From the IMG/VR virus record IMGVR_UViG_3300028044_000003, positions 47,531 to 111,530 of that record: a DNA stretch of 64,000 bases, one strand, 5' to 3'. The first letter of the stretch is position 1. Every line of letters starts with the position of its first letter. Made by a program: the position numbers and the translations under genes. The notes beneath the pieces are model-generated. The model saw only the letters and a list, made by a program, of their open reading frames with translations, did no database searches and had not been told where the DNA came from. Below are positions 1-64,000 of this stretch, one piece after another. Source of the stretch: a virus.

Positions 1-8178: not shown

Positions 8179-8951
8179 TGAACGAAATTGTATTACCAAC
8201 AACTAAGATACCGGCTTCTATAAAGAGTCCTCGTAATCTTATTATTCTTTCTAAGCCTAAAACAGGTAAAACAACTCTCTTAGCAGAATTAGATAATTGT
8301 TTAATTCTTGATCTTGAAAAAGGTACAGACGGTATTGACGCTATGAAAATTCATGCGTCAAGTATTGAAGAAATTAAACAAATAGGTGAAGCTATTAAGA
8401 AAGCTAATAATCCTTATATGTATATCGCAGTCGATACTGTAACGGCTTTGGAAGAAATGTGTATACCTTATGCTGAAAAGCTTTACGCTAAGACAAGTAT
8501 GGGTAAAAACTGGTTTAAGAAAAAACCGGATGGAACCCTGGCTGAAGATAGTGGTAAAGCTACTTATAGTAGTATACTTAATTTACCCAATGGCGGTGGT
8601 TATTTTTATCTTAGAGAAGCTTTTACTAAGGTTGTAGAATTTATCAAAACATGGGCCCCAAGAACTATTCTTGTAGGACACGTTAAAGATACTTTGCTAG
8701 ACAAAGCTGGTGTAGAAGTAAGTTCTCTTGATTTAGATTTAACTGGTAAATTAAAAAGAATAAGTACCTCACAGTCGGACGCGATAGGTTATCTCTATCG
8801 TAAAAACGGAGTTAATAAAATAACTTTTAAAACTACTGATGAAATTGCATGTGGGGCTCGCCCTCCTCATTTAAGAAACGAAGAATTTGTTATCTCTGAA
8901 TTAAAGGATGACAAACTAGTTACTTATTGGGACAAAATTTATATTGATTAA
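8178..8951 (+). CDS. Sak4-like / AAA_24 P-loop ATPase (ssDNA annealing)
   Basis: SKPKTGKTT, LDLEKG, IAVDT and ILVGH motifs; lies upstream of an SSB-like gene. Confidence 0.85.
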   Translation: MNEIVLPTTKIPASIKSPRNLIILSKPKTGKTTLLAELDNCLILDLEKGTDGIDAMKIHASSIEEIKQIGEAIKKANNPYMYIAVDTVTALEEMCIPYAEKLYAKTSMGKNWFKKKPDGTLAEDSGKATYSSILNLPNGGGYFYLREAFTKVVEFIKTWAPRTILVGHVKDTLLDKAGVEVSSLDLDLTGKLKRISTSQSDAIGYLYRKNGVNKITFKTTDEIACGARPPHLRNEEFVISELKDDKLVTYWDKIYID

Positions 8952-8970
8952 TTAATAAAAACTATACAAA

Positions 8971-9639
8971 ATGGCTTTAAGTACAAAAAATGTAAACACA
9001 GGTTCGTTATCTAAAATATTCGAACCAGGTAATTTGAAGGCTGAGATTTTATCTATAGCCCTGGCACCATTCCCTTTTAAAGAAGGTTCTTATCACATCA
9101 CATTATTTATCCAAGGTTCTGAGATCGAAGGTTTTCAAGGAATCCCTGTAGACAAAGCAAATCCTGAAGGTGAAAAATACAAAGGTCAAGTGGCTTATGT
9201 AAAATCAAACGAATACGCTTATGCTGATGGTACTACTAAAAGTGGTATTAGTGTTTCTAGAGATATGGATATCTTGAAATTCGTTAAAAATGTTTGTGTA
9301 GAAAGCGGTTCGGAAGCTATAAAATGGTTTGAAGAGCAAGATAACAAACACGATACTATCGAATCTTTAATGGATAATTTTAATACAGTAAAGCCTTTCA
9401 AAGGTGTTATGTTTAATCTATGTGTTGGTGGTAGAGAATATACTAACAAACAAGGTTATCCAGCTTTTGATTTAAACTTAGTAAGACCGGCTAAAGGTGA
9501 AAAGAATTTAGAAAACGTAGGAGCTACTAACTCTAGGTTAGTAATTTTTGACTCTTCTAAACATATTAAAAAGCAAGCCCAAAAAGAGTTTAGTCAATCT
9601 GACTCTGAACCGGCATCTGACGATACATTTTCACTTTAA
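8971..9639 (+). CDS. single-stranded DNA-binding protein-like (putative)
   Basis: Follows the Sak4-like gene; acidic/aromatic C-terminal tip ASDDTFSL. Confidence 0.55.
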   Translation: MALSTKNVNTGSLSKIFEPGNLKAEILSIALAPFPFKEGSYHITLFIQGSEIEGFQGIPVDKANPEGEKYKGQVAYVKSNEYAYADGTTKSGISVSRDMDILKFVKNVCVESGSEAIKWFEEQDNKHDTIESLMDNFNTVKPFKGVMFNLCVGGREYTNKQGYPAFDLNLVRPAKGEKNLENVGATNSRLVIFDSSKHIKKQAQKEFSQSDSEPASDDTFSL

Positions 9640-9655
9640 TCATGTTTAATTTGGA

Positions 9656-9689
9656 GAGGGGAGAACGAAAGTTTTCCCCTTATTTTATT
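9656..9689 (+). terminator. intrinsic terminator
   Basis: GAGGGGAGAAC-GAAA-GTTTTCCCCTT 11-bp stem with GNRA loop and T-rich tail. Confidence 0.8.
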
Positions 9690-9691
9690 AA

Positions 9692-10642
9692 ATGCTTAGG
9701 ACAACACAATTAGATATTCCGTCTCAATGGATTTTTAAGCATTTTTTAAATTTAGATGTTGATTTAGTTGGTCAAAGTATAACTATCAAATCTCCTTTTA
9801 ATCTAAATGATAAGAATCCTAGTTTTTATTTAAAATACAATGATAATTTCCAGCAATACTTTTTTATAGATTACAATCGTAAAGTAGAAGGTAATGCCGA
9901 GACTTTTATAAAATTACTATTTAACGTATCCATTAACGAAGCTAATTCTATTATTAGAGAAGCATATAATAAAAGCGATGATACTAAAGTATATAATTGC
10001 GAGACTCAAATAGAATCTCGTAAAACCAAAATCATTGATTACAAACTTGGTTATTGGACAAATAAAAATTATAATTTTTGGTTAAAGTTTGGTATAAATA
10101 AATTTATCCTGGATTATTATAACGTTAAACCTCTTAGTGAATTTATCATTCAAAGTATAAATGGTGTTTTTACTATAAAAAGAGAAATTTTATATGGTTA
10201 TTTTGATAAATATGGTATGTTGTATAAGATATATATCCCGGATTCTGATTTTAAATTTTATGCCGTACAAGATTTTATTAGCGGTACTTGTCAATTAACT
10301 TATAAAACAGACTATTTACTCATTATGTCATCATTAAAAGATATGATGTCTTTTAAAAGTCTGAATATAGGTAATATAGAGTATGTAGCTCCTAACTCTG
10401 AGACTAGTTTTATACATCTAGGTCATATAAATGCTTATAAAGTACACTATAAAAAAATTGGTGTTTTGTTTGATAATGACTCGGCCGGTATAAACGGTAG
10501 TAAATCTTATAAAAACTATTATAACATTGACTATTTGAATTTACCTTTGTCAAAAGATGTATCAGATTCTGTTAAGGATTACGGGATTAAAAAAGTAAAA
10601 GAAGTAATTATACCAATCTTAATAAAACATTTTAAATCATGA
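9692..10642 (+). CDS. dnaG: DnaG-type DNA primase (crAss-like)
   Basis: SPF..DKNPSF N-terminal domain (no Cys ligands), TOPRIM SSLKD and FDNDSAG, KDVSD. Confidence 0.85.
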   Translation: MLRTTQLDIPSQWIFKHFLNLDVDLVGQSITIKSPFNLNDKNPSFYLKYNDNFQQYFFIDYNRKVEGNAETFIKLLFNVSINEANSIIREAYNKSDDTKVYNCETQIESRKTKIIDYKLGYWTNKNYNFWLKFGINKFILDYYNVKPLSEFIIQSINGVFTIKREILYGYFDKYGMLYKIYIPDSDFKFYAVQDFISGTCQLTYKTDYLLIMSSLKDMMSFKSLNIGNIEYVAPNSETSFIHLGHINAYKVHYKKIGVLFDNDSAGINGSKSYKNYYNIDYLNLPLSKDVSDSVKDYGIKKVKEVIIPILIKHFKS

Positions 10643-11097
10643 ATATAAAAGTTGTCAAATTAGAACCAGAAAATAAGCTCCCGGTAAAGATGTTTCCTAA
10701 AGCTGGTGCTTGGGATGTATGTTGTACAGAAATTATCAGGGAGTCTGATAATTATTATCGTTGTAAGTTAGGTCTTAAGATGACTCCGCCTCCAGGGTAT
10801 AGAATTGTATTTGTACCTCGCAGTAGTATTACTAAAACACAATGGATATTACAAAATAGTCCCGCTACTGGTGATGAAGATTTTACTGGAGAGTACGAGT
10901 TAAGATTCAAATGTATTCCGTATACATCTACTGAATCTGCTTACAAAGGTACATCTTACGAAAAGTTTCCTTTTAAAGTAGGAGATCGTATTGCTCAGAT
11001 GTATTTAGAAAAAGTTGAAGAATTTGAATTTCAAGAAGTAAATAATTTAGATGAAACAGATAGAGGAAAGGGAGGTTTTGGATCCACGGGTAACTAA
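10639..11097 (+). CDS. dut: trimeric dUTPase
   Basis: Five motifs: AGAWD, PRSS, GDEDFTGE, GDRIAQ, RGKGGFGSTG. Confidence 0.95.
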   Translation: MNIKVVKLEPENKLPVKMFPKAGAWDVCCTEIIRESDNYYRCKLGLKMTPPPGYRIVFVPRSSITKTQWILQNSPATGDEDFTGEYELRFKCIPYTSTESAYKGTSYEKFPFKVGDRIAQMYLEKVEEFEFQEVNNLDETDRGKGGFGSTGN

Positions 11098-11260
11098 TCG
11101 TATTGAACATTCTTCTAAAACATTATCAAAACTTTCTAAATTAGGTATGAAGATGTGTTCGAATTGTAATAATTTATGTAGTGATCAAGATTTTCGTTGT
11201 AAAAAATGTAAACTTCGTTTAAAATATGATAGTGACTTTAAACTGTGTAGTAAAATATGA
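11051..11260 (+). CDS. small Zn-ribbon protein (start uncertain)
   Basis: CSNC...CKKC pair; overlaps both neighbours. Confidence 0.5.
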   Translation: MKQIEEREVLDPRVTNRIEHSSKTLSKLSKLGMKMCSNCNNLCSDQDFRCKKCKLRLKYDSDFKLCSKI

Positions 11261-11525
11261 AAACAATTTTGCGAACGTTTACCATAACGATAATTTGTTA
11301 GCTTCTGAAAACCCGGAACATGCTGTTTTAAAAGTACCTCCGTTGTTTAAAAGAATAAACAATTTATCTGAAGATAAATGTGAGGGATTAGTTATTTATT
11401 TTGAGAAGGAGGGAGAAATTGTTACACCGATTATTTTAAATAAGTGTTACATATCTGTCGAAACATATCTTTTTAAAAATACTTTTGTACATTATAAATC
11501 GCAAACGGACGATTATCCGTTATAA
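11226..11525 (+). CDS. hypothetical protein
   Basis: 99-aa ORF. Confidence 0.65.
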   Translation: MIVTLNCVVKYENNFANVYHNDNLLASENPEHAVLKVPPLFKRINNLSEDKCEGLVIYFEKEGEIVTPIILNKCYISVETYLFKNTFVHYKSQTDDYPL

Positions 11526-11528
11526 CTT

Positions 11529-12035
11529 ATGATTTCTATAGGAATTGATATAGGTAAAAAAGGAGGAATCTTTATTCAAAACGATAAAGGTGATAAAGAA
11601 TCTTATAAGATGCCAATGGTAAAAGATCAGTTAGATATTTCAGGTATTTACAAAATTCTTTCTGGCTACGAAGGTATGAGAGGTATTGTAGTTTTTGAAA
11701 AACTAGCTCCTATTTTTGGATCTTCTAAAACCACGGCTTTTAGTATGGGATTTCAAGCCGGTATTATTGAAGCTTTATGTGTAAGCTTGGCTATTCGTTA
11801 TCATATCGTACCACCTAAAGCTTGGCAAAAACAAATGTTTGAAGGGGTTGATGAAATAATCAAAACCGTTAAAGGTGTTAAAAAGAGAGATACTAAATCT
11901 ATGGCTTTAATTGCTGTAAAAAGACGTCATCCTGACGTTGTACTTAAATTTTCAAACAAAGTCACAAAAGATCACGATGGTCTTGTTGACGCTATACTTC
12001 TAAGCGATTATGGAAAACTCATCTACAAAGATTGA
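11529..12035 (+). CDS. ruvC: RuvC-like Holliday junction resolvase
   Basis: IGIDIG, VVFE, VPPKAWQK and DGLVDA (RNase H fold D-E-D-D). Confidence 0.88.
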   Translation: MISIGIDIGKKGGIFIQNDKGDKESYKMPMVKDQLDISGIYKILSGYEGMRGIVVFEKLAPIFGSSKTTAFSMGFQAGIIEALCVSLAIRYHIVPPKAWQKQMFEGVDEIIKTVKGVKKRDTKSMALIAVKRRHPDVVLKFSNKVTKDHDGLVDAILLSDYGKLIYKD

Positions 12036-12462
12036 GTTTATTTCTATCGAACAGTACTATACTTTATTAAACATGCTTAACTCTCCTGACAAAGAAAATG
12101 TTACTTTGGCTCTGGGTGTTATTGATAGATTCGATTATGCTAAAAACATGATCCCTATGACTATGTTATTTAAGTATAGTAAAGTACCAGTTAATGAATG
12201 GAAAGTTTTAACTAACGGATTTTATCAGTATGTAGTTGATAAACAATTAATTAGTAGAAATTTTTCTTATACGCTTACTAAAAAACTTTATGATTTAATA
12301 GGTATAAAAAATCTAGAACATGAAGAAATTTTAGTTAAAGCTGCATTATCGGGTATTTATTCACTTATTGATAGTTTTAAATTCGGTCAGTTAAAAAATA
12401 TTATTGTCGAATACGAAGACAAATCTATTTTATTAAATAAAGAATTTGACAACAATGGATAA
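12010..12462 (+). CDS. hypothetical protein with NM-x-NS-x-D-x-x-N-x-x-LA motif
   Basis: 150-aa ORF sharing a 34-aa motif with the 15236-16366 product. Confidence 0.8.
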   Translation: MENSSTKIEFISIEQYYTLLNMLNSPDKENVTLALGVIDRFDYAKNMIPMTMLFKYSKVPVNEWKVLTNGFYQYVVDKQLISRNFSYTLTKKLYDLIGIKNLEHEEILVKAALSGIYSLIDSFKFGQLKNIIVEYEDKSILLNKEFDNNG

Positions 12463-13654
12463 AAAAACAGAATCTTTAGCAAAAGTTTGTAAAGAGTTAA
12501 TGTTAAAAGAACCTTTCTATGGATTGTTTCTTATAATGTTAAATAAATCATGGTCTAAAAAAGTACCTACTGCTGCAGTAAGTATTAATGATATAAATTA
12601 CCGTTTAGAAATAAACGAAGAGTTTTGGGAAAAGTGTAATCCTTTACAAAAAATGGGATTGCTTAAACACGAGCTTTTACACATTGGTTTTTTCCATCTT
12701 ACTAATTTTAACCATCTCTCTGATCAACGTATTCTCAATCTTGCTATGGATTGTGAGATTAACCAATACATTGATAGAGATTGGTTACCAGGAAATCCTG
12801 TATTACCGGAGTGTTTTCCAGACTTAAATCTCGATCCGAAAGAAGGTACTATTTCTTACTATGAGAAAATGATAACCGCTGCTAAGAATAATTCTTGTCC
12901 GAATTTAAAAGCTGCGTTAGAAGGTCAAGGTCAAGGTACTATACAAATAACTATGGCTGGTAATGAACCTGGAGAAATGGATATTCCGGAACACGACTGG
13001 GAAAAAGTAGAATTAGACGAGGCTACCCAAAAACTTATTGAAAAACAAACAGGTCATATACTAAACGAGTTAGCTGATCAGGTTAAAAAGTCTAGAGGTA
13101 CTATTCCTGGCGAATTTCAAAGTATTTTGGATAAGATTAATTATACCGAACCGCCTAAGTTTGATTGGAAAGGGTTTCTAAGAAGATTTTCGGGAGCTTC
13201 AGTAAAAATTTATACAAAAAAGTCTCGTAGAAAACTTAGTAAACGATACGAAGAAAACCCTGGATTAAAAATTAAACAAAAGAAACACGTTCTTGTAGCT
13301 GTAGATACTTCAGGTTCTGTAAGTAATGGTGAGTTGATTGAATTTTTTCAAGAAATAAACCATATTCACAAAACAGGAACTGATATTACTGTAGTACAGG
13401 CCGATGCTGATATAAAAGATATTAGTCCTTTTGATCCTAAAAAAGAAATAAAATTATTCGGTAGAGGAGGTACAAGTTTTGACCCGGTAGTAGAATACTA
13501 TTCAGAAAACGTTCATAAGTATACGTGTCTGATTTATCTTACTGACGGTGAAGCACCAGCCCCAGAATACAGTAGAGGAAGAATGTTATGGGTTCATTCT
13601 TCTAATTCATCTATTAATGAATCATTACCCGGAATAAAAATACAATTAAATTAG
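12446..13654 (+). CDS. DUF2201-type metallopeptidase + VWA domain protein
   Basis: HELLH zincin motif, NLAMDCEINQ, MIDAS DTSGS, GRGGT, TDG. Confidence 0.9.
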   Translation: MTTMDKKTESLAKVCKELMLKEPFYGLFLIMLNKSWSKKVPTAAVSINDINYRLEINEEFWEKCNPLQKMGLLKHELLHIGFFHLTNFNHLSDQRILNLAMDCEINQYIDRDWLPGNPVLPECFPDLNLDPKEGTISYYEKMITAAKNNSCPNLKAALEGQGQGTIQITMAGNEPGEMDIPEHDWEKVELDEATQKLIEKQTGHILNELADQVKKSRGTIPGEFQSILDKINYTEPPKFDWKGFLRRFSGASVKIYTKKSRRKLSKRYEENPGLKIKQKKHVLVAVDTSGSVSNGELIEFFQEINHIHKTGTDITVVQADADIKDISPFDPKKEIKLFGRGGTSFDPVVEYYSENVHKYTCLIYLTDGEAPAPEYSRGRMLWVHSSNSSINESLPGIKIQLN

Positions 13655-13655
13655 T

Positions 13656-15203
13656 ATGTCTAAAAAACAAGTACATCTTAACAGTAATGAACTAAAAGGG
13701 TTTCTTACTCACATGATTACAAACAACAGATTTCTTGAAGTTAATAACAAGAAAAAAGTAGCCGTAGAAATTATGGGCGAATCTGGTTTAGGTAAAACTA
13801 GCGTAGCATTACAGCTTGCTAATGAATTAAATTTGAATTTTGTAAAGTTGAACTTATCTCAGATTGAAGAGTTAGGTGACCTTGTTGGTTTCCCAATAAG
13901 ACAATTTGAGTTATGTAAGTACGAAGAAACTGTAGATAGAGCTTTACCGGTAACTGAAACGGTAACTAAAACTGTACAAATACCTGTTATTAAAACAGTT
14001 AAAAAGTTTGTTCCAAAAATAGTTACTAAAACCGGAGAAAGATTAGAATTAGTTACAGAAACAGTGATGGAATCTAAAACAGTTAAAAAACAGGTTTTAG
14101 AGAATGGTCGTATGACAATGAAAGAAGTAACTACACAAGTTCCGGTGACTAAAGAAGTAGAGAAAATGGTACCTTACGAGTATACTGAAGAAGAACACGT
14201 TGAAATAGAAGTTGAAGAAACTGTAATGATAGATGATGTTGTTACTGAATCGGTAACTCTTGGAACACAGTTTATACAACCAACTTATTCAGGATGTATT
14301 TGGGTTGATGAACAAGCTACGGAAGAGTATCTTAAAAGAGGTTATAATTTTACCGGCAACAAACGTATGTCTTACTGTCCACCAGAATGGATTGCAAACA
14401 AAGAAGGTGGTGGTATATTAATCATTGATGATTATAACAGAGCGGATCTTAGATTCTTACAAGCAATAATGGAATTGGTAGACCGTGGTGAGTATATTTC
14501 TTGGAAATTACCTTCTGACTGGCATATTATCCTTACAGCTAACCCGGATAACGGTAACTATTTAGTTAACGCTATGGATAACGCTCAAACAACTCGTTTT
14601 GTAAGCGTTAACTTAAAGTGGGATTCTGATTGTTGGGCTCAGTGGGCTGAGAAAGATGGTGTTGATACAAGATGTATAAACTTTGTGTTGTTACATCCGG
14701 ATATGATCCAAGGAGATGTTAACCCAAGAAGTGTTACAAACTTCTTTAACTGTATTAGTTCTTTGGAAGATTTCTCTAAGGAATTACCTTTGGTTCAAAT
14801 GATTGGTGAAGGTTCGGCCGGTTCAGAATTTACTACAATGTTTACGATGTTTATCAATAATAACCTTGATAAGATTGTAAATCCTAAAGAAATCTTATTT
14901 GACGATAATGAAGGTAATGTGATAAAGAAAATGAGAGATTCTTTTGGTAGAGGTGTAAACTATCGCGCAGATATCGCTTCAGTAGTAACTGCTCGTCTTA
15001 TTAACTACACTCTTTATTACGCTGAGTCTAATTCTATTACGCAACCTCAGATAAATCGTTTGATAAGAGTTTGTACAGAGAGAGAAGAGTTCTTAAGCGC
15101 AGATCTTCAGTATGTAATTGTTAAAAAGTTACTAGCTGGAAACAAGCAAAAATTTCAGAAACTTTTAGTTAACCCGGAAGTTATTACAATGGCTTCTAAA
15201 TAA
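13656..15203 (+). CDS. MoxR-family AAA+ ATPase with long beta-hairpin insertion
   Basis: Walker A GESGLGKT, DLVGFP, Walker B IIDDYNRA, sensor TANP, D.A...RF, NPRS; paired with a VWA gene. Confidence 0.9.
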   Translation: MSKKQVHLNSNELKGFLTHMITNNRFLEVNNKKKVAVEIMGESGLGKTSVALQLANELNLNFVKLNLSQIEELGDLVGFPIRQFELCKYEETVDRALPVTETVTKTVQIPVIKTVKKFVPKIVTKTGERLELVTETVMESKTVKKQVLENGRMTMKEVTTQVPVTKEVEKMVPYEYTEEEHVEIEVEETVMIDDVVTESVTLGTQFIQPTYSGCIWVDEQATEEYLKRGYNFTGNKRMSYCPPEWIANKEGGGILIIDDYNRADLRFLQAIMELVDRGEYISWKLPSDWHIILTANPDNGNYLVNAMDNAQTTRFVSVNLKWDSDCWAQWAEKDGVDTRCINFVLLHPDMIQGDVNPRSVTNFFNCISSLEDFSKELPLVQMIGEGSAGSEFTTMFTMFINNNLDKIVNPKEILFDDNEGNVIKKMRDSFGRGVNYRADIASVVTARLINYTLYYAESNSITQPQINRLIRVCTEREEFLSADLQYVIVKKLLAGNKQKFQKLLVNPEVITMASK

Positions 15204-15209
15204 AATTAA

Positions 15210-15235
15210 GGGAGGGAAACCTCCCGCTTTTATTT
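15210..15235 (+). terminator. intrinsic terminator / stem-loop
   Basis: GGGAGG-GAAA-CCTCCC followed by GCTTTTATTT. Confidence 0.7.
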
Positions 15236-16366
15236 ATGATTAAAAAAGAAAAGATTTTTTATATCCTTAATAAAAATGATAATACATTTTCTACTAGTAC
15301 ATTGAGTTATATTTCTGACCTGAGTTGCGATATGGTAGATAACTATTCTATTCAAAAAAATGATAGAATATTTTTCTTACCTGGCTGCACAGTACCTAGA
15401 TTTAAAATAAGAAATGTACTTAAAGATAATGATGCGTCAATATCTAGAACTTTAGATGGTTCTAATGTAGTAATTATGTCTAACGATACTTTTAAAAATC
15501 TATTTAAAACTATACTCTTACGTAGAGTATTTAAAGATAATTTTATACAATTTGTTTTAGCTAATCCTCAAAAGATTCAAAACGGTAATGAAATTATTGA
15601 TAGACTTAATCAATTTGAATTAGAAAATGGTGATACACGGTATGTTTATTTACATCGTAGTAATTATTATTCGTTTGTTAGACAAGGTATTTATAATAAA
15701 CCTCTTGAAGACGAGTGTCCTAGTTTTAATCAAATAAAAAACTTACACGAAAACGATGATGATTTTGATGAAAATCAACATCCGGATAATCCATGTGCTA
15801 GTGTAGATTTATTGTTTACTCAAGATGATTATGACATTGAAGTTTTAGCTGATAAGCTTTATTCTAATTCTCATAACTATTCTATAGTAGATCAAGATGA
15901 TCTTTTAAAAATTATTAATTGTAACAGTACTTTTATTGATGAAGCTAAGTATGAAGAGTTAAGAAACATGTGTAATAGTTCTGACAACTCAAACATGATT
16001 TTAGCTATGGAAATTATGAGTAATTGTGATTACGATGATTCTTATGTTTATTTAATATTACTGTTAGCTGAATATCATAAATCATTTTATACGGTTAAAG
16101 AACGAAATCACGTAAACTTTAAAAGTATGTTAGAGTATCTAGGTTTTAAACCTACGGATTTATCTCAACTGGGATTTAGTAGTTTTATAGAAGGTATGAA
16201 AACTAAAGGTAAGTTTACAAAAACTAATTGTGACTTATTATTAAATCGTTTAATTAAGCATTGTACCTCTTATAGCGGTAGGGACTATGTAGTCATTTCG
16301 AGCGATTATACAGATGTATTAATTTTACCAAAAGAAGAATGTTTAGACCCAGAATCTAATGACTAA
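15236..16366 (+). CDS. hypothetical protein with possible N-terminal BRCT-like domain and shared C-terminal motif
   Basis: IFFLPGCTVPRFKIR...ISRTLDGSNVVI resembles BRCT; motif shared with ORF 12010. Confidence 0.6.
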   Translation: MIKKEKIFYILNKNDNTFSTSTLSYISDLSCDMVDNYSIQKNDRIFFLPGCTVPRFKIRNVLKDNDASISRTLDGSNVVIMSNDTFKNLFKTILLRRVFKDNFIQFVLANPQKIQNGNEIIDRLNQFELENGDTRYVYLHRSNYYSFVRQGIYNKPLEDECPSFNQIKNLHENDDDFDENQHPDNPCASVDLLFTQDDYDIEVLADKLYSNSHNYSIVDQDDLLKIINCNSTFIDEAKYEELRNMCNSSDNSNMILAMEIMSNCDYDDSYVYLILLLAEYHKSFYTVKERNHVNFKSMLEYLGFKPTDLSQLGFSSFIEGMKTKGKFTKTNCDLLLNRLIKHCTSYSGRDYVVISSDYTDVLILPKEECLDPESND

Positions 16367-17396
16367 TCAAATCGATGTTAACGTTCTTGAAAATGAGTTT
16401 AAGAACACCCCTTTATTTCTTAGTTATTCTTCTCTTAGCAAACTTCACTATTCTCCTAAACTTTATTACAAACATTATGTACTAAAAGAAAAAGAAGAAG
16501 ATGAAGAGCGTTATACGGAAGGAAAGCTCATACACTCATTACTCCTGGATAACGGGAGTTTTGATGAAAAGTTTTTACTATCTCCGGGCACTTTACCTGG
16601 TGATAATAATAAACTGATAATTGATAATATTTATAAAATACACTTGGAAGTTAATGATGGTAGAACTTTGTTGTCTGATTACTTTAATGAGATTCTTGTT
16701 TTACTATTATCAATGAATTTACACCAATCTCTTGTAGACGATAAAAAACCAGTTAACGGTGTATCACGTACAGGTGATCAAAAACGACTTGAAAAAATAC
16801 TTACTACACAGAATGAAGAGTACTTTGAACACTTAAAAGTTAAAAAAGATAGACACATAATTGATGCCGAAACTTTAGATAGATGCGCTAAAATTGTAGA
16901 TATACTTAAGACCGAATCAAGAACTAAGGATTTATTAAAGTTGGATAATTATGATGATAATATTCAAGTGTTTAATGAGAAAGAAATAAAAATATCTCAA
17001 GAAGGATTACCATTTGGTTTTAGAGGGTTCTTAGATAATTATACTGTTGATTATGGTAAAAAGATGGTTATTGTTAACGATCTCAAAACAACTAGTAAAT
17101 CAATAGTTTATTTTGTAGAAACGATTGAAATCTATAACTACTGGATTCAGGCCGCGATATATAAAAAGCTTATTCAACACGAGTTAAAAGATATTCTTAC
17201 TAAAGAATGGACAATTTCTTTTAATTTTATCGTTGTAGATAAATTCGAACAAGTATATTCTTTTCCTGTTTCGGACGAAACTATGACTCTCTGGGAGGAG
17301 AGATTAGACGATATTATTAAAAAAGCTTCGTGGCACATAGAAAATATGTATTTTAAATTACCATACGACTATGCCCATGACCTTGTAATTCTTTAA
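16359..17396 (+). CDS. PD-(D/E)XK exonuclease (RecE/ExoVIII-like)
   Basis: LSYSSL, G.LIH..LL, NE, RGFLD, VNDLKTT, Y.IQAAIY. Confidence 0.88.
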   Translation: MTNQIDVNVLENEFKNTPLFLSYSSLSKLHYSPKLYYKHYVLKEKEEDEERYTEGKLIHSLLLDNGSFDEKFLLSPGTLPGDNNKLIIDNIYKIHLEVNDGRTLLSDYFNEILVLLLSMNLHQSLVDDKKPVNGVSRTGDQKRLEKILTTQNEEYFEHLKVKKDRHIIDAETLDRCAKIVDILKTESRTKDLLKLDNYDDNIQVFNEKEIKISQEGLPFGFRGFLDNYTVDYGKKMVIVNDLKTTSKSIVYFVETIEIYNYWIQAAIYKKLIQHELKDILTKEWTISFNFIVVDKFEQVYSFPVSDETMTLWEERLDDIIKKASWHIENMYFKLPYDYAHDLVIL

Positions 17397-17397
17397 C

Positions 17398-17985
17398 ATG
17401 AAGAGTAACTTTTCTTTGTATAGAAATTATTCCCAGAAAAGTAGGATATTTTTATATCCTGCTCTGGGGATAAAAAGAAGTAGTAGTGTAAAACCTATTC
17501 AAACTTATATTACTATTGAAGGAAGATACGGTTTGGAAGATTACTGTTTAACAGCAACTTTTCAAATCAGAACGGATGACGAATATAAACTATTTATAAA
17601 AAATGTTTTGAAAGGTAATAAATATTTTAAGGAAGCTTTTGAAATAACTAACGAAGAAAAGATTATAATTGTATTTAATTTAATAGATTTTAAAAAAGAT
17701 TGGGATAGTTTTATATTAGGTAAGTATTCTAAACTTTCGGTTTATCAGAAAAATAATATCTTAAGTTTTTATAAAACTAACCCCAATAGTTTAGCTTACA
17801 TTGAAAGTTATTTGTACCCTTACAAGTATAATCGATTGTACGCAGATGCTTTGAGTTCTTCCGAACAGGAGGCCGATAAGATGTACATATTGTTGAAACA
17901 AGTTGGAGAATTATGCTCTAAACCTGATTTAGAAAAAGAAAATTTAGTGGTAGATGTATCAAAATTAGTTTTAGTAGAAAAATAA
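17398..17985 (+). CDS. hypothetical protein
   Basis: 195-aa ORF. Confidence 0.8.
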   Translation: MKSNFSLYRNYSQKSRIFLYPALGIKRSSSVKPIQTYITIEGRYGLEDYCLTATFQIRTDDEYKLFIKNVLKGNKYFKEAFEITNEEKIIIVFNLIDFKKDWDSFILGKYSKLSVYQKNNILSFYKTNPNSLAYIESYLYPYKYNRLYADALSSSEQEADKMYILLKQVGELCSKPDLEKENLVVDVSKLVLVEK

Positions 17986-18016
17986 TTCTTAACTTGCGCT
18001 TATTAAAACCAACACT

Positions 18017-18439
18017 ATGAGTCAAAACATGTTATTAATCTCATCTGTCTGGGAAAGAACTCCAGAGATGAAACTTCCAACTTTTAAATTAATCCCTTCA
18101 TCGCTTGATTGTCCTTATACGGAAGCGATTTTTGATCCTTTTTCCGGATACTTGGTTGTTTTGGATAAAAACAAAAAAACCTCTTTCCAAATGGTCCCTC
18201 GTTTAGATGAAAACGGTGATCGTATGGTTAACAAAAAAGACAATTCGGTAAAACAAGAAAGACGTCTTGTAGATATCTTTAATGATCATATTATGTATAA
18301 CCCTGAAGAAATCGAAAATTTCATCGAAAGATTTGCGGTTAACACTCATAATTTTGATTATAAGAAATACTTCAAAATGTCTGAAGATCTTAACAAACAA
18401 GCTTTACAAGAAGAAAAAGTAGCTGAAACAGTAGAATAA
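18017..18439 (+). CDS. hypothetical protein upstream of polB
   Basis: 140-aa ORF, TAATG-coupled to the polymerase. Confidence 0.8.
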   Translation: MSQNMLLISSVWERTPEMKLPTFKLIPSSLDCPYTEAIFDPFSGYLVVLDKNKKTSFQMVPRLDENGDRMVNKKDNSVKQERRLVDIFNDHIMYNPEEIENFIERFAVNTHNFDYKKYFKMSEDLNKQALQEEKVAETVE

Positions 18440-20370
18440 TGGATTTCGTTTATGACTACGAAACCCTTTCAAATTGTTTTGTTGGGGTTTTTATTGATGT
18501 CAGATCGGATGAAAAAAAAGTTTTTGTGGTCCACGAACTAAGAAATGATTTTCAAAAGTTCGTGGATTTTTTATCAGAAGCTGTTAAATCCAAGACTTGG
18601 CAAATTTCTTTTAATGGTTTAAATTTTGATGCTCAAATCACTGAGAAGGTCTTGAAAGAAAAAGATATTCTTTCAAATAAATCTTCTGATGAAATAGCTC
18701 GTTATCTCTACGAATACGCACAGTCAATTATTGACCGTTCTAGAAACAAAATGTTTCAAGAGTTTTACGAAAGTAAAATGAAAATTCGTCAGCTAGATGT
18801 ATTTAAACTTAACCACTGGGATAACACTAATAAATTTACATCTTTAAAAGAATTACAATTCGCTACTGATTGGCATAACTTACAAAGTATGCCTATACAC
18901 CATACTCAAGAGGTAACTACTCTTGATGAAATTAATACTATAATTGAATATTGTGTTAACGATGTTATTACTACAAAAAAAGTATTGTATTTATCAAAAC
19001 CTTTGTTGGAAGTAAGGAAACAAGTTAAAAGTAAATATGGATTACCTTGTGATAACTATTCAAATACTAAACTAGGTAGTGAGTTATTACTTAAACTTTA
19101 TTGCCAGGCTACTGGTAAAGATTCTTACGAAGTTAGACAGTATCGTACTAATCGTCCTGAAATTCCTATTAAAGATATTTTGTTTGACTATATCAGTTTT
19201 AAAACAGATGACTTAAAGCAATTTCATGAGTCGCTTAAGACGAAAATTATTAGAAATACTAAGAATGATTTTACTTACAAGAAAACTTTTAAAGATTATG
19301 TTTTTCACTATGGTTCTGGGGGTATACACCAGTGTATTGAACCAGGAATATATCGCGCGGATGAAGGTTATATCATAAAAGATCTTGATGTAGCTTCTCT
19401 ATATCCGAGTATCGCGTGTATGAACGAAATGTATCCGGCCCATCTAGGAAAAGAATTTTTTACTGTATATAAAGAAGGTATTGTTGACGTGAGACTTGCT
19501 GAGAAACGCAAAGGTAAAGACGGAGATAGAGCTATTATCGAGGGCTTTAAGGAAGCAGCCAACGCATCTTACGGTAACAGTAACAGTATTTATTCCTGGT
19601 TATATGATCCTCAGTATACAATGCAAACTACTATTAACGGTCAGTTGTTAATAACGATGTTAGTAGAAGATCTTATTGTAAATATACCGGACTCACAGCT
19701 TCTACAAACTAATACAGATGGTGCCACTCTTCGTATTCCAAAAGATAAAGAAGATGTTTATTATTCTGTTTGTAAAAAGTGGGAAGAAGTAACCAAACTT
19801 TCTCTAGAGTTTGCTGATTATAAAGAGATGTTTATATGGGATGTAAATAACTACATTGCTGTATATACAGATCCTAGCAAGTCTCCAAAATGTAAAGGTA
19901 GGTTTGAGTGGGAAGACCAGGAAAAATATAAGTATACACATCTTCATAAGAACAAGAGTCATTTAATTATTCCGAAAACGATTTTTAACTTTCTAATACA
20001 CAAAACTCCTATTGAAGATTATATTCGTAACTATCGAAATATCTATCATTTTTGTGCTTTTGTAAAGGCGCCACACGGTTGGGAGTTTAAAAAACTATCA
20101 ACTATTAACGGTGATTACGTAGAAAAAAACATTCAGAAAGATGTTAGATATTATGTATCCGTTAAAGGGTCTAAAATACTAAAGTGTAATATAAACGATG
20201 GTAGAAAAATCCAGGTAGAAGCTGGTAAGTGGATGCAGACGGAGTTTAATTTATACAAAGAAAAACCGTGGGAAGAATACAATATTGATTATAAGTATTA
20301 TATCGAAGCTGTTTATAATGAATTAGAAACATTAATTCCAAAAAGTAATAACCAAATAAGTTTATTTTAA
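18439..20370 (+). CDS. polB: family B DNA polymerase with 3'-5' exonuclease
   Basis: Exo I YDYET, II FNGLNFD, III YCVND; Pol A DLDVASLYP, B KEAANASYG, C NTDG. Confidence 0.96.
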   Translation: MDFVYDYETLSNCFVGVFIDVRSDEKKVFVVHELRNDFQKFVDFLSEAVKSKTWQISFNGLNFDAQITEKVLKEKDILSNKSSDEIARYLYEYAQSIIDRSRNKMFQEFYESKMKIRQLDVFKLNHWDNTNKFTSLKELQFATDWHNLQSMPIHHTQEVTTLDEINTIIEYCVNDVITTKKVLYLSKPLLEVRKQVKSKYGLPCDNYSNTKLGSELLLKLYCQATGKDSYEVRQYRTNRPEIPIKDILFDYISFKTDDLKQFHESLKTKIIRNTKNDFTYKKTFKDYVFHYGSGGIHQCIEPGIYRADEGYIIKDLDVASLYPSIACMNEMYPAHLGKEFFTVYKEGIVDVRLAEKRKGKDGDRAIIEGFKEAANASYGNSNSIYSWLYDPQYTMQTTINGQLLITMLVEDLIVNIPDSQLLQTNTDGATLRIPKDKEDVYYSVCKKWEEVTKLSLEFADYKEMFIWDVNNYIAVYTDPSKSPKCKGRFEWEDQEKYKYTHLHKNKSHLIIPKTIFNFLIHKTPIEDYIRNYRNIYHFCAFVKAPHGWEFKKLSTINGDYVEKNIQKDVRYYVSVKGSKILKCNINDGRKIQVEAGKWMQTEFNLYKEKPWEEYNIDYKYYIEAVYNELETLIPKSNNQISLF

Positions 20371-21227
20371 TGATAAAAACTAATTTTCCAAGGCCGTTAT
20401 CAGAGTTGATAGCGGCCCCATTACCTCAACAAACTGAAACATATACTGTGATTTCACACAAGTTTGTAGATGACGAGGTTAAAAGAAAGCTCCTAGAGCA
20501 TAATTTTACTATTGAGAAAACAGAGTATCGTTCTAATCACGATTCTACTGTAGCCTCTGGTATATACTTCATCCAATACGGAAACGATCCCGAATTGTCA
20601 ATGATGGTAAGTTGGGTAAACTCTTATGATAAAAGTACCAGTTTTGGTTTTACCGTAGGAGCTTATAATAAATTAAATATGGGTGCAATAGTACCTGCAG
20701 ATGCTAGTTTATGGTCCAGGGTTCACACTGGAGACGCGGTTAATGTGGTAAAAGACTATATTCATGAGCAAATAGTAAGTGCTGATAAGTTTTATAATCA
20801 ATTGATTTTGGATAAGAATAAAATGATGGGTATAAAGATCTCTAAGAGAACTTTTTCAGAGTTAATCGGAAGGTTATTCTTTGAACACAGTCTTCTAACA
20901 AACTTTTCTTTAACTACTATAAAAAAGGAGTACAAGAAACCATCGTTTGTTTATTCTAACCCAGGGTCTTTATGGTTTAATTACTGTCATATAATCTATG
21001 CACTGAGACAACACGCGCATCCTTCTGAATGGATAGAAACGATGAAGATGATTCACTTCGCTATTTGTCAAGATTTTAATTTATTTGATTATGATGAAGA
21101 AGTAAAAACTCCTTCTAATCAGATCGATCTTGAAGATATGATTGCTGAAGTTAAAAAAGAACAAGAAGAAGGTTTAGTAGTATTAGGTTCAGGTTCTGAT
21201 TTTGATATCGATAAAGAAACATTATGA
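20370..21227 (+). CDS. DUF932/DUF945-like protein
   Basis: Y.VISH..., NSYDKS.SF...VGA, RVHTG pattern. Confidence 0.6.
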   Translation: MIKTNFPRPLSELIAAPLPQQTETYTVISHKFVDDEVKRKLLEHNFTIEKTEYRSNHDSTVASGIYFIQYGNDPELSMMVSWVNSYDKSTSFGFTVGAYNKLNMGAIVPADASLWSRVHTGDAVNVVKDYIHEQIVSADKFYNQLILDKNKMMGIKISKRTFSELIGRLFFEHSLLTNFSLTTIKKEYKKPSFVYSNPGSLWFNYCHIIYALRQHAHPSEWIETMKMIHFAICQDFNLFDYDEEVKTPSNQIDLEDMIAEVKKEQEEGLVVLGSGSDFDIDKETL

Positions 21228-21625
21228 TAAAATTATTTCTAGATGATGAAAGAGTTCCGTTAGATTGTTACTCTTATATGCAAAAGCGAGATTCTGAATT
21301 ATATCATCATTATAAAGAAAATGATTGGATTATACTAAGAAATCACGATCAGTTTATTAACTGGATAACTAAAAACGGATTACCAGATTTAATATCTTTT
21401 GATCACGATTTAATTCATGAGCACTATAGTCCGTTGTGTCATATACCGAAGCAGTATAACAAGCTTTATATGACTTTCAAACAGAAAACCGGCTTACATT
21501 CAGCTCGTTGGTTATTGATATATTGTTCCAAGAATAATCTTAAAATTCCAAGATACATGGTACACACCATGAATCCGACCGGTCACGATAATATCCATTT
21601 AATGTTAAACAAAGTACTAGATTAA
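21224..21625 (+). CDS. cyclic-phosphate-processing receiver-like domain protein
   Basis: LFLDDER.P, ISFDHDL, KTG and VHTMNP.G motifs. Confidence 0.75.
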   Translation: MIKLFLDDERVPLDCYSYMQKRDSELYHHYKENDWIILRNHDQFINWITKNGLPDLISFDHDLIHEHYSPLCHIPKQYNKLYMTFKQKTGLHSARWLLIYCSKNNLKIPRYMVHTMNPTGHDNIHLMLNKVLD

Positions 21626-21658
21626 AAAATTAAGGGAACTTCGGTTCCCTTTTTTTTT
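21624..21658. terminator. bidirectional intrinsic terminator between the convergent blocks
   Basis: AAGGGAAC-TTCG-GTTCCCTT (cUUCGg loop), T-tract on the 3' side and A-tract on the 5' side. Confidence 0.9.
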
Positions 21659-21673
21659 CCTATAGTTACTCTC

Positions 21674-24600
21674 TTAACCGCCTGCGCTACGATTCTTTAT
21701 AGAGATTTTTTGTTTGATTTTTTCTATAGGAGAAACGTTAGAACCATCTATACCTATACTTTTAGCTAATGTAGTTATAAATTTAGAACCACCTTCTTGC
21801 TGCCATTCGTAAGGACCACTATCTCTCTTGTAATAAGCTCTTTCGTTATTCATTAACGTATGATAACCAAGAGCTCCCATTTTAGAATAAGATTCTATTG
21901 TTGGACCAAAAGCTAATGATTGAAAATCTAAAAGTTTAGTATAATCGTCTAATCCAAACCCTGGTAGAGGTATAAATGTTTCGTTTTCAGATCTAACGTT
22001 CATGGCCAGGAGTAAAGCGTGATTCTCAGCCCACCCCATAAGTCTGAAAGGATGTTCAGGATCATCAGCTATAAATGGTAAAGGCAAATCACCACTTTTT
22101 TCTCTTAGTTTTTCATATTTTTCATCATCATCTTCATCCCAACCAAATAATGGTAATAATAATGATTGTATAAATATCAGACCCATTATTTCTAACGGCA
22201 TTCTTAACATATTAAATCTTTCTTCCTGGTTCATTATACCCCATTGTTCGCTTGTATTTTTTGATAACCTATAAAGATTTCTTAGAGTACTGATATAAAA
22301 TCCCATTTTTAATTCATTAAGACCCGGGTTATATCTTGGTCTTATATTTCCGGATAAAGGATCTCCAGCAAATGCAAATCTTTCTACAAACATTGTAGTA
22401 AAAAACTTCTTTAGGTAAGATATAAATCTAAAGAATAAAAATCCTTGAGCTAACGGTTGGTTCATGTTAGCGTAATTACCTTCTAAAGATTGCTGAACAA
22501 TATTAAACTTATTAAGCATGTCTTTAAACTTAGCACCAGTAGCTATAGTAAGTTCAGTACCTGGTTCTACATCATTAAAATTTTCTAAACCTAATCTTTT
22601 TTTCAATTCGTCTATAGGAATGTTGTATCTAGTAGAAATAGAATCCATCGTATCACCAGTTACAAATAAATGTGTTGTTTTTCTAGGCCCATAATCAGGA
22701 TCTATACCTTCTTTAATAGTTAAAACGCCATCACGTATTTCCCAGGCATCCATATACGCTATAGGTTTGTCATATTGATAAACCGTTTGTTTGTACATCA
22801 TGGCCCCAAATAAAGATGTTTCAGATTGACCCTGTAACCACTCTCTAAAGTTATACAACCATGACATACCTAATACATCAGATGGTAAAGATCTTGAAGC
22901 AGCTCTTGCAAAACTTTCTCTCGGATCTTTCATACTAACCTGGAAAAGTTCTGTTAATTGTACATTTAAAGTTTTAGCTCCTATTTGATAAATTTGAGGA
23001 CCCATACCTTCAGAAGCAGAACCAAAACTTTTTTCACTCATTACTTTAAATGCCCATGCTTCACCTTTAGCTATAGATTTAGGATCTATATATTTACCTC
23101 CAGACATTAATAACATCTTCTGATACTTAGAACCCAAGTAATCTTTTAAAGCGGCTGGAATATTTAAAGCAAACATTGCCATCGAAGCTCTACCAAAAAT
23201 AAATTTAGAGAATGTTTGTATTGGTTTACTATTTTTACCAAATCCTAATAGTCTTTCATCATAAAACTCTCGTTTCATTAGAGTTTCGTAAATATTACTT
23301 CTAACATTAGAATCTCCTTTAACAAACTCGATAGCGTTATTAAGAAAATTCTTTTTATCAAGTTTTTCTAACTCTTTTGGAGTGTTTGTTTTTAATACCT
23401 GGTCTAAAGCTTTGGCTATAGGATGTATCTCAATTAACTTTTCTTGTTTAATCAAAGATGATGCGTAAGCATACATGCTAGTTATAAAATCGGTAGATAC
23501 ATCATCTATCGGAATATTATAGAGACCTTGAACAGGAATAGTATCTGGTTCAATCCCTTCAGAAGTTACTCTTACTAAATCATAATCTAAATCAGGATTT
23601 AAAGTTTCTAAACCATCATCTTTAGCTTTTTGATAAAACTGTCTAATCCTTCTAATGATGTATTCGAATATAGGAAACTTTTTACCTAATGTTTTACTAA
23701 TACCCCTTTGTCTATCTTCTTTAGAAGTTATAATTTTTTCGTACAAAGAAGATTCAAAACGAGGAAAATCGTAATATAATCTAGATCTTACCGGTTTACC
23801 TTCTTGGTTTTTTAAATGAAACTCTTTTACTTTTTCTAGAAGTTTGAATAACTTACCGTCTCTGGAATCGGGACTGGCGTTTTTAAGTTCGTAGTATCTT
23901 TCATTACGAAACGGAGAATCTGGTAATTCTTTAGGTAACCATTCTTTTGTATTAGTAACAGTTTTTCCTACAATCTTTTCAGTTCTAAGTTTAACTACAT
24001 TACCGTTTTCATCAGTGTATTCTTTCTTAACTACTTTACGAATGTATTTATAATTAGGTATTCTATTAATACTTACTACATCTCCATTACTATAAGTAAC
24101 TTCTCTTTTTTTATAATACTCATCACCCACAGGAGTTTTAACGGTCCATATATTTAACCTTTTCCAAACTTCTATTTCATTATCACGATCTTTATCATAA
24201 TAAACTTCTTGATAGTGGTTTTTTTCAAACCACGCTTTAAACTCAGGACTAGCTTTAAAAAGCTCTTTTAGTACTTCGTTGTCTAAACCCAAAATATTTT
24301 CATAAAGTCTATCAACATTACTTATAGTTATTTCATTAACGTCCTGACCAAAATTTTTTAACATAAAATCGTCAGGTAATCCTTCAATATTTTTAATCTT
24401 GTCGTTTAATATATCAAGATAATATTCAGTTGGTTCTTTAGAACTCATATCTGATATCTCCTGGACTAACAGATTATAACGTTCTAAATCTTTATCATTT
24501 ATACCGGCTTTTCTTTTTCTAGCTTTAGCGGTTGCGTAAAGAGATGATATCAACTGCTGTATTCCAGGTATTCCCCGATCTAATGAACGATATAATCCTC

Positions 24601-27600
24601 TTAATTGAGCACTTTCTTTTTTAGTAAAACCGTTAACGTTTAGTATGTCTTGTCTAAGAGAGTTTATTTGTTCTTGTATATCAGCTAAAGTATCAATTTG
24701 TTCTTCAGACATTATAGTACCATCAGGAGTATTGTTATCATCCTTACTAATATTAACCATTGATATTTGTTGCTCAAGTAGTTTTGATATTTTTTCCATA
24801 GCCTCTCGTTGTTTATCACCTTGAGGCATTCTATCTTTTATAGCGTTTAACTGTTGAATCTTTTCTCTAAGAACATTATAATAAATTACTTTACCATCCG
24901 CATCTACTTTTAATCTTTGATAAGTATTTTCTTTTAACCACTCATCTTCTCTTCTTCGTATTTCTTCAGCCTGGGTTACCGGATCTAATAGCTCTACAGT
25001 TATCAATCTGTCTTTAAAAGCGTTAAACTCATTCTCAAAAACACCAATTCTCTCCCTTTCTTCATAAAAGTTTCTAGTAAGCTTTCTATGTTCGATTAAT
25101 ATATCAGTTATTTTTCTATCAAACTCGTTTTTAAAATTACCATTACGATCATAGTAACTATACATTTCTTTATATCTGATACGAAGCGCTCTTAGGTTTT
25201 CTGCTACAAGAGCTTCGTCATCAAGTGCTAAGTCAGGGTCAGTTTGGGCGTTAAGATCATTAAACCAATTATCTCTTAATTCTCTGGCAGCAGCACCTTC
25301 CGCGGAGTTTTTAAATATATCATCCTTAGCATAAAACACATCAGTATAAGGTTGGTGAAACCACTTTCTTAAATATTCTAGATACTCTGTCTTTTTTTGA
25401 TTTAGTTCTTTTTCAATTTCAGAATCACGAGTTCTATCATATTCTTCTTTTAATTGTCTTATTTCTAACTTTTTTTGAGAAATAGTATAATCAACATCTT
25501 TAAACTTATCTATAAAAGCCCATACTTCTTTAGGTTTAATTTCACCATCTTCTTCAAAACCTCTTTTATCTTTAAAACCAATTTCCCTACCCAACTTACC
25601 CTGTTGTCTTTGAGTATATCCAAGAGCATCTAAAAGAGGCTTTAATACTTCAGTTTGATTATAGTAAGTATCAAAACTTTTTACATTAACTTCTATAAGG
25701 GCATCCTTAAGAAACTTAGCAAAACCTCCAATAACTGGATCACTCTGATACATATATCCTTCCAACCATCCGTTAAAATAATTTGAATCACCGAGGTTAC
25801 CTTTTAATGTTTCTAGTATTTTTTCTTTGGTGAGAATAACACCTTCCGTATACATTTTCCTTTTTAAACGTTCTAACTGAGCTTTATCTTTTATATTTAA
25901 ACTACGCGCAGAACTTAAACGATCGTAAGTTTCTTTTTCACTAATAGTTAAACCGTAATATTCTTTATGATAAGCTTCGATTTGAGATTGAGGAGCTCCG
26001 TTTAATTGTAAAGTCCTGATAATTTCTGTATAGTATTTATCATTTCTTTCAGCCATATCTTCCCACTGTTCCCAAAGAACTTGACCCACACCTTTTAAGT
26101 AACCGGTTTCATTATCACCCTGTACTTCTTTACGGGCGTTTTCAAGGTTTTCATCAATATTATTTACAAAAGAATAAATAGGATCATCTGTTTTTAATTT
26201 CAAGTCATTATTAAAAACATTCATAGTATTCTTAGTAAAGTTCGACCAGTAGTTTATGATGTTTTCATAGTATTTTAACTTTTTAATATAATCTAAATTC
26301 TGCTTTTTAGTAAGATCTGATAAGTCTGAGTTTATAACTTTAATATGTTCTCTAAGTTTGGAAACCATGTTTTCTACACGGTTCAGAGTAACTACAAATC
26401 GATTAGCCCTGTCTTTAGTAAGCTCTAAATCTTTTTCCAGTTCTAATTTTAACTTATTAAGATTCTGTGTAAGATCGTATAAATCACCTCTCTGATACTC
26501 ATCTTTTAAAGCTTCAATCAACTCTTTGTCTTTCAAAGGATTCATAGCTCTGATAGTACCCCTGGCTTTATCGTACATGTCTTTTACTATTTCGAACACC
26601 GGTGCCGCGTTATCATTAGTAACATCCATGATACTCTTAATTAACTCAGCATTGTTATTCTGATAAGCAACAATATCACCTTGAGTTATTTTTGTAGAAT
26701 CTAGTTCAAACTGCTCATCATCTAGTAATATTTCGGCCAGGTCATATAGTGTAGAGTTTTCATTAATTCTACTTACCGGTTTGTTACCGAAAAGTTTGTT
26801 CAAGAAAGTTCTAAGACCTGTGAAAAATCTTTGTATTAGTGTAGGTAGTATGTTATCCGGTTTAATACCCTGAGCTTTTTTACTAGCTGATAATTGTATT
26901 GCTTTTACTAATACTTCTTCTTTTACAATTCCTGAGTTGTCTTGGACTCCTGAATATTCATCCAGGGTTTGTTGTAGTATCACCTGTCCTTCCGGCGTGG
27001 CTATAAACTTCTCGTATAAATCATTCATTAAACGAGGGTTTTCTACCATAAGAGCTCTTACAAAAGGGTGAGCAAACTCGTGGAACTGTGTTTCAAAGTC
27101 AATATTGTTTCCGACAAAGTATACTTTACCTCCCAAGAAGAAAGCTTTTTGACCTTTCCAAGGATTTTTTGTACCGGTGGTTAGTTCAAAAGCTTTGTCT
27201 GAAGTAATTATTTGAAAAGGTACTCTTAACTTATTTGATAATTTTTCAGCGATTTGAAATACGATACTAAGAGAACGGTCTTCTTCTGACGCATTTGGTT
27301 CTATTTCCTGGATCGAATTTTCTCTAATAAATTCTTCTCTTAATTGATCATAAACATCTTCAGAAGTTATTGTATCACTATCAACTTTATTATCTATAAA
27401 TGTATTTTTATTACTAAATGTAAAATGTCTAAACCCTTTAATATTAGCAAAACTACCATCACTTTTTCTATTAAATGGAATATAATTAGCAAAGTCTCGA
27501 ATATCTTTAGCCCTACCCATTTTTATTTTAGATTCGAAAATAGGTTCCCAATCTTGAAACCCTTTTTCGTTTTTATCTAATTCTAAATCAGATACAAAAA

Positions 27601-30600
27601 ATAAATCAATAAGATATCCATCAATACTCCCAGTTATTGTTACATCGTTTTTTTTTAATCCTTTAAAACTATTTGTTATTTTAAATGAAGGATATTCTTT
27701 TTTTATAGAGTTTAATAAAGGATGTTTTTTATAGTTTTTTGCAAGTTCTTTTTGAAATTTTTCCATCAAAAATATCTTACCTGTTTCTGAAGCCCCTTCA
27801 AATTGAGATTTTATGTCTTTATATAACTTGTTAAAATAATCACCTTGTTTATCTAAAGTCACCGTAAAATCTAAGTCGTGTAAATCTTCAGTTATTTCTC
27901 TATAAAGAGTACCTTGTTTTCTTAAACTCAAACTTCCTGTAAGTAATAAACCTAATTTTTGAAATTTTGATATTATTTCTTTGGCTTTTTCATCTTTTTC
28001 AATAGTATTGTTATAATTAGTTATTTGTTGTTCTGTATCTAAAATCGTTCCAAACTTATCAAAAGTATTATTTAACACATCGTTTGCAATATCAGATAAT
28101 AAATTTTGTAGTTCGTCATTAGTTAATTTAGTATTTAGAAATAATTTTTCTAAAAACTGTTTTACTTTAGATAAATAATATTTAATTTGTTTTTCTAACT
28201 TACTATTACCATCTATTCTCCAGTAATCGGCTTTTCGATTTTGATAACTATCTCTAGGATTTTCAAAATTATTTTTGATTGCGTCAGCTATAAAATCTAT
28301 AACTATTAATTCTTTTATAGTATAATCATTTAACTGAGGACTTCTTTTTTTATAATCTTCAAAAATTTGTTGATAGTTATTAATATTTTCAATACTATAA
28401 ACTAAATCTGTTCTAATCTTATTTTTTTTACCTAAAAAACTGTAAGCAACATAAGCCGTTTCTTTTAATAATCCTTCGTCTTTAAAATTATTTTTTATTC
28501 GAATAGTTTTATATAATAGATCTGTTACTGCTAAAGGATTAAATTCGTGTAATAATTCGTTTTTAAATTCTGTTGTAAAGTTTAAACTATTAAGGAAATC
28601 AATTAATTTAGACGATAATAAATCTTCAAAATTTATTTGTTCTTCTACTCCTGGTTTAACGTTAGTAAAAGATTGAGTAACAAACTCTCTAAATCCTTCT
28701 ATGTCTTGTTTAGAACCTAATATGTGAATTTGTTCAGGTTCAAATATAAGACCTATATCACCTGGAGTTATAATAGAATCATATCCGTTCTGTATAAATT
28801 TATCTTTATATTTTTGCTCTAAGGAATCGTACTGTAAGCTATCATCTTCAATATAAGGATTTTTTAAATTTAACAACAATCTTTTTATTTTATCTCCAAA
28901 TATACCACTCGACTTATAATAACTAAAATATATACCCGGTGTTTCTATTGCAAAATTTAAATCGAATTTTTCAAAATCCGCTTTACCTTCATGATAAACA
29001 ATATCTTTTACTTTGCTATCAGAAAATATAGTGTCTAGATATTGAGAGTATAGTTGCTGAGCTTGTTGCTTTTGTTGTGGGGTTATTTCTTTAGTGAAAT
29101 CATAACCTTCATCATTAGTAGTAAACCCTTTTGATTTTAAAAATGTTTTTAAATCATTTAATAATTCATCTCTTAATTTATCTCTATTTTCTAATGCTTT
29201 GTCTCCAATATCTTCTATGGAATGTGTTTCTGTGTAAAATGGTCTTATTAATGTAAATTTAACTGCTCCTAAAGAAATTGCTTTATTTATTTTAGGTATA
29301 AATAAATCTAACAATTCATTTATTTTATCTGCTTCAAAATCATAAATTTCTGGCTTTAAAGCTACTTGAGCATTTTTAAAATCTTTATCATCATATTCTG
29401 GAATTCTTTCATCATTAGTAATGATTGCTTTAGATTTAACTACGGTATTAAAACCTAAAGCTTCATATACAGCATTAGCTAATTCAGGATTAGAATCAAA
29501 TAGTTCTTCTACTCCTGGTTTAATTTGTCCTAATGAATAATATAAATAATTAGGGTTTGAAAAATAATCATTAAATGAAGTTTTAAAATCAATAAGGTCT
29601 CTAATATCTTTATTTCTACCTATATCCATCTTAGCTTCAAAAGTATCTTGCCATCTCATGTCTCCAAATGTATTTTTATTAGATGGAGGATTGATATTTA
29701 TAAAAAAGTCAACAGGCATACCTTTGATTATTAAAGTATGAGTTGTTTTTTCACCTTTACTAAATACTTGAGCTTGATTTGTTTTTGGATTTATTTTATA
29801 GGTTAAATCTGGAAAAGTAGATTTTACTAAATCTAACCAGTTATCTTGTAATTCTTTTGGTACTTGCCAATCTAAGTCATGCAAGTTATCATTAGATTCT
29901 CTATATACAGTTCCTTCATTTGAAAGAGCTGGAGAACCTGTAAACATAAAACCTAAAGAATTTAATTTATGATATATTTTATTTATAGTAGAATTATTTT
30001 CTAACACTTCTTTTAAAGATACAACAGTTTCTCCTTTTCTAGCTCTACTAGAATTATTAACTATTTTAGATGTATTATTAAATAATATATCATCTACAAT
30101 TTCATTTATTACAGCATCAAAAGGTCTAATGTTAACTTTATTAACACCTTTAGTTTCAATACCTCTTTGCTTTAAAAATCTATCAACAGCTTTGTAATAA
30201 TCTGATTTCCATATTTTATTAAATAAAGCTAGTATACCATTAATAATAGTTTCTAAAGTTGTTAGCTTTTTATCTTGCTTTGTTTTTTTAGTTCTATCTT
30301 TATTTTCTACTATTCTTTCAGCTAAAAGTTTACTAAGTATTTCAACTTTTAATTTTCTTTCATTGTTTTTATAGATAGGATCATTTTTATATAAATCATA
30401 ATACTGTTGGTATTTTTCCCAACTAGCTATATTTTCTAATGCTCTTCTAATTAATGGAGATGCTTCAGCGTGTTTGCTAGCACCCATAAACTCAATTGCA
30501 AAAGTAGCAACCTCTTCAGCATAATCTAAAGTGTTATATTTGTTAGAATCAAGAAATACAGCTTTGTGTAATATATCAGATACTGCAACAGCATTACTAT

Positions 30601-30955
30601 TTAATCCTTTTTCTTGTAATCTTTTTTGTAAATTATTTACAACTATAGTATCTACATTAATAGATGTTAAAAAATCTTTTAATTTATTTTCAAGGTTGTT
30701 AGCTAATTCAGGATTAGAATCAAATAGTTCTTGAACACTCGGTTTTACTCCTGGTTTTATTTCTTGTACTACTCGTTCACCAGGTTTATTAAAACCCATA
30801 TTTCTGTCAGAAATCTTTTTAATAACTTCTTCAGGAGTACGTATAACACCATCGTTCTCTAACCAATCCCTCATTGCTTCAAACTTACCGATCAAAGGAT
30901 TATTTTCTAAAGCTTTCCACTCTGGAGAATTAAAATTAGGACAAGAATTTTTCAT
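21674..30955 (-). CDS. giant virion-ejected polyvalent protein (2 nucleotidyltransferases, ART-like domain, zincin peptidase, LysM)
   Basis: 3093 aa, directly downstream of vRNAP; GS..DLD motifs at ~29870-29938 and ~27869-27938; VYH..GIYFS..NLKNP..GYDSII; HEFAH 27068-27082; LysM 22545-22676. Confidence 0.85.
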   Translation of the reverse strand: MKNSCPNFNSPEWKALENNPLIGKFEAMRDWLENDGVIRTPEEVIKKISDRNMGFNKPGERVVQEIKPGVKPSVQELFDSNPELANNLENKLKDFLTSINVDTIVVNNLQKRLQEKGLNSNAVAVSDILHKAVFLDSNKYNTLDYAEEVATFAIEFMGASKHAEASPLIRRALENIASWEKYQQYYDLYKNDPIYKNNERKLKVEILSKLLAERIVENKDRTKKTKQDKKLTTLETIINGILALFNKIWKSDYYKAVDRFLKQRGIETKGVNKVNIRPFDAVINEIVDDILFNNTSKIVNNSSRARKGETVVSLKEVLENNSTINKIYHKLNSLGFMFTGSPALSNEGTVYRESNDNLHDLDWQVPKELQDNWLDLVKSTFPDLTYKINPKTNQAQVFSKGEKTTHTLIIKGMPVDFFININPPSNKNTFGDMRWQDTFEAKMDIGRNKDIRDLIDFKTSFNDYFSNPNYLYYSLGQIKPGVEELFDSNPELANAVYEALGFNTVVKSKAIITNDERIPEYDDKDFKNAQVALKPEIYDFEADKINELLDLFIPKINKAISLGAVKFTLIRPFYTETHSIEDIGDKALENRDKLRDELLNDLKTFLKSKGFTTNDEGYDFTKEITPQQKQQAQQLYSQYLDTIFSDSKVKDIVYHEGKADFEKFDLNFAIETPGIYFSYYKSSGIFGDKIKRLLLNLKNPYIEDDSLQYDSLEQKYKDKFIQNGYDSIITPGDIGLIFEPEQIHILGSKQDIEGFREFVTQSFTNVKPGVEEQINFEDLLSSKLIDFLNSLNFTTEFKNELLHEFNPLAVTDLLYKTIRIKNNFKDEGLLKETAYVAYSFLGKKNKIRTDLVYSIENINNYQQIFEDYKKRSPQLNDYTIKELIVIDFIADAIKNNFENPRDSYQNRKADYWRIDGNSKLEKQIKYYLSKVKQFLEKLFLNTKLTNDELQNLLSDIANDVLNNTFDKFGTILDTEQQITNYNNTIEKDEKAKEIISKFQKLGLLLTGSLSLRKQGTLYREITEDLHDLDFTVTLDKQGDYFNKLYKDIKSQFEGASETGKIFLMEKFQKELAKNYKKHPLLNSIKKEYPSFKITNSFKGLKKNDVTITGSIDGYLIDLFFVSDLELDKNEKGFQDWEPIFESKIKMGRAKDIRDFANYIPFNRKSDGSFANIKGFRHFTFSNKNTFIDNKVDSDTITSEDVYDQLREEFIRENSIQEIEPNASEEDRSLSIVFQIAEKLSNKLRVPFQIITSDKAFELTTGTKNPWKGQKAFFLGGKVYFVGNNIDFETQFHEFAHPFVRALMVENPRLMNDLYEKFIATPEGQVILQQTLDEYSGVQDNSGIVKEEVLVKAIQLSASKKAQGIKPDNILPTLIQRFFTGLRTFLNKLFGNKPVSRINENSTLYDLAEILLDDEQFELDSTKITQGDIVAYQNNNAELIKSIMDVTNDNAAPVFEIVKDMYDKARGTIRAMNPLKDKELIEALKDEYQRGDLYDLTQNLNKLKLELEKDLELTKDRANRFVVTLNRVENMVSKLREHIKVINSDLSDLTKKQNLDYIKKLKYYENIINYWSNFTKNTMNVFNNDLKLKTDDPIYSFVNNIDENLENARKEVQGDNETGYLKGVGQVLWEQWEDMAERNDKYYTEIIRTLQLNGAPQSQIEAYHKEYYGLTISEKETYDRLSSARSLNIKDKAQLERLKRKMYTEGVILTKEKILETLKGNLGDSNYFNGWLEGYMYQSDPVIGGFAKFLKDALIEVNVKSFDTYYNQTEVLKPLLDALGYTQRQQGKLGREIGFKDKRGFEEDGEIKPKEVWAFIDKFKDVDYTISQKKLEIRQLKEEYDRTRDSEIEKELNQKKTEYLEYLRKWFHQPYTDVFYAKDDIFKNSAEGAAARELRDNWFNDLNAQTDPDLALDDEALVAENLRALRIRYKEMYSYYDRNGNFKNEFDRKITDILIEHRKLTRNFYEERERIGVFENEFNAFKDRLITVELLDPVTQAEEIRRREDEWLKENTYQRLKVDADGKVIYYNVLREKIQQLNAIKDRMPQGDKQREAMEKISKLLEQQISMVNISKDDNNTPDGTIMSEEQIDTLADIQEQINSLRQDILNVNGFTKKESAQLRGLYRSLDRGIPGIQQLISSLYATAKARKRKAGINDKDLERYNLLVQEISDMSSKEPTEYYLDILNDKIKNIEGLPDDFMLKNFGQDVNEITISNVDRLYENILGLDNEVLKELFKASPEFKAWFEKNHYQEVYYDKDRDNEIEVWKRLNIWTVKTPVGDEYYKKREVTYSNGDVVSINRIPNYKYIRKVVKKEYTDENGNVVKLRTEKIVGKTVTNTKEWLPKELPDSPFRNERYYELKNASPDSRDGKLFKLLEKVKEFHLKNQEGKPVRSRLYYDFPRFESSLYEKIITSKEDRQRGISKTLGKKFPIFEYIIRRIRQFYQKAKDDGLETLNPDLDYDLVRVTSEGIEPDTIPVQGLYNIPIDDVSTDFITSMYAYASSLIKQEKLIEIHPIAKALDQVLKTNTPKELEKLDKKNFLNNAIEFVKGDSNVRSNIYETLMKREFYDERLLGFGKNSKPIQTFSKFIFGRASMAMFALNIPAALKDYLGSKYQKMLLMSGGKYIDPKSIAKGEAWAFKVMSEKSFGSASEGMGPQIYQIGAKTLNVQLTELFQVSMKDPRESFARAASRSLPSDVLGMSWLYNFREWLQGQSETSLFGAMMYKQTVYQYDKPIAYMDAWEIRDGVLTIKEGIDPDYGPRKTTHLFVTGDTMDSISTRYNIPIDELKKRLGLENFNDVEPGTELTIATGAKFKDMLNKFNIVQQSLEGNYANMNQPLAQGFLFFRFISYLKKFFTTMFVERFAFAGDPLSGNIRPRYNPGLNELKMGFYISTLRNLYRLSKNTSEQWGIMNQEERFNMLRMPLEIMGLIFIQSLLLPLFGWDEDDDEKYEKLREKSGDLPLPFIADDPEHPFRLMGWAENHALLLAMNVRSENETFIPLPGFGLDDYTKLLDFQSLAFGPTIESYSKMGALGYHTLMNNERAYYKRDSGPYEWQQEGGSKFITTLAKSIGIDGSNVSPIEKIKQKISIKNRSAGG
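28639..28659. repeat. 21-nt direct repeat (copy of 29503-29523), encodes KPGVEE
   Basis: GTTCTTCTACTCCTGGTTTAA identical at both sites. Confidence 0.9.
29475..29523. repeat. central composite copy of the cassette-boundary repeat (IKPGVEELFDSNPELAN)
   Basis: 29475-29508 is identical to 30699-30732; 29503-29523 is identical to 28639-28659. Confidence 0.92.
30699..30732. repeat. 34-nt exact direct repeat (ELFDSNPELAN)
   Basis: TTAGCTAATTCAGGATTAGAATCAAATAGTTCTT, identical to 29475-29508. Confidence 0.92.
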
Positions 30956-30964
30956 TGAATTTGA

Positions 30965-33900
30965 TTATTTAAAACAAGTTACGAAATTACTAATAACATC
31001 TTGATCTGATACAGGTTGTTGTGAAGTTACTATGTCTTTAAGTTTTTGAGATGAAGTTTCTATTATAAAACCAGGGTTATAATATCCAAAGTTTTTTAAT
31101 AACTCGTTAGATAAATAAAGAAAACCTCCCCTATAATCATCTTTATTCAAACTTTGACCATAACCACTAGAACTTAACATTAAGCTTTTATCTTGGATAT
31201 CTTCTCTAAGCTGTGTAATAAAATTATCTACATCAGTTTTTAGTTTAGGATTAGCAACCAAAATACCTTTATCATTTCTAACATCTTTAAGATTTGTTTT
31301 TAATATATCAAATTTTATTACGTTTGGTTTATTAGGTATTTTTTCTGTTACACCCACACCGTCTACTAAAAATAGAGCTCCTGGAAACATTGAGTATACA
31401 TTTTCCATCGCATTATTATCCCGGTACTCAAATATGTTTTCTTTTAGAGGTTTAACAGTGTCAAAAAAAATACTTTGATCAGTACTTACATCAGTTAATA
31501 GTTCTTTTAAAGATTGAATTTTACTTATTGGTGAAACATTAACAGGGGTTACTTTTGTAGTTACACTAGGTTGAGTAAATTGTATAGATTTAAGTTCCCC
31601 TCTAACTTCCATAAGAAGTTTGGAAAATCTACCTTTATCTTGTTCTATACCATTATATTTATGTGTAAGTTCAGCATTTCCTGTAGCTAATAACTTAGCA
31701 AGAGCATCTGGATTTTGTTGGAAAGAATCTTTTAATAATGCTTTCATAATTGTTGGAGACATGTTATCCCAAACTTTCTGATCTAATCCTTTAAACTCTT
31801 TTCCTAATTCTCTAAGTCTTTTACCATCTTTAGTATCTTTTATAACACTACCTACAGCTCGATTATTCTCATTCTTAGGAGAGAACTCAGTTTTATAATA
31901 TTGAAACGCTTGTTCTACAGAATCAAAATTTATACCTAAGTGTATAAAAGGTCTAATAGCAAAGTTACTTAACTCAGCATTCTCTCCTGTACCAGCGTAA
32001 ATATTAATCTTAATTCCTGCTGCTACTAAAGGATTTGATTCTAGAATCTTGCTTGTCATCTTCATTCCTGTCTTTAAGTCTACATTACTAATGTAAACCT
32101 CACCTGTTTCTTTGTCTACTAAATTATACAAGTCATTATCTTGTAATATCCACTTAGAAGACTGAGGAGCTTTTTCTCTTTTACCTGTAGATTTATTATA
32201 AAACTCTTTAAATCTTGTATTAGTAGTAAAAAATTCTTTAGGCATCTTACCATCAGATTTTTCTACATATTGATTGTATGCATCTATATCTGATTGAGAA
32301 ATAATTTTTACACTTTCACTTTCATCTTCTTCTTGAGGTTTTACTTCAGTACCCCAATCATATTTATTAATAAGATAATCTAAAGCTGTAGCGTGAGTAG
32401 CATAATTCTTTTCTTCATAATAAAGAATAGGACTTTTTATTATTTTACTTGATTTAATATCGTTAATAATAGCTTGTCTATATTCTTTTGTAGCATTAGT
32501 ATTACCAAAATTATTACCAGTAATCATCCACTCAATAAACTTTTTAGTAGATTTTATACCTTGTTCTTTTCTTGTACCTGTTTCATCTGCAAAATCAAAA
32601 GGATTACCTACAGTGTTTCCATCTTTATAATTTTGTAAAAATGTTTTTTTCTTGTTTCCTCTGTATGCAATTAGCATAGGTTTCTTACCAGGAAACTTAT
32701 AATCAAACATAGATTTTGCTTCTGGAACAATATCATTCCAAAAGTTTTTACCTGTATATTCTGTGTTTTCTTCTAAATCTTTAGGTAAGATAACATTTTC
32801 TGATTGTATTAAATTGTCTTTGTTTATGTCAGAATAAATTTCTTCTGCTGTTAAAATAACTTGCGGTTGAGTAGTAAGTTTAGCTGGTGTTGCGGGTATA
32901 CCTGGTTCTAAATCCGCAGCTCTTCTAAATGTAAGGGTAATAGTATAATTAGTAATAACTCTACCATCTGAAAGTTTAATTGGCGGATAAGGATTCTTCT
33001 TTATATTTCCTAATGGCGTTGTGTGAGAGAGAGCAAATCTACCTTTACCATCCATACCAAATGTATAAATAGTACCATCTTTAGTAGCAATTTCATTAGT
33101 AGGTTTTCTTCCTTGGTAATCTTCTTTATAGGCACCTTGGAAAGTTATCTTACCTTTATTATCATCCCATATACCAAGGCCAGAATTATTACCTATTGTA
33201 TAAACAACAACAGGATATCCTTTAGCAGACTTAGCTTCTGTAGTATCTCTATGCGGAGCTATACTTTGGTTATCTAAATATATGTTTCCCAATATAGAAT
33301 CATAATCAGACATATCTAGACCTAAAGCGTTTTGTATTTTATCAATTAACGGTTGTAAATCTGATATAGGAGGTAAAGGATTACCGTTTTGATCTAATTC
33401 GTGATAGTCATAAATATATTTTGACTTATCTACTGTTAATCCAGCTTTTTTTAGAGCCGCTATTTGTTGTTTAGTTTTTTCAACACCAGCAAAAGAATTA
33501 ATTAATAATGGTTTTGCTTTAAGATTTACTCTTGACCACATACGACCAAAAGAAAACTGCCAGTTAGCATTAACTCCAACATTTTCTTTATAAGCTTGTC
33601 TCTGAATTTGAGGAGCTATAAGATTTATAATTTCTTGAGTATCAACTTTTGTAGGATTTGTATCAACTTTAACAACACCGTAATCTGGAGAAACTACTTT
33701 AATTTCAGAAATAAAATCTGATGTTGCCGATATTTCAGATATTTTTTCTAAACCTTTACCAGCTAAAACTTTATTGATAGCTTCTAACTCTTTAACTTGA
33801 TATTTTCTTAACTCTTCAAGAGTTTTAAATCTTTTTAATAATTGTACTTCGTTAGTTATTGTAAAAAATAAATCTACTACCGGTAAATGGTGTAAAGAAC

Positions 33901-36900
33901 CTGTTAATACTGTATACCCACGTTTTGCAAATTCTTTTAATCTACCTCTAACTCTTTCCTTAACTTCATCATTTTTATAACTATATTTTTTTGAAAAATC
34001 TAAAATAATACCTTGAGGAGTTGTTTCGGTAGTTTTAAACTCAGGAACTACTTTATATATTTCTTCTATAGTAATGTCATCAGCGTCAATAACGCTTAAA
34101 GGGTTTTTAGATTTAAAAGTTGTTTTACCAGAGCCAGGAGTAAGGTATATAACCTTACCGCGATATTCGTCTTTTATAGTAATATATTTATCAATAATTA
34201 TATCAGTGTTGTTTGATAAAAAGTCTGCTGAATAATTTTTAGTTCTAGAACCAAAAAATCTATTTAATAAAACGTTATAGTCAGTTAATATATTTTGATT
34301 ATCAGAAATAGATCTGATATATTTATTAATTACTTTTGGATTAAGTACATCTAAATACCTTTGAGGATTTACTAATCTCGTTAAAGTGAATTGGGTACCG
34401 GATATAAAACCTGATTGTAATAACGCTACTATCTCAAACTCTTCAAAAAACTCAGATATTGCCCTATTAATCTGAACATTTTCTACTTTTTTTACTGTAG
34501 GATCTTTTAACTGATTTAACTCATAATTTAGAACTTGTAGTAAATCTTTAGTTAACTGTACGTTTTTTAAAGTCAAATTTTTATAACCGCGGAACTCGTT
34601 TATGTTTAAGATTTCTACCAGCTTATAATCATTAACCAATTTTGGATAACGGTTTTTTATATTATAAAACCTCTGAGCATAATTATTACTTTCTGTAACA
34701 TCTTCGTTTATAACTGTTTGGAATATAGCTCTTGGATTATAAGTTTTTCTAAGAGCTTGATTTTTTAACCATTTTTCGTATTTTTCTACTCTTTTTACTT
34801 TATCTTCAATGTCTTTGTACTTAGTTTCTATAGGGAACATTACCCTGAATAACTCTCTCTGTACTAAAAATTCAGCAAACTGTTTATCATTAGTAAAATA
34901 ACCCTTATAGCTTTTATCCCTATATGTTTTAATATTTTCATCAGAAATTTTATCTACCGGTTTATTATACTGTACGGTTTCTCTGTATAATTTTTTTACA
35001 GTAATAGGATCTATATAAATAGTATACTTATCCTCAGTTTTTGTAACAATTACTCCAAATTCAGAATAGTTAATTTTTTTAGCTTCTGTATCTTTTTTAA
35101 ACTTGACTTCAACTCCTTTAAAACTATTAGCTTTAGTGTAATCAAACTCTAAAATTTCTTTTTGGAAAATGTAAGTAAGTAGGTGATTCTTAAAAGTTTT
35201 TACTTTATACTCTTTATCATCTTTATTAAGAGTATTTTTTACTACATCGCTTGCTATAAAATTATTTAACTCTAGGTTATTTCTTAGAGGAAATAATTTT
35301 GAAATAAACGCTTCAAGATAATCTTTGATAAAAAAAGATTTAAGCATTGTTTCTTTTTCTAACGCTTGTATTTTATCAAGAGGTATACTATCGTCTTTTT
35401 TAATTTTATTAATTTGTTGTTCTTTTTCAATTAGCTCGTATAACGATGCTGGACGAGTAGTATCTGGATTAAAGTTTAATTTAATAGCTCTAACCTTATC
35501 TGACATTTCTTCTACTTCTAAGTAATGTAAAAAGATAAGCTGTTCGTATAATTTTTTAACTTCTGGTTCTATATTTTGCGTCTCATCATCGATTAAGTTT
35601 TGTAAAACTTCTTCTAAAACTCTACCATCATCATCTAGATTAATATTATAATCTAGATTTAATCGATCTTTAATACTACTTATTTTTACATAAGGATTTG
35701 AAATATCATTTTGCGAAAGACCTAATTCTTCACCTATTTTAAATTTTACTTCACTAGTATTTGTTTCAGATAATAAACTATTTGCAGCAATTTTACTATC
35801 GATATATTCAACAATAATCGGCTGACTCATAAAGTTAACTATAGTAGTAAACGGAACACCGGCCTGAACTAAGAATAATATTTTAGGAGCGGCCTCTTTG
35901 TTACCCTGGATATTAAAAATCCAAGGATCTTTTGCTACGTCTACCCATCCGTTAATTAACTGAGATATTACATCAGCTATACGGTTAACACCATTCACAT
36001 CCGTAACATCAGATAAAGAAATAGCTTTTTCATTATCTACTATTAGACTTCTATGTGGTATTAAAAGTCTTTGAGGAAGCCTTTTAGGAACAGTATTATT
36101 TGTTCTTGTAGGATTCATATACATCCCTACAATATTGAATAATGTGTTAAAAGTATTATCTACGGCGCCAAGCCCTAAAGCTTGTTTACCAACAGAGTTA
36201 GAAGTATGACTATGTAAATTATATCCGTATTCAAATATTTTCGTTTCAGCTATTAAAGGTTTTTCTTCTGTACCTAAAAAACCATCAATCGTTTTGTTTC
36301 TAAAAGGATTGTATTTTTTAGATTTAGAAGCCATTCTAGTAGCTTCTGGTTTAGCAATATCAGTATCGTTTGGTGTAATTAAAGATTTAAAATTACTATC
36401 TAATGCTAGTATATCTTTTACTACATTAATAAGATTGTTCTCTAAACCTTTTACAGTATTTTCTGAGGTATCATATTTTACAACACCATCTTTAATACTA
36501 AGGTTAGGCATAGTTACGTTTAACTTATCAACGTCAAAATCCGAACCTGATTTAACAACAATTTCTATCGGAGGAATAATAATATTACCTGCTTCTTTTG
36601 GTAAAAACTCTGCTACCTCCATAAACTCCATAGAGTTATGGCCTTGTACAGGAATACGTACACCAATCATAGTAATCATTTTACGATTACTACCAGTATT
36701 TAACCAAGTTTCATTCTTAATTAATTTATTAAGATTTGCTAAAGAAGCTTTATAGTTTAATTCTTTTTTAGGTTTACCGTTCTCATCTTTTACTTCATCA
36801 TAAACAGCTACTTCTTTTAGATAAAGTAGTTTTTCAAAATCACCTTGTATGGCAATTTTAACTTGCATACTTACTGTACCGTCTTTACCCTTGTGATAAA

Positions 36901-39900
36901 ACCTTAAACCGTTGGTACCGTATTTAAGTATATCTTTTTGATCGGGTTTTTTAAAACCAGATTGTTGCCAGCCTACACTAGATACCTGGATTAAACCTTC
37001 TCCCTTAACTTTTTGAGTAATTAATTTTCTAACAACAAGAGATGTAATTAATTTTTCAATTTTTTCAGCTTGAGGGGTTAAAGAAAAATCTACATTGTTT
37101 AATTCTGTAGCTGAAAAGTTTAAAAAATCTAATTCATAATCTGCGATCTCTTGACGCGTTAATTCTTTTTTTACAAACTCTACAAGGTTTATTAATTTAC
37201 CAGAAGGTTTACCGTTTTTTATCTCCCAGCCTATTTCATTAAGTAGTTCTTTTTTCTTAGCTTCAGTTAAATCATTTACTACTCGGTTATAGTCTTGTAA
37301 TAAACGATATTCTTTAGACTGTAGTTTTATTTCTTTAGGTTCAGAGTTCCATAAAGATATCCTATCTTCTAAACTTAAACCTTCGTTTATTTTATAATCG
37401 GCAGGAACCCCGTTTACCATTAAACTTTCAGCTACAAGTTTTCTTAACTGACTGGCAAATATTACTTTCTTTTTAAACTTAGGAGCAATGTCTACCTGAT
37501 TTTTAAGATACTTTAGATGTATTGTGTTTTTAGTATACTCAAAATTGTTATTGTTTGATAATGTGTTACCAGCTTCGTTTAAATATTTATCTGGATTATC
37601 TTTCCTAGAAAGAGTTCCCACCTTAGATCCGGATATAAATGTAACGTAACCTATATTTTCCCTGGTTAATTTATCGTGTAATTCTTTAAGTATACTATTT
37701 TCACCTATTACTGAAGGGATTAACGGCATTAAAGAATACTTATGAAAAGCGGTTATAGGTAAACCATTAGTTATTAAAGGCCCGTAATATTGATCTTTCA
37801 TAACCGGGAAGAACTCAAGAATATCTTCTAAATTAACAGTATCACCGTTAAGTATTTTATTGTAAAGAACATCTTGATCGTTTGACCAAGTACCTTTTAA
37901 ATAATTTAACTCGCGATATTTATCAAAAGTTATATAACCCTGAGCATTTGTAGATTCTTCTTTTCCAGTATATTTAGAAGCTTTTTTAGAACCTAAGATT
38001 TCTTCAAAAGCAGCAGCATAGTCCGACTTAACCGTTTCATCTTGTAATACAGCGGTATTCATAGTACCGTCAAATAACTCGTCATATTCTACGCCAAGTT
38101 TTTGAGCATAAGTTGAAAAACGATTATTAGGTTTAACTGTTGTTCTTAGATTATTAATAAAACTTAAAGCTTTTTTATCAGTTCTATAAATATTACCAGT
38201 AGAACCGGCACCTGCTATACGTTTATTAGCTTCTTGTTTTGTATGTTCAAAAGAAGCAACGTTACCGTAAAAAATAGTGTAAGCTTCTACGTTATTTATA
38301 AACGTATTAGCAAACATAAATCTAGAAATAACATCAAACCTTTCATAAATATTTAAGTTTGATAATTTTTTATCATTTAATAATGACTCACTAAACCCAA
38401 TACTTAGTTTCTTGTTGGTTATTAAGTCTGTTAACGGATTTAAAATATCTGCTTTGTAACCTTTATTAAAGTAATTTGTAATATCAGTTTGTATTTTACT
38501 TAATAAAACTAGATCTTTACTATTAAGATATTCTTCTAGCTCACTTGTTTTTAAATATTCTTTATTTTCTAAAAGTGTTAATAATTCTTCTTTAGTATCT
38601 TTTCTTAAGATATCTTTAAACATTAAAAAATCAGAACCTCTCTGAGCATATTTCCAATCAAATACAGCGTTAGTACTTTTGTCTAAATCCCTTAGTATTT
38701 TTATACGATCTAATTCAGCGTTTAAATAACCTATAAGGATATTGGTAAAAGTCTGAGTACCGGTATTTTTATCTTTTATAAAAGTATCCAAATCAATATA
38801 AGCTCTGGAATTACTTCCTAATACTTTGGTTAAAGAATAACTATAAGAAGTAGACTTATCTGAATGACGAGGTAGTTCAAATATTCCAAGTTTTATAGCT
38901 AAAGCTATATCAGATACTCTTTTTGTTGTAGGATCTGCTGAGGCAAGTGCAATACCTTTACTAAACTCTTCATCATCGTATATAGCTGTACCACTAAGAT
39001 TTTGTAAGTCTAATTTAACATTAGCTGCGTTTTGAAAATTAGATTCTTTTAATTTGTTACCGAAAGTTTTTAAACCGTTTTCATCAGTTATTTCTTCAAA
39101 CAATGATTTTAATACGATAGATCTTTTTGCATCCGGATTTCGTTTAATATCAAAATGACTCATCCAGGGTAACGTTATAAGCTCCTGGTAAGTGTTTACT
39201 TCATTTATCGTATTAGTTATAATCGTTAGTTCGTTATTTAAACTATGTTCAAACTGAGTCTCTCCTTCAGCGTTTAAAACCATAAACGATAAATTAGTCT
39301 CACCGTATGTAGCTTCTAGTTTAGCATAATTTTCAAATAAATAACTTAGATCTACTATATTCTCAGAATCAGATTCCTTCCAAAACTCGTCTACAGTTAA
39401 ATTATTATTTTTTAATTTACTGATTTTTGTAAGTATAGTTTTAAGATTGTCTTGTGATAAACCTATTTGACTATCACCTAGTTTAATAGAATCTTTGATT
39501 AAACTTGTATTACTTACATATACTCCTAGAGAGTGTAAAAAAGATATAGGGTTTTCTTTAACCTTATCAAGACTATTGAAATTTTTAAATATTTGACTCA
39601 AGTTAAGTACCTTGGTCGTATAAGTTTGATCATTTCTTTTTACATCAATAGAATAAATAGACTCTTTAGTTTTAAAATTATCTCGCCATAAAGATTTTAA
39701 CTTGCTAGTTTGACCATAAGATTTACCAGCAGTTACTTCCCAACCAGTAACATCTTCTCCTAACTCTGTTCTTTTTAAATTTACTTGTAGTAATTTAATA
39801 TAAGACTTGTTAAAAGATTGCCAGAAACGAGTTTGTAATTTGAATCTTTCTACATCAGAACCTATTTCATCAATACCGCCTAATCTTTCAGCTATTTGAC

Positions 39901-42900
39901 CAAATATATTAGTTAAGTCTTTATCACCACGTTTAATTATATTCTGATACATTTTATCAAAATCTAAATTATTTTGTGTAGCGGTGATAGCTTTATTCCA
40001 GGCTATGTTAAAAGGAATAAACTTTGGAGTACCGTAACGATTTACTTTTAATACTTTTCTGTCTTCTTTAATATCATAGTCTATCATAGTACCTAACATA
40101 AATTGAATTTCTTCAAAGGCCAATTCCTGGGTAGACTTATCGATACCTGTTCTGTCAGCGTACTCTGAAAAACCTTGTTCTCGTTTTTCAGCTTCTATAG
40201 CATCTTGTTCTTCTTGTGTTAGATTTTCTTTAACTGGTTGTTTAGCAGCTTCTTTACTTTTTTCCTCTAATAAATCTTTAGCTTTTAGAGGGATGATATT
40301 AGATTTTCTTATATGATAATTTATTAAACCACCTTTACTACTGTTAAGATTATCTAATATATTATCAAGATTTCCAAAATTATCAATAGCTAAAGACAAT
40401 TCTTGAAACTTATTTAATAATAAACTATAAGCATCAGTATTAGTACTAGTATTTTTAAGTTGTAAATTGGTTAACGATCTTAACAACTCAAGATCTGATT
40501 TAACTATCTGGTATGCTTTTTTTAATTTTTCAGGATCGTTTATATATGTTAAAAAATTTCCTTCATAATTTTGTTTACCAATAACTGGTTCAAGATTTAC
40601 TATACTATTGTATATTTTATCTTTATAAATTTTTTGTTCGTCTGTATCAGACGGTAAGTTATTATATTTATTTATAATTGCTTGAAGCTGGTCTTTAGTA
40701 AATGTTTTTGTAGCACTTGAATAATTAATTTCAGTATTATTAACTACTGCAGAAAAATAATAATCCATACTAGATAATATTTCTACACTAGAACCACCTA
40801 AAAGAATATTTTCTTGTTTTTGATTATCAGTTTGATAAGTCTTTGGTCCTTCGTAAGCTAATGAATCAAACCTTTTAAAGTTATTCCAGGAAAAAGGTTG
40901 TTCAAACAAAGGCCCTTTACCAGTATTTAGCTGTTCGTACATATTATAGAGATATGGTACCGATGATTGTCCTTTAGCTAAATCTATAGTAGTTAGATTT
41001 TTAAATAACTCAATTAGTAGATCTTTAATTTTTCTGAATATATCTTTCTTAGCAGGGGCTTTTACAAACTCACCTTTACCTGTTAACATGTATTTTCTAA
41101 AATCTTCAGCTAAATACTCTTCTAACTCCAGGTCTGAAGCTTTACTAAATTTTACAAAAGAACCAGTATGGGTTTTAAATACTCCAGGTAGTTTACGAGC
41201 TTCTGAGTAAAGCTTATCTTGTTGTTCTTTTGTTAATAGGGTTTGAGTAAATATATGCCAAGCTTCGTGATACAAATCAGTAGAGTCAGAACCCATGTAT
41301 AAAGTAACGCCGGCTCTATTAAACTCAGCTACTTTTTCCATGTTCATAATACTCCTCATATCGTTCATCTTCCAAATATCGGAAGCCATTCGTGCTGCTG
41401 GATGATTAGCAAACCATTTATTAGCTCTTTCTTCGTATTGTTTTAAATCAGAACCTAACTGATTTTCAAGAGCTTTCTGAGTATTGTTTTTATCAAGTCC
41501 TAATAGTTCACTTAATAAATCTTCATCTTCATCAGGTTTTACCTCTAGTATAGTTTTATTCTCAAAAGTTATGTAGGGATTATAGAACTTAACTTTATTA
41601 TCAATAGAAGTATAAAAAGGTAAAGTAAAATTGTTTTTTATAAAACTACGATAAGAGATTACATTATCTATTATTTGATTCTGGTCGTTTATTTCAAAAT
41701 CATTAATCATGAAATTTCGAACGCTTTCTTTAATATGCAGTTTAGCTTTTTCTATAACATAAAATTTATCATTAAACTTAAATACATCATTTACCTTTAG
41801 TTGGCTTTCAGAAACTACTTTACCTTGTAATAAAAATTTACCTTCAGAAAAACTGTAAGGTTTATTTTTATAATTTTCTATTTGTAAATCACTTAAGTCT
41901 TCTTCTTTATCGGTTTTAGGGTTACCGTGTAGACCGTTAAAGTATTTTTGTAAAGCTTCAACAAATTTTTCTTTATTTATTTTTTCAATTTTGTTACCAA
42001 TAACTTGTTCAAAAATAAAATCGTTATTATTATTTCTCTTTAATATAAAAGATTGAAAATTAACGGTTAATAATAAGTTATTATCTTTAATAGTTAATTG
42101 AAAACCAGAACTTGCTTTAATATTAATAAACGTTTCAATTATATCTTTAATTTCTGAATTAACTAAAACCTTATCCGAACTATCTGTTACTTTTTCAGTT
42201 AAAAGTTTTGTTATGTTTTGAGCATATTTAGAATCAAAAGTTAATTCTTTTCTTTCGATAGTAACCGGTATATTTAAAGTTGCTGTCTGATGCTGAATAG
42301 TTACCTCACCGTTATTATTTATTGTATAATTAAAAGGTATTTCTACATTATTAACTTTAAAATCTATATCAGATAATAGTGTATAATCATTTTTATCATC
42401 TTTTCGTATAACAGTCCCATAACTACCACCCACTATATTAAAAGATTCTTTATAACCAACTTCTTTATTTTCAAGATATTTGAATGTTTTATAAAGATCT
42501 AGTAACTGGGATTTTATTATAGAATCAACTTCTTTTGTTTGTTCGTTTTTAAACGTACCCTTGATATTATAAACTTTACTTAATTCAATAACTACTGTAC
42601 TATATACATTAGTTTTAGAATTATTAAACACTGTATCATCTATTACATCTATACCTAGTTCATCTTGTTTAACTAAATCAGATAATTTAACTTTAGAGTC
42701 AATCCCAAAAGAACTTAAATTAAAAGGATTTGTCTTTTTAGATTGGCCCGTTTTATTACTTATATCAAACGTATCTGTGTTAAAAAGAATTTCTGTATCA
42801 TCTTCAAAAGCAAATGTAGAATAGTAGTTATTTTTTTCTTTAACAATAATTACTTTTACTTTTTTATCAAACATTAACGGAGTACCGGATACATACAAGT

Positions 42901-43834
42901 TACTTACGACACTTCTAATAGCAGCTTCGTATAAATTATTTAATAGAATATTTGGCCTTTCTACATTTATATTTGTAGTTTCTCTATTAAAACTAGGATT
43001 ATCAGAAGCTTTTTTTAAAGCTATATTATCATCTGGTATATTAGAAAGTTTTGGATTAGATTCTGTTCCGGGTAACATATAAGCCATATCGGTAAATATT
43101 ACCTTACCTTGTTTAATATAATAGTAAGGTTTAAAACCCTCTTCCCACTTAGAACTGTTTGGTAATTTAACTAAATAAGGGGCCGTTATATTAACAGTAC
43201 TTGATATATTAAATATATTATGAGGAATTACTCTGTAATTAGACGCTTTATTTTCTTGACCTAATAAAATTTGAACATCGTTTGATGGATCAATAGTTCT
43301 ATCGTAAAGACTGATATCTCTTTTTAAGTCACTTAACTGAAGAACTATTGTTTGGTTTTTTATATAACTCTTACTTAGTTCTTCTAAAGCTTTTACTGAT
43401 TTATTATCTTCATTTTTTTTTATTTCTTCTTGAAGAGCTAATTCTTCATTTACTGAATTAATATTAGCAATACTAATTACATCTTGTGATTCGCTAACAT
43501 AACTAGCAACTTCTGATAATCCATCTACAGAATCAAATTTTAGTTTAAGTTGATTTATTATGTCTAGAGATAAACCAGAAGCGTCAAATCTTTTAGTAAA
43601 CTCTTCATTAGCACCATAAACATTTAGTATACCGGAAGGTATTAACTTAACATAAGCTAGGGCTAATACTGGCGCTTTACCTTTACTAAGGTAAGCGTTA
43701 TAAATAAACTTCATAAAATCTTCTAGATCATAATTATCAGAAAGTTCATTTTGTAATAGTCCGATAATATTATCTAATGTTTTTTTTTTCTCTTGGTCTG
43801 TTAATCTAATTTCCAGACTACAATTATTACTCAT
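30965..43834 (-). CDS. virion-packaged RNA polymerase (crAss/phi14:2 gp66-like) fused to a zincin peptidase and C-terminal kinase, AlkB-like, DUF4326-like and NADAR domains
   Basis: 4289 aa; catalytic GSDFDVDK at 36527-36541 preceded by RIPVQGHNSM; HEAWH...EEYLAE at 41255-41269; accessory motifs as in findings. Confidence 0.9.
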   Translation of the reverse strand: MSNNCSLEIRLTDQEKKKTLDNIIGLLQNELSDNYDLEDFMKFIYNAYLSKGKAPVLALAYVKLIPSGILNVYGANEEFTKRFDASGLSLDIINQLKLKFDSVDGLSEVASYVSESQDVISIANINSVNEELALQEEIKKNEDNKSVKALEELSKSYIKNQTIVLQLSDLKRDISLYDRTIDPSNDVQILLGQENKASNYRVIPHNIFNISSTVNITAPYLVKLPNSSKWEEGFKPYYYIKQGKVIFTDMAYMLPGTESNPKLSNIPDDNIALKKASDNPSFNRETTNINVERPNILLNNLYEAAIRSVVSNLYVSGTPLMFDKKVKVIIVKEKNNYYSTFAFEDDTEILFNTDTFDISNKTGQSKKTNPFNLSSFGIDSKVKLSDLVKQDELGIDVIDDTVFNNSKTNVYSTVVIELSKVYNIKGTFKNEQTKEVDSIIKSQLLDLYKTFKYLENKEVGYKESFNIVGGSYGTVIRKDDKNDYTLLSDIDFKVNNVEIPFNYTINNNGEVTIQHQTATLNIPVTIERKELTFDSKYAQNITKLLTEKVTDSSDKVLVNSEIKDIIETFINIKASSGFQLTIKDNNLLLTVNFQSFILKRNNNNDFIFEQVIGNKIEKINKEKFVEALQKYFNGLHGNPKTDKEEDLSDLQIENYKNKPYSFSEGKFLLQGKVVSESQLKVNDVFKFNDKFYVIEKAKLHIKESVRNFMINDFEINDQNQIIDNVISYRSFIKNNFTLPFYTSIDNKVKFYNPYITFENKTILEVKPDEDEDLLSELLGLDKNNTQKALENQLGSDLKQYEERANKWFANHPAARMASDIWKMNDMRSIMNMEKVAEFNRAGVTLYMGSDSTDLYHEAWHIFTQTLLTKEQQDKLYSEARKLPGVFKTHTGSFVKFSKASDLELEEYLAEDFRKYMLTGKGEFVKAPAKKDIFRKIKDLLIELFKNLTTIDLAKGQSSVPYLYNMYEQLNTGKGPLFEQPFSWNNFKRFDSLAYEGPKTYQTDNQKQENILLGGSSVEILSSMDYYFSAVVNNTEINYSSATKTFTKDQLQAIINKYNNLPSDTDEQKIYKDKIYNSIVNLEPVIGKQNYEGNFLTYINDPEKLKKAYQIVKSDLELLRSLTNLQLKNTSTNTDAYSLLLNKFQELSLAIDNFGNLDNILDNLNSSKGGLINYHIRKSNIIPLKAKDLLEEKSKEAAKQPVKENLTQEEQDAIEAEKREQGFSEYADRTGIDKSTQELAFEEIQFMLGTMIDYDIKEDRKVLKVNRYGTPKFIPFNIAWNKAITATQNNLDFDKMYQNIIKRGDKDLTNIFGQIAERLGGIDEIGSDVERFKLQTRFWQSFNKSYIKLLQVNLKRTELGEDVTGWEVTAGKSYGQTSKLKSLWRDNFKTKESIYSIDVKRNDQTYTTKVLNLSQIFKNFNSLDKVKENPISFLHSLGVYVSNTSLIKDSIKLGDSQIGLSQDNLKTILTKISKLKNNNLTVDEFWKESDSENIVDLSYLFENYAKLEATYGETNLSFMVLNAEGETQFEHSLNNELTIITNTINEVNTYQELITLPWMSHFDIKRNPDAKRSIVLKSLFEEITDENGLKTFGNKLKESNFQNAANVKLDLQNLSGTAIYDDEEFSKGIALASADPTTKRVSDIALAIKLGIFELPRHSDKSTSYSYSLTKVLGSNSRAYIDLDTFIKDKNTGTQTFTNILIGYLNAELDRIKILRDLDKSTNAVFDWKYAQRGSDFLMFKDILRKDTKEELLTLLENKEYLKTSELEEYLNSKDLVLLSKIQTDITNYFNKGYKADILNPLTDLITNKKLSIGFSESLLNDKKLSNLNIYERFDVISRFMFANTFINNVEAYTIFYGNVASFEHTKQEANKRIAGAGSTGNIYRTDKKALSFINNLRTTVKPNNRFSTYAQKLGVEYDELFDGTMNTAVLQDETVKSDYAAAFEEILGSKKASKYTGKEESTNAQGYITFDKYRELNYLKGTWSNDQDVLYNKILNGDTVNLEDILEFFPVMKDQYYGPLITNGLPITAFHKYSLMPLIPSVIGENSILKELHDKLTRENIGYVTFISGSKVGTLSRKDNPDKYLNEAGNTLSNNNNFEYTKNTIHLKYLKNQVDIAPKFKKKVIFASQLRKLVAESLMVNGVPADYKINEGLSLEDRISLWNSEPKEIKLQSKEYRLLQDYNRVVNDLTEAKKKELLNEIGWEIKNGKPSGKLINLVEFVKKELTRQEIADYELDFLNFSATELNNVDFSLTPQAEKIEKLITSLVVRKLITQKVKGEGLIQVSSVGWQQSGFKKPDQKDILKYGTNGLRFYHKGKDGTVSMQVKIAIQGDFEKLLYLKEVAVYDEVKDENGKPKKELNYKASLANLNKLIKNETWLNTGSNRKMITMIGVRIPVQGHNSMEFMEVAEFLPKEAGNIIIPPIEIVVKSGSDFDVDKLNVTMPNLSIKDGVVKYDTSENTVKGLENNLINVVKDILALDSNFKSLITPNDTDIAKPEATRMASKSKKYNPFRNKTIDGFLGTEEKPLIAETKIFEYGYNLHSHTSNSVGKQALGLGAVDNTFNTLFNIVGMYMNPTRTNNTVPKRLPQRLLIPHRSLIVDNEKAISLSDVTDVNGVNRIADVISQLINGWVDVAKDPWIFNIQGNKEAAPKILFLVQAGVPFTTIVNFMSQPIIVEYIDSKIAANSLLSETNTSEVKFKIGEELGLSQNDISNPYVKISSIKDRLNLDYNINLDDDGRVLEEVLQNLIDDETQNIEPEVKKLYEQLIFLHYLEVEEMSDKVRAIKLNFNPDTTRPASLYELIEKEQQINKIKKDDSIPLDKIQALEKETMLKSFFIKDYLEAFISKLFPLRNNLELNNFIASDVVKNTLNKDDKEYKVKTFKNHLLTYIFQKEILEFDYTKANSFKGVEVKFKKDTEAKKINYSEFGVIVTKTEDKYTIYIDPITVKKLYRETVQYNKPVDKISDENIKTYRDKSYKGYFTNDKQFAEFLVQRELFRVMFPIETKYKDIEDKVKRVEKYEKWLKNQALRKTYNPRAIFQTVINEDVTESNNYAQRFYNIKNRYPKLVNDYKLVEILNINEFRGYKNLTLKNVQLTKDLLQVLNYELNQLKDPTVKKVENVQINRAISEFFEEFEIVALLQSGFISGTQFTLTRLVNPQRYLDVLNPKVINKYIRSISDNQNILTDYNVLLNRFFGSRTKNYSADFLSNNTDIIIDKYITIKDEYRGKVIYLTPGSGKTTFKSKNPLSVIDADDITIEEIYKVVPEFKTTETTPQGIILDFSKKYSYKNDEVKERVRGRLKEFAKRGYTVLTGSLHHLPVVDLFFTITNEVQLLKRFKTLEELRKYQVKELEAINKVLAGKGLEKISEISATSDFISEIKVVSPDYGVVKVDTNPTKVDTQEIINLIAPQIQRQAYKENVGVNANWQFSFGRMWSRVNLKAKPLLINSFAGVEKTKQQIAALKKAGLTVDKSKYIYDYHELDQNGNPLPPISDLQPLIDKIQNALGLDMSDYDSILGNIYLDNQSIAPHRDTTEAKSAKGYPVVVYTIGNNSGLGIWDDNKGKITFQGAYKEDYQGRKPTNEIATKDGTIYTFGMDGKGRFALSHTTPLGNIKKNPYPPIKLSDGRVITNYTITLTFRRAADLEPGIPATPAKLTTQPQVILTAEEIYSDINKDNLIQSENVILPKDLEENTEYTGKNFWNDIVPEAKSMFDYKFPGKKPMLIAYRGNKKKTFLQNYKDGNTVGNPFDFADETGTRKEQGIKSTKKFIEWMITGNNFGNTNATKEYRQAIINDIKSSKIIKSPILYYEEKNYATHATALDYLINKYDWGTEVKPQEEDESESVKIISQSDIDAYNQYVEKSDGKMPKEFFTTNTRFKEFYNKSTGKREKAPQSSKWILQDNDLYNLVDKETGEVYISNVDLKTGMKMTSKILESNPLVAAGIKINIYAGTGENAELSNFAIRPFIHLGINFDSVEQAFQYYKTEFSPKNENNRAVGSVIKDTKDGKRLRELGKEFKGLDQKVWDNMSPTIMKALLKDSFQQNPDALAKLLATGNAELTHKYNGIEQDKGRFSKLLMEVRGELKSIQFTQPSVTTKVTPVNVSPISKIQSLKELLTDVSTDQSIFFDTVKPLKENIFEYRDNNAMENVYSMFPGALFLVDGVGVTEKIPNKPNVIKFDILKTNLKDVRNDKGILVANPKLKTDVDNFITQLREDIQDKSLMLSSSGYGQSLNKDDYRGGFLYLSNELLKNFGYYNPGFIIETSSQKLKDIVTSQQPVSDQDVISNFVTCFK

Positions 43835-43837
43835 TTA

Positions 43838-46800
43838 TTAACAAGGTTGTATGTTATCTAAAAAAACAGTTCTATTTGCAATTACTTTATTAGGTTGAAC
43901 GCTTACTATTCCAGGATCTTGAGCGTTAGTCTCATCTTGTTTAGTAATAGTTATTTCTTCAGGTTTTACTATATTTTGTGCTAATTCTAGTTTATTTACT
44001 TTCTCAGGAGTTCCTGTAATTTCAGCTATACCGTTTACAATCTTAACCTTTTGTATCATAACATTTACCGGATTTACTTTTATTATTTGATAAGTTATAC
44101 CGCCGGTTAAAGTTACATTCTTATTCTTTTCAATCATAGGAGCTACCTCTAATATTTTTACAGCTTGATCATATATTTCGTTAACGTAAGTTCTTTGTTC
44201 TTCGGTAGCGTTAGTATTATAATTTATATCACTAACTATAGCGTTAGCTTGTTCAAAAAGTTTTTCGTCTAACTTACTTTGAGCTTCTCTTAAAAGAGTA
44301 ACTATTTCATCAATTTGTTTTAAAACCTGTTCTTTTAATTTTGCTCTAGCTTCTGATAATGTTTGCTCCTGTTCTTTTGAAAGCAGTGCACCTTGGTTTT
44401 TATTTTGTTCAATATTTACTATTGCATTAGCAACTTGTTCTGGTTTAGTTGCTTCTGATAAACTATTAAACCCTTTTGTTAATTGCTTTTGACCAAGTTC
44501 AGTTAATTCTTCTTGTCTTCTTCTCTCTATATCAGCTTTAGTAGCTGTACCTGAAGCAGCTAGTTCTGCATCAGCTATATGTTTATCTAATTTAGCTTTT
44601 TCTGCTACAAAGAATGCATCTGCATCAGCTTTGTTGTTAAAAGTTATAACTTCAATTTTTGGTGCTTTTGTCTGAACACCATTTTCCATCTCACCATATT
44701 CTTTAATTTTACTTATAACTTCATAACCTAATCCATTGTCATCTGCTATTGTTTTATCAAAATTAATCGCAAGTCTTTCAACAACGCTGATAATTGCTAA
44801 TATATCATCATATTTATCTCCTATTTTAATTCCTTTAGGTGAATCCTTATGAATAGGAGTACCTTTAGTCATTTTTTTATATTGTTCTTTTTGTTTTTCT
44901 ATATTAGCTTTCTTATCAGAAACAGGAGCTGTAGGAGCTGGTGTAACAACAGAAGCTGGTGTTACAACTTCTTCTTCAGTTTTTGTTACAGGAGCTTGTT
45001 CTTCTACAACTTCTAAAGAAGGTTTAGATATTTTCTGATCGTCTGGTTTATTCTCATTGTATTTATCAATCAATTCTTGACCGGCCGGTGAGTAAAGAGC
45101 GAAATAATATCTTAAAACATTTGTTGGAGTAGTACCTTTTGGATCTTTACCGTATACTTCTTTTATATACTCACCTAATGGTTTATTATAAATAGATTTA
45201 TATATAGTATCTAGTTCTTTAAATAGTTGTACAAACTCTTGATTTATTTGTTCATCAATACGTTTAAGCTGTAAAGTTTTTGAAAGCTCATCAAGTTCTT
45301 TATCTGAAGCACCAATACGTAATTTTTTTAAAGCGGTTTTTTGGTTTTCATCTAAATCATCAAACTCGATTATAGAATAATTATTACGTTGTATTTTTAA
45401 TAAAACAGACGAATTAATATTCTTTAGTTTTTCTATAATCGATTTAGCTTCTTTTTCAGCAGCTTCTTTTACAGCTTGTTCGGCTTTAACTTCTTCTTCT
45501 AATATTTCAGCTATTATAGCCTGGGCTTCGTCATATCTTGGTGTACCAGGTTGAACTAAGGTTCTAGTATTACTATCGTAAATTTCTGTAGGTATTACGT
45601 TATTACGAACGTAGTTATTAATCTGATCAGCTAATAAAAAGAAGTTTTTCTCATCTAACTTAGTGAGTAATAGATTATTTACTTTTTCGATTCTCTTAAA
45701 CTCATCGTAACCTTTATCTATTTGGTTTTTATACTTTTCAGCAGTTCTTAAAGTTAAGAATCTTCTAGAATTAACGACATCATAAAACCATTCAGGAGAA
45801 TCTAAAATGTTAATTTGGTTAGCGAAATCTAAACTATCTTCTGTAAGAACATGGGTATCCATCAAATCAATAAAAGACTTTTTAATTTGATCGTTAAATA
45901 CGGGCTGACCTTTTCTCTTAGCGTTTTGATTTAAGTAATCCTTGTATAAGTTAAATAATAATCTTTCGTTCTCTTCTAAACCATCTATGTCGTCTTTACT
46001 TATTTGTTTTCTTTCAGCTATACCGTTCCAGAATTTATTTAACAAATCTAACTTAGATTCTAATTTTGAAACTTCTTTAGTGTCTGGTTTTTCAGCTAGT
46101 TTTAAAGATTGTATTTGGTTACCTAAAACAACCATTTCACTAGTTCCTAACATTTCATCGGCCAGGGTATTAAAATCAAAGTCCGAAAGATCCTTGAGTT
46201 TATTATCCGAGTTTAAATTACGTAGTATAGATTCTTTTCTTTCCAGGGATCTTTGAAAAGCGTTACGATTAAATAATAACATTTTAACCGCGAAGTCATG
46301 ATATCTAGAAAGTTTAATACTGTCTTCTATGGCTGGACCCTCACCAGAATCTCGAACATTTAAAATATCAGGTTTTATCCACTTTTTATTTATGTCTTTA
46401 TATTGTTGATCTAGATTACTAATCTGATTTAGAGAAGAATCTAATCTTTTACGTAGCGCAGATACATCGGCCATATCTACTTCAAACGCTTCTGATAACT
46501 CTTCATCTTTCATAGTCTTGAAAGAACTTACAGCATCAGTTAATAATTCTGTTCTACCATTTCTTAAAAGATTGAACGTATGTTCGAATAATAAATCGTC
46601 CTGAGCGTTTTGGAAAGCTCCTTGTCTACCTTCTAAGATAGCTCTGTCCATTGTCTCAGCAGCAGCTTTTACTCTAACAGCGTTTTCTAAATTATTCTCA
46701 GTAAACCCTAGAATATTTTTTAATAAAACGTTAGCTGAGTTCATATTCTCAACTTCTTTCTGTTCAGCTCTTTCTATTGTTTGTTTATACTGTTCAGGTT

Positions 46801-48496
46801 TTGTGTATTGAAATATCTTTTTAGGGATATAACTTGTTACTAAAGTTTGTGGACCCTGGATCAATCCGCCCATTAAGAACCCGCTAGCAAAAACTTCTAA
46901 CCCTTGTTTAGATATTTGTGAGTTTACAGCTTTGGACGCACTTTCTATAAACCCGGCGTAAGCTGGATCACTATAAACAGACGTATAATAATCTTCAATA
47001 CCTGCAGCTAACCCTTCTTGGTATAGTTCTTGAACACCTTCTCCTACATTAGCTTTTACATATCTTAAAGACCACGGTGTAACACCTTTTGTAATAACCG
47101 ATGTAGCTTTATCTCTAAAAGTCTTTACCCCTTGTTGGTAAAAATCTTTACCGAGTTTCCAATCGGCCGCTTGTTTAAATACATTTTGTGAAGTTTCACC
47201 GGCAATAGTTCCTGCGGTTTTAGCAAACGTAGGAAATAGTTTACTAAAGTTTGGTAATACTATTTTATTAGTGTAAAGTATTATAGGTAAATTATATAAA
47301 GTAGTATTGGCTTTAGCTTCGTTTATGTTGTTATAAATTTTATCAGCAGCTTCCCCCTCCGGCATAATACCGTTCTTTTCGTAGTAATCTGATATAAACT
47401 TATCACCTAGTTCTTTTTTAACCATTCCCCCTTCAAGAGCACCTTCACTATAAGCTACATATATGTTTCTCATATCTACATAAAACGAACCAACTCCTCG
47501 GCCCATTAACGCGTAGTTTTTAGTCAGATCTGTTGTTTTCTTTAAATCACTAAGACCTTTTATAAACTGAGTAGATTCTTCAAGAGGGTTTAAAAATTTA
47601 CCTACAGCTACTGTTCCATTTTTAGCCATATTATAAAAATCCCTGGCGTTATCTACTTTATTCAGATTCCTAACGAAGTTTAAAGATTGAGATGTTAGTT
47701 TTAAACCCTGAGCTATTTTACCAAGTCCGTATATATTTCTGGTTACTCCAGTTGTAGCTGCAGCAACGGCTGCACCTTGACCTCCAGGAATCAAACTTAA
47801 TCCAAAAGTTGTACCAGCAATCGCTAGGTTTTCAGCAGTTAACGCTGTTACTAAACCTACAGTGTAAGCTGAGTTTAGTACCAAGTTATTAGCAAAACCA
47901 GCTATACCACCTCTTGTAGAAGCTCCTTGATTATTAGCATCTATAAACTCTCTCGCCATTTGGTCTGAACCACCATCATAAGCAGCTCCGAATAAAATAG
48001 ATGATTTAAAAGCTGTACCGAATAAGTTTTTCCAAGCACCAAACGTTCTTCCGAAATCATCCCAGGCTGAAGAGTTTTCGTTGTAAAAAGTTTCATTATC
48101 TCTAAAAGGAGAAAATCCTAAATCTTTATAACGAGGATGGTTATAGAAACGATAGAAGTTTTCATTCATCTCGTTAGAACCCCACGCAAAAGGTTTAGCT
48201 TTTTCGTAAGGGTTAGCTGACCATTTATCGGCTTGACTTACGTAATCTGAAAATATTTCACCAAACGAGTTAGTATTATCAGAAGTTATTCCTGGATTAG
48301 GACCAGACATAACATCGCCCTGAAGATTTAACTTAACAGTTCCTGACCCAGGCTCACCTTCAATATTAGGTAATATAGGAACAGGCGCATTATCTGTAGG
48401 AATAATAGGTGCCGTTTGTTGTGGTATAATACCTTCGTTTTTTAGAACATCTAAAAAATCAGCAGAACCGTATATCGTATTTAATTTTTCAGACAT
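43838..48496 (-). CDS. large virion ejection protein with membrane-inserting segments and variable C-terminal cassettes
   Basis: 1552 aa, upstream of vRNAP; Gly/Ala hydrophobic stretches at ~47745-47915 and ~46850-46895; GEGVQELYQ motif; KKANIE/KADIERRRQEEL linkers. Confidence 0.75.
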   Translation of the reverse strand: MSEKLNTIYGSADFLDVLKNEGIIPQQTAPIIPTDNAPVPILPNIEGEPGSGTVKLNLQGDVMSGPNPGITSDNTNSFGEIFSDYVSQADKWSANPYEKAKPFAWGSNEMNENFYRFYNHPRYKDLGFSPFRDNETFYNENSSAWDDFGRTFGAWKNLFGTAFKSSILFGAAYDGGSDQMAREFIDANNQGASTRGGIAGFANNLVLNSAYTVGLVTALTAENLAIAGTTFGLSLIPGGQGAAVAAATTGVTRNIYGLGKIAQGLKLTSQSLNFVRNLNKVDNARDFYNMAKNGTVAVGKFLNPLEESTQFIKGLSDLKKTTDLTKNYALMGRGVGSFYVDMRNIYVAYSEGALEGGMVKKELGDKFISDYYEKNGIMPEGEAADKIYNNINEAKANTTLYNLPIILYTNKIVLPNFSKLFPTFAKTAGTIAGETSQNVFKQAADWKLGKDFYQQGVKTFRDKATSVITKGVTPWSLRYVKANVGEGVQELYQEGLAAGIEDYYTSVYSDPAYAGFIESASKAVNSQISKQGLEVFASGFLMGGLIQGPQTLVTSYIPKKIFQYTKPEQYKQTIERAEQKEVENMNSANVLLKNILGFTENNLENAVRVKAAAETMDRAILEGRQGAFQNAQDDLLFEHTFNLLRNGRTELLTDAVSSFKTMKDEELSEAFEVDMADVSALRKRLDSSLNQISNLDQQYKDINKKWIKPDILNVRDSGEGPAIEDSIKLSRYHDFAVKMLLFNRNAFQRSLERKESILRNLNSDNKLKDLSDFDFNTLADEMLGTSEMVVLGNQIQSLKLAEKPDTKEVSKLESKLDLLNKFWNGIAERKQISKDDIDGLEENERLLFNLYKDYLNQNAKRKGQPVFNDQIKKSFIDLMDTHVLTEDSLDFANQINILDSPEWFYDVVNSRRFLTLRTAEKYKNQIDKGYDEFKRIEKVNNLLLTKLDEKNFFLLADQINNYVRNNVIPTEIYDSNTRTLVQPGTPRYDEAQAIIAEILEEEVKAEQAVKEAAEKEAKSIIEKLKNINSSVLLKIQRNNYSIIEFDDLDENQKTALKKLRIGASDKELDELSKTLQLKRIDEQINQEFVQLFKELDTIYKSIYNKPLGEYIKEVYGKDPKGTTPTNVLRYYFALYSPAGQELIDKYNENKPDDQKISKPSLEVVEEQAPVTKTEEEVVTPASVVTPAPTAPVSDKKANIEKQKEQYKKMTKGTPIHKDSPKGIKIGDKYDDILAIISVVERLAINFDKTIADDNGLGYEVISKIKEYGEMENGVQTKAPKIEVITFNNKADADAFFVAEKAKLDKHIADAELAASGTATKADIERRRQEELTELGQKQLTKGFNSLSEATKPEQVANAIVNIEQNKNQGALLSKEQEQTLSEARAKLKEQVLKQIDEIVTLLREAQSKLDEKLFEQANAIVSDINYNTNATEEQRTYVNEIYDQAVKILEVAPMIEKNKNVTLTGGITYQIIKVNPVNVMIQKVKIVNGIAEITGTPEKVNKLELAQNIVKPEEITITKQDETNAQDPGIVSVQPNKVIANRTVFLDNIQPC

Positions 48497-48497
48497 C

Positions 48498-51380
48498 TTA
48501 TCTAACTTGTGCGTTACTTAAATCATTAAGATTATACACTTTTTTATCCTGGTTTAATAAAGAAATATTTCTAACATTAGCTTCTTGGAATTTACTTAAA
48601 ATACCTTCGATTCTATTTAAAGTTTCTTGATTAAAGTTTGTAATATTATCATTAACAGTTACGGTTCTTGGTTTACCTGTATTATAATCTATAATTCTAC
48701 CAGAAAGATAAATAGATTGGTTTTCATCTCTTTCTATTTTTAAACTCCCGGCCAAAGGATATTGATTTAATTCTATAGGACCTAGGTTTAATAAAAGTTG
48801 AGCTCTATCGTTTCTAATACCTCTTGAGAAACTATTATTAGCTGCGTCTTTAGGTATCGTTATTAAGATAGGTGCCATAGATTTTTCTTTTGTCTTACCT
48901 GTACCGTCATAAACTTTTGTCGTATAATCATTATCAGGTACAAACACATAACCTTCTAAATTAGGATCGTTTCCGATAGTACCTTTATATAAAAAGGTAC
49001 CTCTTGGACGACTTTCAGAAGTCTTACTTTTAGGATCTACAAGATCGTTGTAAAGATTTTGAGCATCACTCTTAGCTTCTTTTGAAGGTTCTATTTTATT
49101 AGCACCTTGCCCGGTAATTTCTTTACCTGTTATATCTGTAATATTAGAATAAAATTTAGCTTGAGGATTATACAAAACATCTTTTAATATTTGTACAGTA
49201 TTGTAAGCTCCTGTACCTACAACAAATTTTTTAGCATCAATATTTTGAGCTAAAGCAAAACCTGATTGATTAGTCCCTTTAGTACTATAAACCGGATTTT
49301 TTAAAAACACCGGTTTACCTCCTTCGGTAACTTGCCCTGACATATATACATCAAAAAAATTCTTTTGAAATGTATCATAAAGTTCTTTCAACTCATTATC
49401 AGATTTAAAATAATATTTACTTTTAGCTTGAGTTTTAAAATTGTTAAACTCTAACCTATTATAACCATTACTTTCTGGTTTAAAATAAACGTTTTCTAAT
49501 AAATCTTTATCTTCTTCAGATAGCTTCATCCTTGTAGATAAAACACCTTTAATTTTACCATTATTTTCTTGATGAGCTTTATTAAGTTCTGATCTTAATT
49601 TAGTTTCATCATCGTAATCTTTTATAGCCGGAGATATCTTTAAAGTAAAATCTTCATAAAGAGCTTTATAATCGTTTGTATTAACTAAAGATTTAATACT
49701 ATTTATAACATTAGCTGAATTTTCAAAAGCTTTAATTTGTTTAATATTATCAAGAGTTACATCAATTGGTGTTCCGTCAGGTTTTAAAAACTTATTATCT
49801 TTCTCATCATAACTAGTATTAAAAACAGCTTTTAATTGACTCTTAGCGTTTTTTATTTCTTCAGGGGATGAGTTATTACTGTTTATAACAGATACCATTT
49901 CGTTTACAAAGGACTTGGCGATAATATCTCCTGTACTATTAGTTTTATTAAAAGAATCTTTAATTAAGGTTTGAACATCTTTTAAGACGTTTGTTTTAGT
50001 ACCCATACCCGGATCAGGAGCAATAGGTATAAATTTTTTATCATCTTCTGTAATACCGTTATCTAATTCAAACTTTTTTTGAATTTCTTTTAATCTAAGT
50101 TTAGAATCAAATTCGCTTTTTAATAAACTATTATTAAAATCTACTTGCATCCTACCACGAGCTAACTGATCATTATACATTGCTAATCTATATTGATCTA
50201 CATCGTATTTTTCCTCATAGTTTAAATTAGCGTGTTGAGTAGCAATATTATGAAAATCTATATTTAATAGATTATTTGAATATAACCTGTCTACAGTTTT
50301 AGATAAAAATTTTCTATCACTTGTAGTATTACTAGTATTTATATAATCGTTATAAACTCCATCTACGACTTTACTGTTGTCTTGCGCTATTTTTAAATTA
50401 CCCTGAGCATCAACATAGACGTTATCAATAACATCACCTGGTACACGACCATTTTTTTTAACCTTTTGTTCTACTACTTTAATAACATTTTGAGAATCTG
50501 ATAATAATTTATCTGATCCTTGTTTAAGATTTTTTATATTAGATCCTACAAGCTTAATCATTTCTTGATTGTAATAATCTTCGGCCGCGTTTAAATCATT
50601 ATTAAAATTAGGAGCTATAGCTCTTATAGTCCGTTCTCTGTTAAGAGCAGATTTTTGATTATAAAAATCTGTTACTTTACCATCATTACCAAAAGCTCCC
50701 ATAAAAGCCTGCGTCAAAGATTCTAGAAACGTTTGACCAACAGTTCCTGTAACATCATTAGTTCTTTCAATTTTATAAAAACCTCCGTTAGACCAACTTA
50801 CTGTTTTTAAATCATACCCCATGTCTTTAGCAAACTTTAAAGCTTTAGTCTGTAATCCAGGGTCACCAGCATAAGTGGGATTGTCAAAATTTAAAGAATC
50901 ATCCATCGAAGAGTTCTTGAATCTTTCTCTCTGATAACCTAAATACTCTACTCCTTCACCAGAATAACTTACTCCTCCGCACTTTTCAGGATCAGCACAG
51001 TATTTTAATCTTTCTGCATAACCAGCTTTGTTCTGAAGATTCTTAGTCCAAGCCATATCTTTAGCCAGGTATTTATCTTCGTATAACGGTTTGAATATAT
51101 TAAGAGCTGCGTCTTTATTTTGAGCTAAGGATAAGTCAAGACCAGAAATTCTTTGAATGTCGTTATCGACCATTTTAAAAAAATCATCGCGTCTTTTAAC
51201 GTTCTCGTCTTTAGCAAGAGGCGCGTTAAGAAGGGCTCCGTAAGTTTCACTTATTTGTTTACGCGCAGCATCGTACCTACTTTGCTTAGTTTGTAAAATA
51301 CCTGATAAGAAATTATAATCAGGTTTGAAAGGTTGTATCTGAGGTATATAATCAGTTATACCGGGAATAAATGTTGCCAT
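48498..51380 (-). CDS. virion cargo / ejection protein
   Basis: 960 aa, helical, located between the cargo genes and the vRNAP block. Confidence 0.65.
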   Translation of the reverse strand: MATFIPGITDYIPQIQPFKPDYNFLSGILQTKQSRYDAARKQISETYGALLNAPLAKDENVKRRDDFFKMVDNDIQRISGLDLSLAQNKDAALNIFKPLYEDKYLAKDMAWTKNLQNKAGYAERLKYCADPEKCGGVSYSGEGVEYLGYQRERFKNSSMDDSLNFDNPTYAGDPGLQTKALKFAKDMGYDLKTVSWSNGGFYKIERTNDVTGTVGQTFLESLTQAFMGAFGNDGKVTDFYNQKSALNRERTIRAIAPNFNNDLNAAEDYYNQEMIKLVGSNIKNLKQGSDKLLSDSQNVIKVVEQKVKKNGRVPGDVIDNVYVDAQGNLKIAQDNSKVVDGVYNDYINTSNTTSDRKFLSKTVDRLYSNNLLNIDFHNIATQHANLNYEEKYDVDQYRLAMYNDQLARGRMQVDFNNSLLKSEFDSKLRLKEIQKKFELDNGITEDDKKFIPIAPDPGMGTKTNVLKDVQTLIKDSFNKTNSTGDIIAKSFVNEMVSVINSNNSSPEEIKNAKSQLKAVFNTSYDEKDNKFLKPDGTPIDVTLDNIKQIKAFENSANVINSIKSLVNTNDYKALYEDFTLKISPAIKDYDDETKLRSELNKAHQENNGKIKGVLSTRMKLSEEDKDLLENVYFKPESNGYNRLEFNNFKTQAKSKYYFKSDNELKELYDTFQKNFFDVYMSGQVTEGGKPVFLKNPVYSTKGTNQSGFALAQNIDAKKFVVGTGAYNTVQILKDVLYNPQAKFYSNITDITGKEITGQGANKIEPSKEAKSDAQNLYNDLVDPKSKTSESRPRGTFLYKGTIGNDPNLEGYVFVPDNDYTTKVYDGTGKTKEKSMAPILITIPKDAANNSFSRGIRNDRAQLLLNLGPIELNQYPLAGSLKIERDENQSIYLSGRIIDYNTGKPRTVTVNDNITNFNQETLNRIEGILSKFQEANVRNISLLNQDKKVYNLNDLSNAQVR

Positions 51381-51426
51381 AGTTAAAAATAAAGATTTAA
51401 AATTTTACTTTTTAAACTTTAAAAAT

Positions 51427-53094
51427 TTAACGTTTAGTACCGAACATGGCTTTCATTGCTTTTACTCCAGGATCTTCGTTACTTTCAGTTAAATCTTTCT
51501 GAGCCATTAAATATAACTCAGCAAGTTTATTTATATCAATATCAGGATAGGTTTGTTTTAGAGCCACAACATCTTCAATAGCATTTTTACTCTGACTAGG
51601 TTTTATTTTATTTCTTTCTGGTGAGAAGTTTAAAAACCCACCACTAGCTGGATCTATACTATATTGAGGAAATAACTCATTAAGATTAGATGTATAAGCT
51701 CTATTTGTAACAGCGTTGACATACGTGTTAATCAAATTATTCTTCATCGCTCTCTTAGAGTTATCATACTGTTGATTAGCAATAACCCAACCCTTGTAGA
51801 GTTCGTTGTCTATATTTGAGTTTAACCTAGCGGCTTGATTTCTTCCCTGGGCGTTGAACATTTCAGTACGATTAGCTACATCTACGTTTCTCTTATCGTA
51901 TTCAGAAATAATATTGGCCGCGTTTTTAGAAGCTTCTCTCTGAGTACCTGCTATTCTTGCTGAAGTTTGCTGAGGTCCCGCGTACATAGCAATAGCGTCA
52001 GAAGCTATAGTCGCTTGTTCAGCGTTTGCTGCTAGAGCTCGGTTAGGATCGTAGAAAGTCGGATCAGCTTCGAAAAACTCTGGTTTGTTCATCCAGGGTA
52101 AATACTTGTTAATTGACATTAAATTGCCAAAGTCTCTTCCAAGAGCAATCATATCCTGTTGCCAGAAAGGTGATTTCTTTCTAACAGCGTAACCATCTTC
52201 TAAACTATAATTAGGTTTTATAGAACCAACTTCTTCATCTTTTTTCTTTTCAACAGTAGCTGCATTTCTATCGATTCTCAATATTCCTTGACCTATAGTT
52301 GTGTTACCCATCCAACCATCAATCTCAGATATTTTTCCTTTTGGTTCATCTGTAACACCGTGAGCTTCAGTACTGTATTTTTCAAGATCTTCCGAATATC
52401 TAGGATCTGTTTTTAATTTATCAAGTGCTTGCCAGTACGCTTGAGCCAAAGCGGTTTGTTCATCGTTTAACGGAGTTAATCCTAACTTATTAGCAGTAGA
52501 TATATATTCATTACGATCTTTATCCCACTTACCTTCTAAGTCAAATTTTGAAAAATCTTGTATATTTTCACCTACAGTATATACTTGGTTTTGAAACTGT
52601 TTAAAATTTTCTAAAAAATCTTCTGCTGAAGTTGCTTCTTTTAAATTATCATAAGCTTTTTTAGCAGATGGGTTTTTACTACTTTTTAATAAAGCAACAG
52701 CTTCATCTCTAAGAGCATTTTTTAATGTAAAATTATTACTGATATCTATATCCATATCTTCTAAACTCTGTCTCCAATTCCAACCAGATCTTATATCATT
52801 CCATAAACTAGGATTATAAGGTTTCTGTGTTTTGGTTCTAGAAGTAGTAGTACCAGAAGTAGTAGCAGTAGCAGTACCCGAGGTTTTAGCAGGTGCGGTT
52901 GTACCAGGTTTAGATGATGCTTGTGTTTGTTGAACACTAGATATAAAATCCTCATAGGTTTTTTTATCTACTCTTTCACCTTTTACAGCTAAATCAGGTC
53001 GACCTTCTGGATAAGAATAAACATAATATTTTTCTGTAGGAATACCACCAATATTACCTACTTCTTTTTTTACTATATATTTAGTTTTAGCCAT
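51427..53094 (-). CDS. virion cargo protein
   Basis: 555 aa; Ala/Asn/Gln-rich helical C-terminal half (NVDVANRTEMFNAQ..N) and Thr-rich linker. Confidence 0.6.
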   Translation of the reverse strand: MAKTKYIVKKEVGNIGGIPTEKYYVYSYPEGRPDLAVKGERVDKKTYEDFISSVQQTQASSKPGTTAPAKTSGTATATTSGTTTSRTKTQKPYNPSLWNDIRSGWNWRQSLEDMDIDISNNFTLKNALRDEAVALLKSSKNPSAKKAYDNLKEATSAEDFLENFKQFQNQVYTVGENIQDFSKFDLEGKWDKDRNEYISTANKLGLTPLNDEQTALAQAYWQALDKLKTDPRYSEDLEKYSTEAHGVTDEPKGKISEIDGWMGNTTIGQGILRIDRNAATVEKKKDEEVGSIKPNYSLEDGYAVRKKSPFWQQDMIALGRDFGNLMSINKYLPWMNKPEFFEADPTFYDPNRALAANAEQATIASDAIAMYAGPQQTSARIAGTQREASKNAANIISEYDKRNVDVANRTEMFNAQGRNQAARLNSNIDNELYKGWVIANQQYDNSKRAMKNNLINTYVNAVTNRAYTSNLNELFPQYSIDPASGGFLNFSPERNKIKPSQSKNAIEDVVALKQTYPDIDINKLAELYLMAQKDLTESNEDPGVKAMKAMFGTKR

Positions 53095-53096
53095 AA

Positions 53097-55043
53097 TTAA
53101 TAAAAACTTTTACGATCTATTTTAGTATCCCAGTCATATTTTTTACTAGTAACAATTGTATCTGATTTATCTACAACCGGTGTAGTATCTATAGGTTGTT
53201 GCATAGGGTAAATATTTTCAATATCAAACACAGCAGAATCTCTAGGTAAATATACAGGTGGAGTTACTCTTACTCTATAAGGTTGATTTACAGGTGTTTG
53301 ATTTGATTTTTTTGCGTTTTCTGTAGCAGCGTTACTAGCTGCCACTAAAGCTGCAGGACTTGTAGCAAAATCAACTACTTTTTTAGGAATTTCTTTTAAA
53401 GTTTTAGGAGCAAAATCTTTTCCTAATTGTAATAACTTTCCGCCAGCCCATACAAAAGGTGTAGCGGCAGTTGCTAAATAAGGAGCAACAAATTCTGCCG
53501 CTTCTTTTATATACGGTACAGTTTTAACAGCGATATCTTTAGCACCGGCCAATCCTTTACCTAAATAAGGTGCCGCTTTTAAAGAACCTTTTTGTATTAA
53601 TGATTGAAACAAAAGAGGATCTGCTAAAACGTTATACATCCAATTATAATCTGAATCAGGGTTATATCTTCTATTAGTATCCCCAAAACCTTCATAATAA
53701 CCTGTTAGTAAATTATTAATCTCATATTGAGGTAATTTTAAAACAGTTGATAAATAATCCATAAACCCTTCTGGTTTTTTATTAAATATTAATTTATCAA
53801 TTGCTTCTTTAAATCTAGGATCTATATCTTCTGGAGAAGTTCTTTGTGAAACATTTCTATTAGCCGCCCTTTCCCAAAATGATTTATAAGGATCTTTTTC
53901 AAAAGATGTTTCACTAAATGTTTTTTTCTGTTGTGTTTGAGGTTGAGTCTTTTTTTGTAAATTATATGGTTGATCTAATCTTGAATCTAAAGATTGTCTA
54001 CCTATTTGAGCTTTGGGTAATAATCTTACTCTTCTAAGCGCACCACCTTTTTTAGCTATTCCCATACCTGAATCTAGGTTACCAGGAAATTGTACCGGTG
54101 TGTATTCATTAGGTCTCAGCATATATGGAGAGTGTACCATGTAATCTCCACGATCTTGATTTTCAGCTAAAGGTCCGTATATTTTATCACCTGAAGAAAA
54201 CCGATCTAGAAAATCTTTTTCTTTATCTCTTTCGTTCATACCTGTAATAAAATCCATCCCGGCTAATGTTTTATCTGCCAAGTAAGGATCGTCAAAAAAG
54301 TTTTTTATTCTTTTTCCTGAAAATCTTCTCCAATTTTGTTCATAAGGTTCTGATTGTTCTGACTGAGCATCTGAGATTCTTTGTAATTCACCGCGGTCTT
54401 GATATTTAGGAAGATTACCGTAGCTACCTCCTTTACGGGCCATTGGTAAACCGTCTTGTGTGTACTCACTGGGAATAAACATAGAAGGATCTAGACCAGA
54501 GGTCATAACGTATGGCATAGCTACTACAGGAATACCTTGAGGAAAACCTTTCTTAGACTCTTGTAGTAAAGCTAACTTACCGAGTTTGTTTATATTATTA
54601 CTAATCATGAGCTCTGCAGTTAATCTATCAATCTCATCTGATAAAGGATCTACAAGAGTCTTTCTGTATTTGTTTATATCGTATTGATACGATAACTCAG
54701 CAGGCGTATATTTCTTTTTAGAATTAAACCCAAAGTCTTTCAATACTTCACCGGTAAGTTTCATCGAAGATGTATCGGAGAATACGAAAGAATCCGGAGG
54801 AAGGTTTAGTGGTGTTCCACCGTTACTATGACGTTTACCACCGGCTCTATAAAAAGTTGGTATAGGATCACCCTCTAAATACGTCAGTACAGTTTCGTTT
54901 TTTTCGACTTCGACATTAGCTTCATCCCTGGCTACAGGTTCTAGAGTACCCCTTACAGAAATAGAATTGTTATCTAAATCTCTGTTACCACGGGTACCCA
55001 TTACTTTAGAAAGCTCTTTAAAATTTAAACTATATGTGCTCAT
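53097..55043 (-). CDS. virion cargo protein with ANVEVE...GKRHSNGG domain
   Basis: 648 aa; ARKGG and AKKGG motifs; amphipathic C-terminal region. Confidence 0.6.
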   Translation of the reverse strand: MSTYSLNFKELSKVMGTRGNRDLDNNSISVRGTLEPVARDEANVEVEKNETVLTYLEGDPIPTFYRAGGKRHSNGGTPLNLPPDSFVFSDTSSMKLTGEVLKDFGFNSKKKYTPAELSYQYDINKYRKTLVDPLSDEIDRLTAELMISNNINKLGKLALLQESKKGFPQGIPVVAMPYVMTSGLDPSMFIPSEYTQDGLPMARKGGSYGNLPKYQDRGELQRISDAQSEQSEPYEQNWRRFSGKRIKNFFDDPYLADKTLAGMDFITGMNERDKEKDFLDRFSSGDKIYGPLAENQDRGDYMVHSPYMLRPNEYTPVQFPGNLDSGMGIAKKGGALRRVRLLPKAQIGRQSLDSRLDQPYNLQKKTQPQTQQKKTFSETSFEKDPYKSFWERAANRNVSQRTSPEDIDPRFKEAIDKLIFNKKPEGFMDYLSTVLKLPQYEINNLLTGYYEGFGDTNRRYNPDSDYNWMYNVLADPLLFQSLIQKGSLKAAPYLGKGLAGAKDIAVKTVPYIKEAAEFVAPYLATAATPFVWAGGKLLQLGKDFAPKTLKEIPKKVVDFATSPAALVAASNAATENAKKSNQTPVNQPYRVRVTPPVYLPRDSAVFDIENIYPMQQPIDTTPVVDKSDTIVTSKKYDWDTKIDRKSFY

Positions 55044-55048
55044 AATAT

Positions 55049-56740
55049 TTAATCTAGATATTCTACTGTATAACCGCCTCTTCTATACTGTTCAATTTGT
55101 TCATCTGTAAGATACATATCTTTACCCCTACTACCACCAAATTTAGCCATTGCTGTATTATCAAAATTATCAGCACTAACTGGTACAGGAGGTTTTTCCA
55201 ACTCGTCAAAAGGTGTTGATACTTTCATCCAGCTAGGAAACGTTTGAGGTTTATCTACATCATTAGTTTTACTATTACCGCCCGAATAAGATCCTGGAGT
55301 CCATTTTACTTTTGCTCTAAACCTACCCACATCAGGAGAAGCTACATAACTCTGACCTTTACTATCAGTATAAGTAGCTCCTTTATATCCTTCAGCTAAA
55401 TCTTTTAAAAATCTATTCCAGTTATATCTACCTAATCCGGAACCAGCACCAGATCTTCCAGAACCTTCTCCTGATTCTCTTGGAAAATTATCTTTGTATC
55501 TATACTCATAAGGAGAGTAATAAGGGTTTGCATTCATCATTTGCCACGACCCTGGTTTATTACCTGATAGATCACGATTACTTCCAGGAACAAAACCGTA
55601 CCCAGGATACTTATCATAAAACCCTTGAAGACTTTTTAAAAGATCTCCATACCCTGTCATTATAGACTGAAGACTAGCTAATTGTTCGTTTTGAGAATTA
55701 GGTTGTGTAGAAGACTTACCTCCATCAGCACCAGGTTGTCCTAACACTTGACTATTACCAGTACCTTGCATGATTTGTAAACCTCTACGACCCATCAACA
55801 TTTGATTAGCTTCTTCTTCAGCTTGTTCTTCATACGCTCCCATACTATTACCCTGTATAGCTGATAATAGTTCTTTCATTTTATTATCAGTAAAAGTCTC
55901 AGTAGTATTAGCCGGTTGATTTTGAGTTCTTCCTTTTTGTTTAGCCCCACCTTCTTGATAAAAAGCTGGTGTTCCTTTTATAGGTTCAGTGTTATACATG
56001 TCGTTTATAACACCCTGGAAAGGAAAAGCTGGAGGAAGGTAACCACCCATTTTAGCGTACATCTCTTCCGGTGACATATCATTATCATCTTCTTCTTCAT
56101 ATTCTTCTCCATCGTACTCTTCTTCAGAACCTTGTTGTTGTTGAGCCATTGCTTGTTCTACTACAGTAGCTATTTGTTCAACGAAAGCTTGTTGTTCTTG
56201 AGGGTTTTGTAAACTCTGTAGTTGTTCGATAATAACTTGCGGATCTTCTCCGGTTATTTGAGAATACATTTGTATTAACTGCATTAGTTGTTCTTCCTGG
56301 GCACCACCTTCTTGTTTTTTCCATCTAGAAGCGTTTTTAGCAAAGTTAGCTTGTCTACGAGTAGAAGCTGAAAACTTACCTTCTTTAGCTTTGAGTACTT
56401 TATTAGCAAAACCTTGTACACTCATACCGGCCCGTTTAGCTTTAGCGGTAAACTTACCTTTATTAGCCGGGTTAATATTTATACCACCTTTTCTAAAATC
56501 ACCTATAGGTTCTACAAAAACATCTTCGTTTGGATCTATAAACTCTTCACCGTACATACCTCCACCCATTTCCATATTAGATTTTATCTTTCTCTGAACA
56601 TAATTTGGAAGAGCTTGAAACCCTGGATTATTAATACCTCCTTGTTTAAAGGATTGTGGTGTAGGATAATCTTTATAAAATAAATCTACACTACCTCCGT
56701 ATTGGGTATCTATAAAATCTAGTATTTGCTGTTTATTCAT
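55049..56740 (-). CDS. low-complexity cargo protein with repeated xxxGG motifs
   Basis: 563 aa; at least 8 xxxGG motifs (FKQGG, FRKGG, AKMGG, YQEGG and others) separate basic, Gln-rich and acidic segments. Confidence 0.65.
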   Translation of the reverse strand: MNKQQILDFIDTQYGGSVDLFYKDYPTPQSFKQGGINNPGFQALPNYVQRKIKSNMEMGGGMYGEEFIDPNEDVFVEPIGDFRKGGININPANKGKFTAKAKRAGMSVQGFANKVLKAKEGKFSASTRRQANFAKNASRWKKQEGGAQEEQLMQLIQMYSQITGEDPQVIIEQLQSLQNPQEQQAFVEQIATVVEQAMAQQQQGSEEEYDGEEYEEEDDNDMSPEEMYAKMGGYLPPAFPFQGVINDMYNTEPIKGTPAFYQEGGAKQKGRTQNQPANTTETFTDNKMKELLSAIQGNSMGAYEEQAEEEANQMLMGRRGLQIMQGTGNSQVLGQPGADGGKSSTQPNSQNEQLASLQSIMTGYGDLLKSLQGFYDKYPGYGFVPGSNRDLSGNKPGSWQMMNANPYYSPYEYRYKDNFPRESGEGSGRSGAGSGLGRYNWNRFLKDLAEGYKGATYTDSKGQSYVASPDVGRFRAKVKWTPGSYSGGNSKTNDVDKPQTFPSWMKVSTPFDELEKPPVPVSADNFDNTAMAKFGGSRGKDMYLTDEQIEQYRRGGYTVEYLD

Positions 56741-56775
56741 AATTAAGATATTTATGTAAAATTAAGATAATCATT

Positions 56776-57219
56776 TTATTTCACGTTATCAAGCCAACCA
56801 CCTTTTTTTCCACCTTCTTGATATTTATCTAACCAACCACCTTTTGTGGGTTTATTATAATTTGTAAAATTAGTTAATTGATCAAGTTGTACCAAAGAAT
56901 TTTCATCTGCTTGATTCACACCATTCTTAGCTTTCTTAGGACGTTTTCCCTTTGGATATTCTGTAATATATTCAGCCCCTTCAAATTCATAGTCTTCTCC
57001 AGGGTACATCATTTGTTCTTCTCCTGTATCTGCTATTCCTAATACAGGATAGGGTACACCTTTCATTGTTATATCACCACCCGGGACTCTTGTTACCATG
57101 CCAGGGTATTCCAACTGACCGTCAGGATCGTATATAATATCTTTACCAAAAGGATCTGTTTTCTTTGGAGGCGTACCTTTTGTATACTTAACTTTTAATT
57201 CTCTTTTATTCGAGCTCAT
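56776..57219 (-). CDS. small virion-associated protein with GGWLD repeats
   Basis: 147 aa; ITMKGVPYPVLG...MMYPG.DY.F core; GGWLDKY and GGWLDNV. Confidence 0.7.
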   Translation of the reverse strand: MSSNKRELKVKYTKGTPPKKTDPFGKDIIYDPDGQLEYPGMVTRVPGGDITMKGVPYPVLGIADTGEEQMMYPGEDYEFEGAEYITEYPKGKRPKKAKNGVNQADENSLVQLDQLTNFTNYNKPTKGGWLDKYQEGGKKGGWLDNVK

Positions 57220-60200
57220 CGTGGTGAGATTAGATTTTTAGAGTTATTAAATATTAACATCATCTTATAAGGGTTAGTACCACCCGGTGGTGGAGCTAGT
57301 CTTGTAAGTACTACGTTATTAGAGTAGTGTCTGAATTTTTTACGTTGTAAAGCGTTTTTACCAAAATTCGGATTACCAACAGATATATTAGCCGGGTTAA
57401 GCTGTCTTTGATAACCGTCCGGAGATGTTTGCCAAATAGCTCTTTCAGCAAAATTACCAGGAATACTTATATTAGGAAATTCACCACGGTCTAATGTAAT
57501 ATCCCAAAACTGATTTACGCGATAGTTATTTTCTTCTTTAGAAAATAGTACATCAATTATACCAGTAACAGAATTTAGAATAGGATAACGTAATAACTCT
57601 TGTAGATCGTTTTTAGGTTTAATATTTAATCTTAGTATACCTGAACATTGTTCAGAATTATAGACAACCATCTGATTAAAATTATAATCTAAATTATGAA
57701 ATCTATCAAAGCAATTTTCAGAATATTTATAACACTCTAATTGGTATTGAATACTTCTTAGAGTAGTTACTTGCTGAACACTGTTAAAATTAAGTTCTAC
57801 TTCGAAAGGATAATAAATACCGTAATAATTACAGTAATCATCACATCTATCATTATGTACCCAAATACCACCTTGGTTATTACGATTCTTAATAGTTAAG
57901 AAAGTATTCTTAGTGGATATTGATAAATCCGGGTGCCAGTCATGATAAGACATCCACTTATCCATTTTAGGATCGTAACTAAGTGTCCAAGAAGCATCGT
58001 CAAAATAAAATTTCCAACGATTATCTGGATCTCCTAAACTAAATCTTAAGTTATTTATAATAAATCGATTATCTCCTACATATATAACGTCTCTAGGTTC
58101 TACGCTTGATTTTAACGAATAATCTTTCTTACAGAAGTAGATTAGATTATTATCATTATCGTAAGTAATCTGACATCCAATACCTAAAACAGGATTATCT
58201 CTTAATTCAAAATCAGGGAATTGTTTTAAAAGCTGCGATGGTAAATAAGTAGATAACCACCACTTGATATCTTTCATAGAGAGTTCTTTGAGACCCTTTC
58301 CGATAGTGAATATTTTACCCTGGTCCTGACTCATCCAGTAAATACCGAAAGGAGTATTGATAACTCCAAGACGACTTTGACAAGATGCGTACTCAATCGA
58401 TCTCTCTGAGTTGTCTATGTTCTGTTGAGGTTGTGAAAACAAACCACCATCTCCAAGAGTAATCTTAACTCCTAGATCTGTTTGAAGTTGGTCAACACCT
58501 TGATACTTTACAGGACTTTCGTTTTCAAAAAAGAACATGGCCCCGTTCATATCAGTCTTTTTAATAGCAGTCGGTCTACTACGAAAATCTTTATAGTTAT
58601 TAACCAGGAACACTTTCCAGTTATCTCGTGTGAGTTCTAACTGTTGAGGTAATGAATATAATATTCTATTAGGACGATAGGTGTAACAAAACTCGGCCAC
58701 TTGAGGGTCGTAGTTACGAGGTTGTAGTAAAGACCATGATATAAAGTTACTGTACATTTTGATATGACTAAGAGAGTAGTCATACTTCATAAAATTACCA
58801 GACTTGATTATATCAACATCAAACAAAGCCTTTACATCAGTGTATCTTTTAGGATCATAGTGTCTTCTTTCAGGACGATCTTCCCAATCTCTAAGATCAA
58901 TGTTTATTTCAGACTCAACATAAAAGTCTCTGATACCTGAGTTAAATAAATAAAACCAGGCGTATTTTACGGCTAAATTAAATTTTCCAGGAGATAATGA
59001 AAAAATACCAGAACAAAACTGACCGTCTAAATTATAATAATTTTTGGGTGTAGTAATACCTCCACCAGTAATTAAATTTGCAGGAGATAAGCTTTGAATA
59101 AAATCACTTGTTTCAAATTTTTCACTATTTAACCAAAATCTTGGATATAATTTTAACATTCTTCTTGTAGAATAATCATATTCAAAACCGTCTGGTTGTT
59201 TATTTAACCAATCAAAGAAATAAAAAAAAGTATTTTTTTCAGTGTATCTTCCAATATAAGTATCACCATTAAACAATGGACCGCTATTAAGTACAGGTTG
59301 ATTTGTAATAGGTTGATTTATTATCCTTGTACACGAACTAACAGGAATTTGTCTTACTCTATCTAGTTGACCATATTGATTTTGCAACCTTTGTTTAAGA
59401 GCTGTATAATAAACATAACTATTACTATTAAAACTTTCTTTATCAGGATTAACTAAACGACTTCCAAAAACAAAATTTATATCATATAGTGAAGGTACTT
59501 CAGAAGCTAGTATTCTAGTTCGTTCTGATCCACTATTAGGATAAGGTAATTGAGGTTCGGTAGTAGGAGGAGGATTTAATTGTTGAGGGTTTGGTGTTGC
59601 GTCAATTTTTAAAGCAACAGTTCTACTTCTATAAAGATTATTAATCAAACCATTATCAAAGTTTGTTATATTATTATCTAAGTATGTTCCGTCAGCTATT
59701 GAATTACGATATAACTTAGTAGCACCTGTAAAATTTACAAAACTATTATACTCACAGTGAGAATCGTATTGTAAAGCAAACTCTCTAAATCTTAAAAACG
59801 ATCTTATTAGTTGTAAAGCACTATCTGTACCAATAGACCAATAATAAAGCATGGTTGGCGCAAGTGCGGCAAATAATCCTAAACGTGAAGTTTCACCGTC
59901 TTCAGTTTGTATTATAGGCGAACTATAACCTACACCAGGAGTATTTGCAAGAGCTGTTATACCTGTATTAGTAGCAGCCGTAATAACAGCAGAAGTTCCT
60001 GGCGCAACCATGTCTAATAAATACTGACCGGTTGTTAAAAAAACATTATTTAATATATTTAAAGCAGTATTTGTACCTAACATAGCTGCTCTTGCGGGTG
60101 CCATTAAAACTTCTGTTGTAGGTGGTACTGCAAAAGCTAAACCGGTAATATGGTTTTGAGGAGTTGAAACTCTTCTACCACCACTAGCTTTTAATGATGC

Positions 60201-62360
60201 TATACCTAAACCTGTAATAAGAGATAAAAAAAATGTACGGTTAGATATTAATTTAAGTTTAGGATGATCTTTTACTTTTTCAAATCTACCGTCTACATTG
60301 CCGTGTAATTCACCGTATACTTTTAATTCTTTAGCAGAAAGAAACGGATTATTAAACATTGTTTCGGGAGAATGGAAAGTAAGATGTCTTTGACTAAAAG
60401 GTACTGGGTTTTGTAGTTCATTATCGCTTGGTGTACCAAATAAAGGACAATTAAAAGTAGGTTTATTTATACTTAAGAATTTATCTTTATTAATATCATT
60501 GTAGGGGTAATTAGCATAATATCCAATTTTATTCTGATCTATCGCATATTGACCCATGTTATTTACTACACCCTTGGCTATAATAGTTCTATTAGCGTTT
60601 CTATCACCTCGTAATATTTCGTAACCTATTATTCCAGGGATAACAGCTCCATTATTATCCACCGGCGGGTAGATATTACCAAACTCTACACCGAGTATTC
60701 TTATAACTTGTCTTTTAAAAAGAGGATTATTTTGATCTAGTATAAGACTTTCACCAAAATGATTAAGTCTACCTAAAGGTTCTACGGTCTGGTCAGGAAA
60801 CTTATGAAGTCTTATATTTTTACCACATAGATCATAATTATTACCCACAGGAATATTTACATAAGGAGGGTTTAACCCTGGTTCTGCGTTCCATATTTCT
60901 GGTTGGTTATCAGGATATATTTCTGATGATTCAGAATAACCCATCCATCCTCTATTGATAATAAAACCACCATCATCAGTTGGTTCGTTTACACCTGGTA
61001 ATATTACTTCTGCAGTATTTTCAGCTATCCACCTTGCGTTATCATTAACATCTGTTCCATCAACTAACGGTCTATAATAAGTTGTAGGGCCTGTATCTAA
61101 TGTTCCCCTAGAAGGTCTTCCAGGAATAACATAAGAGTTAGTTTTTTCTCCAGTGTTGTACACCCAACGTATAAAAAATACGTAAGTTTCATCTCTAAGA
61201 TAACCGGTCTTATTACCACCGTTTCTATAATAATCAACCGGATACTCTGTAAGAACCCATTTAGTTTCTATAAGATTAGCTCTAGGTTGGTAGTTAAAAT
61301 TTAGTCTCGATGTTGGTCCTACTCTTAATAAGTAATTACCCATGTCGGCCATCAAATCAGATCTCTCATAAGATGGGTTAACTAAAGGTATCAATCCTAT
61401 ATCTACCGAAGGTAAGCTAGCTTCAATAATATCTATGACTATTTCACTGGTTCTTGTAGAGTATACACCAAACTTTTTAGCTACAGTATTTTGATTTATA
61501 ATACTAACAACGACTAGTTCAAACTCATCAAAGTTTTCTGAGTCAATATCGCTAAAAGTAATAGTCAATGATCCGGCAACGTTATTATGTTCAAACAACG
61601 GCTGTACGTTAGATGGTATAAAATAATCTGTAACCTTTTGACCGTCAATAAGATAAGCTGTGGTTACAAAATAAGAACCATTTAATAAAACACCTGCGTT
61701 ATCTCCTTTCTCTATACGAGCACATATTGGGGTAAGTAATTTAGCTAATCGTATTTTTTCACAATCTAGTACGTTTGTGTCTATACAAGTATTACAATTA
61801 TTAGTTAACGTACAATCTTGTTCCCAGGCAACACCTGGCCATACTTGAAATGGTTGACTAGGATTACCAGTAGCATATTGATTATTACCTAAATAATTAC
61901 CTTCCGGCCAGGTTTGAGGATTTCCTATATCAAGAACTCTATCTGGATTTAAACCATCAGAAAAATATATTCTCCAAGAACATGTACTAGTTTCTCTGGA
62001 AGCTCCTGATATCAGATTAGTTTGATTAAATCCCAAACAATTATCATTTACTATGGTCCTATATCTACAAGTGTCTTTTTCGAAAAGTCCTATTTCAGAT
62101 CTTTGATTATTTGTAGAAAATACTACCCACTTATCCTGGAAAAGATGTATGGTTCCGATTATATTATACGGAGCGTTTACACAAAATCTATTCGAAGGCT
62201 CGTTACCGATTTGTCCAAGATCTCCTGTAGAACTATTATTAATAGCGTTTCTAGCTCTGGTCCAAGAATTATCTTTAAGGTGATAATTACTTATATCATT
62301 AACTAAACCGCTATCGGTTCTTCTAGTAATTGATGATGATGTTTGATTTGACTTAGCCAT
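57216..62360 (-). CDS. tail muzzle / stabilization protein (crAss-type, P22 gp10-like)
   Basis: 1714 aa, beta-rich; A.N..N...G.I.NE N-terminus, GY.RDE.Y.F.I.W, GDTYI, WTLSY...W.SYHDW.P; ring-muzzle-cargo synteny. Confidence 0.8.
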   Translation of the reverse strand: MAKSNQTSSSITRRTDSGLVNDISNYHLKDNSWTRARNAINNSSTGDLGQIGNEPSNRFCVNAPYNIIGTIHLFQDKWVVFSTNNQRSEIGLFEKDTCRYRTIVNDNCLGFNQTNLISGASRETSTCSWRIYFSDGLNPDRVLDIGNPQTWPEGNYLGNNQYATGNPSQPFQVWPGVAWEQDCTLTNNCNTCIDTNVLDCEKIRLAKLLTPICARIEKGDNAGVLLNGSYFVTTAYLIDGQKVTDYFIPSNVQPLFEHNNVAGSLTITFSDIDSENFDEFELVVVSIINQNTVAKKFGVYSTRTSEIVIDIIEASLPSVDIGLIPLVNPSYERSDLMADMGNYLLRVGPTSRLNFNYQPRANLIETKWVLTEYPVDYYRNGGNKTGYLRDETYVFFIRWVYNTGEKTNSYVIPGRPSRGTLDTGPTTYYRPLVDGTDVNDNARWIAENTAEVILPGVNEPTDDGGFIINRGWMGYSESSEIYPDNQPEIWNAEPGLNPPYVNIPVGNNYDLCGKNIRLHKFPDQTVEPLGRLNHFGESLILDQNNPLFKRQVIRILGVEFGNIYPPVDNNGAVIPGIIGYEILRGDRNANRTIIAKGVVNNMGQYAIDQNKIGYYANYPYNDINKDKFLSINKPTFNCPLFGTPSDNELQNPVPFSQRHLTFHSPETMFNNPFLSAKELKVYGELHGNVDGRFEKVKDHPKLKLISNRTFFLSLITGLGIASLKASGGRRVSTPQNHITGLAFAVPPTTEVLMAPARAAMLGTNTALNILNNVFLTTGQYLLDMVAPGTSAVITAATNTGITALANTPGVGYSSPIIQTEDGETSRLGLFAALAPTMLYYWSIGTDSALQLIRSFLRFREFALQYDSHCEYNSFVNFTGATKLYRNSIADGTYLDNNITNFDNGLINNLYRSRTVALKIDATPNPQQLNPPPTTEPQLPYPNSGSERTRILASEVPSLYDINFVFGSRLVNPDKESFNSNSYVYYTALKQRLQNQYGQLDRVRQIPVSSCTRIINQPITNQPVLNSGPLFNGDTYIGRYTEKNTFFYFFDWLNKQPDGFEYDYSTRRMLKLYPRFWLNSEKFETSDFIQSLSPANLITGGGITTPKNYYNLDGQFCSGIFSLSPGKFNLAVKYAWFYLFNSGIRDFYVESEINIDLRDWEDRPERRHYDPKRYTDVKALFDVDIIKSGNFMKYDYSLSHIKMYSNFISWSLLQPRNYDPQVAEFCYTYRPNRILYSLPQQLELTRDNWKVFLVNNYKDFRSRPTAIKKTDMNGAMFFFENESPVKYQGVDQLQTDLGVKITLGDGGLFSQPQQNIDNSERSIEYASCQSRLGVINTPFGIYWMSQDQGKIFTIGKGLKELSMKDIKWWLSTYLPSQLLKQFPDFELRDNPVLGIGCQITYDNDNNLIYFCKKDYSLKSSVEPRDVIYVGDNRFIINNLRFSLGDPDNRWKFYFDDASWTLSYDPKMDKWMSYHDWHPDLSISTKNTFLTIKNRNNQGGIWVHNDRCDDYCNYYGIYYPFEVELNFNSVQQVTTLRSIQYQLECYKYSENCFDRFHNLDYNFNQMVVYNSEQCSGILRLNIKPKNDLQELLRYPILNSVTGIIDVLFSKEENNYRVNQFWDITLDRGEFPNISIPGNFAERAIWQTSPDGYQRQLNPANISVGNPNFGKNALQRKKFRHYSNNVVLTRLAPPPGGTNPYKMMLIFNNSKNLISPR

Positions 62361-62482
62361 TATCCTTGTCCTCTGTATTTTGAAACTTTTTTATCTCGAG
62401 GGCCTCTAAACTTGTTAGGTTTTCCCCCTTTACGTTTTCCAAAAGATGTCTTGTTAGATGCGGTTGATGTAGTTTTTTTCAT
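62360..62482 (-). CDS. 40-aa basic protein ending in YRGQG (missed by the ORF track)
   Basis: ATG 62482 to TAA 62360: MKKTTSTASNKTSFGKRKGGKPNKFRGPRDKKVSKYRGQG; TAATG-coupled to the muzzle gene. Confidence 0.75.
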   Translation of the reverse strand: MKKTTSTASNKTSFGKRKGGKPNKFRGPRDKKVSKYRGQG

Positions 62483-63380
62483 ATATCGTGTTATAACTTC
62501 TAAACATATCGTAATATTTATGATACTGAGCTTTGCGATTCTTTTCCCAAACCTGTTTAAGTTCTGAGAAGTTCGGAGTATTAACCAAACTCAAAGCCTG
62601 GTTACGGGCCGCGCGAAGTCTCTGTTCGATAATTTGTATCTGAGCGTTGCTTATGTTTTCACCGTTTAAAATCAAATTCTCAATTAGTCTTTGTTTTAAA
62701 GCGTATTCGTAATACTCGTTTAGTAAATCATGATCCGGAACAAGTAACTCTCCTTGTTCATTCTCTAAGTTACCTTGATAGTTTATATAAACATTCGCAC
62801 AATCTACATTTAGATATAAGAAGTTATCTTTAATCCAAGCAGTATATGGGCTACGAACATGTATCCCGGGACAATCGCAATCAATACCTTGAGAGTTATT
62901 CAAAAATCTAACAGGTACTGATAATCTATAAACAATTCTTTCTGTATTGATAGTTTGTATTATATCGTAAGTATCACCTTTACAATCAATTTTTACACAC
63001 GGTTTTACAGATTGGTCTGTATCGCAAGCGCCCTCCCAGTCAGGGAACGGTGTATACACTTCATACCCTGGATCTGAAGGTGATACATTTTCAACGTGTG
63101 TACCTTGAGGTACCGGACGGTGTATTATTCTTTCACCACACATAAAAGCATGATTAATAGTATAAAAGTCGTCAGGTAATTTTATCTTACCTTTTTCTAC
63201 ATTTAGTACTTTTTCTTTGGTCATATTAATTCTCAGACCCAAATCGTAATTAACTTTCTTAGCTACTTTGATTAAGTTCTGCGGATCGATAGAATCAGCC
63301 ATAGCTAAGTTTCTCATATCTGAAATAGTTTCGCTTAGTAACTGATCAAAGGTTCTATATCTTAGTGTGTAATTATACAT
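62454..63380 (-). CDS. tail ring / tubular protein (crAss-type)
   Basis: 308 aa; KLPDDF, YINYQG..EN..G...VPD...YYEYALK pattern; next to the muzzle gene. Confidence 0.7.
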   Translation of the reverse strand: MYNYTLRYRTFDQLLSETISDMRNLAMADSIDPQNLIKVAKKVNYDLGLRINMTKEKVLNVEKGKIKLPDDFYTINHAFMCGERIIHRPVPQGTHVENVSPSDPGYEVYTPFPDWEGACDTDQSVKPCVKIDCKGDTYDIIQTINTERIVYRLSVPVRFLNNSQGIDCDCPGIHVRSPYTAWIKDNFLYLNVDCANVYINYQGNLENEQGELLVPDHDLLNEYYEYALKQRLIENLILNGENISNAQIQIIEQRLRAARNQALSLVNTPNFSELKQVWEKNRKAQYHKYYDMFRSYNTIYEKNYINRI

Positions 63381-64000
63381 TATCTAGCAGGGTTTATTTT
63401 ATCATCGTTATTATCCGAAGGTACTTTATACATTGTAGATAATTCTTGAATAACCATATTATCTATTTCAGCAAATAAATATTCAGGAGTAGTTATTTCA
63501 CTTTCCTGAACTGGGTTACAAGCACACTCTTCATTGTTACATTGATAGTTAGAAATATCTTCTTCCCATAATGCGCTTATTTTAATTCCTTCCCATAATA
63601 AGTTAGGAAAATACATATATTCATTAATTACCCAAAAGTAGTTACTCTTATTAAATCTAAAGTTTGTACTCTTACTCATAGCAGAGTAAATCCTCGGATG
63701 AGTTTGTACTAGAAGTGTCGAACCATCGATTGAGGCAACATAACTAATAGTGTGACCAGAACCGTTATTAAAAATTTTAGGTAGTTTATTTTTAGTTCGT
63801 ACAATCTTACAAGATGTTCTTACATCAGTACAGCAAGCTTCTAGAAGACTTACTTCTGTTAATTCTAAACATGGGATCTCTGTAAAAAGGTCATCGTTAA
63901 CAAATAACTTACCTTCTTTTTCTAACTTCTTAAGAGCAAGTTTTGAGTATTTACTTATAACACTGTAAATAACTCTATCTGTAACAAAAGTATCTTCTTT
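63380..64000 (-). CDS. tail ring / adaptor protein, 5'-truncated by window end
   Basis: The frame of the annotated 99-aa ORF is open to base 64000 (KEDTFVTDRVIYS...IPCLELTEV..EACC...RTKNKLPKI...MSK). Confidence 0.75.
   Translation of the reverse strand, partial: KEDTFVTDRVIYSVISKYSKLALKKLEKEGKLFVNDDLFTEIPCLELTEVSLLEACCTDVRTSCKIVRTKNKLPKIFNNGSGHTISYVASIDGSTLLVQTHPRIYSAMSKSTNFRFNKSNYFWVINEYMYFPNLLWEGIKISALWEEDISNYQCNNEECACNPVQESEITTPEYLFAEIDNMVIQELSTMYKVPSDNNDDKINPAR

Follow-up and report, generated by a model that had tools for sequence, protein, structure and literature searches.

We identified, in a 64,000 nt stretch of an uncultured phage (hereafter the window, positions 47,531 to 111,530 of record IMGVR_UViG_3300028044_000003), a 515 aa AAA+ ATPase whose helix-2 (H2) insert is probably a lineage-specific extension of the H2 hairpin that defines its clade. 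The extension would form a ribbon of ~15 nm, present as six hinged arms in which the tip binds and the stem acts as a spacer. The protein is a member of the helix-2-insert clade (MoxR / dynein-midasin / chelatase; Pfam AAA_5), and the predicted long two-stranded ribbon at the helix-2-insert position is supported by its homologues. The features concerned, in window coordinates, are as follows.

12446..13654, plus strand: partner gene, 402 aa, with an HExxH metallopeptidase-like and a VWA-like domain (Pfam, translation)
13656..15203, plus strand: AAA+ ATPase gene, 515 aa, AAA_5 / MoxR-like, phrog_1297 (ORF, translation, Pfam, PHROG, Foldseek)
13776..13799, plus strand: Walker A GESGLGKT, residues 41-48 (translation)
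13896..13922, plus strand: outgoing strand of the base (canonical H2-insert) hairpin, residues 81-89, including C87 (AlphaFold2)
13914..14297, plus strand: entire insert, C87 to C214, 128 aa (exact codon match in the ORF)
13923..13964, plus strand: outgoing linker, residues 90-103, hypervariable (pLDDT <50 for 93-106)
13965..14102, plus strand: outgoing ribbon strand, residues 104-149 (AlphaFold2, pLDDT 73-84)
14103..14108, plus strand: turn N150-G151 within the conserved tip motif KKQVLE-NG-K/R...K (translation, homologues)
14109..14246, plus strand: return ribbon strand, residues 152-197 (AlphaFold2)
14247..14285, plus strand: return linker, residues 198-210, low confidence (pLDDT <50 for 199-207)
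14286..14309, plus strand: return strand of the base hairpin, residues 211-218, holding C214, W216 and D218 (AlphaFold2)
14412..14432, plus strand: Walker B strand ILIIDDY, residues 253-259 (translation; AlphaFold2 strand 253-257)

The ATPase has both Walker motifs, A and B, of the P-loop AAA+ core, and its PHROG assignment is to ATPase (E = 4e-32). In Walker A, G44, G46, K47 and T48 do not vary among 84 homologues. The acidic pair of Walker B is Asp-Asp, not Asp-Glu, and both D258 and D259 are invariant across the family. Pfam AAA_5 is matched at 24.1 bits (cut-off 22), and the insert divides the match: AAA is placed at residues 39-71 and AAA_5 at 218-315 (profile positions 34-139). In P0149, a relative with a short hairpin, AAA_5 runs unbroken across the insert site. 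The helix-2 hairpin is also present, the AlphaFold2 model passing from helix 67-76 through strands 81-89 and 211-218 to the Walker B strand 253-257. Situated after helix alpha2 and ahead of Walker B, the insert prolongs the base hairpin, so that the helix-2-insert position claimed in the original prediction is borne out. Beyond helix 265-277 and ahead of strand 289-295 the model also has two short strand elements, 279-280 and 283-284, which may fit a short pre-sensor-1 hairpin. AAA_3, the profile of MoxR proper, falls below threshold (17.4 bits, cut-off 27) and none of the NCBIfam models comes near its own cut-off against this protein. Therefore, 'MoxR-like' is usable in the broad clade sense only; here the earlier label of MoxR stands, with AAA_5 above its cut-off, but as MoxR proper it does not. 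A hexameric ring and ATPase activity are assumed as the premise of our model, and the Asp-Asp Walker B is a further reservation on it.

On the gene level, the adjacent VWA/MIDAS gene typical of MoxR systems is present. The partner lies upstream of and adjoins the ATPase, and this adjacency is seen in 79/80 related viral loci from IMG/VR. It carries DUF2201_N (E = 8e-14) and the DUF2201 VWA-like domain (E = 1.6e-15), in which the MIDAS motif DxSxS reads DTSGS. The gene pair is situated in the phage DNA-replication module.

The translation confirms the symmetric insert of ~128 residues that had been described between DLVGFP (residues 75-80) and PPEW (242-245)/Walker B, with N150-G151 at its centre, and all 19 residue pairs given for the i+j=301 register are literally present. 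We scored this register by counting hydrophobic-hydrophobic, T-T and opposite-charge pairs, finding 23 matches in 63 pairs as against 12.9 +/- 3.0 in 2000 composition-preserving shuffles. Only 3/2000 shuffles reached this score at the fixed register, and 21/2000 when the best of all registers was taken. Pairing in the single sequence is thus moderately above chance, the stronger evidence coming from homologues. The net charge of the arms is +3 (outgoing) and -10 (return). This asymmetry sits in the proximal half (residues 104-126, +6; 175-197, -10), the distal half being near neutral, and across the family the mean charge of the proximal half is +3.0 outgoing and -5.5 return. The return arm is therefore acidic as first read, but 'mostly basic' overstates the outgoing arm.

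AlphaFold2, run on the ATPase with an 84-sequence alignment, predicts a single long beta-hairpin in which strands 104-149 and 152-197 (pLDDT 73-84) flank the two-residue N150-G151 turn. The monomer prediction was one of two tests set beforehand on which the idea could have failed, and it returned a long hairpin that is neither helical nor disordered. The confidently predicted part amounts to 46 residues per arm, or ~15 nm, and the 17-21 nm first estimated is not borne out. Nor do we find support for a regular sheet reaching T100-T201 and C87-C214, as residues 93-106 and 199-207 have pLDDT <50. A second model, of the 461 aa relative P0071, has strands 102-124 and 127-149 about a D-G turn, again with floppy base linkers. 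This is the same architecture at half the length, and thus the ribbon scales with insert length. Both models were built on alignments of relatives and are therefore not independent of the covariation signal described below. An isolated two-stranded ribbon of this length without a hydrophobic core is unusual, and a partner might be needed for its stability.

The second of these tests, whether indels in homologues are symmetric about the turn, was passed clearly. Across 88 distinct inserts, counted with kinship ignored, the lengths of the two arms track each other (r = 0.96, slope 0.86), and over arm lengths of 15-65 residues the mean difference between arms is 2.5 residues. Prolines in the homologues follow the parity of a hairpin: up to 25 residues from the turn, 146 fall at non-hydrogen-bonded and 3 at hydrogen-bonded positions, and extending this to 45 residues gives 246 and 45 (kinship again ignored). 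All 6 insert prolines of the 515 aa ATPase obey this rule, with P110 and P120 on the outgoing arm and P163 and P173 on the return arm at non-hydrogen-bonded positions; return-arm positions 11 and 19 bear prolines in 40 of 66 relatives. Moreover, class-based mutual information between the arms is 0.080 on the predicted register, 0.048 and 0.029 at +/-2 and ~0 elsewhere, a signal computed with kinship ignored that fits intra-chain and inter-chain antiparallel pairing alike. Opposite-charge pairs likewise peak at shift 0 (0.153, compared with 0.045-0.129 at other shifts). C87 and C214 are retained or lost jointly (both in 111 homologues, neither in 10, a single one in 0), and W216 and D218 are invariant. 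Column entropy rises from 0.94-1.34 bits at the tip through 2.1-2.5 along the stem to 3.2-3.4 in the base (columns 37-44 positions from the turn), compared with 0.76 in the AAA core. The tip is thus nearly as conserved as the ATPase core, whilst the base is hypervariable.

The segment between the two cysteines varies continuously in relatives, from 6 to 130 residues. Insert-less relatives have 4-10 residues between the cysteines and a conserved genomic neighbourhood, and in divergent members of the family this site bears a short xDG or xNG hairpin. The base-hairpin stretch 81-89 is kept in insert-less relatives, where the two cysteines can be just 4 residues apart. Linkers in relatives are rich in Ala, Pro and Ser and reach about 25 residues. 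Of the 150 representatives listed for clusters at 50% identity, the majority are complete proteins, 380-430 aa long, and shorter ones match just one part; among these 150 a single cluster covers the insert in one matched stretch. The graded hairpin lengths look like a conserved tip on a stalk of adjustable length.

We also considered where such a segment could have come from. A mini-intein was rejected, as Ser-Gly and not His-Asn precedes C214, relatives without an insert still have both cysteines, and lengths are spread continuously and not bimodally. BLASTN of the insert against the whole window gave short matches at chance level and no second copy, and a diversity-generating retroelement or template repeat was likewise rejected. 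So was an origin as a DNA palindrome or tandem repeat, since the DNA shows just a 12-nt unit in 2.4 copies besides some small repeats; these leave the symmetry unexplained, although they may reflect growth by slippage. A search of the ESM Atlas with residues 95-206 gave no usable match. A word-based search with residues 99-202 found no protein of 903-2575 aa at E <= 0.01; at the level of sequence this is weak evidence, with no sign that the ribbon occurs as a module in other large proteins. A non-exhaustive search of the literature on MoxR/AAA+ proteins, crAss-like phages and DUF2201 found no description of such an insert.

We propose that the tip of the H2 hairpin has grown into an intramolecular antiparallel two-stranded ribbon of ~46 residues per arm, which two poorly ordered linkers of ~10-13 residues each would join to the base hairpin (81-89 / 211-218). 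In the hexamer, six separate hinged ribbons would be expected round the pore on the N-terminal (H2-insert) face, and not a barrel closed by hydrogen bonds. Binding would fall to the conserved tip, K144 K145 Q V L E149 - N G - R152 ... K156 E157, and the stem would be a spacer whose length is tuned lineage by lineage; a single line of evidence, the conservation gradient, suggests this division of labour. Nucleotide-driven motion of the H2 insert would then shift whatever the tips hold. In NorQ and CbbQ the H2 inserts touch a VWA partner or substrate, and in the phage the adjacent VWA-metallopeptidase may act with the ring on a target held by the tips.

Another possibility is that the insert is a largely disordered, low-complexity spacer rich in V/T/K/E that has no function of its own and is over-predicted as a hairpin by AlphaFold2. 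Such a spacer would be tolerated since the tip of the H2 insert is exposed, and relatives that have all but dispensed with the segment, at 4-10 residues between cysteines, exist in the same conserved neighbourhood. Stem and base are far more variable than the core, and the biased composition is accompanied in the DNA by 12-nt tandem units and small direct repeats that slippage could lengthen. However, disorder leaves unexplained the equal arm lengths (r = 0.96), as well as the proline parity, the covariation on the hairpin diagonal and the core-like conservation of the tip, and we regard it as very unlikely.

The arrangement of the arms allows further readings. In pore-forming toxins each subunit contributes one hairpin to the stem, and six hairpins placed edge to edge could similarly close into a 12-stranded beta-barrel, a tube coaxial with the AAA+ pore that lengthens it by ~15 nm, either permanently or depending on nucleotide state. 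The basic proximal outgoing arm (+6) and acidic return arm (-10) would give neighbouring hairpins complementary edges, and covariation at +/-2 could reflect contacts between hairpins as well as diagonal ones within them. Edge prolines oppose lateral strand pairing, however, and here they sit on the outer edges, at precisely the points where an adjoining strand needs an NH donor. The radius of 12 strands, estimated near 11-12 A, is compatible with the pore of NorQ, which is ringed by H2 inserts and ~15 A wide (PMC13036017); hypervariable linkers of low confidence (pLDDT <50) are nonetheless ill-suited to a rigid continuation of a pore. Proline placement and the floppy base therefore lead us to lean towards antennae, that is six tethered arms, over a closed tube, which we think distinctly improbable. 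The arms could also be association elements, the ribbons of two rings, or of a ring and a phage or host protein, pairing strand to strand, for example in a head-to-head dodecamer. Ring-ring contacts of RuvBL1/2 are mediated by insertions between Walker A and Walker B, RuvBL chains are found in the top Foldseek hits, and with its free edges and conserved tip a ribbon could contribute strands to a partner. Extended strand addition is, however, disfavoured by the same edge prolines, and no partner of covarying length was found: the VWA-peptidase measures 382-388 aa beside ATPases with short inserts and 402 aa here, with no matching elongation. We consider such association unlikely.

Hinged arms with a binding tip thus remain our preferred reading. 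The family offers a natural series of ~4 to ~126 residues between the anchoring cysteines in which the tip is conserved, the edges are proline-capped and the strands are charge-paired. This series is an unusual experimental handle on the reach of the H2 insert in viral MoxR-VWA pairs, gene pairs that are widespread in phages. It is moreover a natural model for keeping long coreless two-stranded beta ribbons soluble and in register, a matter relevant to protein design. Were the tube true, it would be a soluble 'chimney', driven by ATP, along which the ring could thread or deliver polypeptide or nucleic acid, a new AAA+ architecture; we know of no AAA+ machine with a tube coaxial with its pore. 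On the milder reading, if true, the 6-to-130-residue series would be a molecular ruler that sets the working distance of the tip from the ring.

Contact with partners through the helix-2 insert is common to MoxR-class, MCM, dynein and enhancer-binding AAA+ machines. Structural comparison with VIA-align places dynein AAA modules in the top rows (Z 13.6-14.2) and CbbQ and NorQ at Z of 12.5-13, but with Z of 12-14 alike for dynein, RFC, ClpX, ClpA, CbbQ and NorQ it confirms the AAA+ fold and does not discriminate the clade. RuvBL and HslU chains also appear among the structural matches, RuvBL among the top Foldseek hits. The HslU I-domain and RuvBL1/2 domain II resemble the phage insert as modules of 130-170 residues in the large AAA+ subdomain that project from one face of the hexamer, and they engage substrates or partners. 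However, these inserts (helical in HslU; in RuvBL an OB fold carried by a beta stalk) are folded domains of other AAA+ clades and not a bare hairpin, and we know of no comparable insert-length series for either. Amongst distant phage relatives, the 'MoxR-like ATPase' of PBS1/AR9 and of cyanophage S-TIM5, for example, matches the core at 23-26% identity over residues ~228-414 only, leaving the insert uncovered.

The nearest solved sequence is midasin/Rea1, in which GxxGxGKT ... DLxG(x)P aligns with several AAA modules. A PDB-wide profile search returned midasin only (whole chains at E 7.7e-08 to 2.4e-07; single stretches at E 0.1 or weaker), and to NorQ or CbbQ the sequence therefore shows no detectable similarity. 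In midasin and dynein the H2 elaborations are short hairpins, with an alpha-helical insert in the case of Rea1 AAA2, and to our knowledge none is a long two-stranded ribbon. These elaborations are functional in both midasin/Rea1 and dynein (PMC7973254) which, unlike the phage protein, concatenate six AAA modules in one giant chain. The tail-development ATPase of Acidianus two-tailed virus, an archaeal virus case cited in PMC7159879, is likewise a viral MoxR-clade AAA+ protein encoded beside a VWA protein, and phages have pairs of a CobS/MoxR-like and a VWA protein.

Foldseek ranks the MoxR-class NorQ hexamer (PDB 9qh4, 9qh8) first. With NorQ and CbbQ (5c3c) the phage ATPase shares a beta-hairpin between helix alpha2 and Walker B and a neighbouring VWA/MIDAS gene; it differs from them in its Asp-Asp Walker B and in an AAA_3 score below cut-off. 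Moreover, the phage partner, unlike NorD or CbbO, has a peptidase-like HExxH domain (DUF2201_N). The H2 inserts of NorQ circle the pore mouth on the N-terminal face and bind the VWA finger; they too have been termed 'long beta-hairpins' (PMC13036017), whereas the phage ribbon is predicted to extend 46 residues per arm on floppy linkers.

The flagged segment of the window, 13914-14297, is exactly residues C87-C214 of a 515-aa AAA+ ATPase, and this insert splits the Pfam match to the AAA+ domain in two:

Window 13656..15203, + strand: AAA+ ATPase gene, 515 aa
Residues 39-71: Walker A part, Pfam AAA match
Residues 218-315: remainder of the AAA+ domain, Pfam AAA_5 (dynein-related subfamily), profile positions 34-139
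Window 13914-13916 (C87) and 14295-14297 (C214): insert-bracketing cysteines, four residues apart in insert-less relatives

The whole ATPase scores 24.1 bits against AAA_5 (cut-off 22) and is assigned to PHROG 1297, labelled just 'ATPase'. It is a member of the helix-2-insert AAA+ clade, with the hallmark VWA/MIDAS neighbour. AAA_3, the Pfam profile of MoxR proper, stays below threshold (17.4, cut-off 27) and the NCBIfam models searched gave no match; the original name MoxR therefore applies just in its broad meaning, for the clade. Walker B has the form hhhhDD, with D258-D259 at window 14427-14432. Both residues are invariant in 84 homologues, with Asp in place of the usual catalytic Glu, and the family may hydrolyse ATP slowly or use another catalytic arrangement.

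An AlphaFold2 model of the ATPase, computed with an 84-sequence alignment as input (mean pLDDT 83.6), places the following elements:

Residues 67-76: helix
Residues 81-89: strand of base hairpin
Residues 93-106: low-confidence stretch, pLDDT <50
Residues 104-149: outgoing ribbon strand, continuous
Residues 150-151: two-residue break
Residues 152-197: return ribbon strand, continuous
Residues 199-207: second low-confidence stretch
Residues 211-218: strand of base hairpin
Residues 253-257: Walker B strand, within the rest of the AAA+ fold

The monomer is thus predicted to carry one long two-stranded hairpin (strands 104-149/152-197; pLDDT of the block 73-84), and the equal 46-residue strands and two-residue turn imply the i+j=301 register of the original prediction. 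The ribbon emerges from the tip of the short base hairpin. With helix alpha2 before it and Walker B after it, this hairpin occupies the helix-2-insert location that had been proposed, the insert by which the MoxR / dynein-midasin / chelatase clade is defined (PMC7159879; PMC7973254). P0071, a 461-aa relative whose Cys-to-Cys insert is 74 residues long, is modelled with the same layout, scaled down by half, with strands 102-124 and 127-149 about a D-G turn and base linkers that are again floppy. At a strand rise of ~3.3 Å per residue, the confident ribbon would measure about 15 nm in the 515-aa ATPase; the same estimate for P0071 gives about 7.6 nm. A length of 17-21 nm, as first suggested, presupposes regular sheet in the linkers too, for which the model gives no support.

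All of the residue pairs originally listed are present, centred on N150-G151. When hydrophobic-hydrophobic, T-T and opposite-charge pairs are counted, the register scores 23/63 compared with 12.9 ± 3.0 in shuffles, a score matched by 3/2000 shuffles at fixed register and by 21/2000 when each takes its best register. The pairing signal in this one sequence is therefore real, yet only moderately strong. The proposed division into a basic outgoing and an acidic return arm holds for the return arm (net charge -10) and for the ring-proximal half (+6 vs -10), but the outgoing arm is only +3 and the distal half near neutral. At the nucleotide level, a 48-nt direct repeat of 77% identity (window 13923-13967 and 14214-14258) encodes EETV...VTETVT at the outgoing-arm base and EETV...VTESVT in the return arm, and may be the trace of a duplication as the hairpin grew. 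A 12-nt unit is also present in 2.4 copies at window 13948-13976.

A word-seeded search recovered 4,773 homologues, of which the best 120 have a DLVGFP-to-PPEW segment of 39-163 residues and a nearly continuous series of Cys-to-Cys inserts of 6-130 residues. With the turn located by the conserved motif K-K-Q-V-L/M-x-x-G-K/R, the lengths of the N-side and C-side arms are strongly correlated across 88 distinct inserts (r = 0.96, slope 0.86), and the indels are thus symmetric about the turn. Arms of 15-65 residues differ by a mean of 2.5 in absolute terms, whereas a randomly placed turn would give about 48; two inserts are clearly asymmetric (60/43, 65/49) and three others differ by 6 residues. 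The sheer variety of arm lengths speaks for changes that arose repeatedly and independently, although neither these statistics nor those below on prolines, covariation and the cysteine pair allow for shared ancestry. Prolines were numbered outward from the turn, even positions being hydrogen-bonded pairs and odd positions non-hydrogen-bonded. Within 25 residues of the turn 146 are odd and 3 even, within 45 residues 246 and 45, and in 16 relatives whose loop has three residues 56 and 5; all six in C87-C214 of the 515-aa ATPase are odd. This parity is what would be expected of a regular, bulge-free two-stranded ribbon, since it is at odd positions alone that lacking the NH sacrifices no cross-strand bond. 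Average-product-corrected mutual information between residue classes of the two arms is highest on the diagonal (0.080), lower at ±2 (0.048, 0.029) and near zero elsewhere, with 8 of the top 25 covarying pairs exactly on the diagonal, and opposite-charge pairing in the relatives is likewise maximal at shift 0. Taken together, the model, arm symmetry, proline parity and covariation support a real insert forming a long two-stranded ribbon at the helix-2-insert site, with a shorter rigid length than first thought.

The bracketing cysteines go together: 111 sequences have C87 as well as C214, 10 have neither, and none has just one of them. They could act as a clamp, redox or metal-binding, where the hairpin starts and ends; C241 is conserved without exception, whether or not they are present. 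Divergent family members carry short-to-medium xDG or xNG hairpins at the insert site, and P0149, a short-hairpin relative, gives one uninterrupted AAA_5 match across it. A scan of 50%-identity representatives yielded 3,043 hits. Among the best-scoring 150 clusters, complete proteins are mostly 380-430 aa and match as two pieces around the insert, a single matched stretch spans it in one cluster (P0084), and a few more, namely P0141, P0144, P0147 and three fragments, have hairpins of this type that are shorter. At the related IMG/VR viral loci L001-L080, which share the gene order exactly, relatives from marine and environmental sources carry a different insert at this point, in which Tyr and Gly replace both Cys (Y...G) about an alanine-rich, AAQRAAA-like centre that is probably helical. 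This identifies the H2-insert tip as a variation hot spot in the family.

The genomic setting is as follows:

Window 12446..13654, directly upstream of the ATPase: VWA-peptidase gene, DUF2201_N HExxH metallopeptidase-like and DUF2201 VWA-like (Pfam)
Window 8971-20370 and L001-L080: conserved gene order, on viral contigs of about 110-130 kb
About 5001-6260 of each of L001-L080: ATPase gene, insert 34-43 residues

A DTSGS MIDAS-type motif can be read in the translation of the VWA-peptidase gene. Its family, phrog_1314, is labelled 'HNH endonuclease' in PHROGs, which looks wrong given the putative HExxH metallopeptidase and VWA-like domains in Pfam. The conserved order runs 222-aa ORF, primase, VWA-peptidase, AAA+ ATPase, 376-aa ORF, PD-(D/E)XK nuclease (Pfam), two small ORFs and DNA polymerase, and the ATPase/VWA-peptidase pair is a fixed component of the replication module. 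A DnaB-like helicase and a Sak4-like annealing protein are also encoded nearby, and the opposite strand holds several giant ORFs of 1,500-4,300 aa. From this gene content, the window comprises the replication module of a large, uncultured tailed phage together with its virion-protein region. Among structural matches in BFVD, the second-best comes from a 'CrAss-like virus'.

Conservation declines steadily from tip to base, with column entropies of 0.9-1.3 bits over the seven positions that flank the turn in each arm, rising to 1.8-2.5 along the stem and to 3.2-3.4 where the ribbon meets its base (AAA core, 0.76). The base segments are Ala/Pro/Ser-rich in relatives and reach about 25 residues per side. 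A conserved tip, a stalk of variable length and floppy linkers read best as a reach-and-bind arm. We therefore prefer a model in which six hinged arms stand apart from one another on the face with the pore mouth. A continuous hydrogen-bonded 12-stranded tube of hairpins, one of the two arrangements raised in the original prediction, is permitted by geometry, and strands of basic and of acidic charge would pack well side by side, but we consider it quite improbable: it is opposed by prolines on the outward edges, two of which are present in 40 of 66 relatives, and by a connection to the ring that is disordered and hypervariable. We infer that a target or partner would be bound at the tips of the separate arms, that the H2 inserts would shift the arms through the ATPase cycle, and that the adjacent VWA-metallopeptidase would serve as co-factor, as in other MoxR-VWA pairs.

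Functional analogues are other modules that are inserted between the two Walker motifs and extend from the face of the ring: the Rea1 AAA2 H2 insert, the HslU I-domain and domain II of RuvBL1/2. No AAA+ protein with such a ribbon is described in the literature searched. By Foldseek, the best match of the ATPase is the NorQ hexamer, of the MoxR class; VIA-align confirmed only the generic AAA+ fold. In NorQ, H2 inserts encircle a 15 Å pore on the N-terminal face; NorD, the VWA partner, extends its finger through this pore to the inserts, which bind it (PMC13036017). The ribbon elaborates a known element, the helix-2 insert, to an extreme that has apparently not been described before.

What the first reader, a model, noticed from the sequence alone, without database searches (positions are those of the whole stretch)
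27400..30760. Repeat-bounded, in-frame effector cassette array in a virion-ejected protein (candidate cassette-exchange system)
Seen: the N-terminal third of the 3093-aa gene is a series of modules whose borders carry exact DNA repeats. A 34-nt repeat lies at 30699-30732 and 29475-29508, and a 21-nt repeat at 29503-29523 and 28639-28659; together they encode the linker KPGVEELFDSNPELAN. A further linker-like peptide, EITPQQKQQAQQLYSQYLDTIF (~29024-29090), splits the middle module. Module order is degenerate peptidase + NTase-1, an unknown ~120-aa domain, an ART-like domain, then degenerate peptidase + NTase-2, before the core begins. The repeats are identical even at synonymous positions while the enclosed domains are unrelated or highly diverged. 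Known: phage polyvalent proteins carry variable conflict domains. Inference: the linkers act as recombination landing pads that let phages gain, lose and swap injected enzymes in frame, like an integron inside a gene. The encoded Sak4-like, RecE-like and NinB-like proteins could drive this.
Basis: partly seen in the sequence, partly recalled or inferred. Interest (0 to 1): 0.9.

Follow-up and report, generated by a model that had tools for sequence, protein, structure and literature searches.

The report
In-frame junction motifs swapping phage effectors
Short coding "joint" sequences, nearly identical at the DNA level in many unrelated uncultured phages, mark the places where enzyme modules have been gained, lost and replaced in frame inside a giant phage virion-block protein, which suggests that phages shuffle their probably injected enzymes by recombining at these joints.

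Summary
The 34-nt and 21-nt exact repeats are present. Simulated 64-kb sequences give repeats of at most 19 nt.

The linker KPGVxELFDSNPELAN (J1) is not private to this contig:
- It occurs in 87 non-redundant contexts in viral and metagenome contigs.
- It occurs in at least 752 protein clusters.
- It has no match in 185,579 prokaryotic genomes.

Its synonymous codons are conserved far beyond codon bias. Leu CTA is used at 70% against 10% expected, and Gly GGG at 77% against 8%. DNA identity falls from 0.93 to background (about 0.32) within about 60 nt on either side. No two distinct IMG/VR contexts share both flanks.

Two further joints behave similarly: J2 (ITPQQKQQALQLYSQYLDTIF...) and, more weakly, J3 (..HILGSKQDIEGFKEF).

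The strongest evidence comes from sister strains about 94% identical in the core. They carry three N-terminal architectures, and similarity stays high only at J1, J2, J3 and the third KPGVEE copy.

The cassette-exchange reading is therefore largely supported as homologous recombination at short in-frame junctions. Three parts are not supported or only partly:
- An integron-like, site-specific mechanism has no support.
- The "degenerate peptidase" is unsupported.
- NTase-2 looks vertically inherited.

ART and NTase folds are supported. Earlier first-stage notes flagged similar flanks on another genome. Novelty: new variant of a known kind.

The parts
21674..30955 (-). 3093-aa gene (P0001). It lies in a minus-strand block of very large genes, some of which match virion structural protein families.
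   Evidence: ORF. Neighbours 57216-62360 and 62454-63380 hit PHROG 'virion structural protein' families. Eleven independent assemblies give the same 3093-aa architecture.
30758..30955 (-). N-terminal leader, aa 1-66 (MKNSCPNF...). It is shared with sister alleles, distant orthologues and many small J1 proteins.
   Evidence: 92% identical to P0227. 42-58% identical to leaders in L030, L036, L067, L071 and L094. The consensus M.C.N...P.F appears at the N-termini of 87 small J1 proteins.
30698..30757 (-). J1 copy a (aa 67-86, KPGVKPSVQELFDSNPELAN). It contains the 34-nt repeat at 30699-30732.
29522..30697 (-). Module B (aa 87-478): a helical N-terminal half plus a Pol-beta-type nucleotidyltransferase-like half (G-S..D-x-D at 29870-29941). 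It is absent from sister allele P0227.
   Evidence: 27% identical to module E, E 3e-17. The motif is invariant in 11 homologues. Absent from P0227. GC 25%, CpG obs/exp 0.06.
29450..29521 (-). J1 copy b (aa 479-502, KPGVEELFDSNPELANAVYEALGF). It contains the 34-nt repeat at 29475-29508 and the 21-nt repeat at 29503-29523.
   Evidence: The AF2 model shows two short helices with pLDDT about 90. 87.5% nt identity over 80 nt to L042, L074 and L120.
29090..29449 (-). Variable slot X (aa 503-622), an unassigned domain.
   Evidence: No Pfam hit, low model confidence, and a singleton among 44 clusters of X segments. Replaced by an unrelated segment in P0227.
28991..29089 (-). J2 (aa 623-655, EITPQQKQQAQQLYSQYLDTIFSDSKVKDIVYH).
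   Evidence: 88% identical to P0227. Found in 20 loci with rare codons conserved: ACC 61% vs 7%, CTA 87% vs 13%, TAC 85% vs 22%, AGT 92% vs 28%.
28742..28990 (-). ADP-ribosyltransferase-like core (aa 656-738).
   Evidence: Pfam ART-PolyVal at 31.3 bits. Foldseek finds tankyrase/PARP. 34% identical to the sister allele but 70% aa and 77% nt identical to L042, L074 and L120.
28682..28741 (-). J3 (aa 739-758, EPEQIHILGSKQDIEGFREF): the end of the ART unit plus a conserved tail.
   Evidence: 17/20 identical to P0227. Found in 20 loci. Often directly fused to J2 when the ART is absent.
28640..28657 (-). J1 copy c, left half only (aa 767-772, KPGVEE). It lies inside the 21-nt repeat 28639-28659.
   Evidence: The same KPGVEEQI junction is present in P0227.
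27383..28639 (-). Module E (aa 773-1191): helical half plus NTase-like half (G-S..D-x-D at 27869-27940). It is probably an inherited part of the gene family.
   Evidence: 94% identical to P0227. Homologous modules sit next to the core in distant orthologues P0059, P0049, P0048, P0061, P0054 and P0060. Fold matches MenT1 at Z 6.4 and other nucleotidyltransferases.
21674..27382 (-). Conserved core (aa 1192-3093). It has an HEFAH zincin-type motif at 27068-27082 and a weak LysM match at 22544-22660.
   Evidence: 65 homologues with total lengths of 1760-3093 aa. HEFAH is conserved in the alignment. LysM E 8e-4, just below the Pfam cutoff.
8178..8951 (+). AAA_24 (Sak4-type) protein, a candidate single-strand annealing or recombination factor. 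Context only.
   Evidence: Pfam PF13479, E 5.7e-19.
16359..17396 (+). PD-(D/E)XK nuclease (DUF3799-like), a candidate recombination exonuclease. Context only.
   Evidence: Pfam PF12705 E 1.6e-6 and PF12684 E 2.8e-5.

Best explanation
The N-terminal third of this giant protein is a hypervariable array of enzyme modules. The gene lies in the virion structural block.

The modules are separated by a small set of in-frame junction sequences:
- J1: KPGVxELFDSNPELA(N)(QVYEALGF)
- J2: ITPQQKQQALQLYSQYLDTIFPDSKVKDIVYH
- J3: ..HILGSKQDIEGFKEF

These junctions are shared, nearly identical at the DNA level, by many otherwise unrelated uncultured phages.

Proposed mechanism: during co-infection, or between copies in one gene, homologous recombination occurs within these 35-100-nt islands of identity. 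Every junction is read in the same frame, so any crossover gives an intact fusion protein. Two crossovers replace the module in between. They can fall in two junctions, or in one junction and the conserved core. A crossover between two copies in one gene deletes or duplicates modules. Frequent exchange and gene conversion at the junctions keep them homogeneous, synonymous sites included, while the modules diverge.

Shown here: the junctions, their DNA-level conservation, the mosaic breakpoints, and module replacement between sister strains.

Inferred:
- that recombination at the junctions is the cause;
- that the phage's own Sak4-type and PD-(D/E)XK proteins carry it out;
- that the modules (an ART and two NTase-like domains) are delivered into the host.
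For: 1. The repeats are exact and far beyond chance.

2. Occurrence of J1. The codon-degenerate pattern for ELFDSNPELA finds 45 IMG/VR loci, 16 of them with the identical 34-mer. Multiplying the expected codon frequencies gives an expectation of roughly 0.3%. It finds 74 metagenome contigs and 0 of 185,579 prokaryotic species genomes.

3. Synonymous conservation. In 87 non-redundant contexts, codon use at J1 departs strongly from each locus's own usage:
- CTA 70% vs 10%
- GGG 77% vs 8%
- CCA 85% vs 34%
- TCT 92% vs 41%
J2 behaves likewise.

4. Sharp island of identity. Mean pairwise nt identity is 0.93 in the 30-nt core, about 0.6 in the adjoining 30 nt, and 0.31-0.39 beyond.

5. Mosaic boundary. 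There are 12 pairs with only upstream homology, 26 with only downstream homology, and none with both apart from identical contigs. Nucleotide profiles show breaks at the left edge (L001/L018) and at the right edge (L026/L028) of J1.

6. Sister alleles. The window, P0227 and P0003 share a core and module E at about 94% identity but have three architectures. Similarity peaks at J1, J2, J3 and KPGVEEQI and is low between them.

7. Cassette ancestry disagrees with core ancestry. The window's ART is 70% aa and 77% nt identical to that of L042/L074/L120 but only 34% identical to its sister's.

8. A 32%-identical orthologue (L030) has leader-J1-X'-J2-ART'-J3-core.

9. Spread. J1 sits in different host proteins, including homologues of the neighbouring 4289-aa protein (which other first-stage notes call the vRNAP). 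Only about 5 of 39 J1-bearing records have a core orthologue.

10. The slot between J1 and J2 holds 44 sequence clusters in 104 units.

11. Among 11 near-identical strains, 4 of 9 variable residues lie in the two J1 copies (P 6e-6). Three of these changes (aa 487, 495, 499) occur together in three variants, as a conversion tract would.

12. The array is compositionally distinct: GC 25.0% and GC3 11%, against 31.8% and 21% in the core.

13. Recombination genes are present.
Against: - No recombination event was observed directly.
- The peptide itself is strongly conserved and modelled as a confident helix-turn-helix. A protein-level role is therefore likely as well and could explain part of the conservation.
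- The one variable codon (x in KPGVxELF) sits in the middle of otherwise invariant DNA. That looks more like selection on individual sites than simple recent identity by descent.
- The P0003 deletion has its right break at no junction motif. It looks like a microhomology deletion.
- All 11 strain variants keep the 3093-aa architecture, so deletion between the 34-nt repeats is not frequent.
- Most distant orthologues have variable N-termini without J1, so variability does not depend on J1.
- The polymorphism hot spot at J1 could partly reflect assembler cross-talk between phages that share the motif.
Confidence: 0.6

Rival explanations
1. The junction motifs are conserved mainly for what the peptides do. 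Possible roles are helical caps that insulate neighbouring domains, sites where the embedded zincin or the head protease cuts the polyprotein, or signals for packaging into the capsid. Under this reading the mosaicism is ordinary domain shuffling, in which the motif travels with one of the modules. The DNA-level identity reflects recent spread within one gene pool of AT-rich phages.
For: - K, ELFD and NPELA are invariant in 40 sequences.
- J1 is modelled as two helices at pLDDT about 90, and J2 and J3 also as helices.
- A single hypervariable codon sits inside invariant DNA.
- An HEFAH motif follows the array. Zincin-mediated processing of polyvalent proteins has been proposed in the literature (PMC5512222).
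- J2 and J3 are contiguous with the ART fold and often fused to each other when the ART is missing.
Against: - Peptide function does not explain conservation of rare synonymous codons (CTA, GGG, ACC, TAC) in 87 contexts whose flanks are at background similarity.
- Breaks occur at both edges of J1, so it is not simply part of one module.
- The modules next to J1 are far more diverged than J1, which argues against recent transfer of whole units.
- Among near-identical strains J1 is a hot spot of amino-acid change, not a cold spot.
Confidence: 0.25
2. A dedicated, sequence-specific exchange system, the 'integron inside a gene'. In this reading J1, J2 and J3 are recognition sites for a specialised recombinase or nuclease that excises and inserts cassettes, possibly through circular intermediates.
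For: - DNA-level conservation of three distinct junction types across unrelated phages.
- J1 contains a 10-nt palindrome, ATTAGCTAAT.
- Circular intermediates between short repeats are known for PeSL cassettes in T4-type phages (PMC2839356).
Against: - No integrase or other site-specific recombinase appeared in the 26 window ORFs scanned.
- Break points fall at different positions within and beside J1, as in homologous exchange.
- No consistent hairpin: z-scores range from -2.6 to +0.6 with different folds.
- There are only two full J1 copies and no orphan cassettes in the 111.5-kb record.
Confidence: 0.07
3. Artefact. Metagenome assemblers join unrelated phage contigs at a shared ~75-nt sequence, so the mosaic pattern and the variable architectures would be chimeras.
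For: A motif shared in frame by co-occurring phages could produce undetectable in-frame chimeras. Polymorphism is concentrated in J1.
Against: - The window's architecture is reproduced in 11 assemblies from JGI and ENA on contigs of 78-113 kb.
- Identical junction contexts recur in different metagenomes: L004/L007/L014, L030/L045/L072, L017/L044, L035/L042.
- P0003 and P0227 each come from two sources.
- Exact shared stretches are mostly under 60 nt. From my own knowledge, that is shorter than the final k-mers of common assemblers.
Confidence: 0.03

Closest known systems
Polyvalent proteins of phages and conjugative elements (Iyer et al. 2017, PMC5512222)
   Same: One giant polypeptide strings together conflict-type enzyme domains: ART-PolyVal, nucleotidyltransferase-like domains and a zincin-type motif. 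It lies in the virion block of a phage. Domain content varies between relatives.
   Different: A text search of the paper found no use of the word 'linker' and no conserved junction sequence. It mentions possible recombinational cassettes in only one kinase-bearing system. The shared, DNA-conserved in-frame joints and the allele series described here are not part of that description.
PeSL-mediated modular shuffling in T4-type phages (Arbiol et al. 2010, PMC2839356)
   Same: Short conserved DNA cassettes flank variable segments. Close relatives differ by insertions, deletions and replacements at them. Recombination between copies is the proposed driver.
   Different: PeSLs are intergenic promoter/terminator units that flank whole genes within one phage group. 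Here the repeats are coding, in frame, inside one gene, and shared by phages with unrelated genomes. Mini-circles were shown for PeSLs and could not be tested here.
Polymorphic toxin loci (Rhs, CdiA): a conserved pre-toxin motif with swappable C-terminal toxin cassettes (my own knowledge; also referred to in PMC5512222)
   Same: A conserved coding motif demarcates constant from variable parts. It supplies homology for in-frame replacement of an enzymatic tip.
   Different: Those loci are bacterial. They have one variable tip per protein, paired with immunity genes and orphan cassettes nearby. Here there are several slots in tandem, no immunity genes and no orphan cassettes in the record.
T4 internal proteins with a conserved capsid-targeting leader, and T-even tail-fibre conserved motifs used as recombination points
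   Same: Conserved short coding segments sit next to hypervariable, host-directed protein parts. They have been proposed to promote exchange between phages.
   Different: Those involve separate small genes or receptor-binding tips within one phage family. No DNA-level conservation across unrelated phages is known to me for them.

Membership tests
Polyvalent protein (Iyer et al. 2017) | Two or more conflict-related domains in one polypeptide of a phage or conjugative element | tested here: met
   ART-PolyVal at the Pfam cutoff, with a PARP-like fold. Two Pol-beta-type NTase-like modules. An HEFAH motif. All lie in one 3093-aa ORF.
Polyvalent protein (Iyer et al. 2017) | Zincin-like metallopeptidase (MPTase) domain predicted to process the polyprotein | tested here: inconclusive
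   Only the HExxH motif and its conservation in orthologues were seen. Pfam gave no peptidase family above threshold; there was only a weak DUF4932 hit at E 0.019.
Polyvalent protein (Iyer et al. 2017) | Packaged in the virion and delivered to the host | not testable with these tools
   The gene lies in a block with PHROG 'virion structural protein' hits. There are no proteomic data.
Integron | Tyrosine-recombinase integrase with an attI site | tested here: inconclusive
   None was found in the 26 window ORFs scanned with Pfam. The remaining ORFs and the first 47.5 kb of the record were not scanned.
Integron | Cassettes bounded by attC sites that fold as imperfect hairpins | tested here: not met
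   The J1 and J2 strands give inconsistent folds, with z-scores from -2.6 to +0.6. The junctions are coding and in frame.
Polymorphic toxin system | Conserved coding motif that demarcates constant and variable parts | tested here: met
   J1 separates unrelated flanks in the 46 IMG/VR and window J1 sites compared. The DNA identity island holds in 87 non-redundant contexts.
Polymorphic toxin system | Orphan cassettes and immunity genes next to the main locus | tested here: not met
   Only the two intragenic full J1 copies exist in the 111.5-kb record. No small ORF follows the cassettes.
PeSL-type modular shuffling | Short conserved DNA units flank the segments that differ between close relatives | tested here: met
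   The window, P0227 and P0003 differ between J1, J2, J3 and KPGVEEQI.
PeSL-type modular shuffling | Units are intergenic promoter plus terminator stem-loops; mini-circles form between copies | tested here: not met
   The units are in-frame coding sequence.
Pol-beta superfamily nucleotidyltransferase (MenT/AbiEii-like) | G-[GS] x9-13 D-x-[DE] motif on the NTase fold | tested here: met
   The G-S..D-x-D motif is invariant in 11 sequences. Best structural matches are MenT1 at Z 6.4 (rmsd 3.5, 105 aligned) and TglT at Z 6.0, followed by many nucleotidyltransferases. The Z values are moderate and the model pLDDT is 59, so this supports the fold, not membership of a subfamily.
ART-PolyVal (PF18760) | Pfam gathering score and ART fold | tested here: met
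   31.3 bits against a cutoff of 31.2. Foldseek's top hits are all PARP/tankyrase catalytic domains, with weak E-values of 3e-3. The catalytic residues were not assessed.

The most novel reading that the evidence does not exclude
J1, J2 and J3 would form a widespread 'grammar' of in-frame splice points. Their DNA sequence itself would be under selection, or maintained by a dedicated activity, because it lets unrelated phages exchange ready-made effector domains. That would be a prokaryotic-virus counterpart of exon shuffling. The slot between J1 and J2 already holds 44 sequence clusters here and would be a rich source of unknown anti-defence or takeover domains.
Probability: 0.2. Interest if true: 0.9.

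Novelty: new variant of a known kind. Interest (0 to 1): 0.72.

Why it matters
Phages are known to carry variable multi-enzyme "polyvalent" proteins, but how the domain sets are reshuffled has been left open. This result points to a concrete, testable route: a few short coding joints, kept nearly identical in DNA across unrelated phages, at which modules are replaced in frame.

If it holds, three things follow:
- It explains the rapid turnover of what are probably injected counter-defence enzymes.
- It gives a simple sequence handle (J1, J2, J3) for mining metagenomes for new effector domains. There are at least 752 protein clusters with J1 and 44 clusters of the slot domain in this small sample.
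- It suggests natural in-frame docking points for engineering cargo into phage virion proteins.

Tried and rejected
Searches and tools that gave nothing:
- INPHARED phages: no nucleotide or protein match to the region.
- The search for related loci with the core (viral contigs) and with P0003 (metagenome contigs): no confirmed relative. DNA of the sister alleles was therefore not available.
- PHROGs on the whole protein: none.
- Pfam on the whole protein: only a weak LysM match.
- Module E against PDB sequences and the ESM Atlas: nothing usable.

Ideas tested and dropped:
- 'Degenerate peptidase'. Profile-profile comparison of the helical half of modules B and E with the HExxH region of the core put the EExxT/KETAY stretch over HEFxH. 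Probability was only 0.7% and E 0.087, so the idea is not supported.
- My own idea that NIKGFRHF (aa ~1172) is a degenerate J3 at the right end of the array. I dropped it because it is the conserved tail of the NTase module family.
- RNA structure as the reason for synonymous conservation. Folds differ between copies and the z-scores are inconsistent.
- Internal promoter or ribosome-binding readings of J1, considered from the sequence alone. I found no in-frame start codon after the AGGAG in KPGV.
- A simple linker-to-linker origin of the P0003 deletion. The right break lies at ..DN|DIDSN.., not at a junction motif.
Full report
**1. What is in the window**

The finding lies in the N-terminal third of a 3093-aa ORF, 21674-30955 on the minus strand. 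The window is part of a 111.5-kb IMG/VR virus record estimated at 93% complete.

The gene sits in a minus-strand block of very large genes:
- a 4289-aa neighbour that carries a NADAR domain;
- a 1714-aa and a 308-aa protein that match PHROG 'virion structural protein' families.

The plus-strand genes upstream include helicases, a primase-like protein and a dUTPase. They also include a Sak4-type AAA_24 protein (8178-8951) and a PD-(D/E)XK nuclease (16359-17396).

**2.

The 34-nt repeat (29475-29508 = 30699-30732) and the 21-nt repeat (28639-28659 = 29503-29523) are exact. The 34-mer is the longest exact direct repeat in the window, and simulated sequences reach only 16-19 nt.

The repeats encode KPGVKPSVQELFDSNPELAN (aa 67-86), KPGVEELFDSNPELANAVYEALGF (aa 479-502) and KPGVEE (aa 767-772). 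I call these J1a, J1b and J1c.

The modules they bound:
- Module B (aa 87-478) and module E (aa 773-1191) are homologous over their whole length at only 27% identity.
- Both carry a G-S..D-x-D motif that is invariant in 11 homologues.
- A model of E matches Pol-beta-fold nucleotidyltransferases best: MenT1 Z 6.4, TglT Z 6.0, ANT(2''), CCA-adding enzymes and Pol beta. The Z values are moderate and the model pLDDT is 59.
- The ART-like module reaches the Pfam ART-PolyVal cutoff (31.3 against 31.2 bits). Its model resembles PARP/tankyrase domains.
- The 'degenerate peptidase' label is not supported.
- The ~120-aa domain remains unassigned.

**3. The linker is a widespread, DNA-conserved motif**

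Occurrence:
- The exact 34-mer occurs in 16 IMG/VR contigs from different samples.
- A codon-degenerate pattern for ELFDSNPELA finds 45 IMG/VR loci and 74 metagenome contigs.
- The same pattern finds none of 185,579 prokaryotic species genomes.
- A profile of the motif finds 752 representatives of 50%-identity clusters at E <= 1e-3 (164 at 1e-10). These proteins range from 69 to 5057 aa, with the motif at any position. Eight of the best 150 have two copies.

Codon choice in 87 non-redundant contexts is far from each locus's own usage (first seen):

| Codon | Observed | Expected |
|---|---|---|
| Leu CTA | 70% | 10% |
| Gly GGG | 77% | 8% |
| Pro CCA | 85% | 34% |
| Ser TCT | 92% | 41% |

Mean pairwise DNA identity is 0.93 in the 30-nt core and about 0.6 in the adjoining 30 nt on each side. 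It is 0.31-0.39 beyond that. No Pfam family covers the motif.

**4. J1 is a mosaic boundary**

I compared the J1 sites of the IMG/VR loci and the window. Apart from identical contigs recovered from different samples, no pair has homology on both sides. Twelve pairs share only the upstream part and 26 share only the downstream part.

Nucleotide profiles show both kinds of break:
- L001 and L018 are unrelated until about 20 nt before ELF, then about 90% identical for more than 400 nt.
- L026 and L028 are 65-80% identical upstream and become unrelated right after ..EALGF.

**5. Two further junctions**

J2 (ITPQQKQQALQLYSQYLDTIFPDSKVKDIVYH) recurs in 20 loci with rare codons conserved: ACC 61% vs 7%, CTA 87% vs 13%, TAC 85% vs 22%, AGT 92% vs 28%. 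J3 (..EPEQIHILGSKQDIEGFKEF) ends the ART unit, and its codon bias is weaker.

The common unit is J1 - variable domain X - J2 - ART - J3, with two variants:
- J1 joined directly to the second half of J2 (56 of 244 sites).
- J2 joined directly to J3 with the ART missing (L010 and about 12 of 150 representatives).

The X slot holds 44 sequence clusters in 104 units, with a median length of 158 aa. Pfam families in 87 small J1 proteins are ART-PolyVal (25), P-loop kinases, GNAT, DUF3990 and PARP.

**6. Close relatives: the decisive comparison**

The core (aa ~1200-3093) has 65 homologues with total lengths of 1760-3093 aa, so the N-terminal extension is variable.

Alleles found:
- Eleven strain-level variants keep the 3093-aa architecture.
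- P0003 (1978 aa) and P0227 (2745 aa) belong to one 90% cluster. Both are about 94% identical to the window in the core.

Identity between the window and P0227, segment by segment:

| Segment | Identity |
|---|---|
| Leader | 92% |
| J1 | 100% |
| Between J1 and J2 | about 33%, with 378 gap columns; the window has B + J1b + X and P0227 has an unrelated ~170-aa X |
| J2 | 88% |
| ART core | 34% |
| J3 | 17 of 20 |
| KPGVEEQI | 8 of 9 |
| Module E | 94% |
| Core | 94% |

P0003 reads leader-KPGVQELF|DIDSNTITSED-core. The whole array, including E, is missing. The left break is inside J1 and the right break is at no junction motif.

Other comparisons point the same way:
- A 32%-identical orthologue (L030/L045/L072) has leader-J1-X'-J2-ART'-J3-core.
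- The window's ART is closer to one in L042/L074/L120 (70% aa, 77% nt over 360 nt) than to its sister's. Cassette ancestry and core ancestry therefore disagree.
- The array is more AT-rich than the core: GC 25.0% against 31.8%, and GC3 11% against 21%.

Module E has homologues next to the core in at least six distant orthologues that lack J1. It is probably an inherited part of the family rather than a swapped cassette.

**7. Signs of ongoing exchange**

Among the 11 near-identical strains only 9 of 3093 residues vary. Four of them lie in the two J1 copies (aa 81, 487, 495, 499; binomial P 6e-6). In three variants the changes at 487, 495 and 499 occur together, as expected of a short conversion tract.

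Assembler cross-talk between phages that share the motif could contribute to this signal. The perfect 34-nt identity seen in the window is found in only 2 of the 11 variants.

**8. Spread across phages and host proteins**

Only about 5 of 39 J1-bearing viral records contain a full orthologue of the core. Several complete records have none. J1 also sits at the N- or C-terminus of homologues of the neighbouring 4289-aa protein, and behind the HExxH region in some core orthologues. First-stage notes on another genome had flagged similar flanks around a ParB-like insert in a giant RNAP-like protein.

**9. Interpretation**

The data fit homologous recombination at short, in-frame islands of DNA identity, which keeps every product in frame. 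Repeated exchange and conversion would keep the junctions homogeneous while the modules diverge. The phage encodes plausible enzymes, but their role is an inference.

Three points weigh the other way:
- A peptide-level role (helical caps, cleavage or packaging signals) is likely as well. J1 is modelled as a confident two-helix element.
- One codon inside J1 is free to vary.
- RNA structure does not explain the synonymous conservation.

An integron-like, site-specific mechanism has no support, and artefact is unlikely because the junction contexts are reproduced in independent assemblies.

**10. Relation to what is known**

The protein fits the 'polyvalent protein' class (PMC5512222). That paper discusses zincin processing and, for one system, possible recombining cassettes, but a text search of it found no conserved linkers. 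My searches of the paper library found no description of these motifs.

The nearest mechanistic precedents are PeSL-mediated modular shuffling in T4-type phages (PMC2839356) and the conserved demarcation motifs of polymorphic toxins.

I rate this as a new variant of a known kind. The new elements are coding, in-frame junctions of three types, conserved in DNA across unrelated phages, with an allele series in sister strains.

Noticed in passing
window 21224-21625 (+): A 133-aa protein matches Pfam cREC_REC (cyclic-phosphate processing receiver domain) at E 2e-17. It lies directly downstream of the plus-strand replication block and converges on the giant gene.
   Followed up: no
window 12446-15203 (+): A DUF2201 putative metallopeptidase plus VWA-like protein (12446-13654) is followed by an AAA ATPase (13656-15203). 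This looks like a MoxR/VWA-type pair in a phage.
   Followed up: no
window 30965-43834 (-), aa 3466-4059 of the 4289-aa protein: NADAR domain (E 1e-10, above the Pfam cutoff) and a weak 2OG-Fe(II) oxygenase match (below the cutoff) near the C-terminus. Pfam found no RNA polymerase family, so the 'vRNAP' label in other notes was not tested here. This protein has no J1 copy.
   Followed up: partly
window 30758-30955 (-), aa 1-66: The N-terminal leader (M.C.N...P.W..) recurs at the start of many small and large J1 proteins and of distant orthologues without J1 (P0048, P0049). It has a very weak NUMOD3-like match (E 0.59). Its role is unknown; targeting or DNA binding are possibilities.
   Followed up: partly
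P0181, P0154, P0089 (core orthologues): In these proteins J1 lies after the HExxH region (about aa 323) rather than before it. This suggests a second insertion point in the same gene family.
   Followed up: no
L010:about 5640-5700 (-), and about 12 of 150 cluster representatives: J2 is fused directly to J3 (..LYSQYLDTGKQDIEGFKEF..), a precise absence of the ART domain that recurs in unrelated proteins.
   Followed up: partly
window 29090-30697 (-): CpG is almost absent from module B (1 CpG, obs/exp 0.06) and from slot X (obs/exp 0.18). It is normal in module E (1.13) and in the core (0.83).
   Followed up: partly
window 30699-30732 and 29475-29508: Nine of the 11 near-identical strain variants have Ser instead of Asn at aa 81, and six have Glu instead of Asp at aa 487. 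The two copies are therefore identical in peptide, as in the window, in only 2 of the 11 (P0001 and P0218).
   Followed up: yes

Follow-up and report, generated by a model that had tools for sequence, protein, structure and literature searches.

We analysed a 64,000-nucleotide stretch of viral DNA (the window) and identified, from the ORF list and its translation, a single minus-strand ORF at 21674..30955 that encodes a 3093-aa polyvalent cargo protein, P0001, in which two nucleotidyltransferase (NTase) domains are combined with an ART-PolyVal domain, an HExxH module and a LysM-like domain. With a probability of about 60%, we consider P0001 to be a cargo protein of the crAss001 gp49 type with added effector cassettes, the two NTases of which would be packaged with the virion RNA polymerase (RNAP) and act early in infection. 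The direct basis of this reading is the sequence, paralogy, conservation, predicted fold, architecture and gp49/RNAP homology, from which we infer catalysis, packaging, ejection, timing and target.

The NTase domains D1 (aa 319-472; 29540..30001, minus strand) and D2 (aa 986-1175; 27431..28000, minus strand) were delimited by motifs and conservation, together with an AlphaFold2 (AF2) model for D1 and paralogy for D2. The motifs of D1 are LGFMFTGSPAL (aa 334-344), LHDLDWQV (aa 358-365), VDFF (aa 415-418) and WQDTFEAKMDIGRNKDIRDL (aa 435-454), located within window positions 29594-29956, and those of D2 are LGLLLTGSLSL (aa 1001-1011), LHDLDFTV (aa 1025-1032), IDLFF (aa 1116-1120) and WEPIFESKIKMGRAKDIRDF (aa 1136-1155), within positions 27491-27955. 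All of these motifs, which the original prediction quoted for two paralogous domains, were located in the reading frame of the minus-strand ORF 21674..30955. They include the Pol-beta superfamily elements hG[GS], DhD and a third carboxylate, represented in D1 by TGS (339-341), HDLD (359-362) and VDFF (415-418), and likewise in D2. The key residues are GS 340-341, R352, H359, D360-x-D362, D416, K442, R447, K449-D450 and D453 in D1, and GS 1007-1008, R1019, H1026, D1027-x-D1029, D1117, K1143, R1148, K1150-D1151 and D1154 in D2. Among 66 domain copies of related giant proteins, the residues G340, S341, G348, R352, H359, D360, D362, D416, F418, K442, R447, K449, D450 and D453 (D1 numbering) are invariant or nearly so, and D2 matches all of these positions, residue for residue. 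The catalytic residues are kept in both copies, in agreement with the earlier proposal of apparently intact NTases.

The predicted paralogy of D1 and D2 was confirmed by BLASTP, with 30% identity at an E value of 1e-11, far above chance. D2 contains an insert of approximately 40 aa after the DxD strand, and D2-type orthologues were detected in other giant proteins (E 1e-82 to 1e-34). D1 and D2 were placed in separate supported clades (tree support 0.999 and 0.964); they appear to come from anciently separated subfamilies and, therefore, their specificities may differ. The NTase domain as a whole was found in 466 clusters at 50% identity, nearly all of which represent giant proteins. Overall, the members of the family are not basic, with a median pI of 6.3 and a value of 5.6 for D1.

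Each NTase forms the second half of a cassette of approximately 400 aa, preceded by a helical N-domain of approximately 210 aa. Residues 70-457 and 766-1158 of P0001 share 27% identity (E 5e-17); the paralogy extends further upstream than originally stated, with cassette 1 beginning near window position 30750, beyond the upper limit of the span 27420-30000. The N-domain of cassette 1, N1 (aa 87-318; 30002..30697, minus strand), was detected with an N-domain HMM (E 8e-52), that of cassette 2, N2 (aa 780-985; 28001..28618, minus strand), by paralogy to N1, the HMM and column comparison, and a third N-domain-like copy, N3 (aa 1276-1411; 26723..27130, minus strand), with the HMM (E 2e-6). The HExxH columns read EEVAT in N1, KETAY in N2 and an intact HEFAH in N3 (aa 1292-1296). 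Judged by sequence, N1 and N2 look like degenerate zincin domains that have lost HExxH. Because an N-domain lies directly upstream of 172 of the 192 NTase family copies (90%), wherever in the protein these are located, D1 and D2 are not regarded as free-standing domains.

The ART-PolyVal-like ADP-ribosyltransferase domain (aa ~630-768; 28652..29068, minus strand), with the motifs VYHEG, GIYFS and IFEPEQ, was identified by BLASTP to the PF18760 stretches of P0039 (E 4e-23), P0038 (6e-16) and P0005 (1e-9); the Pfam scan of P0001 itself gave no PF18760 call in this region. This domain sits between cassettes 1 and 2. An unassigned module with weak similarity to the N-domain (aa 495-625; 29081..29473, minus strand) gave no match in the family search, and a weak likeness was observed between aa 74-218 and 482-651 (E 1e-4 without composition correction). 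The linker repeat IKPGVEELFDSNPELAN (aa 478-494; 29474..29524, minus strand) has related copies at aa 66-86 and ~766-780, and one linker of this type, as defined by a loose regular expression, was found in 48 of 253 related proteins. Towards the C-terminus, a LysM-like insert (aa 2766-2804; 22544..22660, minus strand) narrowly missed the cut-off for Pfam PF01476 (E 8e-4), and the corresponding match of the homologue P0005 was clear (E 3e-7). A hydrophobic, possibly membrane-spanning segment follows at aa 2919-2937 (22145..22201, minus strand; Kyte-Doolittle mean of 1.81 over 19 residues).

P0001 fits the concept of polyvalent proteins introduced by Iyer et al. 2017: effector domains of several unrelated kinds are united in a single very long chain, and its gene lies among virion genes, in a block on one strand that also contains the genes for the virion RNAP and for 'virion structural protein' products. 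In common with the proteins of that survey (PMC5512222), it is a giant multi-enzyme protein and includes both an HExxH module and an ART-PolyVal domain. The domains found among its 277 giant homologues are ART-PolyVal, PDDEXK, NADAR, AlkB-like, kinase and Zeta-toxin. In the 2017 survey, Pol-beta NTases were described only on conjugative elements and were of the minimal MNT/NTox45 type (PMC5512222), whereas the NTase described here is of a phage type, lies near the MenT and ANT enzymes and is coupled to a degenerate zincin-like domain.

The C-terminal region of P0001 (aa ~2484-3050; 21806..23506, minus strand) matched aa 814-1313 of crAss001 gp49 by BLASTP, with 21% identity over 604 columns (E 1e-7). 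The homology is limited to the last approximately 600 residues, and the LysM-like insert falls in a gap of the alignment; it is absent from gp49, which is 1349 aa in length compared with 3093 aa for P0001. The upstream neighbour (30965..43834, minus strand) encodes a crAss-type virion RNAP of 4289 aa, with tblastn matches to phi14:2 g066, crAss001 gp50 and crAssphage RNAP genes. This RNAP carries additional domains, i.e. NADAR (Pfam, E 1e-10) and, below the cut-off, an AlkB-like 2OG-FeII_Oxy_2 (E 1e-4). The order of the RNAP gene followed directly by the P0001 gene parallels that of gp50 and gp49 in crAss001, and the annotation of the gp49-type protein links it to the RNAP. For this type of protein, presence in the virion is known only from crAss001, in which mass spectrometry covering gp45-gp50 identified gp49 in the particles (PMC10172136). 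Because of the gp49 homology and the position after the virion RNAP gene, carriage of P0001 in the virion and delivery into the host are plausible by analogy, as had been suggested. A tblastn search with the NTase region and the backbone detected neither in 50,697 GenBank phage records, and no NTase-like sequence was detected in any of these records, that of crAss001 among them.

Next to the motifs, the predicted fold supports the assignment of D1 to the Pol-beta NTases. The AF2 model of D1 (pLDDT 88, pTM 0.83) adopts the Pol-beta NTase fold, and all top matches by Foldseek and VIA are NTases, covering model residues ~17-172. Foldseek gave JHP933, TM1012, a CCA-adding enzyme and MenT1 as the best matches. 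By VIA, the Z values were 9.7 for MenT1 (140 aa aligned, rmsd 3.2 A), 9.0 for ANT(2'')-Ia, 8.8 for MenT3, 8.1 for TM1012, 7.9 for LnuA and 7.7 for JHP933, with CCA-adding enzymes and viral poly(A) polymerases at 5-7.7 and generic Pol-beta enzymes at about 5; Z values of 8-10 are only moderately above the best Z of 7-8 usually reported for models that Foldseek does not match clearly, although each of the top matches is an NTase that spans the full domain. The Pol-beta-like fold of the original prediction is supported by this model, with MenT1, MenT3 and JHP933 among its matches, but its specific placement in the AbiEii/MenT clade is not, since the scores of MenT1 and MenT3 differ little from those of ANT(2'')-Ia, TM1012 and LnuA; ANT(2'')-Ia and TM1012 both lie within about 1.5 Z of MenT1.

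The AbiEii model PF08843 matched neither D1 nor D2 at E <= 10, none of 38 NTase family members at E <= 1, and no sequence across the whole genome, while PF10706 gave no match across the genome at E <= 10 in a search that did find the Thermotoga maritima control. By hhalign, the NTase family matched AbiEii with a probability of 1.3-4.5% (E 0.009-0.04), with motifs collinear only under greedy extension, and PF10706 with a non-significant 1.9%; as a yardstick, AbiEii and PF10706 themselves reach only 17%. Given that no Pfam NTase model matched the domains and that hhalign was not significant, the assignment rests on the predicted structure and short motifs. We read D1 and D2 as a separate family near MenT/AbiEii and ANT(2'')/TM1012 rather than as demonstrated members of AbiEii.

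Under greedy extension, motifs I-IV of the NTases are collinear with a consensus derived from 24 AbiEii loci. In AbiEii, motifs I and II have a longer spacer with an Arg, motif III a Lys and motif IV the +DxxD pentad (Dy et al. 2014); D1 has GS-x18-DLD with R352, FEAK442 and K449-D-I-R-D453, respectively, the spacer being 18 residues compared with 15 in AbiEii. The C-terminal K...R-x-K-D-x-x-D helix, previously taken as typical of the AbiEii/DUF1814/MenT clade, does correspond to motifs III and IV, but the Arg and +DxxD pentad are also present in PF10706 and are not discriminating. Compared with the DUF1814 toxins (MenT1, MenT3, MenT4, AbiEii and JHP933; PF08843), which share the Pol-beta fold at the best or near-best Z, the Lys of motif III and the +DxxD of motif IV (KDIRD here), the phage NTases have motifs III and IV approximately 8-12 residues closer together. 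The C-terminal helical lobe of these bi-lobed toxins is represented in the D1 model by just two helices, at residues 136-146 and 149-157 between the sheet and a linker, and the helical partner domain is N-terminal. The Ser/Thr two residues before DxD that is auto-phosphorylated in MenT (T39 in MenT1, S78 in MenT3) is Leu358 in D1 and Leu1025 in D2. Unlike the toxins, the phage NTases have no antitoxin gene and form inner parts of a 3093-aa ORF, each preceded by a helical N-domain. ANT(2'')-Ia/TM1012 (PF10706) and LnuA resemble D1 in size (155-175 aa), fold and the G-x3-R...H-(x)-D-x-D pattern, with the K/D-x-x-D pentad also in the PF10706 consensus. The G-x3-R...H-D-x-D arrangement is closer to the PF10706 consensus (G.qtR.H.DlD) than to AbiEii. 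However, these enzymes are free-standing and act on antibiotics (TM1012 being of unknown function), and PF10706 had no match here.

Taken as a gp49-type cargo protein of an uncultured crAss-like phage, P0001 would have been extended over its N-terminal ~1200 residues by effector cassettes. In each of two cassettes, a zincin-derived helical domain of approximately 210 aa without HExxH would be followed by a Pol-beta-fold NTase of 150-190 aa. Besides the G-S turn, the D-x-D and third Asp would hold two metal ions, and the C-terminal Lys and R-x-K-D-x-x-D would bind NTP. Because the full catalytic set is retained, D1 and D2 are probably active, moving NMP from NTP onto a hydroxyl group. P0001 would most likely be loaded into the particle alongside the virion RNAP and be extruded into the cell before the DNA or together with it, and the NTases would act in the first minutes of infection, within the giant protein or after its cleavage. 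The preferred acceptor would be the 3' end of an RNA, followed by a host protein and then by a small molecule.

Different functions may be considered for such NTases. MNT antitoxins AMPylate HEPN toxins, and ANT(2'') and Lnu inactivate antibiotics; by the same chemistry, nucleotidylylation of a host defence protein or small molecule could disarm an inhibitor from the host or the environment at entry. The Z values of ANT(2'')-Ia (9.0) and LnuA (7.9), the better fit to the PF10706 consensus, and an ESM Atlas neighbour cluster with PF10706 in 17% of its members agree with this function, as do the ART-PolyVal, NADAR and AlkB-like neighbours, which are typical conflict enzymes, and the NMPylation of proteins proposed for polyvalent-protein NTases (Iyer et al. 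2017, PMC5512222). We nevertheless regard it as doubtful, given the lack of a PF10706 match, including the 1.9% by hhalign, and of any encoded or predicted target in the window. Somewhat less probable is a MenT-like shut-off of host translation, in which host tRNAs would receive extra nucleotides at their 3'-CCA ends and could then no longer be aminoacylated. MenT1, MenT3 and MenT4 are demonstrated tRNA 3'-end NTases (PMC7450476, PMC10435456), MenT1 and MenT3 are among the best structural matches (Z 9.7 and 8.8), and motifs I-IV are present in D1 and D2. However, enzymes of small-molecule or unknown function score almost equally, D1 lacks most of the second, helical lobe seen in MenT, and the family is not basic. 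ARAGORN detected no tRNA genes in the whole 111.5-kb genome; because the phage would rely on host tRNAs, broad poisoning would harm the phage itself, and general tRNA poisoning by D1 and D2 seems unlikely.

Less probable again is the rebuilding of nuclease-damaged tRNA 3' ends or the tailing of early transcripts made by the co-injected RNAP. The position of the P0001 gene after the RNAP gene, the RNAP-associated annotation of the gp49 type, fold matches to CCA-adding enzymes and viral poly(A) polymerases, and the precedent of phage NTases restoring RNA ends (PMC7824862) would suit such a role, but the best matches are not repair enzymes, CCA-adding enzymes rank well below the MenT/ANT group, and the cassettes include no RNA ligase or other repair partner. 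That the NTases are catalytically dead spacers or NTP-binding folds aiding the loading or unfolding of cargo is very improbable, since 13 polar or Gly positions, including all three metal-binding carboxylates, are (nearly) invariant across copies of otherwise 25-35% identity and are kept in both paralogues, even though the accompanying N-domain has lost its own HExxH.

Few known viruses are as abundant as the crAss-like phages, and to our knowledge the role of their large cargo proteins in the host is poorly understood. An apparently active NTase family outside Pfam, nearly exclusive to giant phage proteins, provides a concrete and testable activity for such cargo. It also adds a phage-type case to the 2017 catalogue of polyvalent proteins, because Pol-beta NTases were known there only from conjugative elements. 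The chemistry of MenT/AbiEii and ANT(2'') would be extended from bacterial toxins and resistance to an offensive phage tool delivered by the virion. A more tentative possibility is that NTases always paired with degenerate zincin-like targeting domains form an undescribed family, which crAss-like phages inject on RNAP-associated cargo and whose two subfamilies in P0001 would nucleotidylylate two different host targets as an anti-defence measure before transcription of any phage gene; candidate targets are defence proteins, molecules of immune signalling or specific RNAs. If true, such injected pairs would represent a system of pre-loaded, swappable anti-defence enzymes.

The whole finding lay in the gene for P0001, a polyvalent, gp49-type putative cargo protein of an uncultured crAss-like phage (IMG/VR entry of 111.5 kb, completeness estimate 93%). 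This gene is a single reading frame of 3093 aa on the minus strand (window 21674..30955), and translation of the ORF recovered within P0001 all the motifs quoted in the original prediction. These belong to two nucleotidyltransferase (NTase) domains on the minus strand, D1 (aa 319–472, window 29540–30001) and D2 (aa 986–1175, window 27431–28000), which showed 30% identity by BLASTP (E 1e-11) and, on their sequences, are true paralogues. Similarity extended upstream of the NTases (aa 70–457 against aa 766–1158, E 5e-17), so that what was duplicated is a cassette of approximately 400 aa, and the start of cassette 1 fell beyond the upper limit of the interval first proposed, 27420–30000.

Residues G340, S341, G348, R352, H359, D360, D362, D416, F418, K442, R447, K449, D450 and D453 of D1 were invariant or nearly so in the family, and D2 carried the identical residue at every one of these positions. 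In a tree of 184 NTase copies, D1 and D2 each had a supported clade of their own (0.999 and 0.964) and lay at a patristic distance of 2.8, indicating that P0001 joins two old subfamilies and ruling out recent tandem duplication as their origin. Loci from three genomes flagged as unpublished (G039, G146 and G228) were excluded from all alignments, and no claim was built on them. In our literature search, no paper described crAss-like cargo proteins as carrying this NTase family; the survey of Iyer et al. (2017) listed Pol-beta NTases, of the MNT type, for polyvalent proteins of conjugative elements only.

The head of each cassette was analysed with an HMM of the region upstream of the NTases, which detected a helical N-domain of approximately 210 aa directly ahead of 172 of the 192 NTase copies, even in cassettes at the C-terminus of a giant protein. 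In P0001 there were three copies on the minus strand: N1 (window 30002–30697) and N2 (window 28001–28618), ahead of D1 and D2, respectively, and N3 (aa 1276–1411, window 26723–27130; E 2e-6). Only N3 kept a full HExxH (HEFAH, aa 1292–1296, window 27068–27082), whereas the same columns read EEVAT in N1 and KETAY in N2, and EExxH in many other copies of the family. At the sequence level, the N-domain thus looks like a zincin-like module whose metal ligands have mostly been lost, reused as the cassette head. Between the two cassettes, an ART-PolyVal-like ADP-ribosyltransferase (aa ~630–768, window 28652–29068, minus strand; VYHEG / GIYFS / IFEPEQ) was recognized by its homology, at E 4e-23 to 1e-9, to stretches of three relatives with a Pfam ART-PolyVal call (42% identity in one of them), the domain not being called by Pfam on P0001 itself. 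A repeated linker, KPGV(E)ELFDSNPELAN, occurred on the minus strand at the start of three modules (window 30698–30760, 29474–29524 and ~28610–28660) and may serve for cleavage or recombination; as a general cassette boundary it was rejected, the loose pattern being present in just 48 of 253 relatives. What is particular to P0001 is the presence of two NTase subfamilies in one gp49-type protein, on either side of an ART domain.

AlphaFold2 modelling of D1 from its single sequence was unusable (pLDDT 41), and modelling of aa 300–476 with a 38-row alignment gave pLDDT 88 and pTM 0.83. Foldseek against the PDB placed JHP933, TM1012, CCA-adding enzyme, pol lambda and MenT1 in the first ranks (E 2e-3 to 2e-2, probabilities mostly 0.84–0.99). 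In VIA-align comparisons, MenT1 scored highest (Z 9.6–9.7 over 140 residues, 3.1–3.2 Å), followed in the top tier by ANT(2'')-Ia (9.0), MenT3 (8.8), TM1012 (8.1), LnuA (7.9), JHP933 (7.7) and the giant-virus poly(A) synthases (7.7), with CCA-adding enzymes, pol beta, pol lambda and TUTases in a second tier at Z of about 5–5.6. The model and both structural searches thus agreed on a predicted Pol-beta-like fold, as had been proposed. Among PDB sequences, phmmer with D1 matched only the designed repeat proteins 'Cake' and 'Bagel' along 22 residues, and these matches were judged spurious; profiles A3 and A5 gave no match below E 0.2, and a VapD match at E 0.2 was taken as chance.

The domains had also been assigned to the AbiEii/MenT clade. 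The features of DUF1814/AbiEii (Dy et al. 2014), namely, hG[GS]x15DhD with an Arg in the spacer, the motif III Lys (KLxAaxxR) and the motif IV +DxxD pentad, were all readable in D1 as GS-x18-DLD with R352, FEAK442...R447 and K449-D-I-R-D453, and an AbiEii consensus from 24 genomic loci (KGG..R.seDlDf...aEKl.A...r.rDlyDl) was collinear with these motifs. However, the Pfam AbiEii model matched neither D1 nor D2, nor the whole genome, nor any of 38 family members, and hhalign was not significant against the AbiEii alignments built here (probability 1–5%). The PF10706 (ANT(2'')/TM1012) consensus, GGW..G.qtR.H.DlD...d..D..Dv, also has the Arg, a DxD-adjacent His and the D..D pentad; hhalign against the PF10706 alignment built here was likewise not significant, and the two partners scored much alike. 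In addition, D1 and D2 have Leu where MenT has its auto-phosphorylation Ser/Thr, and the D1 model has just two helices after the sheet, unlike MenT/AbiEii. The case for AbiEii membership is thus weak. From sequence and model, we file D1 and D2 as a putative distinct family within the MenT/AbiEii, ANT(2'')/TM1012 and Lnu group rather than as established members of AbiEii.

A word-based search with aa 310–1170 matched 277 proteins of 1.7–5.4 thousand aa, with Pfam labels including ART-PolyVal, PDDEXK, NADAR, AlkB-like, Kinase-PolyVal, Zeta toxin, NDK and PP2C; a second such search, aimed at free-standing D1 relatives, yielded a single fragment. When 1.84 billion representatives were scanned in full by HMMER with a profile of 11 rows, 466 clusters were obtained at E ≤ 0.001, nearly all giant proteins or N-terminal fragments of these; the position of the NTase varied, most commonly starting at residue 250–400. 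Related loci were few in viral, metagenome and genome collections, and tblastn of aa 300–1200 and aa 1201–3093 found no match in 50,697 phage records. The sole NTase-domain match in 185,579 species genomes (positions 1692–2360 of locus L016, CAYGXY010000079.1) was on a contig of 6.6 kb assigned to a Dehalococcoidales MAG, with which it was probably binned as a piece of phage DNA.

The upstream neighbour of P0001 is a crAss-type virion RNA polymerase of 4289 aa (window 30965–43834, minus strand), matched by tblastn to the RNAPs of phi14:2 (g066), crAss001 (gp50) and crAssphage; the structure of phi14:2 gp66, whose gene tblastn had reached, was not retrieved from PDB sequences by phmmer with the RNAP region. 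The neighbour carries NADAR (aa 3952–4059) and a weak, below-cut-off AlkB-like match (aa 3466–3553), which makes the polymerase itself polyvalent. The last ~600 residues of P0001 matched crAss001 gp49 (E 1e-7), and P0001 follows the RNAP as gp49 follows gp50. In crAss001 virions, gp45, gp46, gp47, gp49 and gp50 were detected by mass spectrometry, and their extrusion ahead of the DNA, partly unfolded, was proposed (PMC10172136); similar delivery was predicted for phage polyvalent proteins in general (Iyer et al. 2017). From homology and synteny, it is thus a reasonable inference that P0001 is delivered into the host. Within the gp49-homologous region, P0001 has a LysM-like peptidoglycan-binding insert (window 22544–22660, minus strand) that is absent from crAss001 gp49, followed by a hydrophobic segment (window 22145–22201, minus strand); a weak LysM match was all that Pfam and PHROGs returned for the whole of P0001.

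All metal- and nucleotide-binding residues have been kept in both paralogues and in hundreds of clusters, which argues that D1 and D2 are catalytic. Among the nearest structures, MenT acts on tRNA 3' ends and ANT and Lnu on aminoglycosides or lincosamides, and TM1012 and JHP933 have no known substrate. The NTase family is not notably basic. Over the full 111,530 bases of the phage record, ARAGORN detected neither tRNA nor tmRNA genes, and indiscriminate tRNA poisoning would therefore hurt the phage too. We rank targeted modification of an RNA end, host protein or small molecule above general translation shut-off.

Follow-up and report, generated by a model that had tools for sequence, protein, structure and literature searches.

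Genes at the locus

The window analysed here is a 64,000-nucleotide stretch (positions 47,531 to 111,530) of IMG/VR record IMGVR_UViG_3300028044_000003, the 111,530 bp (~112 kb) genome of an uncultured phage. Its genome-wide CpG observed/expected ratio (o/e) is about 0.9-1.0, showing that it does not avoid CpG. Judged by its proteins this is a distant crAss-like phage, "distant crAss-like" being the most that can be said at such low identity. Its TerL matched 136 records, nearly all of them crAss-like (E values down to 3e-30), and is only ~24% identical to those of the known crAss-like phages; its MCP matched phrog_11589 at 2e-33. Genes which could explain tolerance of CpG, by DNA modification, were sought and only a standard replication module was found. 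A 26-mer from one of the linkers described below occurred on just 4 MAG contigs, binned as Patescibacteria, Bacilli, Ignavibacteriaceae and Neisseriaceae; as these bins are mutually inconsistent the contigs are probably misbinned phage, and naming a host from them was dropped. One TARA scaffold hints at a marine origin.

Three adjacent giant genes, P1, P2 and P3, which like all of the features described below are on the minus strand, lie at the position of g065-g067 of Cellulophaga phage phi14:2, and the two phages share the gene order in which this block directly follows the replication module. In the crAss-like phi14:2, g065-g066-g067 is the virion RNA polymerase block (bioRxiv 10.1101/2020.03.07.982082), and all three carry virion-protein annotations based on MS/MS. 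P1 (21674..30955, 3093 amino acids), at the g065 position, has an N-terminal tip, a cassette array and a core (residues 1147-3081); P2 (30965..43834, 4289 amino acids) is a virion-RNA-polymerase homologue with a C-terminal train of accessory cassettes; and P3 (43838..48496, 1552 amino acids), at the g067 position, has C-terminal cassettes. P2 is 28% identical to g066 and 25-28% identical to its counterparts in crAss-like phages, and its DFDVD motif (36527-36541, residues 2432-2436) fits the DFDxD catalytic motif of the giant gp66-type virion proteins, which is used as a crAss-like criterion (bioRxiv 10.1101/2020.03.07.982082). P1 and P2 are ~2x the length of their phi14:2 counterparts (3093 versus 1421 and 4289 versus 2180 amino acids) because cassettes have been added. 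Going only by synteny, P1-P3 would be virion-packaged proteins that enter the host by ejection.

Three CpG-depleted segments

A sequence-only reading of this DNA had proposed that some of the cassettes are foreign and CpG-depleted, having found by hand count 2 CpG in each of 29000-30730, 32011-32860 and 44330-45035. All of its counts were exact on recount, giving o/e values of 0.07 (28.1 CpG expected from base composition), 0.13 and 0.12 respectively, while the comparison stretches 30733-30955, 25801-26040, 44041-44330 and 28740-28980 held 5, 9, 9 and 6 CpG (o/e 0.84-1.77). The deficit survived correction for amino-acid and codon content, its loss under such correction being the outcome that the same reading had named as telling against it. 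With the protein sequence held fixed and the codons redrawn from the genome's own usage, 2 CpG were observed against 30.1-30.4 (+/- 4.8) expected in segment A, 5 against 25.1-25.2 (+/- 4.5) in segment B (31423-32863), and 2 against 14.6 +/- 3.6 in segment C (44267-45039). Across the three segments 35 out of 36 arginine codons are AGA, and NCG codons are nearly absent.

Change-point analysis, which had been suggested as a check, gave in its penalised form no break with a heavy penalty and a single break with a medium one; it was replaced by a codon-aware scan statistic with a resampling null, and this gave three intervals (28991-30730, 31430-32854 and 44282-44761) as the best depleted. The observed scan score was reached by none of 200 resampled genes in each of the three ORFs. 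For segment A the log-likelihood ratio (LLR) was 21-23 against a null maximum of 14; the significance of segment C was modest (score 9.9, null maximum 8.9). Segments A, B and C are the top three CpG deficits of the entire 111.5 kb genome, the rest of which is inside the null range, and the longest CpG-free interval of all 111,530 bp is the 1026-nt gap from 29443 to 30469 within segment A.

The edges of the segments can be placed by CpG only to ~50 nt. The CpG sites in and around segment A are at 28979, 29443, 30469 and 30740. Its upper edge falls between 30691 and 30740, within linker 1, and its lower edge between 28979 and 29021, adjoining linker 3, both being 50 nt or less from those linkers. 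The proposal that compositional switches coincide with linkers thus holds in P1, at linkers 1 and 3, but not in P2 or P3, where the edges are at other cassette boundaries (P/T-rich spacers).

The word "foreign" also needs narrowing. There is a signature centred on CpG: the relative abundances of CG, AG/CT and AC/GT (and, in A and C, GC) in the segments fit those of the donor-like phages described below and not those of the resident genome. Beyond CpG and the dinucleotides tied to it, however, codon usage in the segments is the same as in resident genes, and donors cannot be separated from residents by it (z 0 to 0.6). A general "foreign codon usage" was therefore rejected, and because codon usage apart from CpG is uninformative, composition speaks here only through one dinucleotide and the others bound to it by arithmetic.

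Cassettes and linkers in the segments

Segment A (28991..30730, P1 codons 76-655) runs from the core of linker 1 through module 1, linker 2 and module 2 to linker 3. Linker 1 (IKPGVKPSVQELFDSNPELAN, 30698..30760), which has the CpG at 30740 in its 5' part, has an exact 32-mer in common with linker 2 (IKPGVEELFDSNPELANAVYEALGF, 29450..29524), which belongs to a linker type conserved at the nucleotide level. Linker 3 (TPQQKQQAQQLYSQYLDTIFS, 29021..29083) lies just inside the lower edge of the segment, and its first 20 residues are 90-100% identical at the amino-acid level in six loci (100% in five). Module 2 (29084..29449, residues 503-624) is CpG-free except for the site at 29443, and Pfam and relative searches with it gave no family and no close relative. 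Downstream, outside the depleted segment, are an ART-PolyVal module (28661..29020; PF18760 at P1 residues 652-726 with 31.9 bits, barely above the gathering cutoff of 31.2), which has normal CpG with the six sites in 28740-28980 and which its composition marks as either resident or an old import, and linker 4 (VKPGVEE) with module 4 (27326..28660), a paralogue of module 1 that is 26% identical to it and also has normal CpG.

Module 1 (29525..30697, residues 87-477), the imported cassette, is predicted to have a zincin-like N-terminal half lacking HExxH and a C-terminal half resembling the MenT/ANT-like minimal nucleotidyltransferases. A structure model (pLDDT 88) matched ANT(2'') with Z 8.1 (136 residues aligned, rmsd 4.2), MenT1 with Z 8.0 (130 aligned, rmsd 2.8) and TglT with Z 7.3, scores to be read against a background level for the tool of Z near 8. 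Every structural match to model residues 230-387 was a nucleotidyltransferase, again at this background Z near 8 and with Foldseek E values of 0.01 or weaker. P1 has the G-S ... D-x-D active-site pattern (TGSPALS ... HDLDW), and G254, S255, D274, L275 and D276 are invariant across a 7-sequence alignment of the module. No Pfam family was found for module 1 at E<=1, nor for any of 43 aligned relatives at E<=0.001, and nothing significant came from a PDB profile search (TM1012 at E 0.8). If ejected into the host with the rest of P1, the predicted nucleotidyltransferase would work on nucleic acids of the host or the phage at an early stage of infection.

Segment B (31430..32854, P2 codons 3661-4135) contains a module designated M_b, a short unassigned module, a NADAR domain (PF08719, 42.6 bits, cutoff 35.1) and a spacer. 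The depleted stretch first reported at 32011-32860 is thus real but was drawn too small, as the depletion continues through NADAR down to 31430. Next to it is an AlkB-like 2OG-Fe(II) oxygenase module (32873..33703, P2 codons 3378-3654) with an intermediate CpG o/e of 0.57; its domain score of 28 bits is below the cutoff of 31.2. In P3, segment C (44267..45039, codons 1152-1410) is divided into sub-cassettes C1 (44549-44914) and C2 (44321-44539) by a linker (KADIERRRQEEL, 44504-44539) which lies inside the segment and is conserved at the nucleotide level in about 10 loci. SNPELAN and TPQQKQQA linkers are confined to P1, and those of SNPELAN type do not flank segment B or C.

Relatives of the cassettes and probable direction of transfer

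The closest relatives of segments A-C were on phage contigs with few CpG throughout the length fetched, with o/e values of 0.05 (L003), 0.12 (L033), 0.22 (L035), 0.14 (L036) and 0.13 (L037), which bears out the suggestion of a CpG-avoiding phage source; the 13-kb locus of L003, for example, has 16 CpG where 294 are expected. Module 1 is 88.5% identical to L003 over 1179 ungapped nucleotides, with DNA homology beginning 7 nt past linker 1 and ending within linker 2. M_b has 79% nucleotide identity to L033, C1 82.6% to L035, and C2 93.5% to L036 and 90.9% to L037. The giant proteins around these cassettes are far less alike: the P1 core is 25-32% identical to contigs L080, L098 and L100 (a single-sequence pattern search of IMG/VR with this core found nothing, its relatives coming only via loci fetched by their linkers), and P3 residues 32-990 are 25% identical to L035, L036 and L037. 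Overall, the group of uncultured phages compared here has CpG o/e values of 0.04-0.6; cassettes are 55-86% identical to theirs at the amino-acid level (up to 93.5% at the nucleotide level), and the cores of these proteins only 25-35%. Module 1-type cassettes, 53-86% identical, were found at varying positions in 6 giant proteins, and in the other carriers module and flank have matching CpG o/e (0.05/0.05, 0.30/0.33, 0.38/0.24 and 0.32/0.40). Only in the phage studied here is there a mismatch, with 0.05 in module 1 against ~1 around it.

This mismatch between cassette and core identity, together with the CpG-poor relatives, suggests in-frame imports that have kept the dinucleotide signature of their donors, and we consider it very probable that the three cassette blocks arose in this way, by recombination with distantly related CpG-avoiding phages. 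The donors would belong to the broad group of this phage, though only as distant relatives, and show genome-wide CpG avoidance (o/e 0.04-0.4), and the imported DNA would still be CpG-poor because CpG has not yet had time to reaccumulate. That separate modules came from separate donors, as had been supposed, agrees with the finding that each sampled phage has at most one or two of the cassettes in closely similar form. The sampled relatives nearest to module 1 are not the direct donors, given a dS of about 0.41; there the cassette is in another protein, without linker 1. In the GenBank phage collection neither segment A, as DNA or as protein, nor the 75-nt linker had a match, so that no cultivated relative with these cassettes or linkers was found in it.

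Selection acting locally to remove CpG without any transfer, for instance to evade a CpG-directed nuclease, would account for CpG being almost alone in its depletion and for all three blocks being in one gene cluster. It would have to act on the N-terminal end of one gene and the C-terminal ends of another two, stopping at cassette edges and sparing the adjoining, similar cassettes (ART and module 4) that have normal CpG, and it would leave unexplained why the protein identity of the blocks to CpG-poor phages is 2-3x that of the adjoining cores; we regard it as extremely unlikely.

An assembly artefact must be considered since the record is a metagenome-derived IMG/VR contig and its linkers have up to 32-75 nt in common with other phages, at which reads from a co-occurring CpG-poor phage could have been joined. 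Such a chimera would need six in-frame junctions, four of them without conserved linkers, and is contradicted by independent contigs that encode these proteins: 11 P1 variants came from ENA and JGI assemblies in contigs of 78-113 kb, and the exact P2 and P3 sequences are on 6 contigs each, including Logan assemblies. The probability of this explanation is close to negligible.

The AlkB-like module bears on the direction of transfer. It has 82.8% nucleotide identity to contig L067 (o/e 0.08) and contains 12 CpG where L067 has 0, and at 6 of these 12 sites L033, taken as outgroup, has the same non-CpG state as L067. Comparison of two sequences gives no direction by itself, and the intermediate CpG of this module might be expected if the cassettes were native here and had passed from this lineage to CpG-avoiding phages, to be stripped of CpG there. 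However, the outgroup shows that CpG was gained here, a native cassette should have an o/e near 1 and not 0.05, and the relatives of module 1 at 61-75% nucleotide identity are all in CpG-poor genomes, so export from this phage is very unlikely. Import remains the preferred reading, and in its light the AlkB-like module appears to be an older arrival whose CpG has been about half restored. When substitutions were polarised by outgroups, 7 of 56 on the branch of this phage created CpG in the AlkB-like module, as against 1 of 58 in module 1, in line with the earlier idea that some imports are recent. Module 1 and the P3 sub-cassette C2 would, on these sequence comparisons, be recent acquisitions and the AlkB-like module an older one, the imports thus differing in age.

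Conservation of the linkers at the DNA level

In at least 58 phage contigs one linker type has nearly the same DNA sequence, although the flanks on either side are unrelated. An exact 26-mer of linker 2 was found in 61 IMG/VR stretches, all with o/e of 0.04-0.61, and pairwise nucleotide identity is 0.66-0.96 in the linker compared with 0.33 in its flanks. Rare codons are fixed within it, CTA in 47 of 61 copies (usage 0.10) and GGG in 36 of 51 (usage 0.07). Within the 90% cluster of P1 there are 11 population variants, all of 3093 amino acids, and 4 of 9 polymorphic sites are in linkers 1 and 2; linker 2 is polymorphic at 487, 495 and 499. This linker polymorphism is linked and multi-site in a population that is otherwise clonal.

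From its sequence conservation, this linker type is probably a crossover site. Recombination would have taken place in short linkers, and since one type of them (...KPGVEELF(D/E)SNPELANAVYEALGF...) is conserved as DNA between unrelated flanks in dozens of phages, 30-75 nt of frame-keeping homology would be on offer during co-infection. Alternatively, the copies could be alike through recently shared ancestry, or the DNA could be held constant for some other reason, for example a processing site or pausing of translation. A related alternative accepts the transfer and takes the linkers to be protease-processing sites or folding spacers, with illegitimate recombination as the route of exchange and selection afterwards for products whose domains are intact. 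The exchange of B and C without SNPELAN linkers is consistent with this, as may be the x-x-E motifs abundant in linkers, and proteolytic release of domains has been proposed for polyvalent proteins (Iyer et al. 2017, PMC5512222). Protein-level selection accounts for neither the fixation of rare synonymous codons nor the linked polymorphism, and we consider this alternative rather unlikely.

More speculatively, the linkers may constitute a dedicated in-frame exchange system, in which a 30-75-nt "docking" sequence allows clade-wide swapping, by uncultured crAss-like phages, of injected-enzyme cassettes among cargo proteins during co-infection and CpG serves as a clock for each acquisition. Linked to this is the notion that the near-total loss of CpG in many phages of the clade (o/e 0.04-0.1) reflects an unrecognised CpG-directed pressure from the host, which the phage studied here (o/e about 1) escaped or never met. 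We put this forward tentatively, as possible but falling somewhat short of an even chance. No paper containing the linker motifs was found in the literature searched.

Comparison with known systems and implications

Compositional detection of horizontal transfer, and the amelioration of transferred DNA, were reportedly set out by Lawrence and Ochman in 1997. As in amelioration, the imports described here keep the composition of the donor and drift towards that of the recipient, one old and half-restored import lying beside young ones. The cases differ in that the unit here is a domain cassette inside an ORF and not a gene island, and in that the marker is a single dinucleotide, with no difference in GC content or codon usage. 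Modular phage evolution, with short conserved sequences at module borders as proposed sites of homologous exchange, is said to go back to Botstein in 1980 and Clark et al. in 2001; in that theory boundaries lie between genes, whereas the ones described here are inside a single gene and are translated in frame as peptide linkers.

In polymorphic toxins such as Rhs and CdiA, as here, variable domains swapped by recombination are set off by a short stretch conserved both as peptide and as DNA. However, the giant genes of this phage have no immunity genes or orphan cassette arrays (the ORFs abut with gaps of 1-10 nt and no small ORFs follow the cassettes), and their cassettes are serial and internal, at the N- or C-termini of phage cargo proteins, so they are not a member of that group.

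The likeness to polyvalent proteins is closer, these being giant phage polypeptides that string together unrelated enzymatic domains: P1 combines ART-PolyVal, the signature domain of the class, with two nucleotidyltransferase-like modules and P2 an RNA polymerase core with AlkB-like and NADAR domains, and delivery with the DNA is presumed from synteny. Recombinational variability of polyvalent proteins has been raised as a possibility (Iyer, Burroughs, Anand, de Souza, Aravind 2017, PMC5512222). Here, unlike in that paper, exchange is documented for each event by a compositional marker and sampled donor-like relatives, and between the cassettes are linkers whose conservation extends to the nucleotide level; the words "linker" and "CpG" are absent from that paper. 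What we describe is an instance of polyvalent proteins and of mosaic phage evolution, both already known, and not a new kind of system.

It nevertheless provides a worked, datable example of enzyme domains being exchanged in frame between phages whose cores are only about 30% identical, in which the CpG contrast marks the imported parts and their rough order of arrival, something rarely possible in phage mosaics. The conservation of linkers as DNA suggests a testable mechanism for exchange that preserves frame. In our literature search no paper was found linking Crassvirales with CpG avoidance, and the extreme avoidance of the donor clade is undescribed there; this avoidance may report a host defence or a property of the host genome. 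A CpG scan could be used to flag recent imports in phages of CpG-neutral hosts that exchange genes with CpG-avoiding relatives.

CpG depletion within the giant ORFs

The phage (IMG/VR record of 111,530 bp, with completeness estimated at 93%, whose bases 47531-111530 form the window) is of the tailed-phage type, encoding TerL, a major capsid protein and replication genes, and its TerL matched 136 GenBank records, nearly all of them crAss-like, at about 24% identity. Three giant ORFs on the minus strand, P1 (21674-30955, 3093 aa), P2 (30965-43834, 4289 aa) and P3 (43838-48496, 1552 aa), occupy the positions of g065-g066-g067 in phage phi14:2, where the block comes after the replication module but is encoded on the other strand, and where mass spectrometry detected all three products in virions. 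The conserved part of P2 is 25-28% identical to crAss-like phages and to phi14:2 g066 ("catalytic RNA polymerase subunit"), and P2 carries DFDVD at residues 2432-2436, the motif that bioRxiv 10.1101/2020.03.07.982082 reports in the virion RNA polymerase throughout the crAss-like phages. An ART-PolyVal domain (PF18760) was found in P1 (31.9 bits, cutoff 31.2), and a NADAR domain (42.6 bits, cutoff 35.1) and a sub-threshold AlkB-like 2OG-Fe(II) match in P2. P1 and P2 are polyvalent proteins as defined by Iyer et al. 2017 (PMC5512222), and the system is a member of that class in the genome of a distant crAss-like phage.

A sequence-only reading had described CpG-poor cassettes here, and its counts were all exact on recount: two CpGs in 29000-30730 (1731 nt, 25.6% G+C; 28.1 expected, observed/expected (o/e) 0.07), two in 32011-32860 (o/e 0.13) and two in 44330-45035 (o/e 0.12), against 5, 9, 9 and 6 in its comparison stretches (o/e 0.84-1.77). 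Genome-wide, CpG o/e is 0.87 with a mean spacing of 46 nt; the longest CpG-free interval is 29443-30469, and the next five longest also lie within segments A (28991-30730, in P1), B (31430-32854, in P2) and C (44267-45039, in P3), all inside the giant minus-strand ORFs. With the protein sequence fixed and synonymous codons redrawn from the genome's own usage, the expectation was 30.1 +/- 4.8 CpGs in segment A (2 observed), 25.2 +/- 4.5 in B (5 observed) and 14.6 +/- 3.6 in C (2 observed); AGA makes up 35 of the 36 arginine codons in the segments and NCG codons are almost missing. A codon-aware scan placed the best depleted intervals at 28991-30730, 31430-32854 and 44282-44761, scoring 23.0, 12.0 and 9.9 for P1, P2 and P3 against null maxima of 14.0, 9.5 and 8.9, so that none of the 200 resampled versions of each ORF reached the observed score. 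The three segments are the top three CpG deficits over all ORFs of the genome, the others being within the null range, and the deficit outlives correction for amino-acid composition and codon usage. Taken alone, segment C is only modestly significant. A 633-aa ORF at genome positions 2286-4187 (window -45244 to -43343) has a CpG o/e of 0.40 (25 against 41.8 by the codon-aware expectation) and a best depleted segment with LLR 6.5, inside the null range of P1-P3 (maxima 8.9-14.0), which makes it at most a candidate import.

Edges of segment A lie at linkers

P1 begins with a tip of normal CpG content (residues 1-65), followed by linker 1 (IKPGV...ELFDSNPELAN, residues 66-86), which has the CpG edge inside it. 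Module 1 (residues 87-477), linker 2 (IKPGVEELFDSNPELANAVYEALGF, residues 478-502), module 2 (residues 503-624) and linker 3 (TPQQKQQAQQLYSQYLDTIFS, residues 625-645) are CpG depleted, and CpG content is normal in ART-PolyVal (residues 646-765), linker 4 (VKPGVEE, from residue 766), module 4 (a module 1 paralogue, 26% identical, reaching residue 1210) and the P1 core (residues 1147-3081). Around segment A the nearest CpGs are at 28963 and 28979 below, 29443 and 30469 within, and 30740 and 30774 above; the upper edge falls between 30691 and 30740, within linker 1, and the lower between 28979 and 29021, adjoining linker 3, so in P1 the composition does switch at linker positions as had been proposed. 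Linkers 1 and 2 have an exact 32-mer in common, and linkers 2 and 4 have 21 nt.

Relatives of the cassettes in CpG-poor phages

Module 1 is 88.5% identical over 1179 ungapped nt (86% in amino acids, dN 0.07, dS 0.41) to the C-terminal cassette of another giant protein in the IMG/VR contig L003, a 13.2 kb locus with 16 CpGs against 294 expected (o/e 0.05), and this homology starts 7 nt past linker 1 and stops in the IKPG of linker 2. A library-wide search found the cassette, N- or C-terminally, in six giant proteins at 53-86% identity, the remainder of which is unrelated to P1. Assembly chimerism as the origin of the mosaic is excluded, as independent assemblies carry the same proteins. Four further metagenome carriers gave cassette/flank o/e values of 0.30/0.33, 0.38/0.24, 0.32/0.40 and 0.05/0.07, and among the carriers compared only this phage has a cassette-flank mismatch for module 1.

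Module M_b of segment B is 79% identical in nucleotides to L033 (o/e 0.12), and of the sub-cassettes of segment C, C1 is 82.6% identical to L035 (o/e 0.22) and C2 93.5% to L036 (o/e 0.14) and 90.9% to L037 (o/e 0.13), with the cores of P1, P2 and P3 showing a mere 25-35% amino-acid identity to the same phage group. Such a jump in identity where a cassette begins or ends contradicts local selection against CpG, as does the normal CpG content of sister cassettes. The nearest relatives thus lie in contigs with o/e of 0.05-0.22 and differ by cassette, no sampled phage holding close copies of all, in agreement with separate donors and a CpG-avoiding phage source. In their symmetrised dinucleotide signature (CG 0.07-0.17, AG/CT 1.32-1.42, and GC 1.5-1.6 in A and C) the segments match the donors (0.08, 1.38 and 1.19 respectively) and not the resident genome (0.89, 1.11 and 0.80); the claim of a foreign composition therefore holds for CpG and the dinucleotide signature but not for codon choices not tied to CpG, which did not differ.

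Direction and age of the imports

With L111 as outgroup, this phage's branch of module 1 carries 58 substitutions, of which one is CpG-creating. For the AlkB-like module (32873-33703; P2 codons 3378-3654), 82.8% identical in nucleotides to L067 (o/e 0.08), 7 of 56 substitutions on this phage's branch create CpG and none on the L067 branch, and L067 and the outgroup L033 share the non-CpG state at 6 of 12 CpG sites. The ancestors of these cassettes were therefore CpG-poor, and CpG has been accumulating in this phage since their import; export of the cassettes from this phage is contradicted both by these polarised gains and by cassette composition. The AlkB-like module (o/e 0.57) arrived earlier than module 1 (o/e 0.05) and is partly ameliorated, the low count of new CpGs in module 1 bearing out the claim that some imports are recent. 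The AlkB-like module and M_b meet at a CpG change point (P2 codon 3655-3661); the two modules have different nearest relatives, and their order is reversed in L033 (5980-7866) relative to window 31586-33720, showing that cassette order is shuffled between phages. The CpG-poor cassettes are thus confirmed as an observation, and their reading as imports from CpG-avoiding phages is supported.

Linkers conserved at the DNA level

Sixty-one stretches, on at least 58 IMG/VR contigs, contain an exact 26-mer of linker 2 that no GenBank phage has; all 61 have CpG o/e of 0.04-0.61 (median 0.27), making this phage a CpG outlier among linker carriers. Across 64 distinct linker copies, the 90-nt flanks average 0.33 in pairwise nucleotide identity, linker columns outside the selection 0.66-0.75 and the selected columns 0.96. 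Rare codons are fixed: CTA, with a usage of 0.10, stands in 47 of 61 copies, and GGG, with a usage of 0.07, in 36 of 51. A second linker type, KADIERRRQEEL (44504-44539), separates C1 from C2, whose nearest relatives are different phages, and is conserved in nucleotides in about ten other phage loci (1-6 mismatches in 36 nt). Eleven near-identical population variants of P1 (3093 aa) have just nine variable sites, four of them in linkers 1 and 2, at residues 81, 487, 495 and 499 (window about 30713-30715, 29495-29497, 29471-29473 and 29459-29461); the last three changes (D/E, A/E and A/V) co-occur in three variants, a pattern that resembles gene conversion by other copies of the linker. From the spread of the 26-mer, the nucleotide conservation, the fixed rare codons and the variant sites we infer that crossover or conversion usually takes place in the linkers, although these could also owe their conservation to recent descent or to another role, for example as a processing site. 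The 26-mer also lies on four MAG contigs, binned as Patescibacteria, Bacilli, Ignavibacteriaceae and Neisseriaceae, which are most likely misbinned phage contigs.

Possible functions of module 1

In an AlphaFold model of module 1 (pLDDT 88), the C-half (residues 230-387) aligned with minimal nucleotidyltransferases only (ANT(2'') Z 8.1, MenT1 Z 8.0, TglT Z 7.3) and has a G-S...D-x-D pattern; as Z scores of this size are background for the tool and module 1 matched no curated profile, we grade a nucleotidyltransferase fold as probable. The N-half (30040-30697, model residues 1-220) has a zincin-like resemblance (Z 5.5-6.8) to PprI, the anthrax lethal factor N-domain and Pro-Pro endopeptidases (Z 6-6.8 for these three) and to ArdC, but lacks HExxH; it may serve the attached nucleotidyltransferase as a protease-like adaptor that has no activity.

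CpG avoidance and cassette transfer

Many linker-bearing uncultured crAss-like phages are nearly CpG-free (o/e 0.04-0.1 over 5-15 kb), including the IMG/VR loci L003, L040, L062, L067, L070, L073, L085 and L093; the median o/e of the 50 linker loci of at least 3 kb is 0.27, and that of cultivated phi14:2 is 0.41. TpG/CpA in the CpG-poor linker phages is just about 1.0, so their CpG loss carries no simple deamination signature. We found no literature description of near-total CpG avoidance in the donor clade. The transfer signature follows the same pattern as the textbook amelioration model; less familiar are a transfer unit that is a domain cassette within an ORF, a marker that is one dinucleotide with sharp edges, translated linkers with DNA-level conservation, and the donor clade's near-total avoidance of CpG.

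Follow-up and report, generated by a model that had tools for sequence, protein, structure and literature searches.

In the 64,000-nucleotide stretch of viral DNA that was examined in this work (hereafter the window), a giant ORF encoding 4289 aa is best explained as a crAss-type single-chain virion RNA polymerase (vRNAP) that forms the backbone of a polyvalent effector protein. Based upon the sequence comparisons described below, we assign to this reading, in which an array of effector domains of the polyvalent-protein kind is borne on an injected polymerase, a probability of about 0.62. By analogy with the corresponding protein of phage phi14:2, the polymerase is most likely packed in the particle and injected. 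Few known viruses are as abundant as the crAss-like phages, and no phage enzyme meets the host before their injected polymerase.

The last 1075 aa of this protein, which lie C-terminal to the polymerase core, consist of a string of six modules in the order kinase-fold P-loop, AlkB-like, Cys-less DUF4326-like, ~85-aa, NADAR and DUF7831-like (Table 1). An earlier note on this DNA had described a train of accessory domains following the RNAP core, and this description is borne out as an array appended to a crAss-type vRNAP. However, its count of five domains has to be raised to six, as the DUF7831-like module after NADAR, situated outside the coordinates it gave, was overlooked.

The identification of the core is based upon several lines of evidence. 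In tblastn searches the 4289-aa protein matched the RNAP genes of crAss001, crAssphage, phi14:2 and many other crassviruses, and in BLASTP comparison with gp66 of phi14:2 three collinear segments were aligned (E values of 5.6e-12, 1.1e-10 and 1.2e-8), the best of them between aa 2385-2448 and residues 1314-1377 of gp66. From the offsets of these segments, the C-terminus of gp66 should fall at about aa 3200 of the window protein, which at 4289 aa is indeed, as had been remarked earlier, about twice as large as gp66 (2180 aa). A direct match of the protein to the solved gp66 chain was not obtained with phmmer. The order of the genes is also the same, with those encoding 960, 1552, 4289 and 3093 aa in the window corresponding to gp079, gp078, gp077 (= gp66) and gp076 of phi14:2, in which the products of this block of giant genes are structural proteins as proven by MS. 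It has been reported that gp66 is translocated along with the DNA and that it prefers ssDNA templates (10.1101/2020.03.07.982082).

Table 1. Features of the 4289-aa protein; positions are those of the window.
Feature	Residues (aa)	Position	Strand	Basis or remark
crAss-type virion RNA polymerase ORF with N- and C-terminal extras	4289 in all	30965..43834	(-)	single uninterrupted ORF
Cys5, the other cysteine of the protein	5	43820..43822	(-)	
HEAWH, sole HExxH of the protein, candidate zincin-type peptidase site	856-860	41255..41269	(-)	sequence motif
DFDVD catalytic motif	2432-2436	36527..36541	(-)	BLASTP alignment to DFDID 1361 of phi14:2 gp66
Module 1, small P-loop kinase-fold domain (PGSGKT, DADD, LTGS)	3215-3376	33707..34192	(-)	rare unnamed family; model and alignment
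Module 2, AlkB-like Fe(II)/2OG dioxygenase cassette	3377-3657	32864..33706	(-)	borders from DNA identity jump
Module 3, Cys-less domain with GNPF..R..W core, weak DUF4326 likeness	3658-3828	32351..32863	(-)	alignment and model; Pfam silent
Module 4, recurrent ~85-aa module	3840-3925	32060..32317	(-)	low-confidence model: helices, then five strands
Module 5, NADAR	3941-4084	31583..32014	(-)	Pfam PF08719
Module 6, divergent DUF7831-like (FGYxNP motif)	~4122-4258	31061..31471	(-)	profile-profile alignment; usually found last in related proteins
Cys4287, one of only two cysteines, three residues from the end	4287	30974..30976	(-)	conserved near-terminal

The sequence motifs and linkers reported earlier for the tail were all found where they had been placed, viz. 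IYLTPGSGKT at aa 3229, VIDAD at 3248, LTTQPQV at 3653, GTEVKPQEED at 3828 and QFTQPSVTT at 4085. In the structural models, the linkers between modules are predicted to be disordered (pLDDT <50 for residues 155-170 of the P-loop model and 177-192 of the second model). Conceptually, the earlier description of the tail as a second cassette array is a fair one. Direct DNA repeats were, however, not found at the linkers inside the tail, unlike the array in the neighbouring gene for the 3093-aa protein. When the tail was compared with GenBank phages, megablast gave no match, and the tblastn matches were to NADAR only, in genes that do not encode polymerases.

The first module contains a Walker A motif and its structural model (pLDDT 84) resembles P-loop kinases, in agreement with the earlier assignment. 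The sequence PGSGKT is invariant in the alignment of this family, the best Foldseek matches of the model were all to small kinases (E values from 4e-3 to 3e-2, probabilities 0.9-1.0), and with VIA it matched, with middling Z values, shikimate kinase (Z 7.5, rmsd 3.5, 118 residues aligned), adenylate kinase (7.1) and the polynucleotide kinases Pnkp1 (7.0) and T4 Pnk (6.1). This module has no Pfam family, its family members scoring only weakly on AAA_22, AAA_18 and AAA_33, and it is rare, with just 77 representatives among 1.84 billion proteins; in smaller proteins, members of this family are fused to AlkB, to NADAR or to a histidine phosphatase. Neither a homologous-protein search with this module nor a related-locus search with it as the single query found anything.

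The assignment of the second module as an AlkB-like dioxygenase, also made previously, is supported by its match to 2OG-FeII_Oxy_2 (PF13532; E 2.7e-6) and by retention of the HxD...H iron triad (H3528-R-D3530 and H3604), which is invariant in an alignment of five cassettes. Although the score of the window copy (28.2 bits) is under the Pfam cut-off of 31.2, the cassette of one relative (P0003), which is ~51-52% identical to it, scores above it with 32.6 bits, and that of another (P0110) scores 30.8 bits. The Arg in ..LTFR.. is likewise invariant in the five sequences. In AlkB an RxxxxxR pair of Arg residues binds 2-oxoglutarate; only the second Arg of this pair (that in ..LTFR..) is present here, the first position being an invariant Thr. 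The hhalign alignment to E. coli AlkB was non-significant (E 0.37), with HRD placed on H131/D133 and the second His one column off H187. Similarly, searches of PDB sequences with the module alone or with a shallow profile did not reach AlkB, the profile matches to solved AlkB structures being non-significant.

The label of the third module as DUF4326-like is weakly supported. A weak likeness is seen in hhalign comparison with ten genomic DUF4326 proteins (E 0.0049, probability 7%, 29 columns over GNPF..R..W), but the DUF4326 HMM (PF14216) gave no match at E<=10 either to the module alone or to the whole genome in six frames. Further, of the CxC...CH.D motif, whose cysteines (C67, C69 and C74) do not vary among the aligned DUF4326 proteins, the family of the window module retains the H and D, whereas the three cysteines are replaced by Y, E and T (sequences inspected by eye); due to the loss of all three, this module may work differently or not at all. 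For the model of modules 3 and 4 combined, Foldseek searches of PDB and BFVD gave nothing significant. The top eight BFVD matches included two DUF4326 proteins (probabilities 0.47 and 0.18, non-significant), and VIA gave weak PTP/rhodanese matches (Z 2.4-3.7). The top VIA match was to a NADAR structure (Z 4.4, rmsd 4.6, 119 aligned), but a second NADAR at this position was discounted, as hhalign against the NADAR family of the window gave a probability of 0.06%. A homologous-protein search with the DUF4326-like module at near lengths recovered only fragments of giant proteins.

The ~85-aa module, which had been placed at ~32055-32315, is indeed a discrete unit that recurs in relatives. No Pfam family matches it, and the Protein Atlas gave no usable lead for it or for the DUF4326-like module. 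Related-locus searches with either this or the last module as single query found nothing, and neither was found in nine related IMG/VR records. The NADAR assignment is well supported, with a score against PF08719 above the gathering cut-off (50.4 vs 35.1 bits, E 4e-13) and matches to YbiA (2b3w) and NADAR (8bau). For the last module, the DUF7831 HMM (PF25176) gave no match in the window protein at E<=10; in profile-profile alignment, 11 C-terminal copies, including that of the window, matched 5 copies from DUF7831-carrying proteins (Pfam position checked for 4 of them) with a probability of 98.8% (E 9.6e-17, 119 columns).

Pieces of the tail are shared by 262 giant proteins, and the C-terminal architectures of related vRNAPs were compared, as the earlier note had suggested. 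In 119 giant relatives the modules are found separately, in other orders and at other positions, and relatives either lack them or carry them at one of two hot spots, N-terminal or C-terminal. The cassettes are up to 88% identical to the window copies and thus far better conserved than the core, whose median identity is 27.7%, a difference which could partly reflect the notoriously fast evolution of the core. A jump in DNA identity, from 16-53% to 70-100% in the space of 30 nt, is seen at both borders of the AlkB cassette, whose neighbours are different in each of four relatives. Judged from these sequences, the modules are true individually mobile cassettes and the AlkB borders are recombination-like. 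Because whole domains are apparently exchanged as units between related phages, the tail has the appearance of an interchangeable kit for repair and counter-defence in the first minute of infection. The DUF4326-like and NADAR modules co-occur no more often than expected by chance in the 119 relatives (7 observed vs 6.8 expected). Other domains carried by relatives are LPD23, a DUF6782 peptidase, ART-PolyVal (PF18760), a RecD/PIF1 helicase and DUF7831, the commonest extra cassette being an SF1 helicase (34 of 120 in a hand count of Pfam annotations); as the relatives were picked by tail similarity, these frequencies are biased.

In terms of function, the whole chain would be encapsidated and then threaded into the cell along with the DNA, as has been demonstrated for gp66 of phi14:2, so that its enzymes would sit beside the entering genome ahead of any phage gene expression. 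There, the modules would most plausibly clear host-inflicted marks from the ssDNA template and the first transcripts, and may blunt ADP-ribose-based immunity. Specifically, NADAR may act on guanine or on soluble ADPr derivatives by removing ADP-ribose, and ribose-linked phosphates may be processed by the DUF4326-like module. The AlkB-like module may repair ssDNA or RNA by oxidative removal of methyl lesions, and the kinase-fold module may phosphorylate a nucleic-acid end or a nucleotide. The terminal Cys may clasp the next ejected protein. The earlier proposal that repair and anti-defence enzymes are tethered to the vRNAP stands as far as the array on the vRNAP, the mobility of its individual modules and the action of the NADAR and AlkB-like families on nucleic-acid or ADP-ribose modifications are concerned, but not in its domain count or its DUF4326 label. 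We also offer, tentatively and as a rather less probable extension, a more specific model. In this model, the space between the polymerase core and the terminal Cys would be a dedicated payload slot, in which crAss-like phages that are otherwise unrelated swap whole enzyme domains, with the exchange occurring precisely at the linkers; this would be the equivalent, at the level of domains, of a gene-cassette system. The payload would be kept free of Cys in order that the single terminal Cys may form a disulfide between the loaded polymerase and the next ejected protein, and the three unassigned modules (the kinase-fold family, the ~85-aa and the DUF7831-like) would be repair or counter-defence enzymes of undescribed kinds that reach the cell within the first seconds of infection.

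That the modules are instead housekeeping accessories of the polymerase, which protect the ssDNA template and nascent RNA from spontaneous lesions or process transcript ends with no anti-defence role, is in our view unlikely, and this explanation overlaps the effector-array reading rather than excluding it. It gains some appeal from the preference of gp66 for ssDNA, the substrate that AlkB enzymes also prefer and that the SF1 helicase cassettes would supply, and from the resemblance of the kinase-fold model to polynucleotide kinases as well. However, housekeeping functions predict a fixed set of modules, whereas those observed are patchy, permuted and exchanged between distant phages; gp66 of phi14:2 works without any of them, and the literature ties NADAR and DUF4326 to ADP-ribose conflict systems. 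The notion that the long ORF is an artefact of mis-assembly, of a chimeric contig or of separate genes joined by the wrong genetic code deserves very little credence. The source is a metagenome-derived IMG/VR record and stop codons are recoded in some crAss-like phages, but a stop-free frame of 12.9 kb in DNA of ~25-30% G+C does not arise by chance, and recoding would add stops under table 11 rather than remove them. Moreover, the same fused design is seen in 262 independent proteins from many samples, and an identical 4289-aa protein is on record (P0002, from a 112,867-bp contig).

A further scenario, in which the tail is removed by cleavage (e.g., by the HExxH region or a head protease) prior to packaging or in the course of it and is not delivered, its role being confined to the producing cell or to that of an appendage for assembly or scaffolding, appears improbable. 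Of 135 giant relatives, 84 retain the HExxH motif, which is absent from gp66. Drobysheva et al. regard it as possible that gp66 is activated by proteolysis and that fused polyproteins are cleaved, and polyvalent proteins such as P1 DdrB are processed ahead of packaging (PMC5512222). In contrast, the N4 vRNAP is packaged unprocessed (PMC5512222). Additionally, 115 of 120 relatives have a cysteine among their last 8 residues regardless of which module is last, and it faces an N-terminal Cys (Cys5) in the product of the next gene, the downstream 3093-aa protein. Such a conserved terminal Cys can be understood only if the chain retains its very end during assembly of the cargo proteins, which argues against cleavage.

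If the effector-array reading is correct and the polymerase carries exchangeable demodifying enzymes, the host marks that they undo, namely ADP-ribosylated guanine, methyl lesions and ADPr-derived signals, would directly reveal which defences these phages have to contend with. The cassettes that belong to no known family would then be candidates for new counter-defence activities, and the sharp cassette borders offer a natural system for the study of in-frame domain exchange.

Among known systems, AlkB domains are embedded in the replicase polyproteins of plant flexiviruses. Some replicase polyproteins of RNA viruses combine a demodifying enzyme and a polymerase in one chain, including a NADAR/Macro case (PMC9503650); the polymerase class, host and delivery route all differ, and this is an analogy only. 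In a survey of viral NAD+/ADP-ribose processing modules (Iyer et al., 2022; PMC9503650), NADAR has been proposed to be packaged in virions and DUF4326-NADAR fusions to counter ADPr signals. DUF4326 is described in it as a rhodanese-phosphatase clade that is often fused to NADAR and for which a function in the processing of ribose-linked phosphates is proposed. The window protein is similar in having a DUF4326-like module two modules upstream of NADAR. However, NADAR, Macro, SLOG and DUF4326 are typically standalone in the phages of that study, which does not mention crAss phages, and the window module neither matches the DUF4326 HMM nor has the DUF4326 cysteines. For the terminal cysteine, a disulfide between two consecutive ejection proteins of cyanopodophage A4 has been solved (gp27/gp26; PMC12002296), in which Cys1715 at the C-terminus of one is bonded to Cys5 of the other, the same geometry as that of Cys4287 of the vRNAP and Cys5 of the 3093-aa protein; A4 belongs to another phage group, neither a polymerase nor a cassette array is involved, and the crassvirus bond is a predicted one.

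The phi14:2 protein gp66 (10.1101/2020.03.07.982082) shares with the window protein the DFDxD motif, homology around it, the same place in the block of giant virion-protein genes and the presence of just two cysteines, one at each end. It ends where the tail of the window protein starts, lacks the AlkB, NADAR, kinase-fold and DUF7831-like modules as well as the HExxH, and is without the ~1000 additional N-terminal residues found here. The concept of polyvalent proteins, with the N4 vRNAP included, has been published (Iyer, Burroughs, Anand, de Souza and Aravind, 2017; PMC5512222); this general theme is known, but we found no paper describing the present crAss version of it, and NADAR, AlkB and DUF4326 have 0 occurrences in that work. 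The virion RNAP of N4 is T7-like with a zincin peptidase domain, whereas the backbone here is a two-barrel crAss-type RNAP, and the window protein has no LPD or ART domain and only an HExxH motif without a Pfam match. Its relatives do carry the hallmark LPD23, ART-PolyVal and metallopeptidase domains, and polyvalent proteins are, like the six modules and polymerase joined here in one giant polypeptide among virion genes, giant virion-associated chains of unrelated enzymatic domains that are predicted to be injected and early-acting (PMC5512222).

A single stop-free ORF of 4289 aa occupies positions 30965-43834 (-) of the window, which has a G+C content of roughly 25-37% and comes from a 111.5-kb IMG/VR virus record with a completeness rating of 93%. 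The ORF is part of a run of giant genes (960, 1552, 4289 and 3093 aa), and this arrangement is shared by Cellulophaga phage phi14:2, where the corresponding products carry a structural annotation based on MS/MS proteomics. Sequence comparisons identify the central part of the 4289-aa product as a crAss-type virion RNA polymerase (vRNAP). When residues ~1880-2580 were used as a tblastn query, matches were obtained to the RNAP genes of phi14:2, crAss001 and crAssphage and to about 125 further phage records, and in BLASTP the protein aligned in three collinear segments with gp66, the 2180-aa vRNAP of phi14:2, where its DFDVD 2432 corresponds to DFDID 1361. The two lengths bear out the earlier note, which had put the protein at about twice the size of gp66 and whose motif positions in the C-terminal tail were also correct. 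By the BLASTP offsets, gp66 would end near aa 3200; the final ~1075 residues are hence extra, as likewise are about 1000 residues at the N-terminus.

This C-terminal tail consists of six modules, of which the earlier note had named five, overlooking the last. Those linkers for which a model was built are predicted to be disordered.

Features of the vRNAP and of its neighbouring genes
Feature	Window position (nt)	Strand	Protein position (aa)
Module 1, predicted kinase-fold P-loop			3215-3376
Module 2, AlkB-like			3377-3657
Module 3, DUF4326-like			3658-3828
Module 4, discrete unit			3840-3925
Module 5, NADAR			3941-4084
Module 6, DUF7831-like			~4122-4258
N-terminal region	43834 down to about 41400	(-)	1-~800
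HExxH (LYHEAWHIF), sole copy, upstream of core	41255-41269	(-)	856-860
vRNAP Cys codon	43820-43822	(-)	5
vRNAP Cys codon	30974-30976	(-)	4287
Facing Cys codon, 1552-aa protein	43841-43843	(-)	last residue
Facing Cys codon, 3093-aa protein	30941-30943	(-)	5
Direct DNA repeats, module borders, N-terminal third of 3093-aa gene	28611-28662, 29475-29526, 30699-30762

Module 1 matched no Pfam or PHROG family, and among 1.84 billion representatives searched exhaustively with HMMER it has only 77 relatives. This family includes free-standing proteins of about 155 aa and many members embedded in giant proteins; in smaller proteins, fusions with AlkB, NADAR and histidine phosphatase are seen. Across 16 aligned sequences, no variation is seen in G-x-G-K (from PGSGKT) or in the second Asp of DADD. 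For the AlphaFold model (pLDDT 84, pTM 0.80), the top Foldseek rows were all small P-loop kinases (dephospho-CoA, adenylate and shikimate; E 4e-3 to 3e-2, prob 0.9-1.0), and the VIA Z values were 7.5, 7.3 and 7.2 for shikimate kinases, 7.1 for adenylate kinase, 7.0 for the RNA-repair kinase Pnkp1 and 6.1 for T4 polynucleotide kinase. These middling scores support the assignment of the predicted fold to the P-loop kinase class.

Module 2 matched 2OG-FeII_Oxy_2 (E 2.7e-6) with 28.2 bits, slightly below the Pfam cut-off of 31.2 bits, which is cleared by the AlkB cassette of a giant relative (P0003) that is about 51-52% identical to it. In an alignment of five such cassettes, HRD, another His and the ..LTFR.. 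Arg do not vary; in a non-significant alignment to E. coli AlkB they fall opposite H131/D133, about H187 and R210, respectively. In RxxxxxR, module 2 has Thr in place of the first Arg.

Module 3 is confidently modelled (pLDDT 73-95 over most of its length) and was not matched by the Pfam HMM for DUF4326. Eleven genuine DUF4326 genes were gathered from about 800 bacterial genomes, and against an alignment of 10 of these proteins hhalign gave an E of 0.0049 over 29 columns that cover GNPF together with a conserved Arg and a Trp. The top 8 BFVD rows contain two DUF4326 proteins, as non-significant matches, and PTP and rhodanese-type phosphatases recur among the weak VIA rows, in line with the published assignment of DUF4326 to the rhodanese-phosphatase superfamily (PMC9503650). 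On inspecting the sequences ourselves, we see Tyr, Glu and Thr in this module where DUF4326 has its three invariant cysteines. We regard the module as a 'works-like unknown' that may be distantly related to DUF4326 while lacking Cys, and do not file it as a member.

Module 4 is present in 14 relatives with 37-69% identity, one copy being N-terminal in its protein; no family match was found for it and its model reached a pLDDT of only 47-68. Module 5 exceeds Pfam's cut-off for NADAR, and it is related to YbiA and to a solved NADAR structure. Module 6 matches the extreme C-termini of 11 relatives by direct BLAST, and in an iterated search it is linked to about 40. It was not matched by the Pfam HMM for DUF7831, and in profile-profile comparison with DUF7831 copies it scored 98.8% (E 9.6e-17).

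Parts of the tail are common to 262 giant proteins (2400-5700 aa), which were chosen by similarity to the tail, so that counts among them are not estimates of prevalence. In the best 119 of these 262 relatives, every module is also found alone and in other orders (e.g. D4326>AlkB>NADAR, NADAR>AlkB>D4326 and unk85>AlkB>NADAR, D4326 and unk85 being modules 3 and 4), either downstream of the core or within an N-terminal array. Compared with the window protein, the cores show a median identity of 27.7%, versus up to 74-88% for single cassettes. When the DNA of three relatives is compared with the window, identity climbs from 16-53% to 70-100% in a single 30-nt step at each end of the AlkB cassette; the upstream neighbour of this cassette varies by phage (P-loop, NADAR, unk85 or D4326), as does the downstream one. 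By these sequence comparisons, the modules are mobile cassettes. Immediately downstream of the shared AlkB cassette, one related IMG/VR locus (L016, 5805-5925) has a glycine-rich ..HSGGAIGSD.. and another (L015, 5805-5925) has ..NFGVTNP.., resembling module 6 of the window, which illustrates different downstream cassettes; the former motif may resemble SLOG/DprA-type loops. The conserved edge of the AlkB cassette ends in ..PAKLxTQP and TQP is enriched 2.6-fold in giant relatives, thus the 'linkers' consist in part of cassette ends. Linker DNA repeats earlier reported in the 3093-aa downstream gene (families D1/D5) proved to be real (47 nt at 68-89% identity and 20 nt at 90%), and no comparable repeats were found in the vRNAP tail.

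An SF1 helicase is a frequent extra, present in 34 of 120 relatives as counted by hand from the Pfam column. In the uncultured phage cr118_1 (GenBank matches H6/H7, 24268-26634) and in cr50_1 (H56), the gene matching the vRNAP core is labelled 'DNA helicase' or 'exonuclease V'. These labels on crAss-like vRNAP-core genes are likely due to a fused SF1 helicase cassette, and the polymerase may therefore be hidden in public annotations. NADAR copies 42-51% identical to that of the window were observed on MAG contigs, viz. L019 (WLWP01000004.1, 114,697-bp, 'Pseudomonadales' MAG) and L021-L023 (Bacteroidota/Flavobacteriales). One such contig has the length of a crAss-like genome; it may derive from a phage and have been binned with a bacterial MAG. 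The sample names of some NADAR-bearing loci (e.g. 'stroublescreek ... sw' for L022) suggest surface or fresh water.

In the relatives compared in detail, the alignment starts only at about aa 430-1840, most often at about aa 800, with the exception of one relative with a short N-terminal match (aa 11-130), and no Pfam match was obtained for residues 1-~800. In other relatives, the region before the core holds AlkB, NADAR, DUF7831 and the kinase-fold module, hence a second, N-terminal slot exists.

Seven consecutive minus-strand genes (21674-56740) have products totalling about 11,660 aa with six cysteines; the Cys content of most other ORFs in the window is about 0.3-2.7%. The vRNAP has only two, and the upstream and downstream proteins one each, located at the ends that face it. 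A Cys is present within the last 8 residues in 115 of 120 relatives, independent of the last module, and within the first 10 residues in 91 of 120. This terminal-Cys relay across gene junctions also occurs in phi14:2 and seven IMG/VR loci and is a possible reason for the absence of cysteines in the DUF4326-like module. It has a precedent in cyanophage A4, where a solved Cys1715-Cys5 disulfide joins consecutive ejection proteins (PMC12002296).

For the delivery and function of the tail we draw upon published work. The gp66 protein is virion-borne, enters with the DNA and produces early transcripts, and it transcribes ssDNA templates far better than duplex (10.1101/2020.03.07.982082). The RNAP proteins of crAss001 are packed cargo that must partly unfold for tail passage (PMC10172136). 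Small domains strung on predicted disordered linkers would suit threading through a phage tail, and the enzymes carried here would act on single-stranded nucleic acid or in ADP-ribose chemistry, beside an ssDNA-templated polymerase. Because of this common denominator we favour, with a probability of about 60%, the reading that the C-terminal tail is a pre-loaded repair and counter-defence kit. A purely housekeeping role for the modules appears unlikely, and it overlaps with the kit reading. Removal of the tail before packaging is quite improbable, but a real possibility. The HExxH motif, which 84 of 135 giant relatives retain and gp66 lacks, may mark a zincin-type peptidase that could process the vRNAP chain.

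No published description of AlkB, NADAR or kinase cassettes on crAss-type polymerases was found. The proteins of the crAss transcription block have been termed 'multidomain' by Yutin et al., and virion-packaged NADAR and DUF4326-NADAR fusions have already been proposed (PMC9503650). The concept of polyvalent virion proteins is established and already includes the N4 vRNAP (PMC5512222), and, as in polyvalent proteins, LPD23, ART-PolyVal and metallopeptidase domains are carried by relatives of the window protein.
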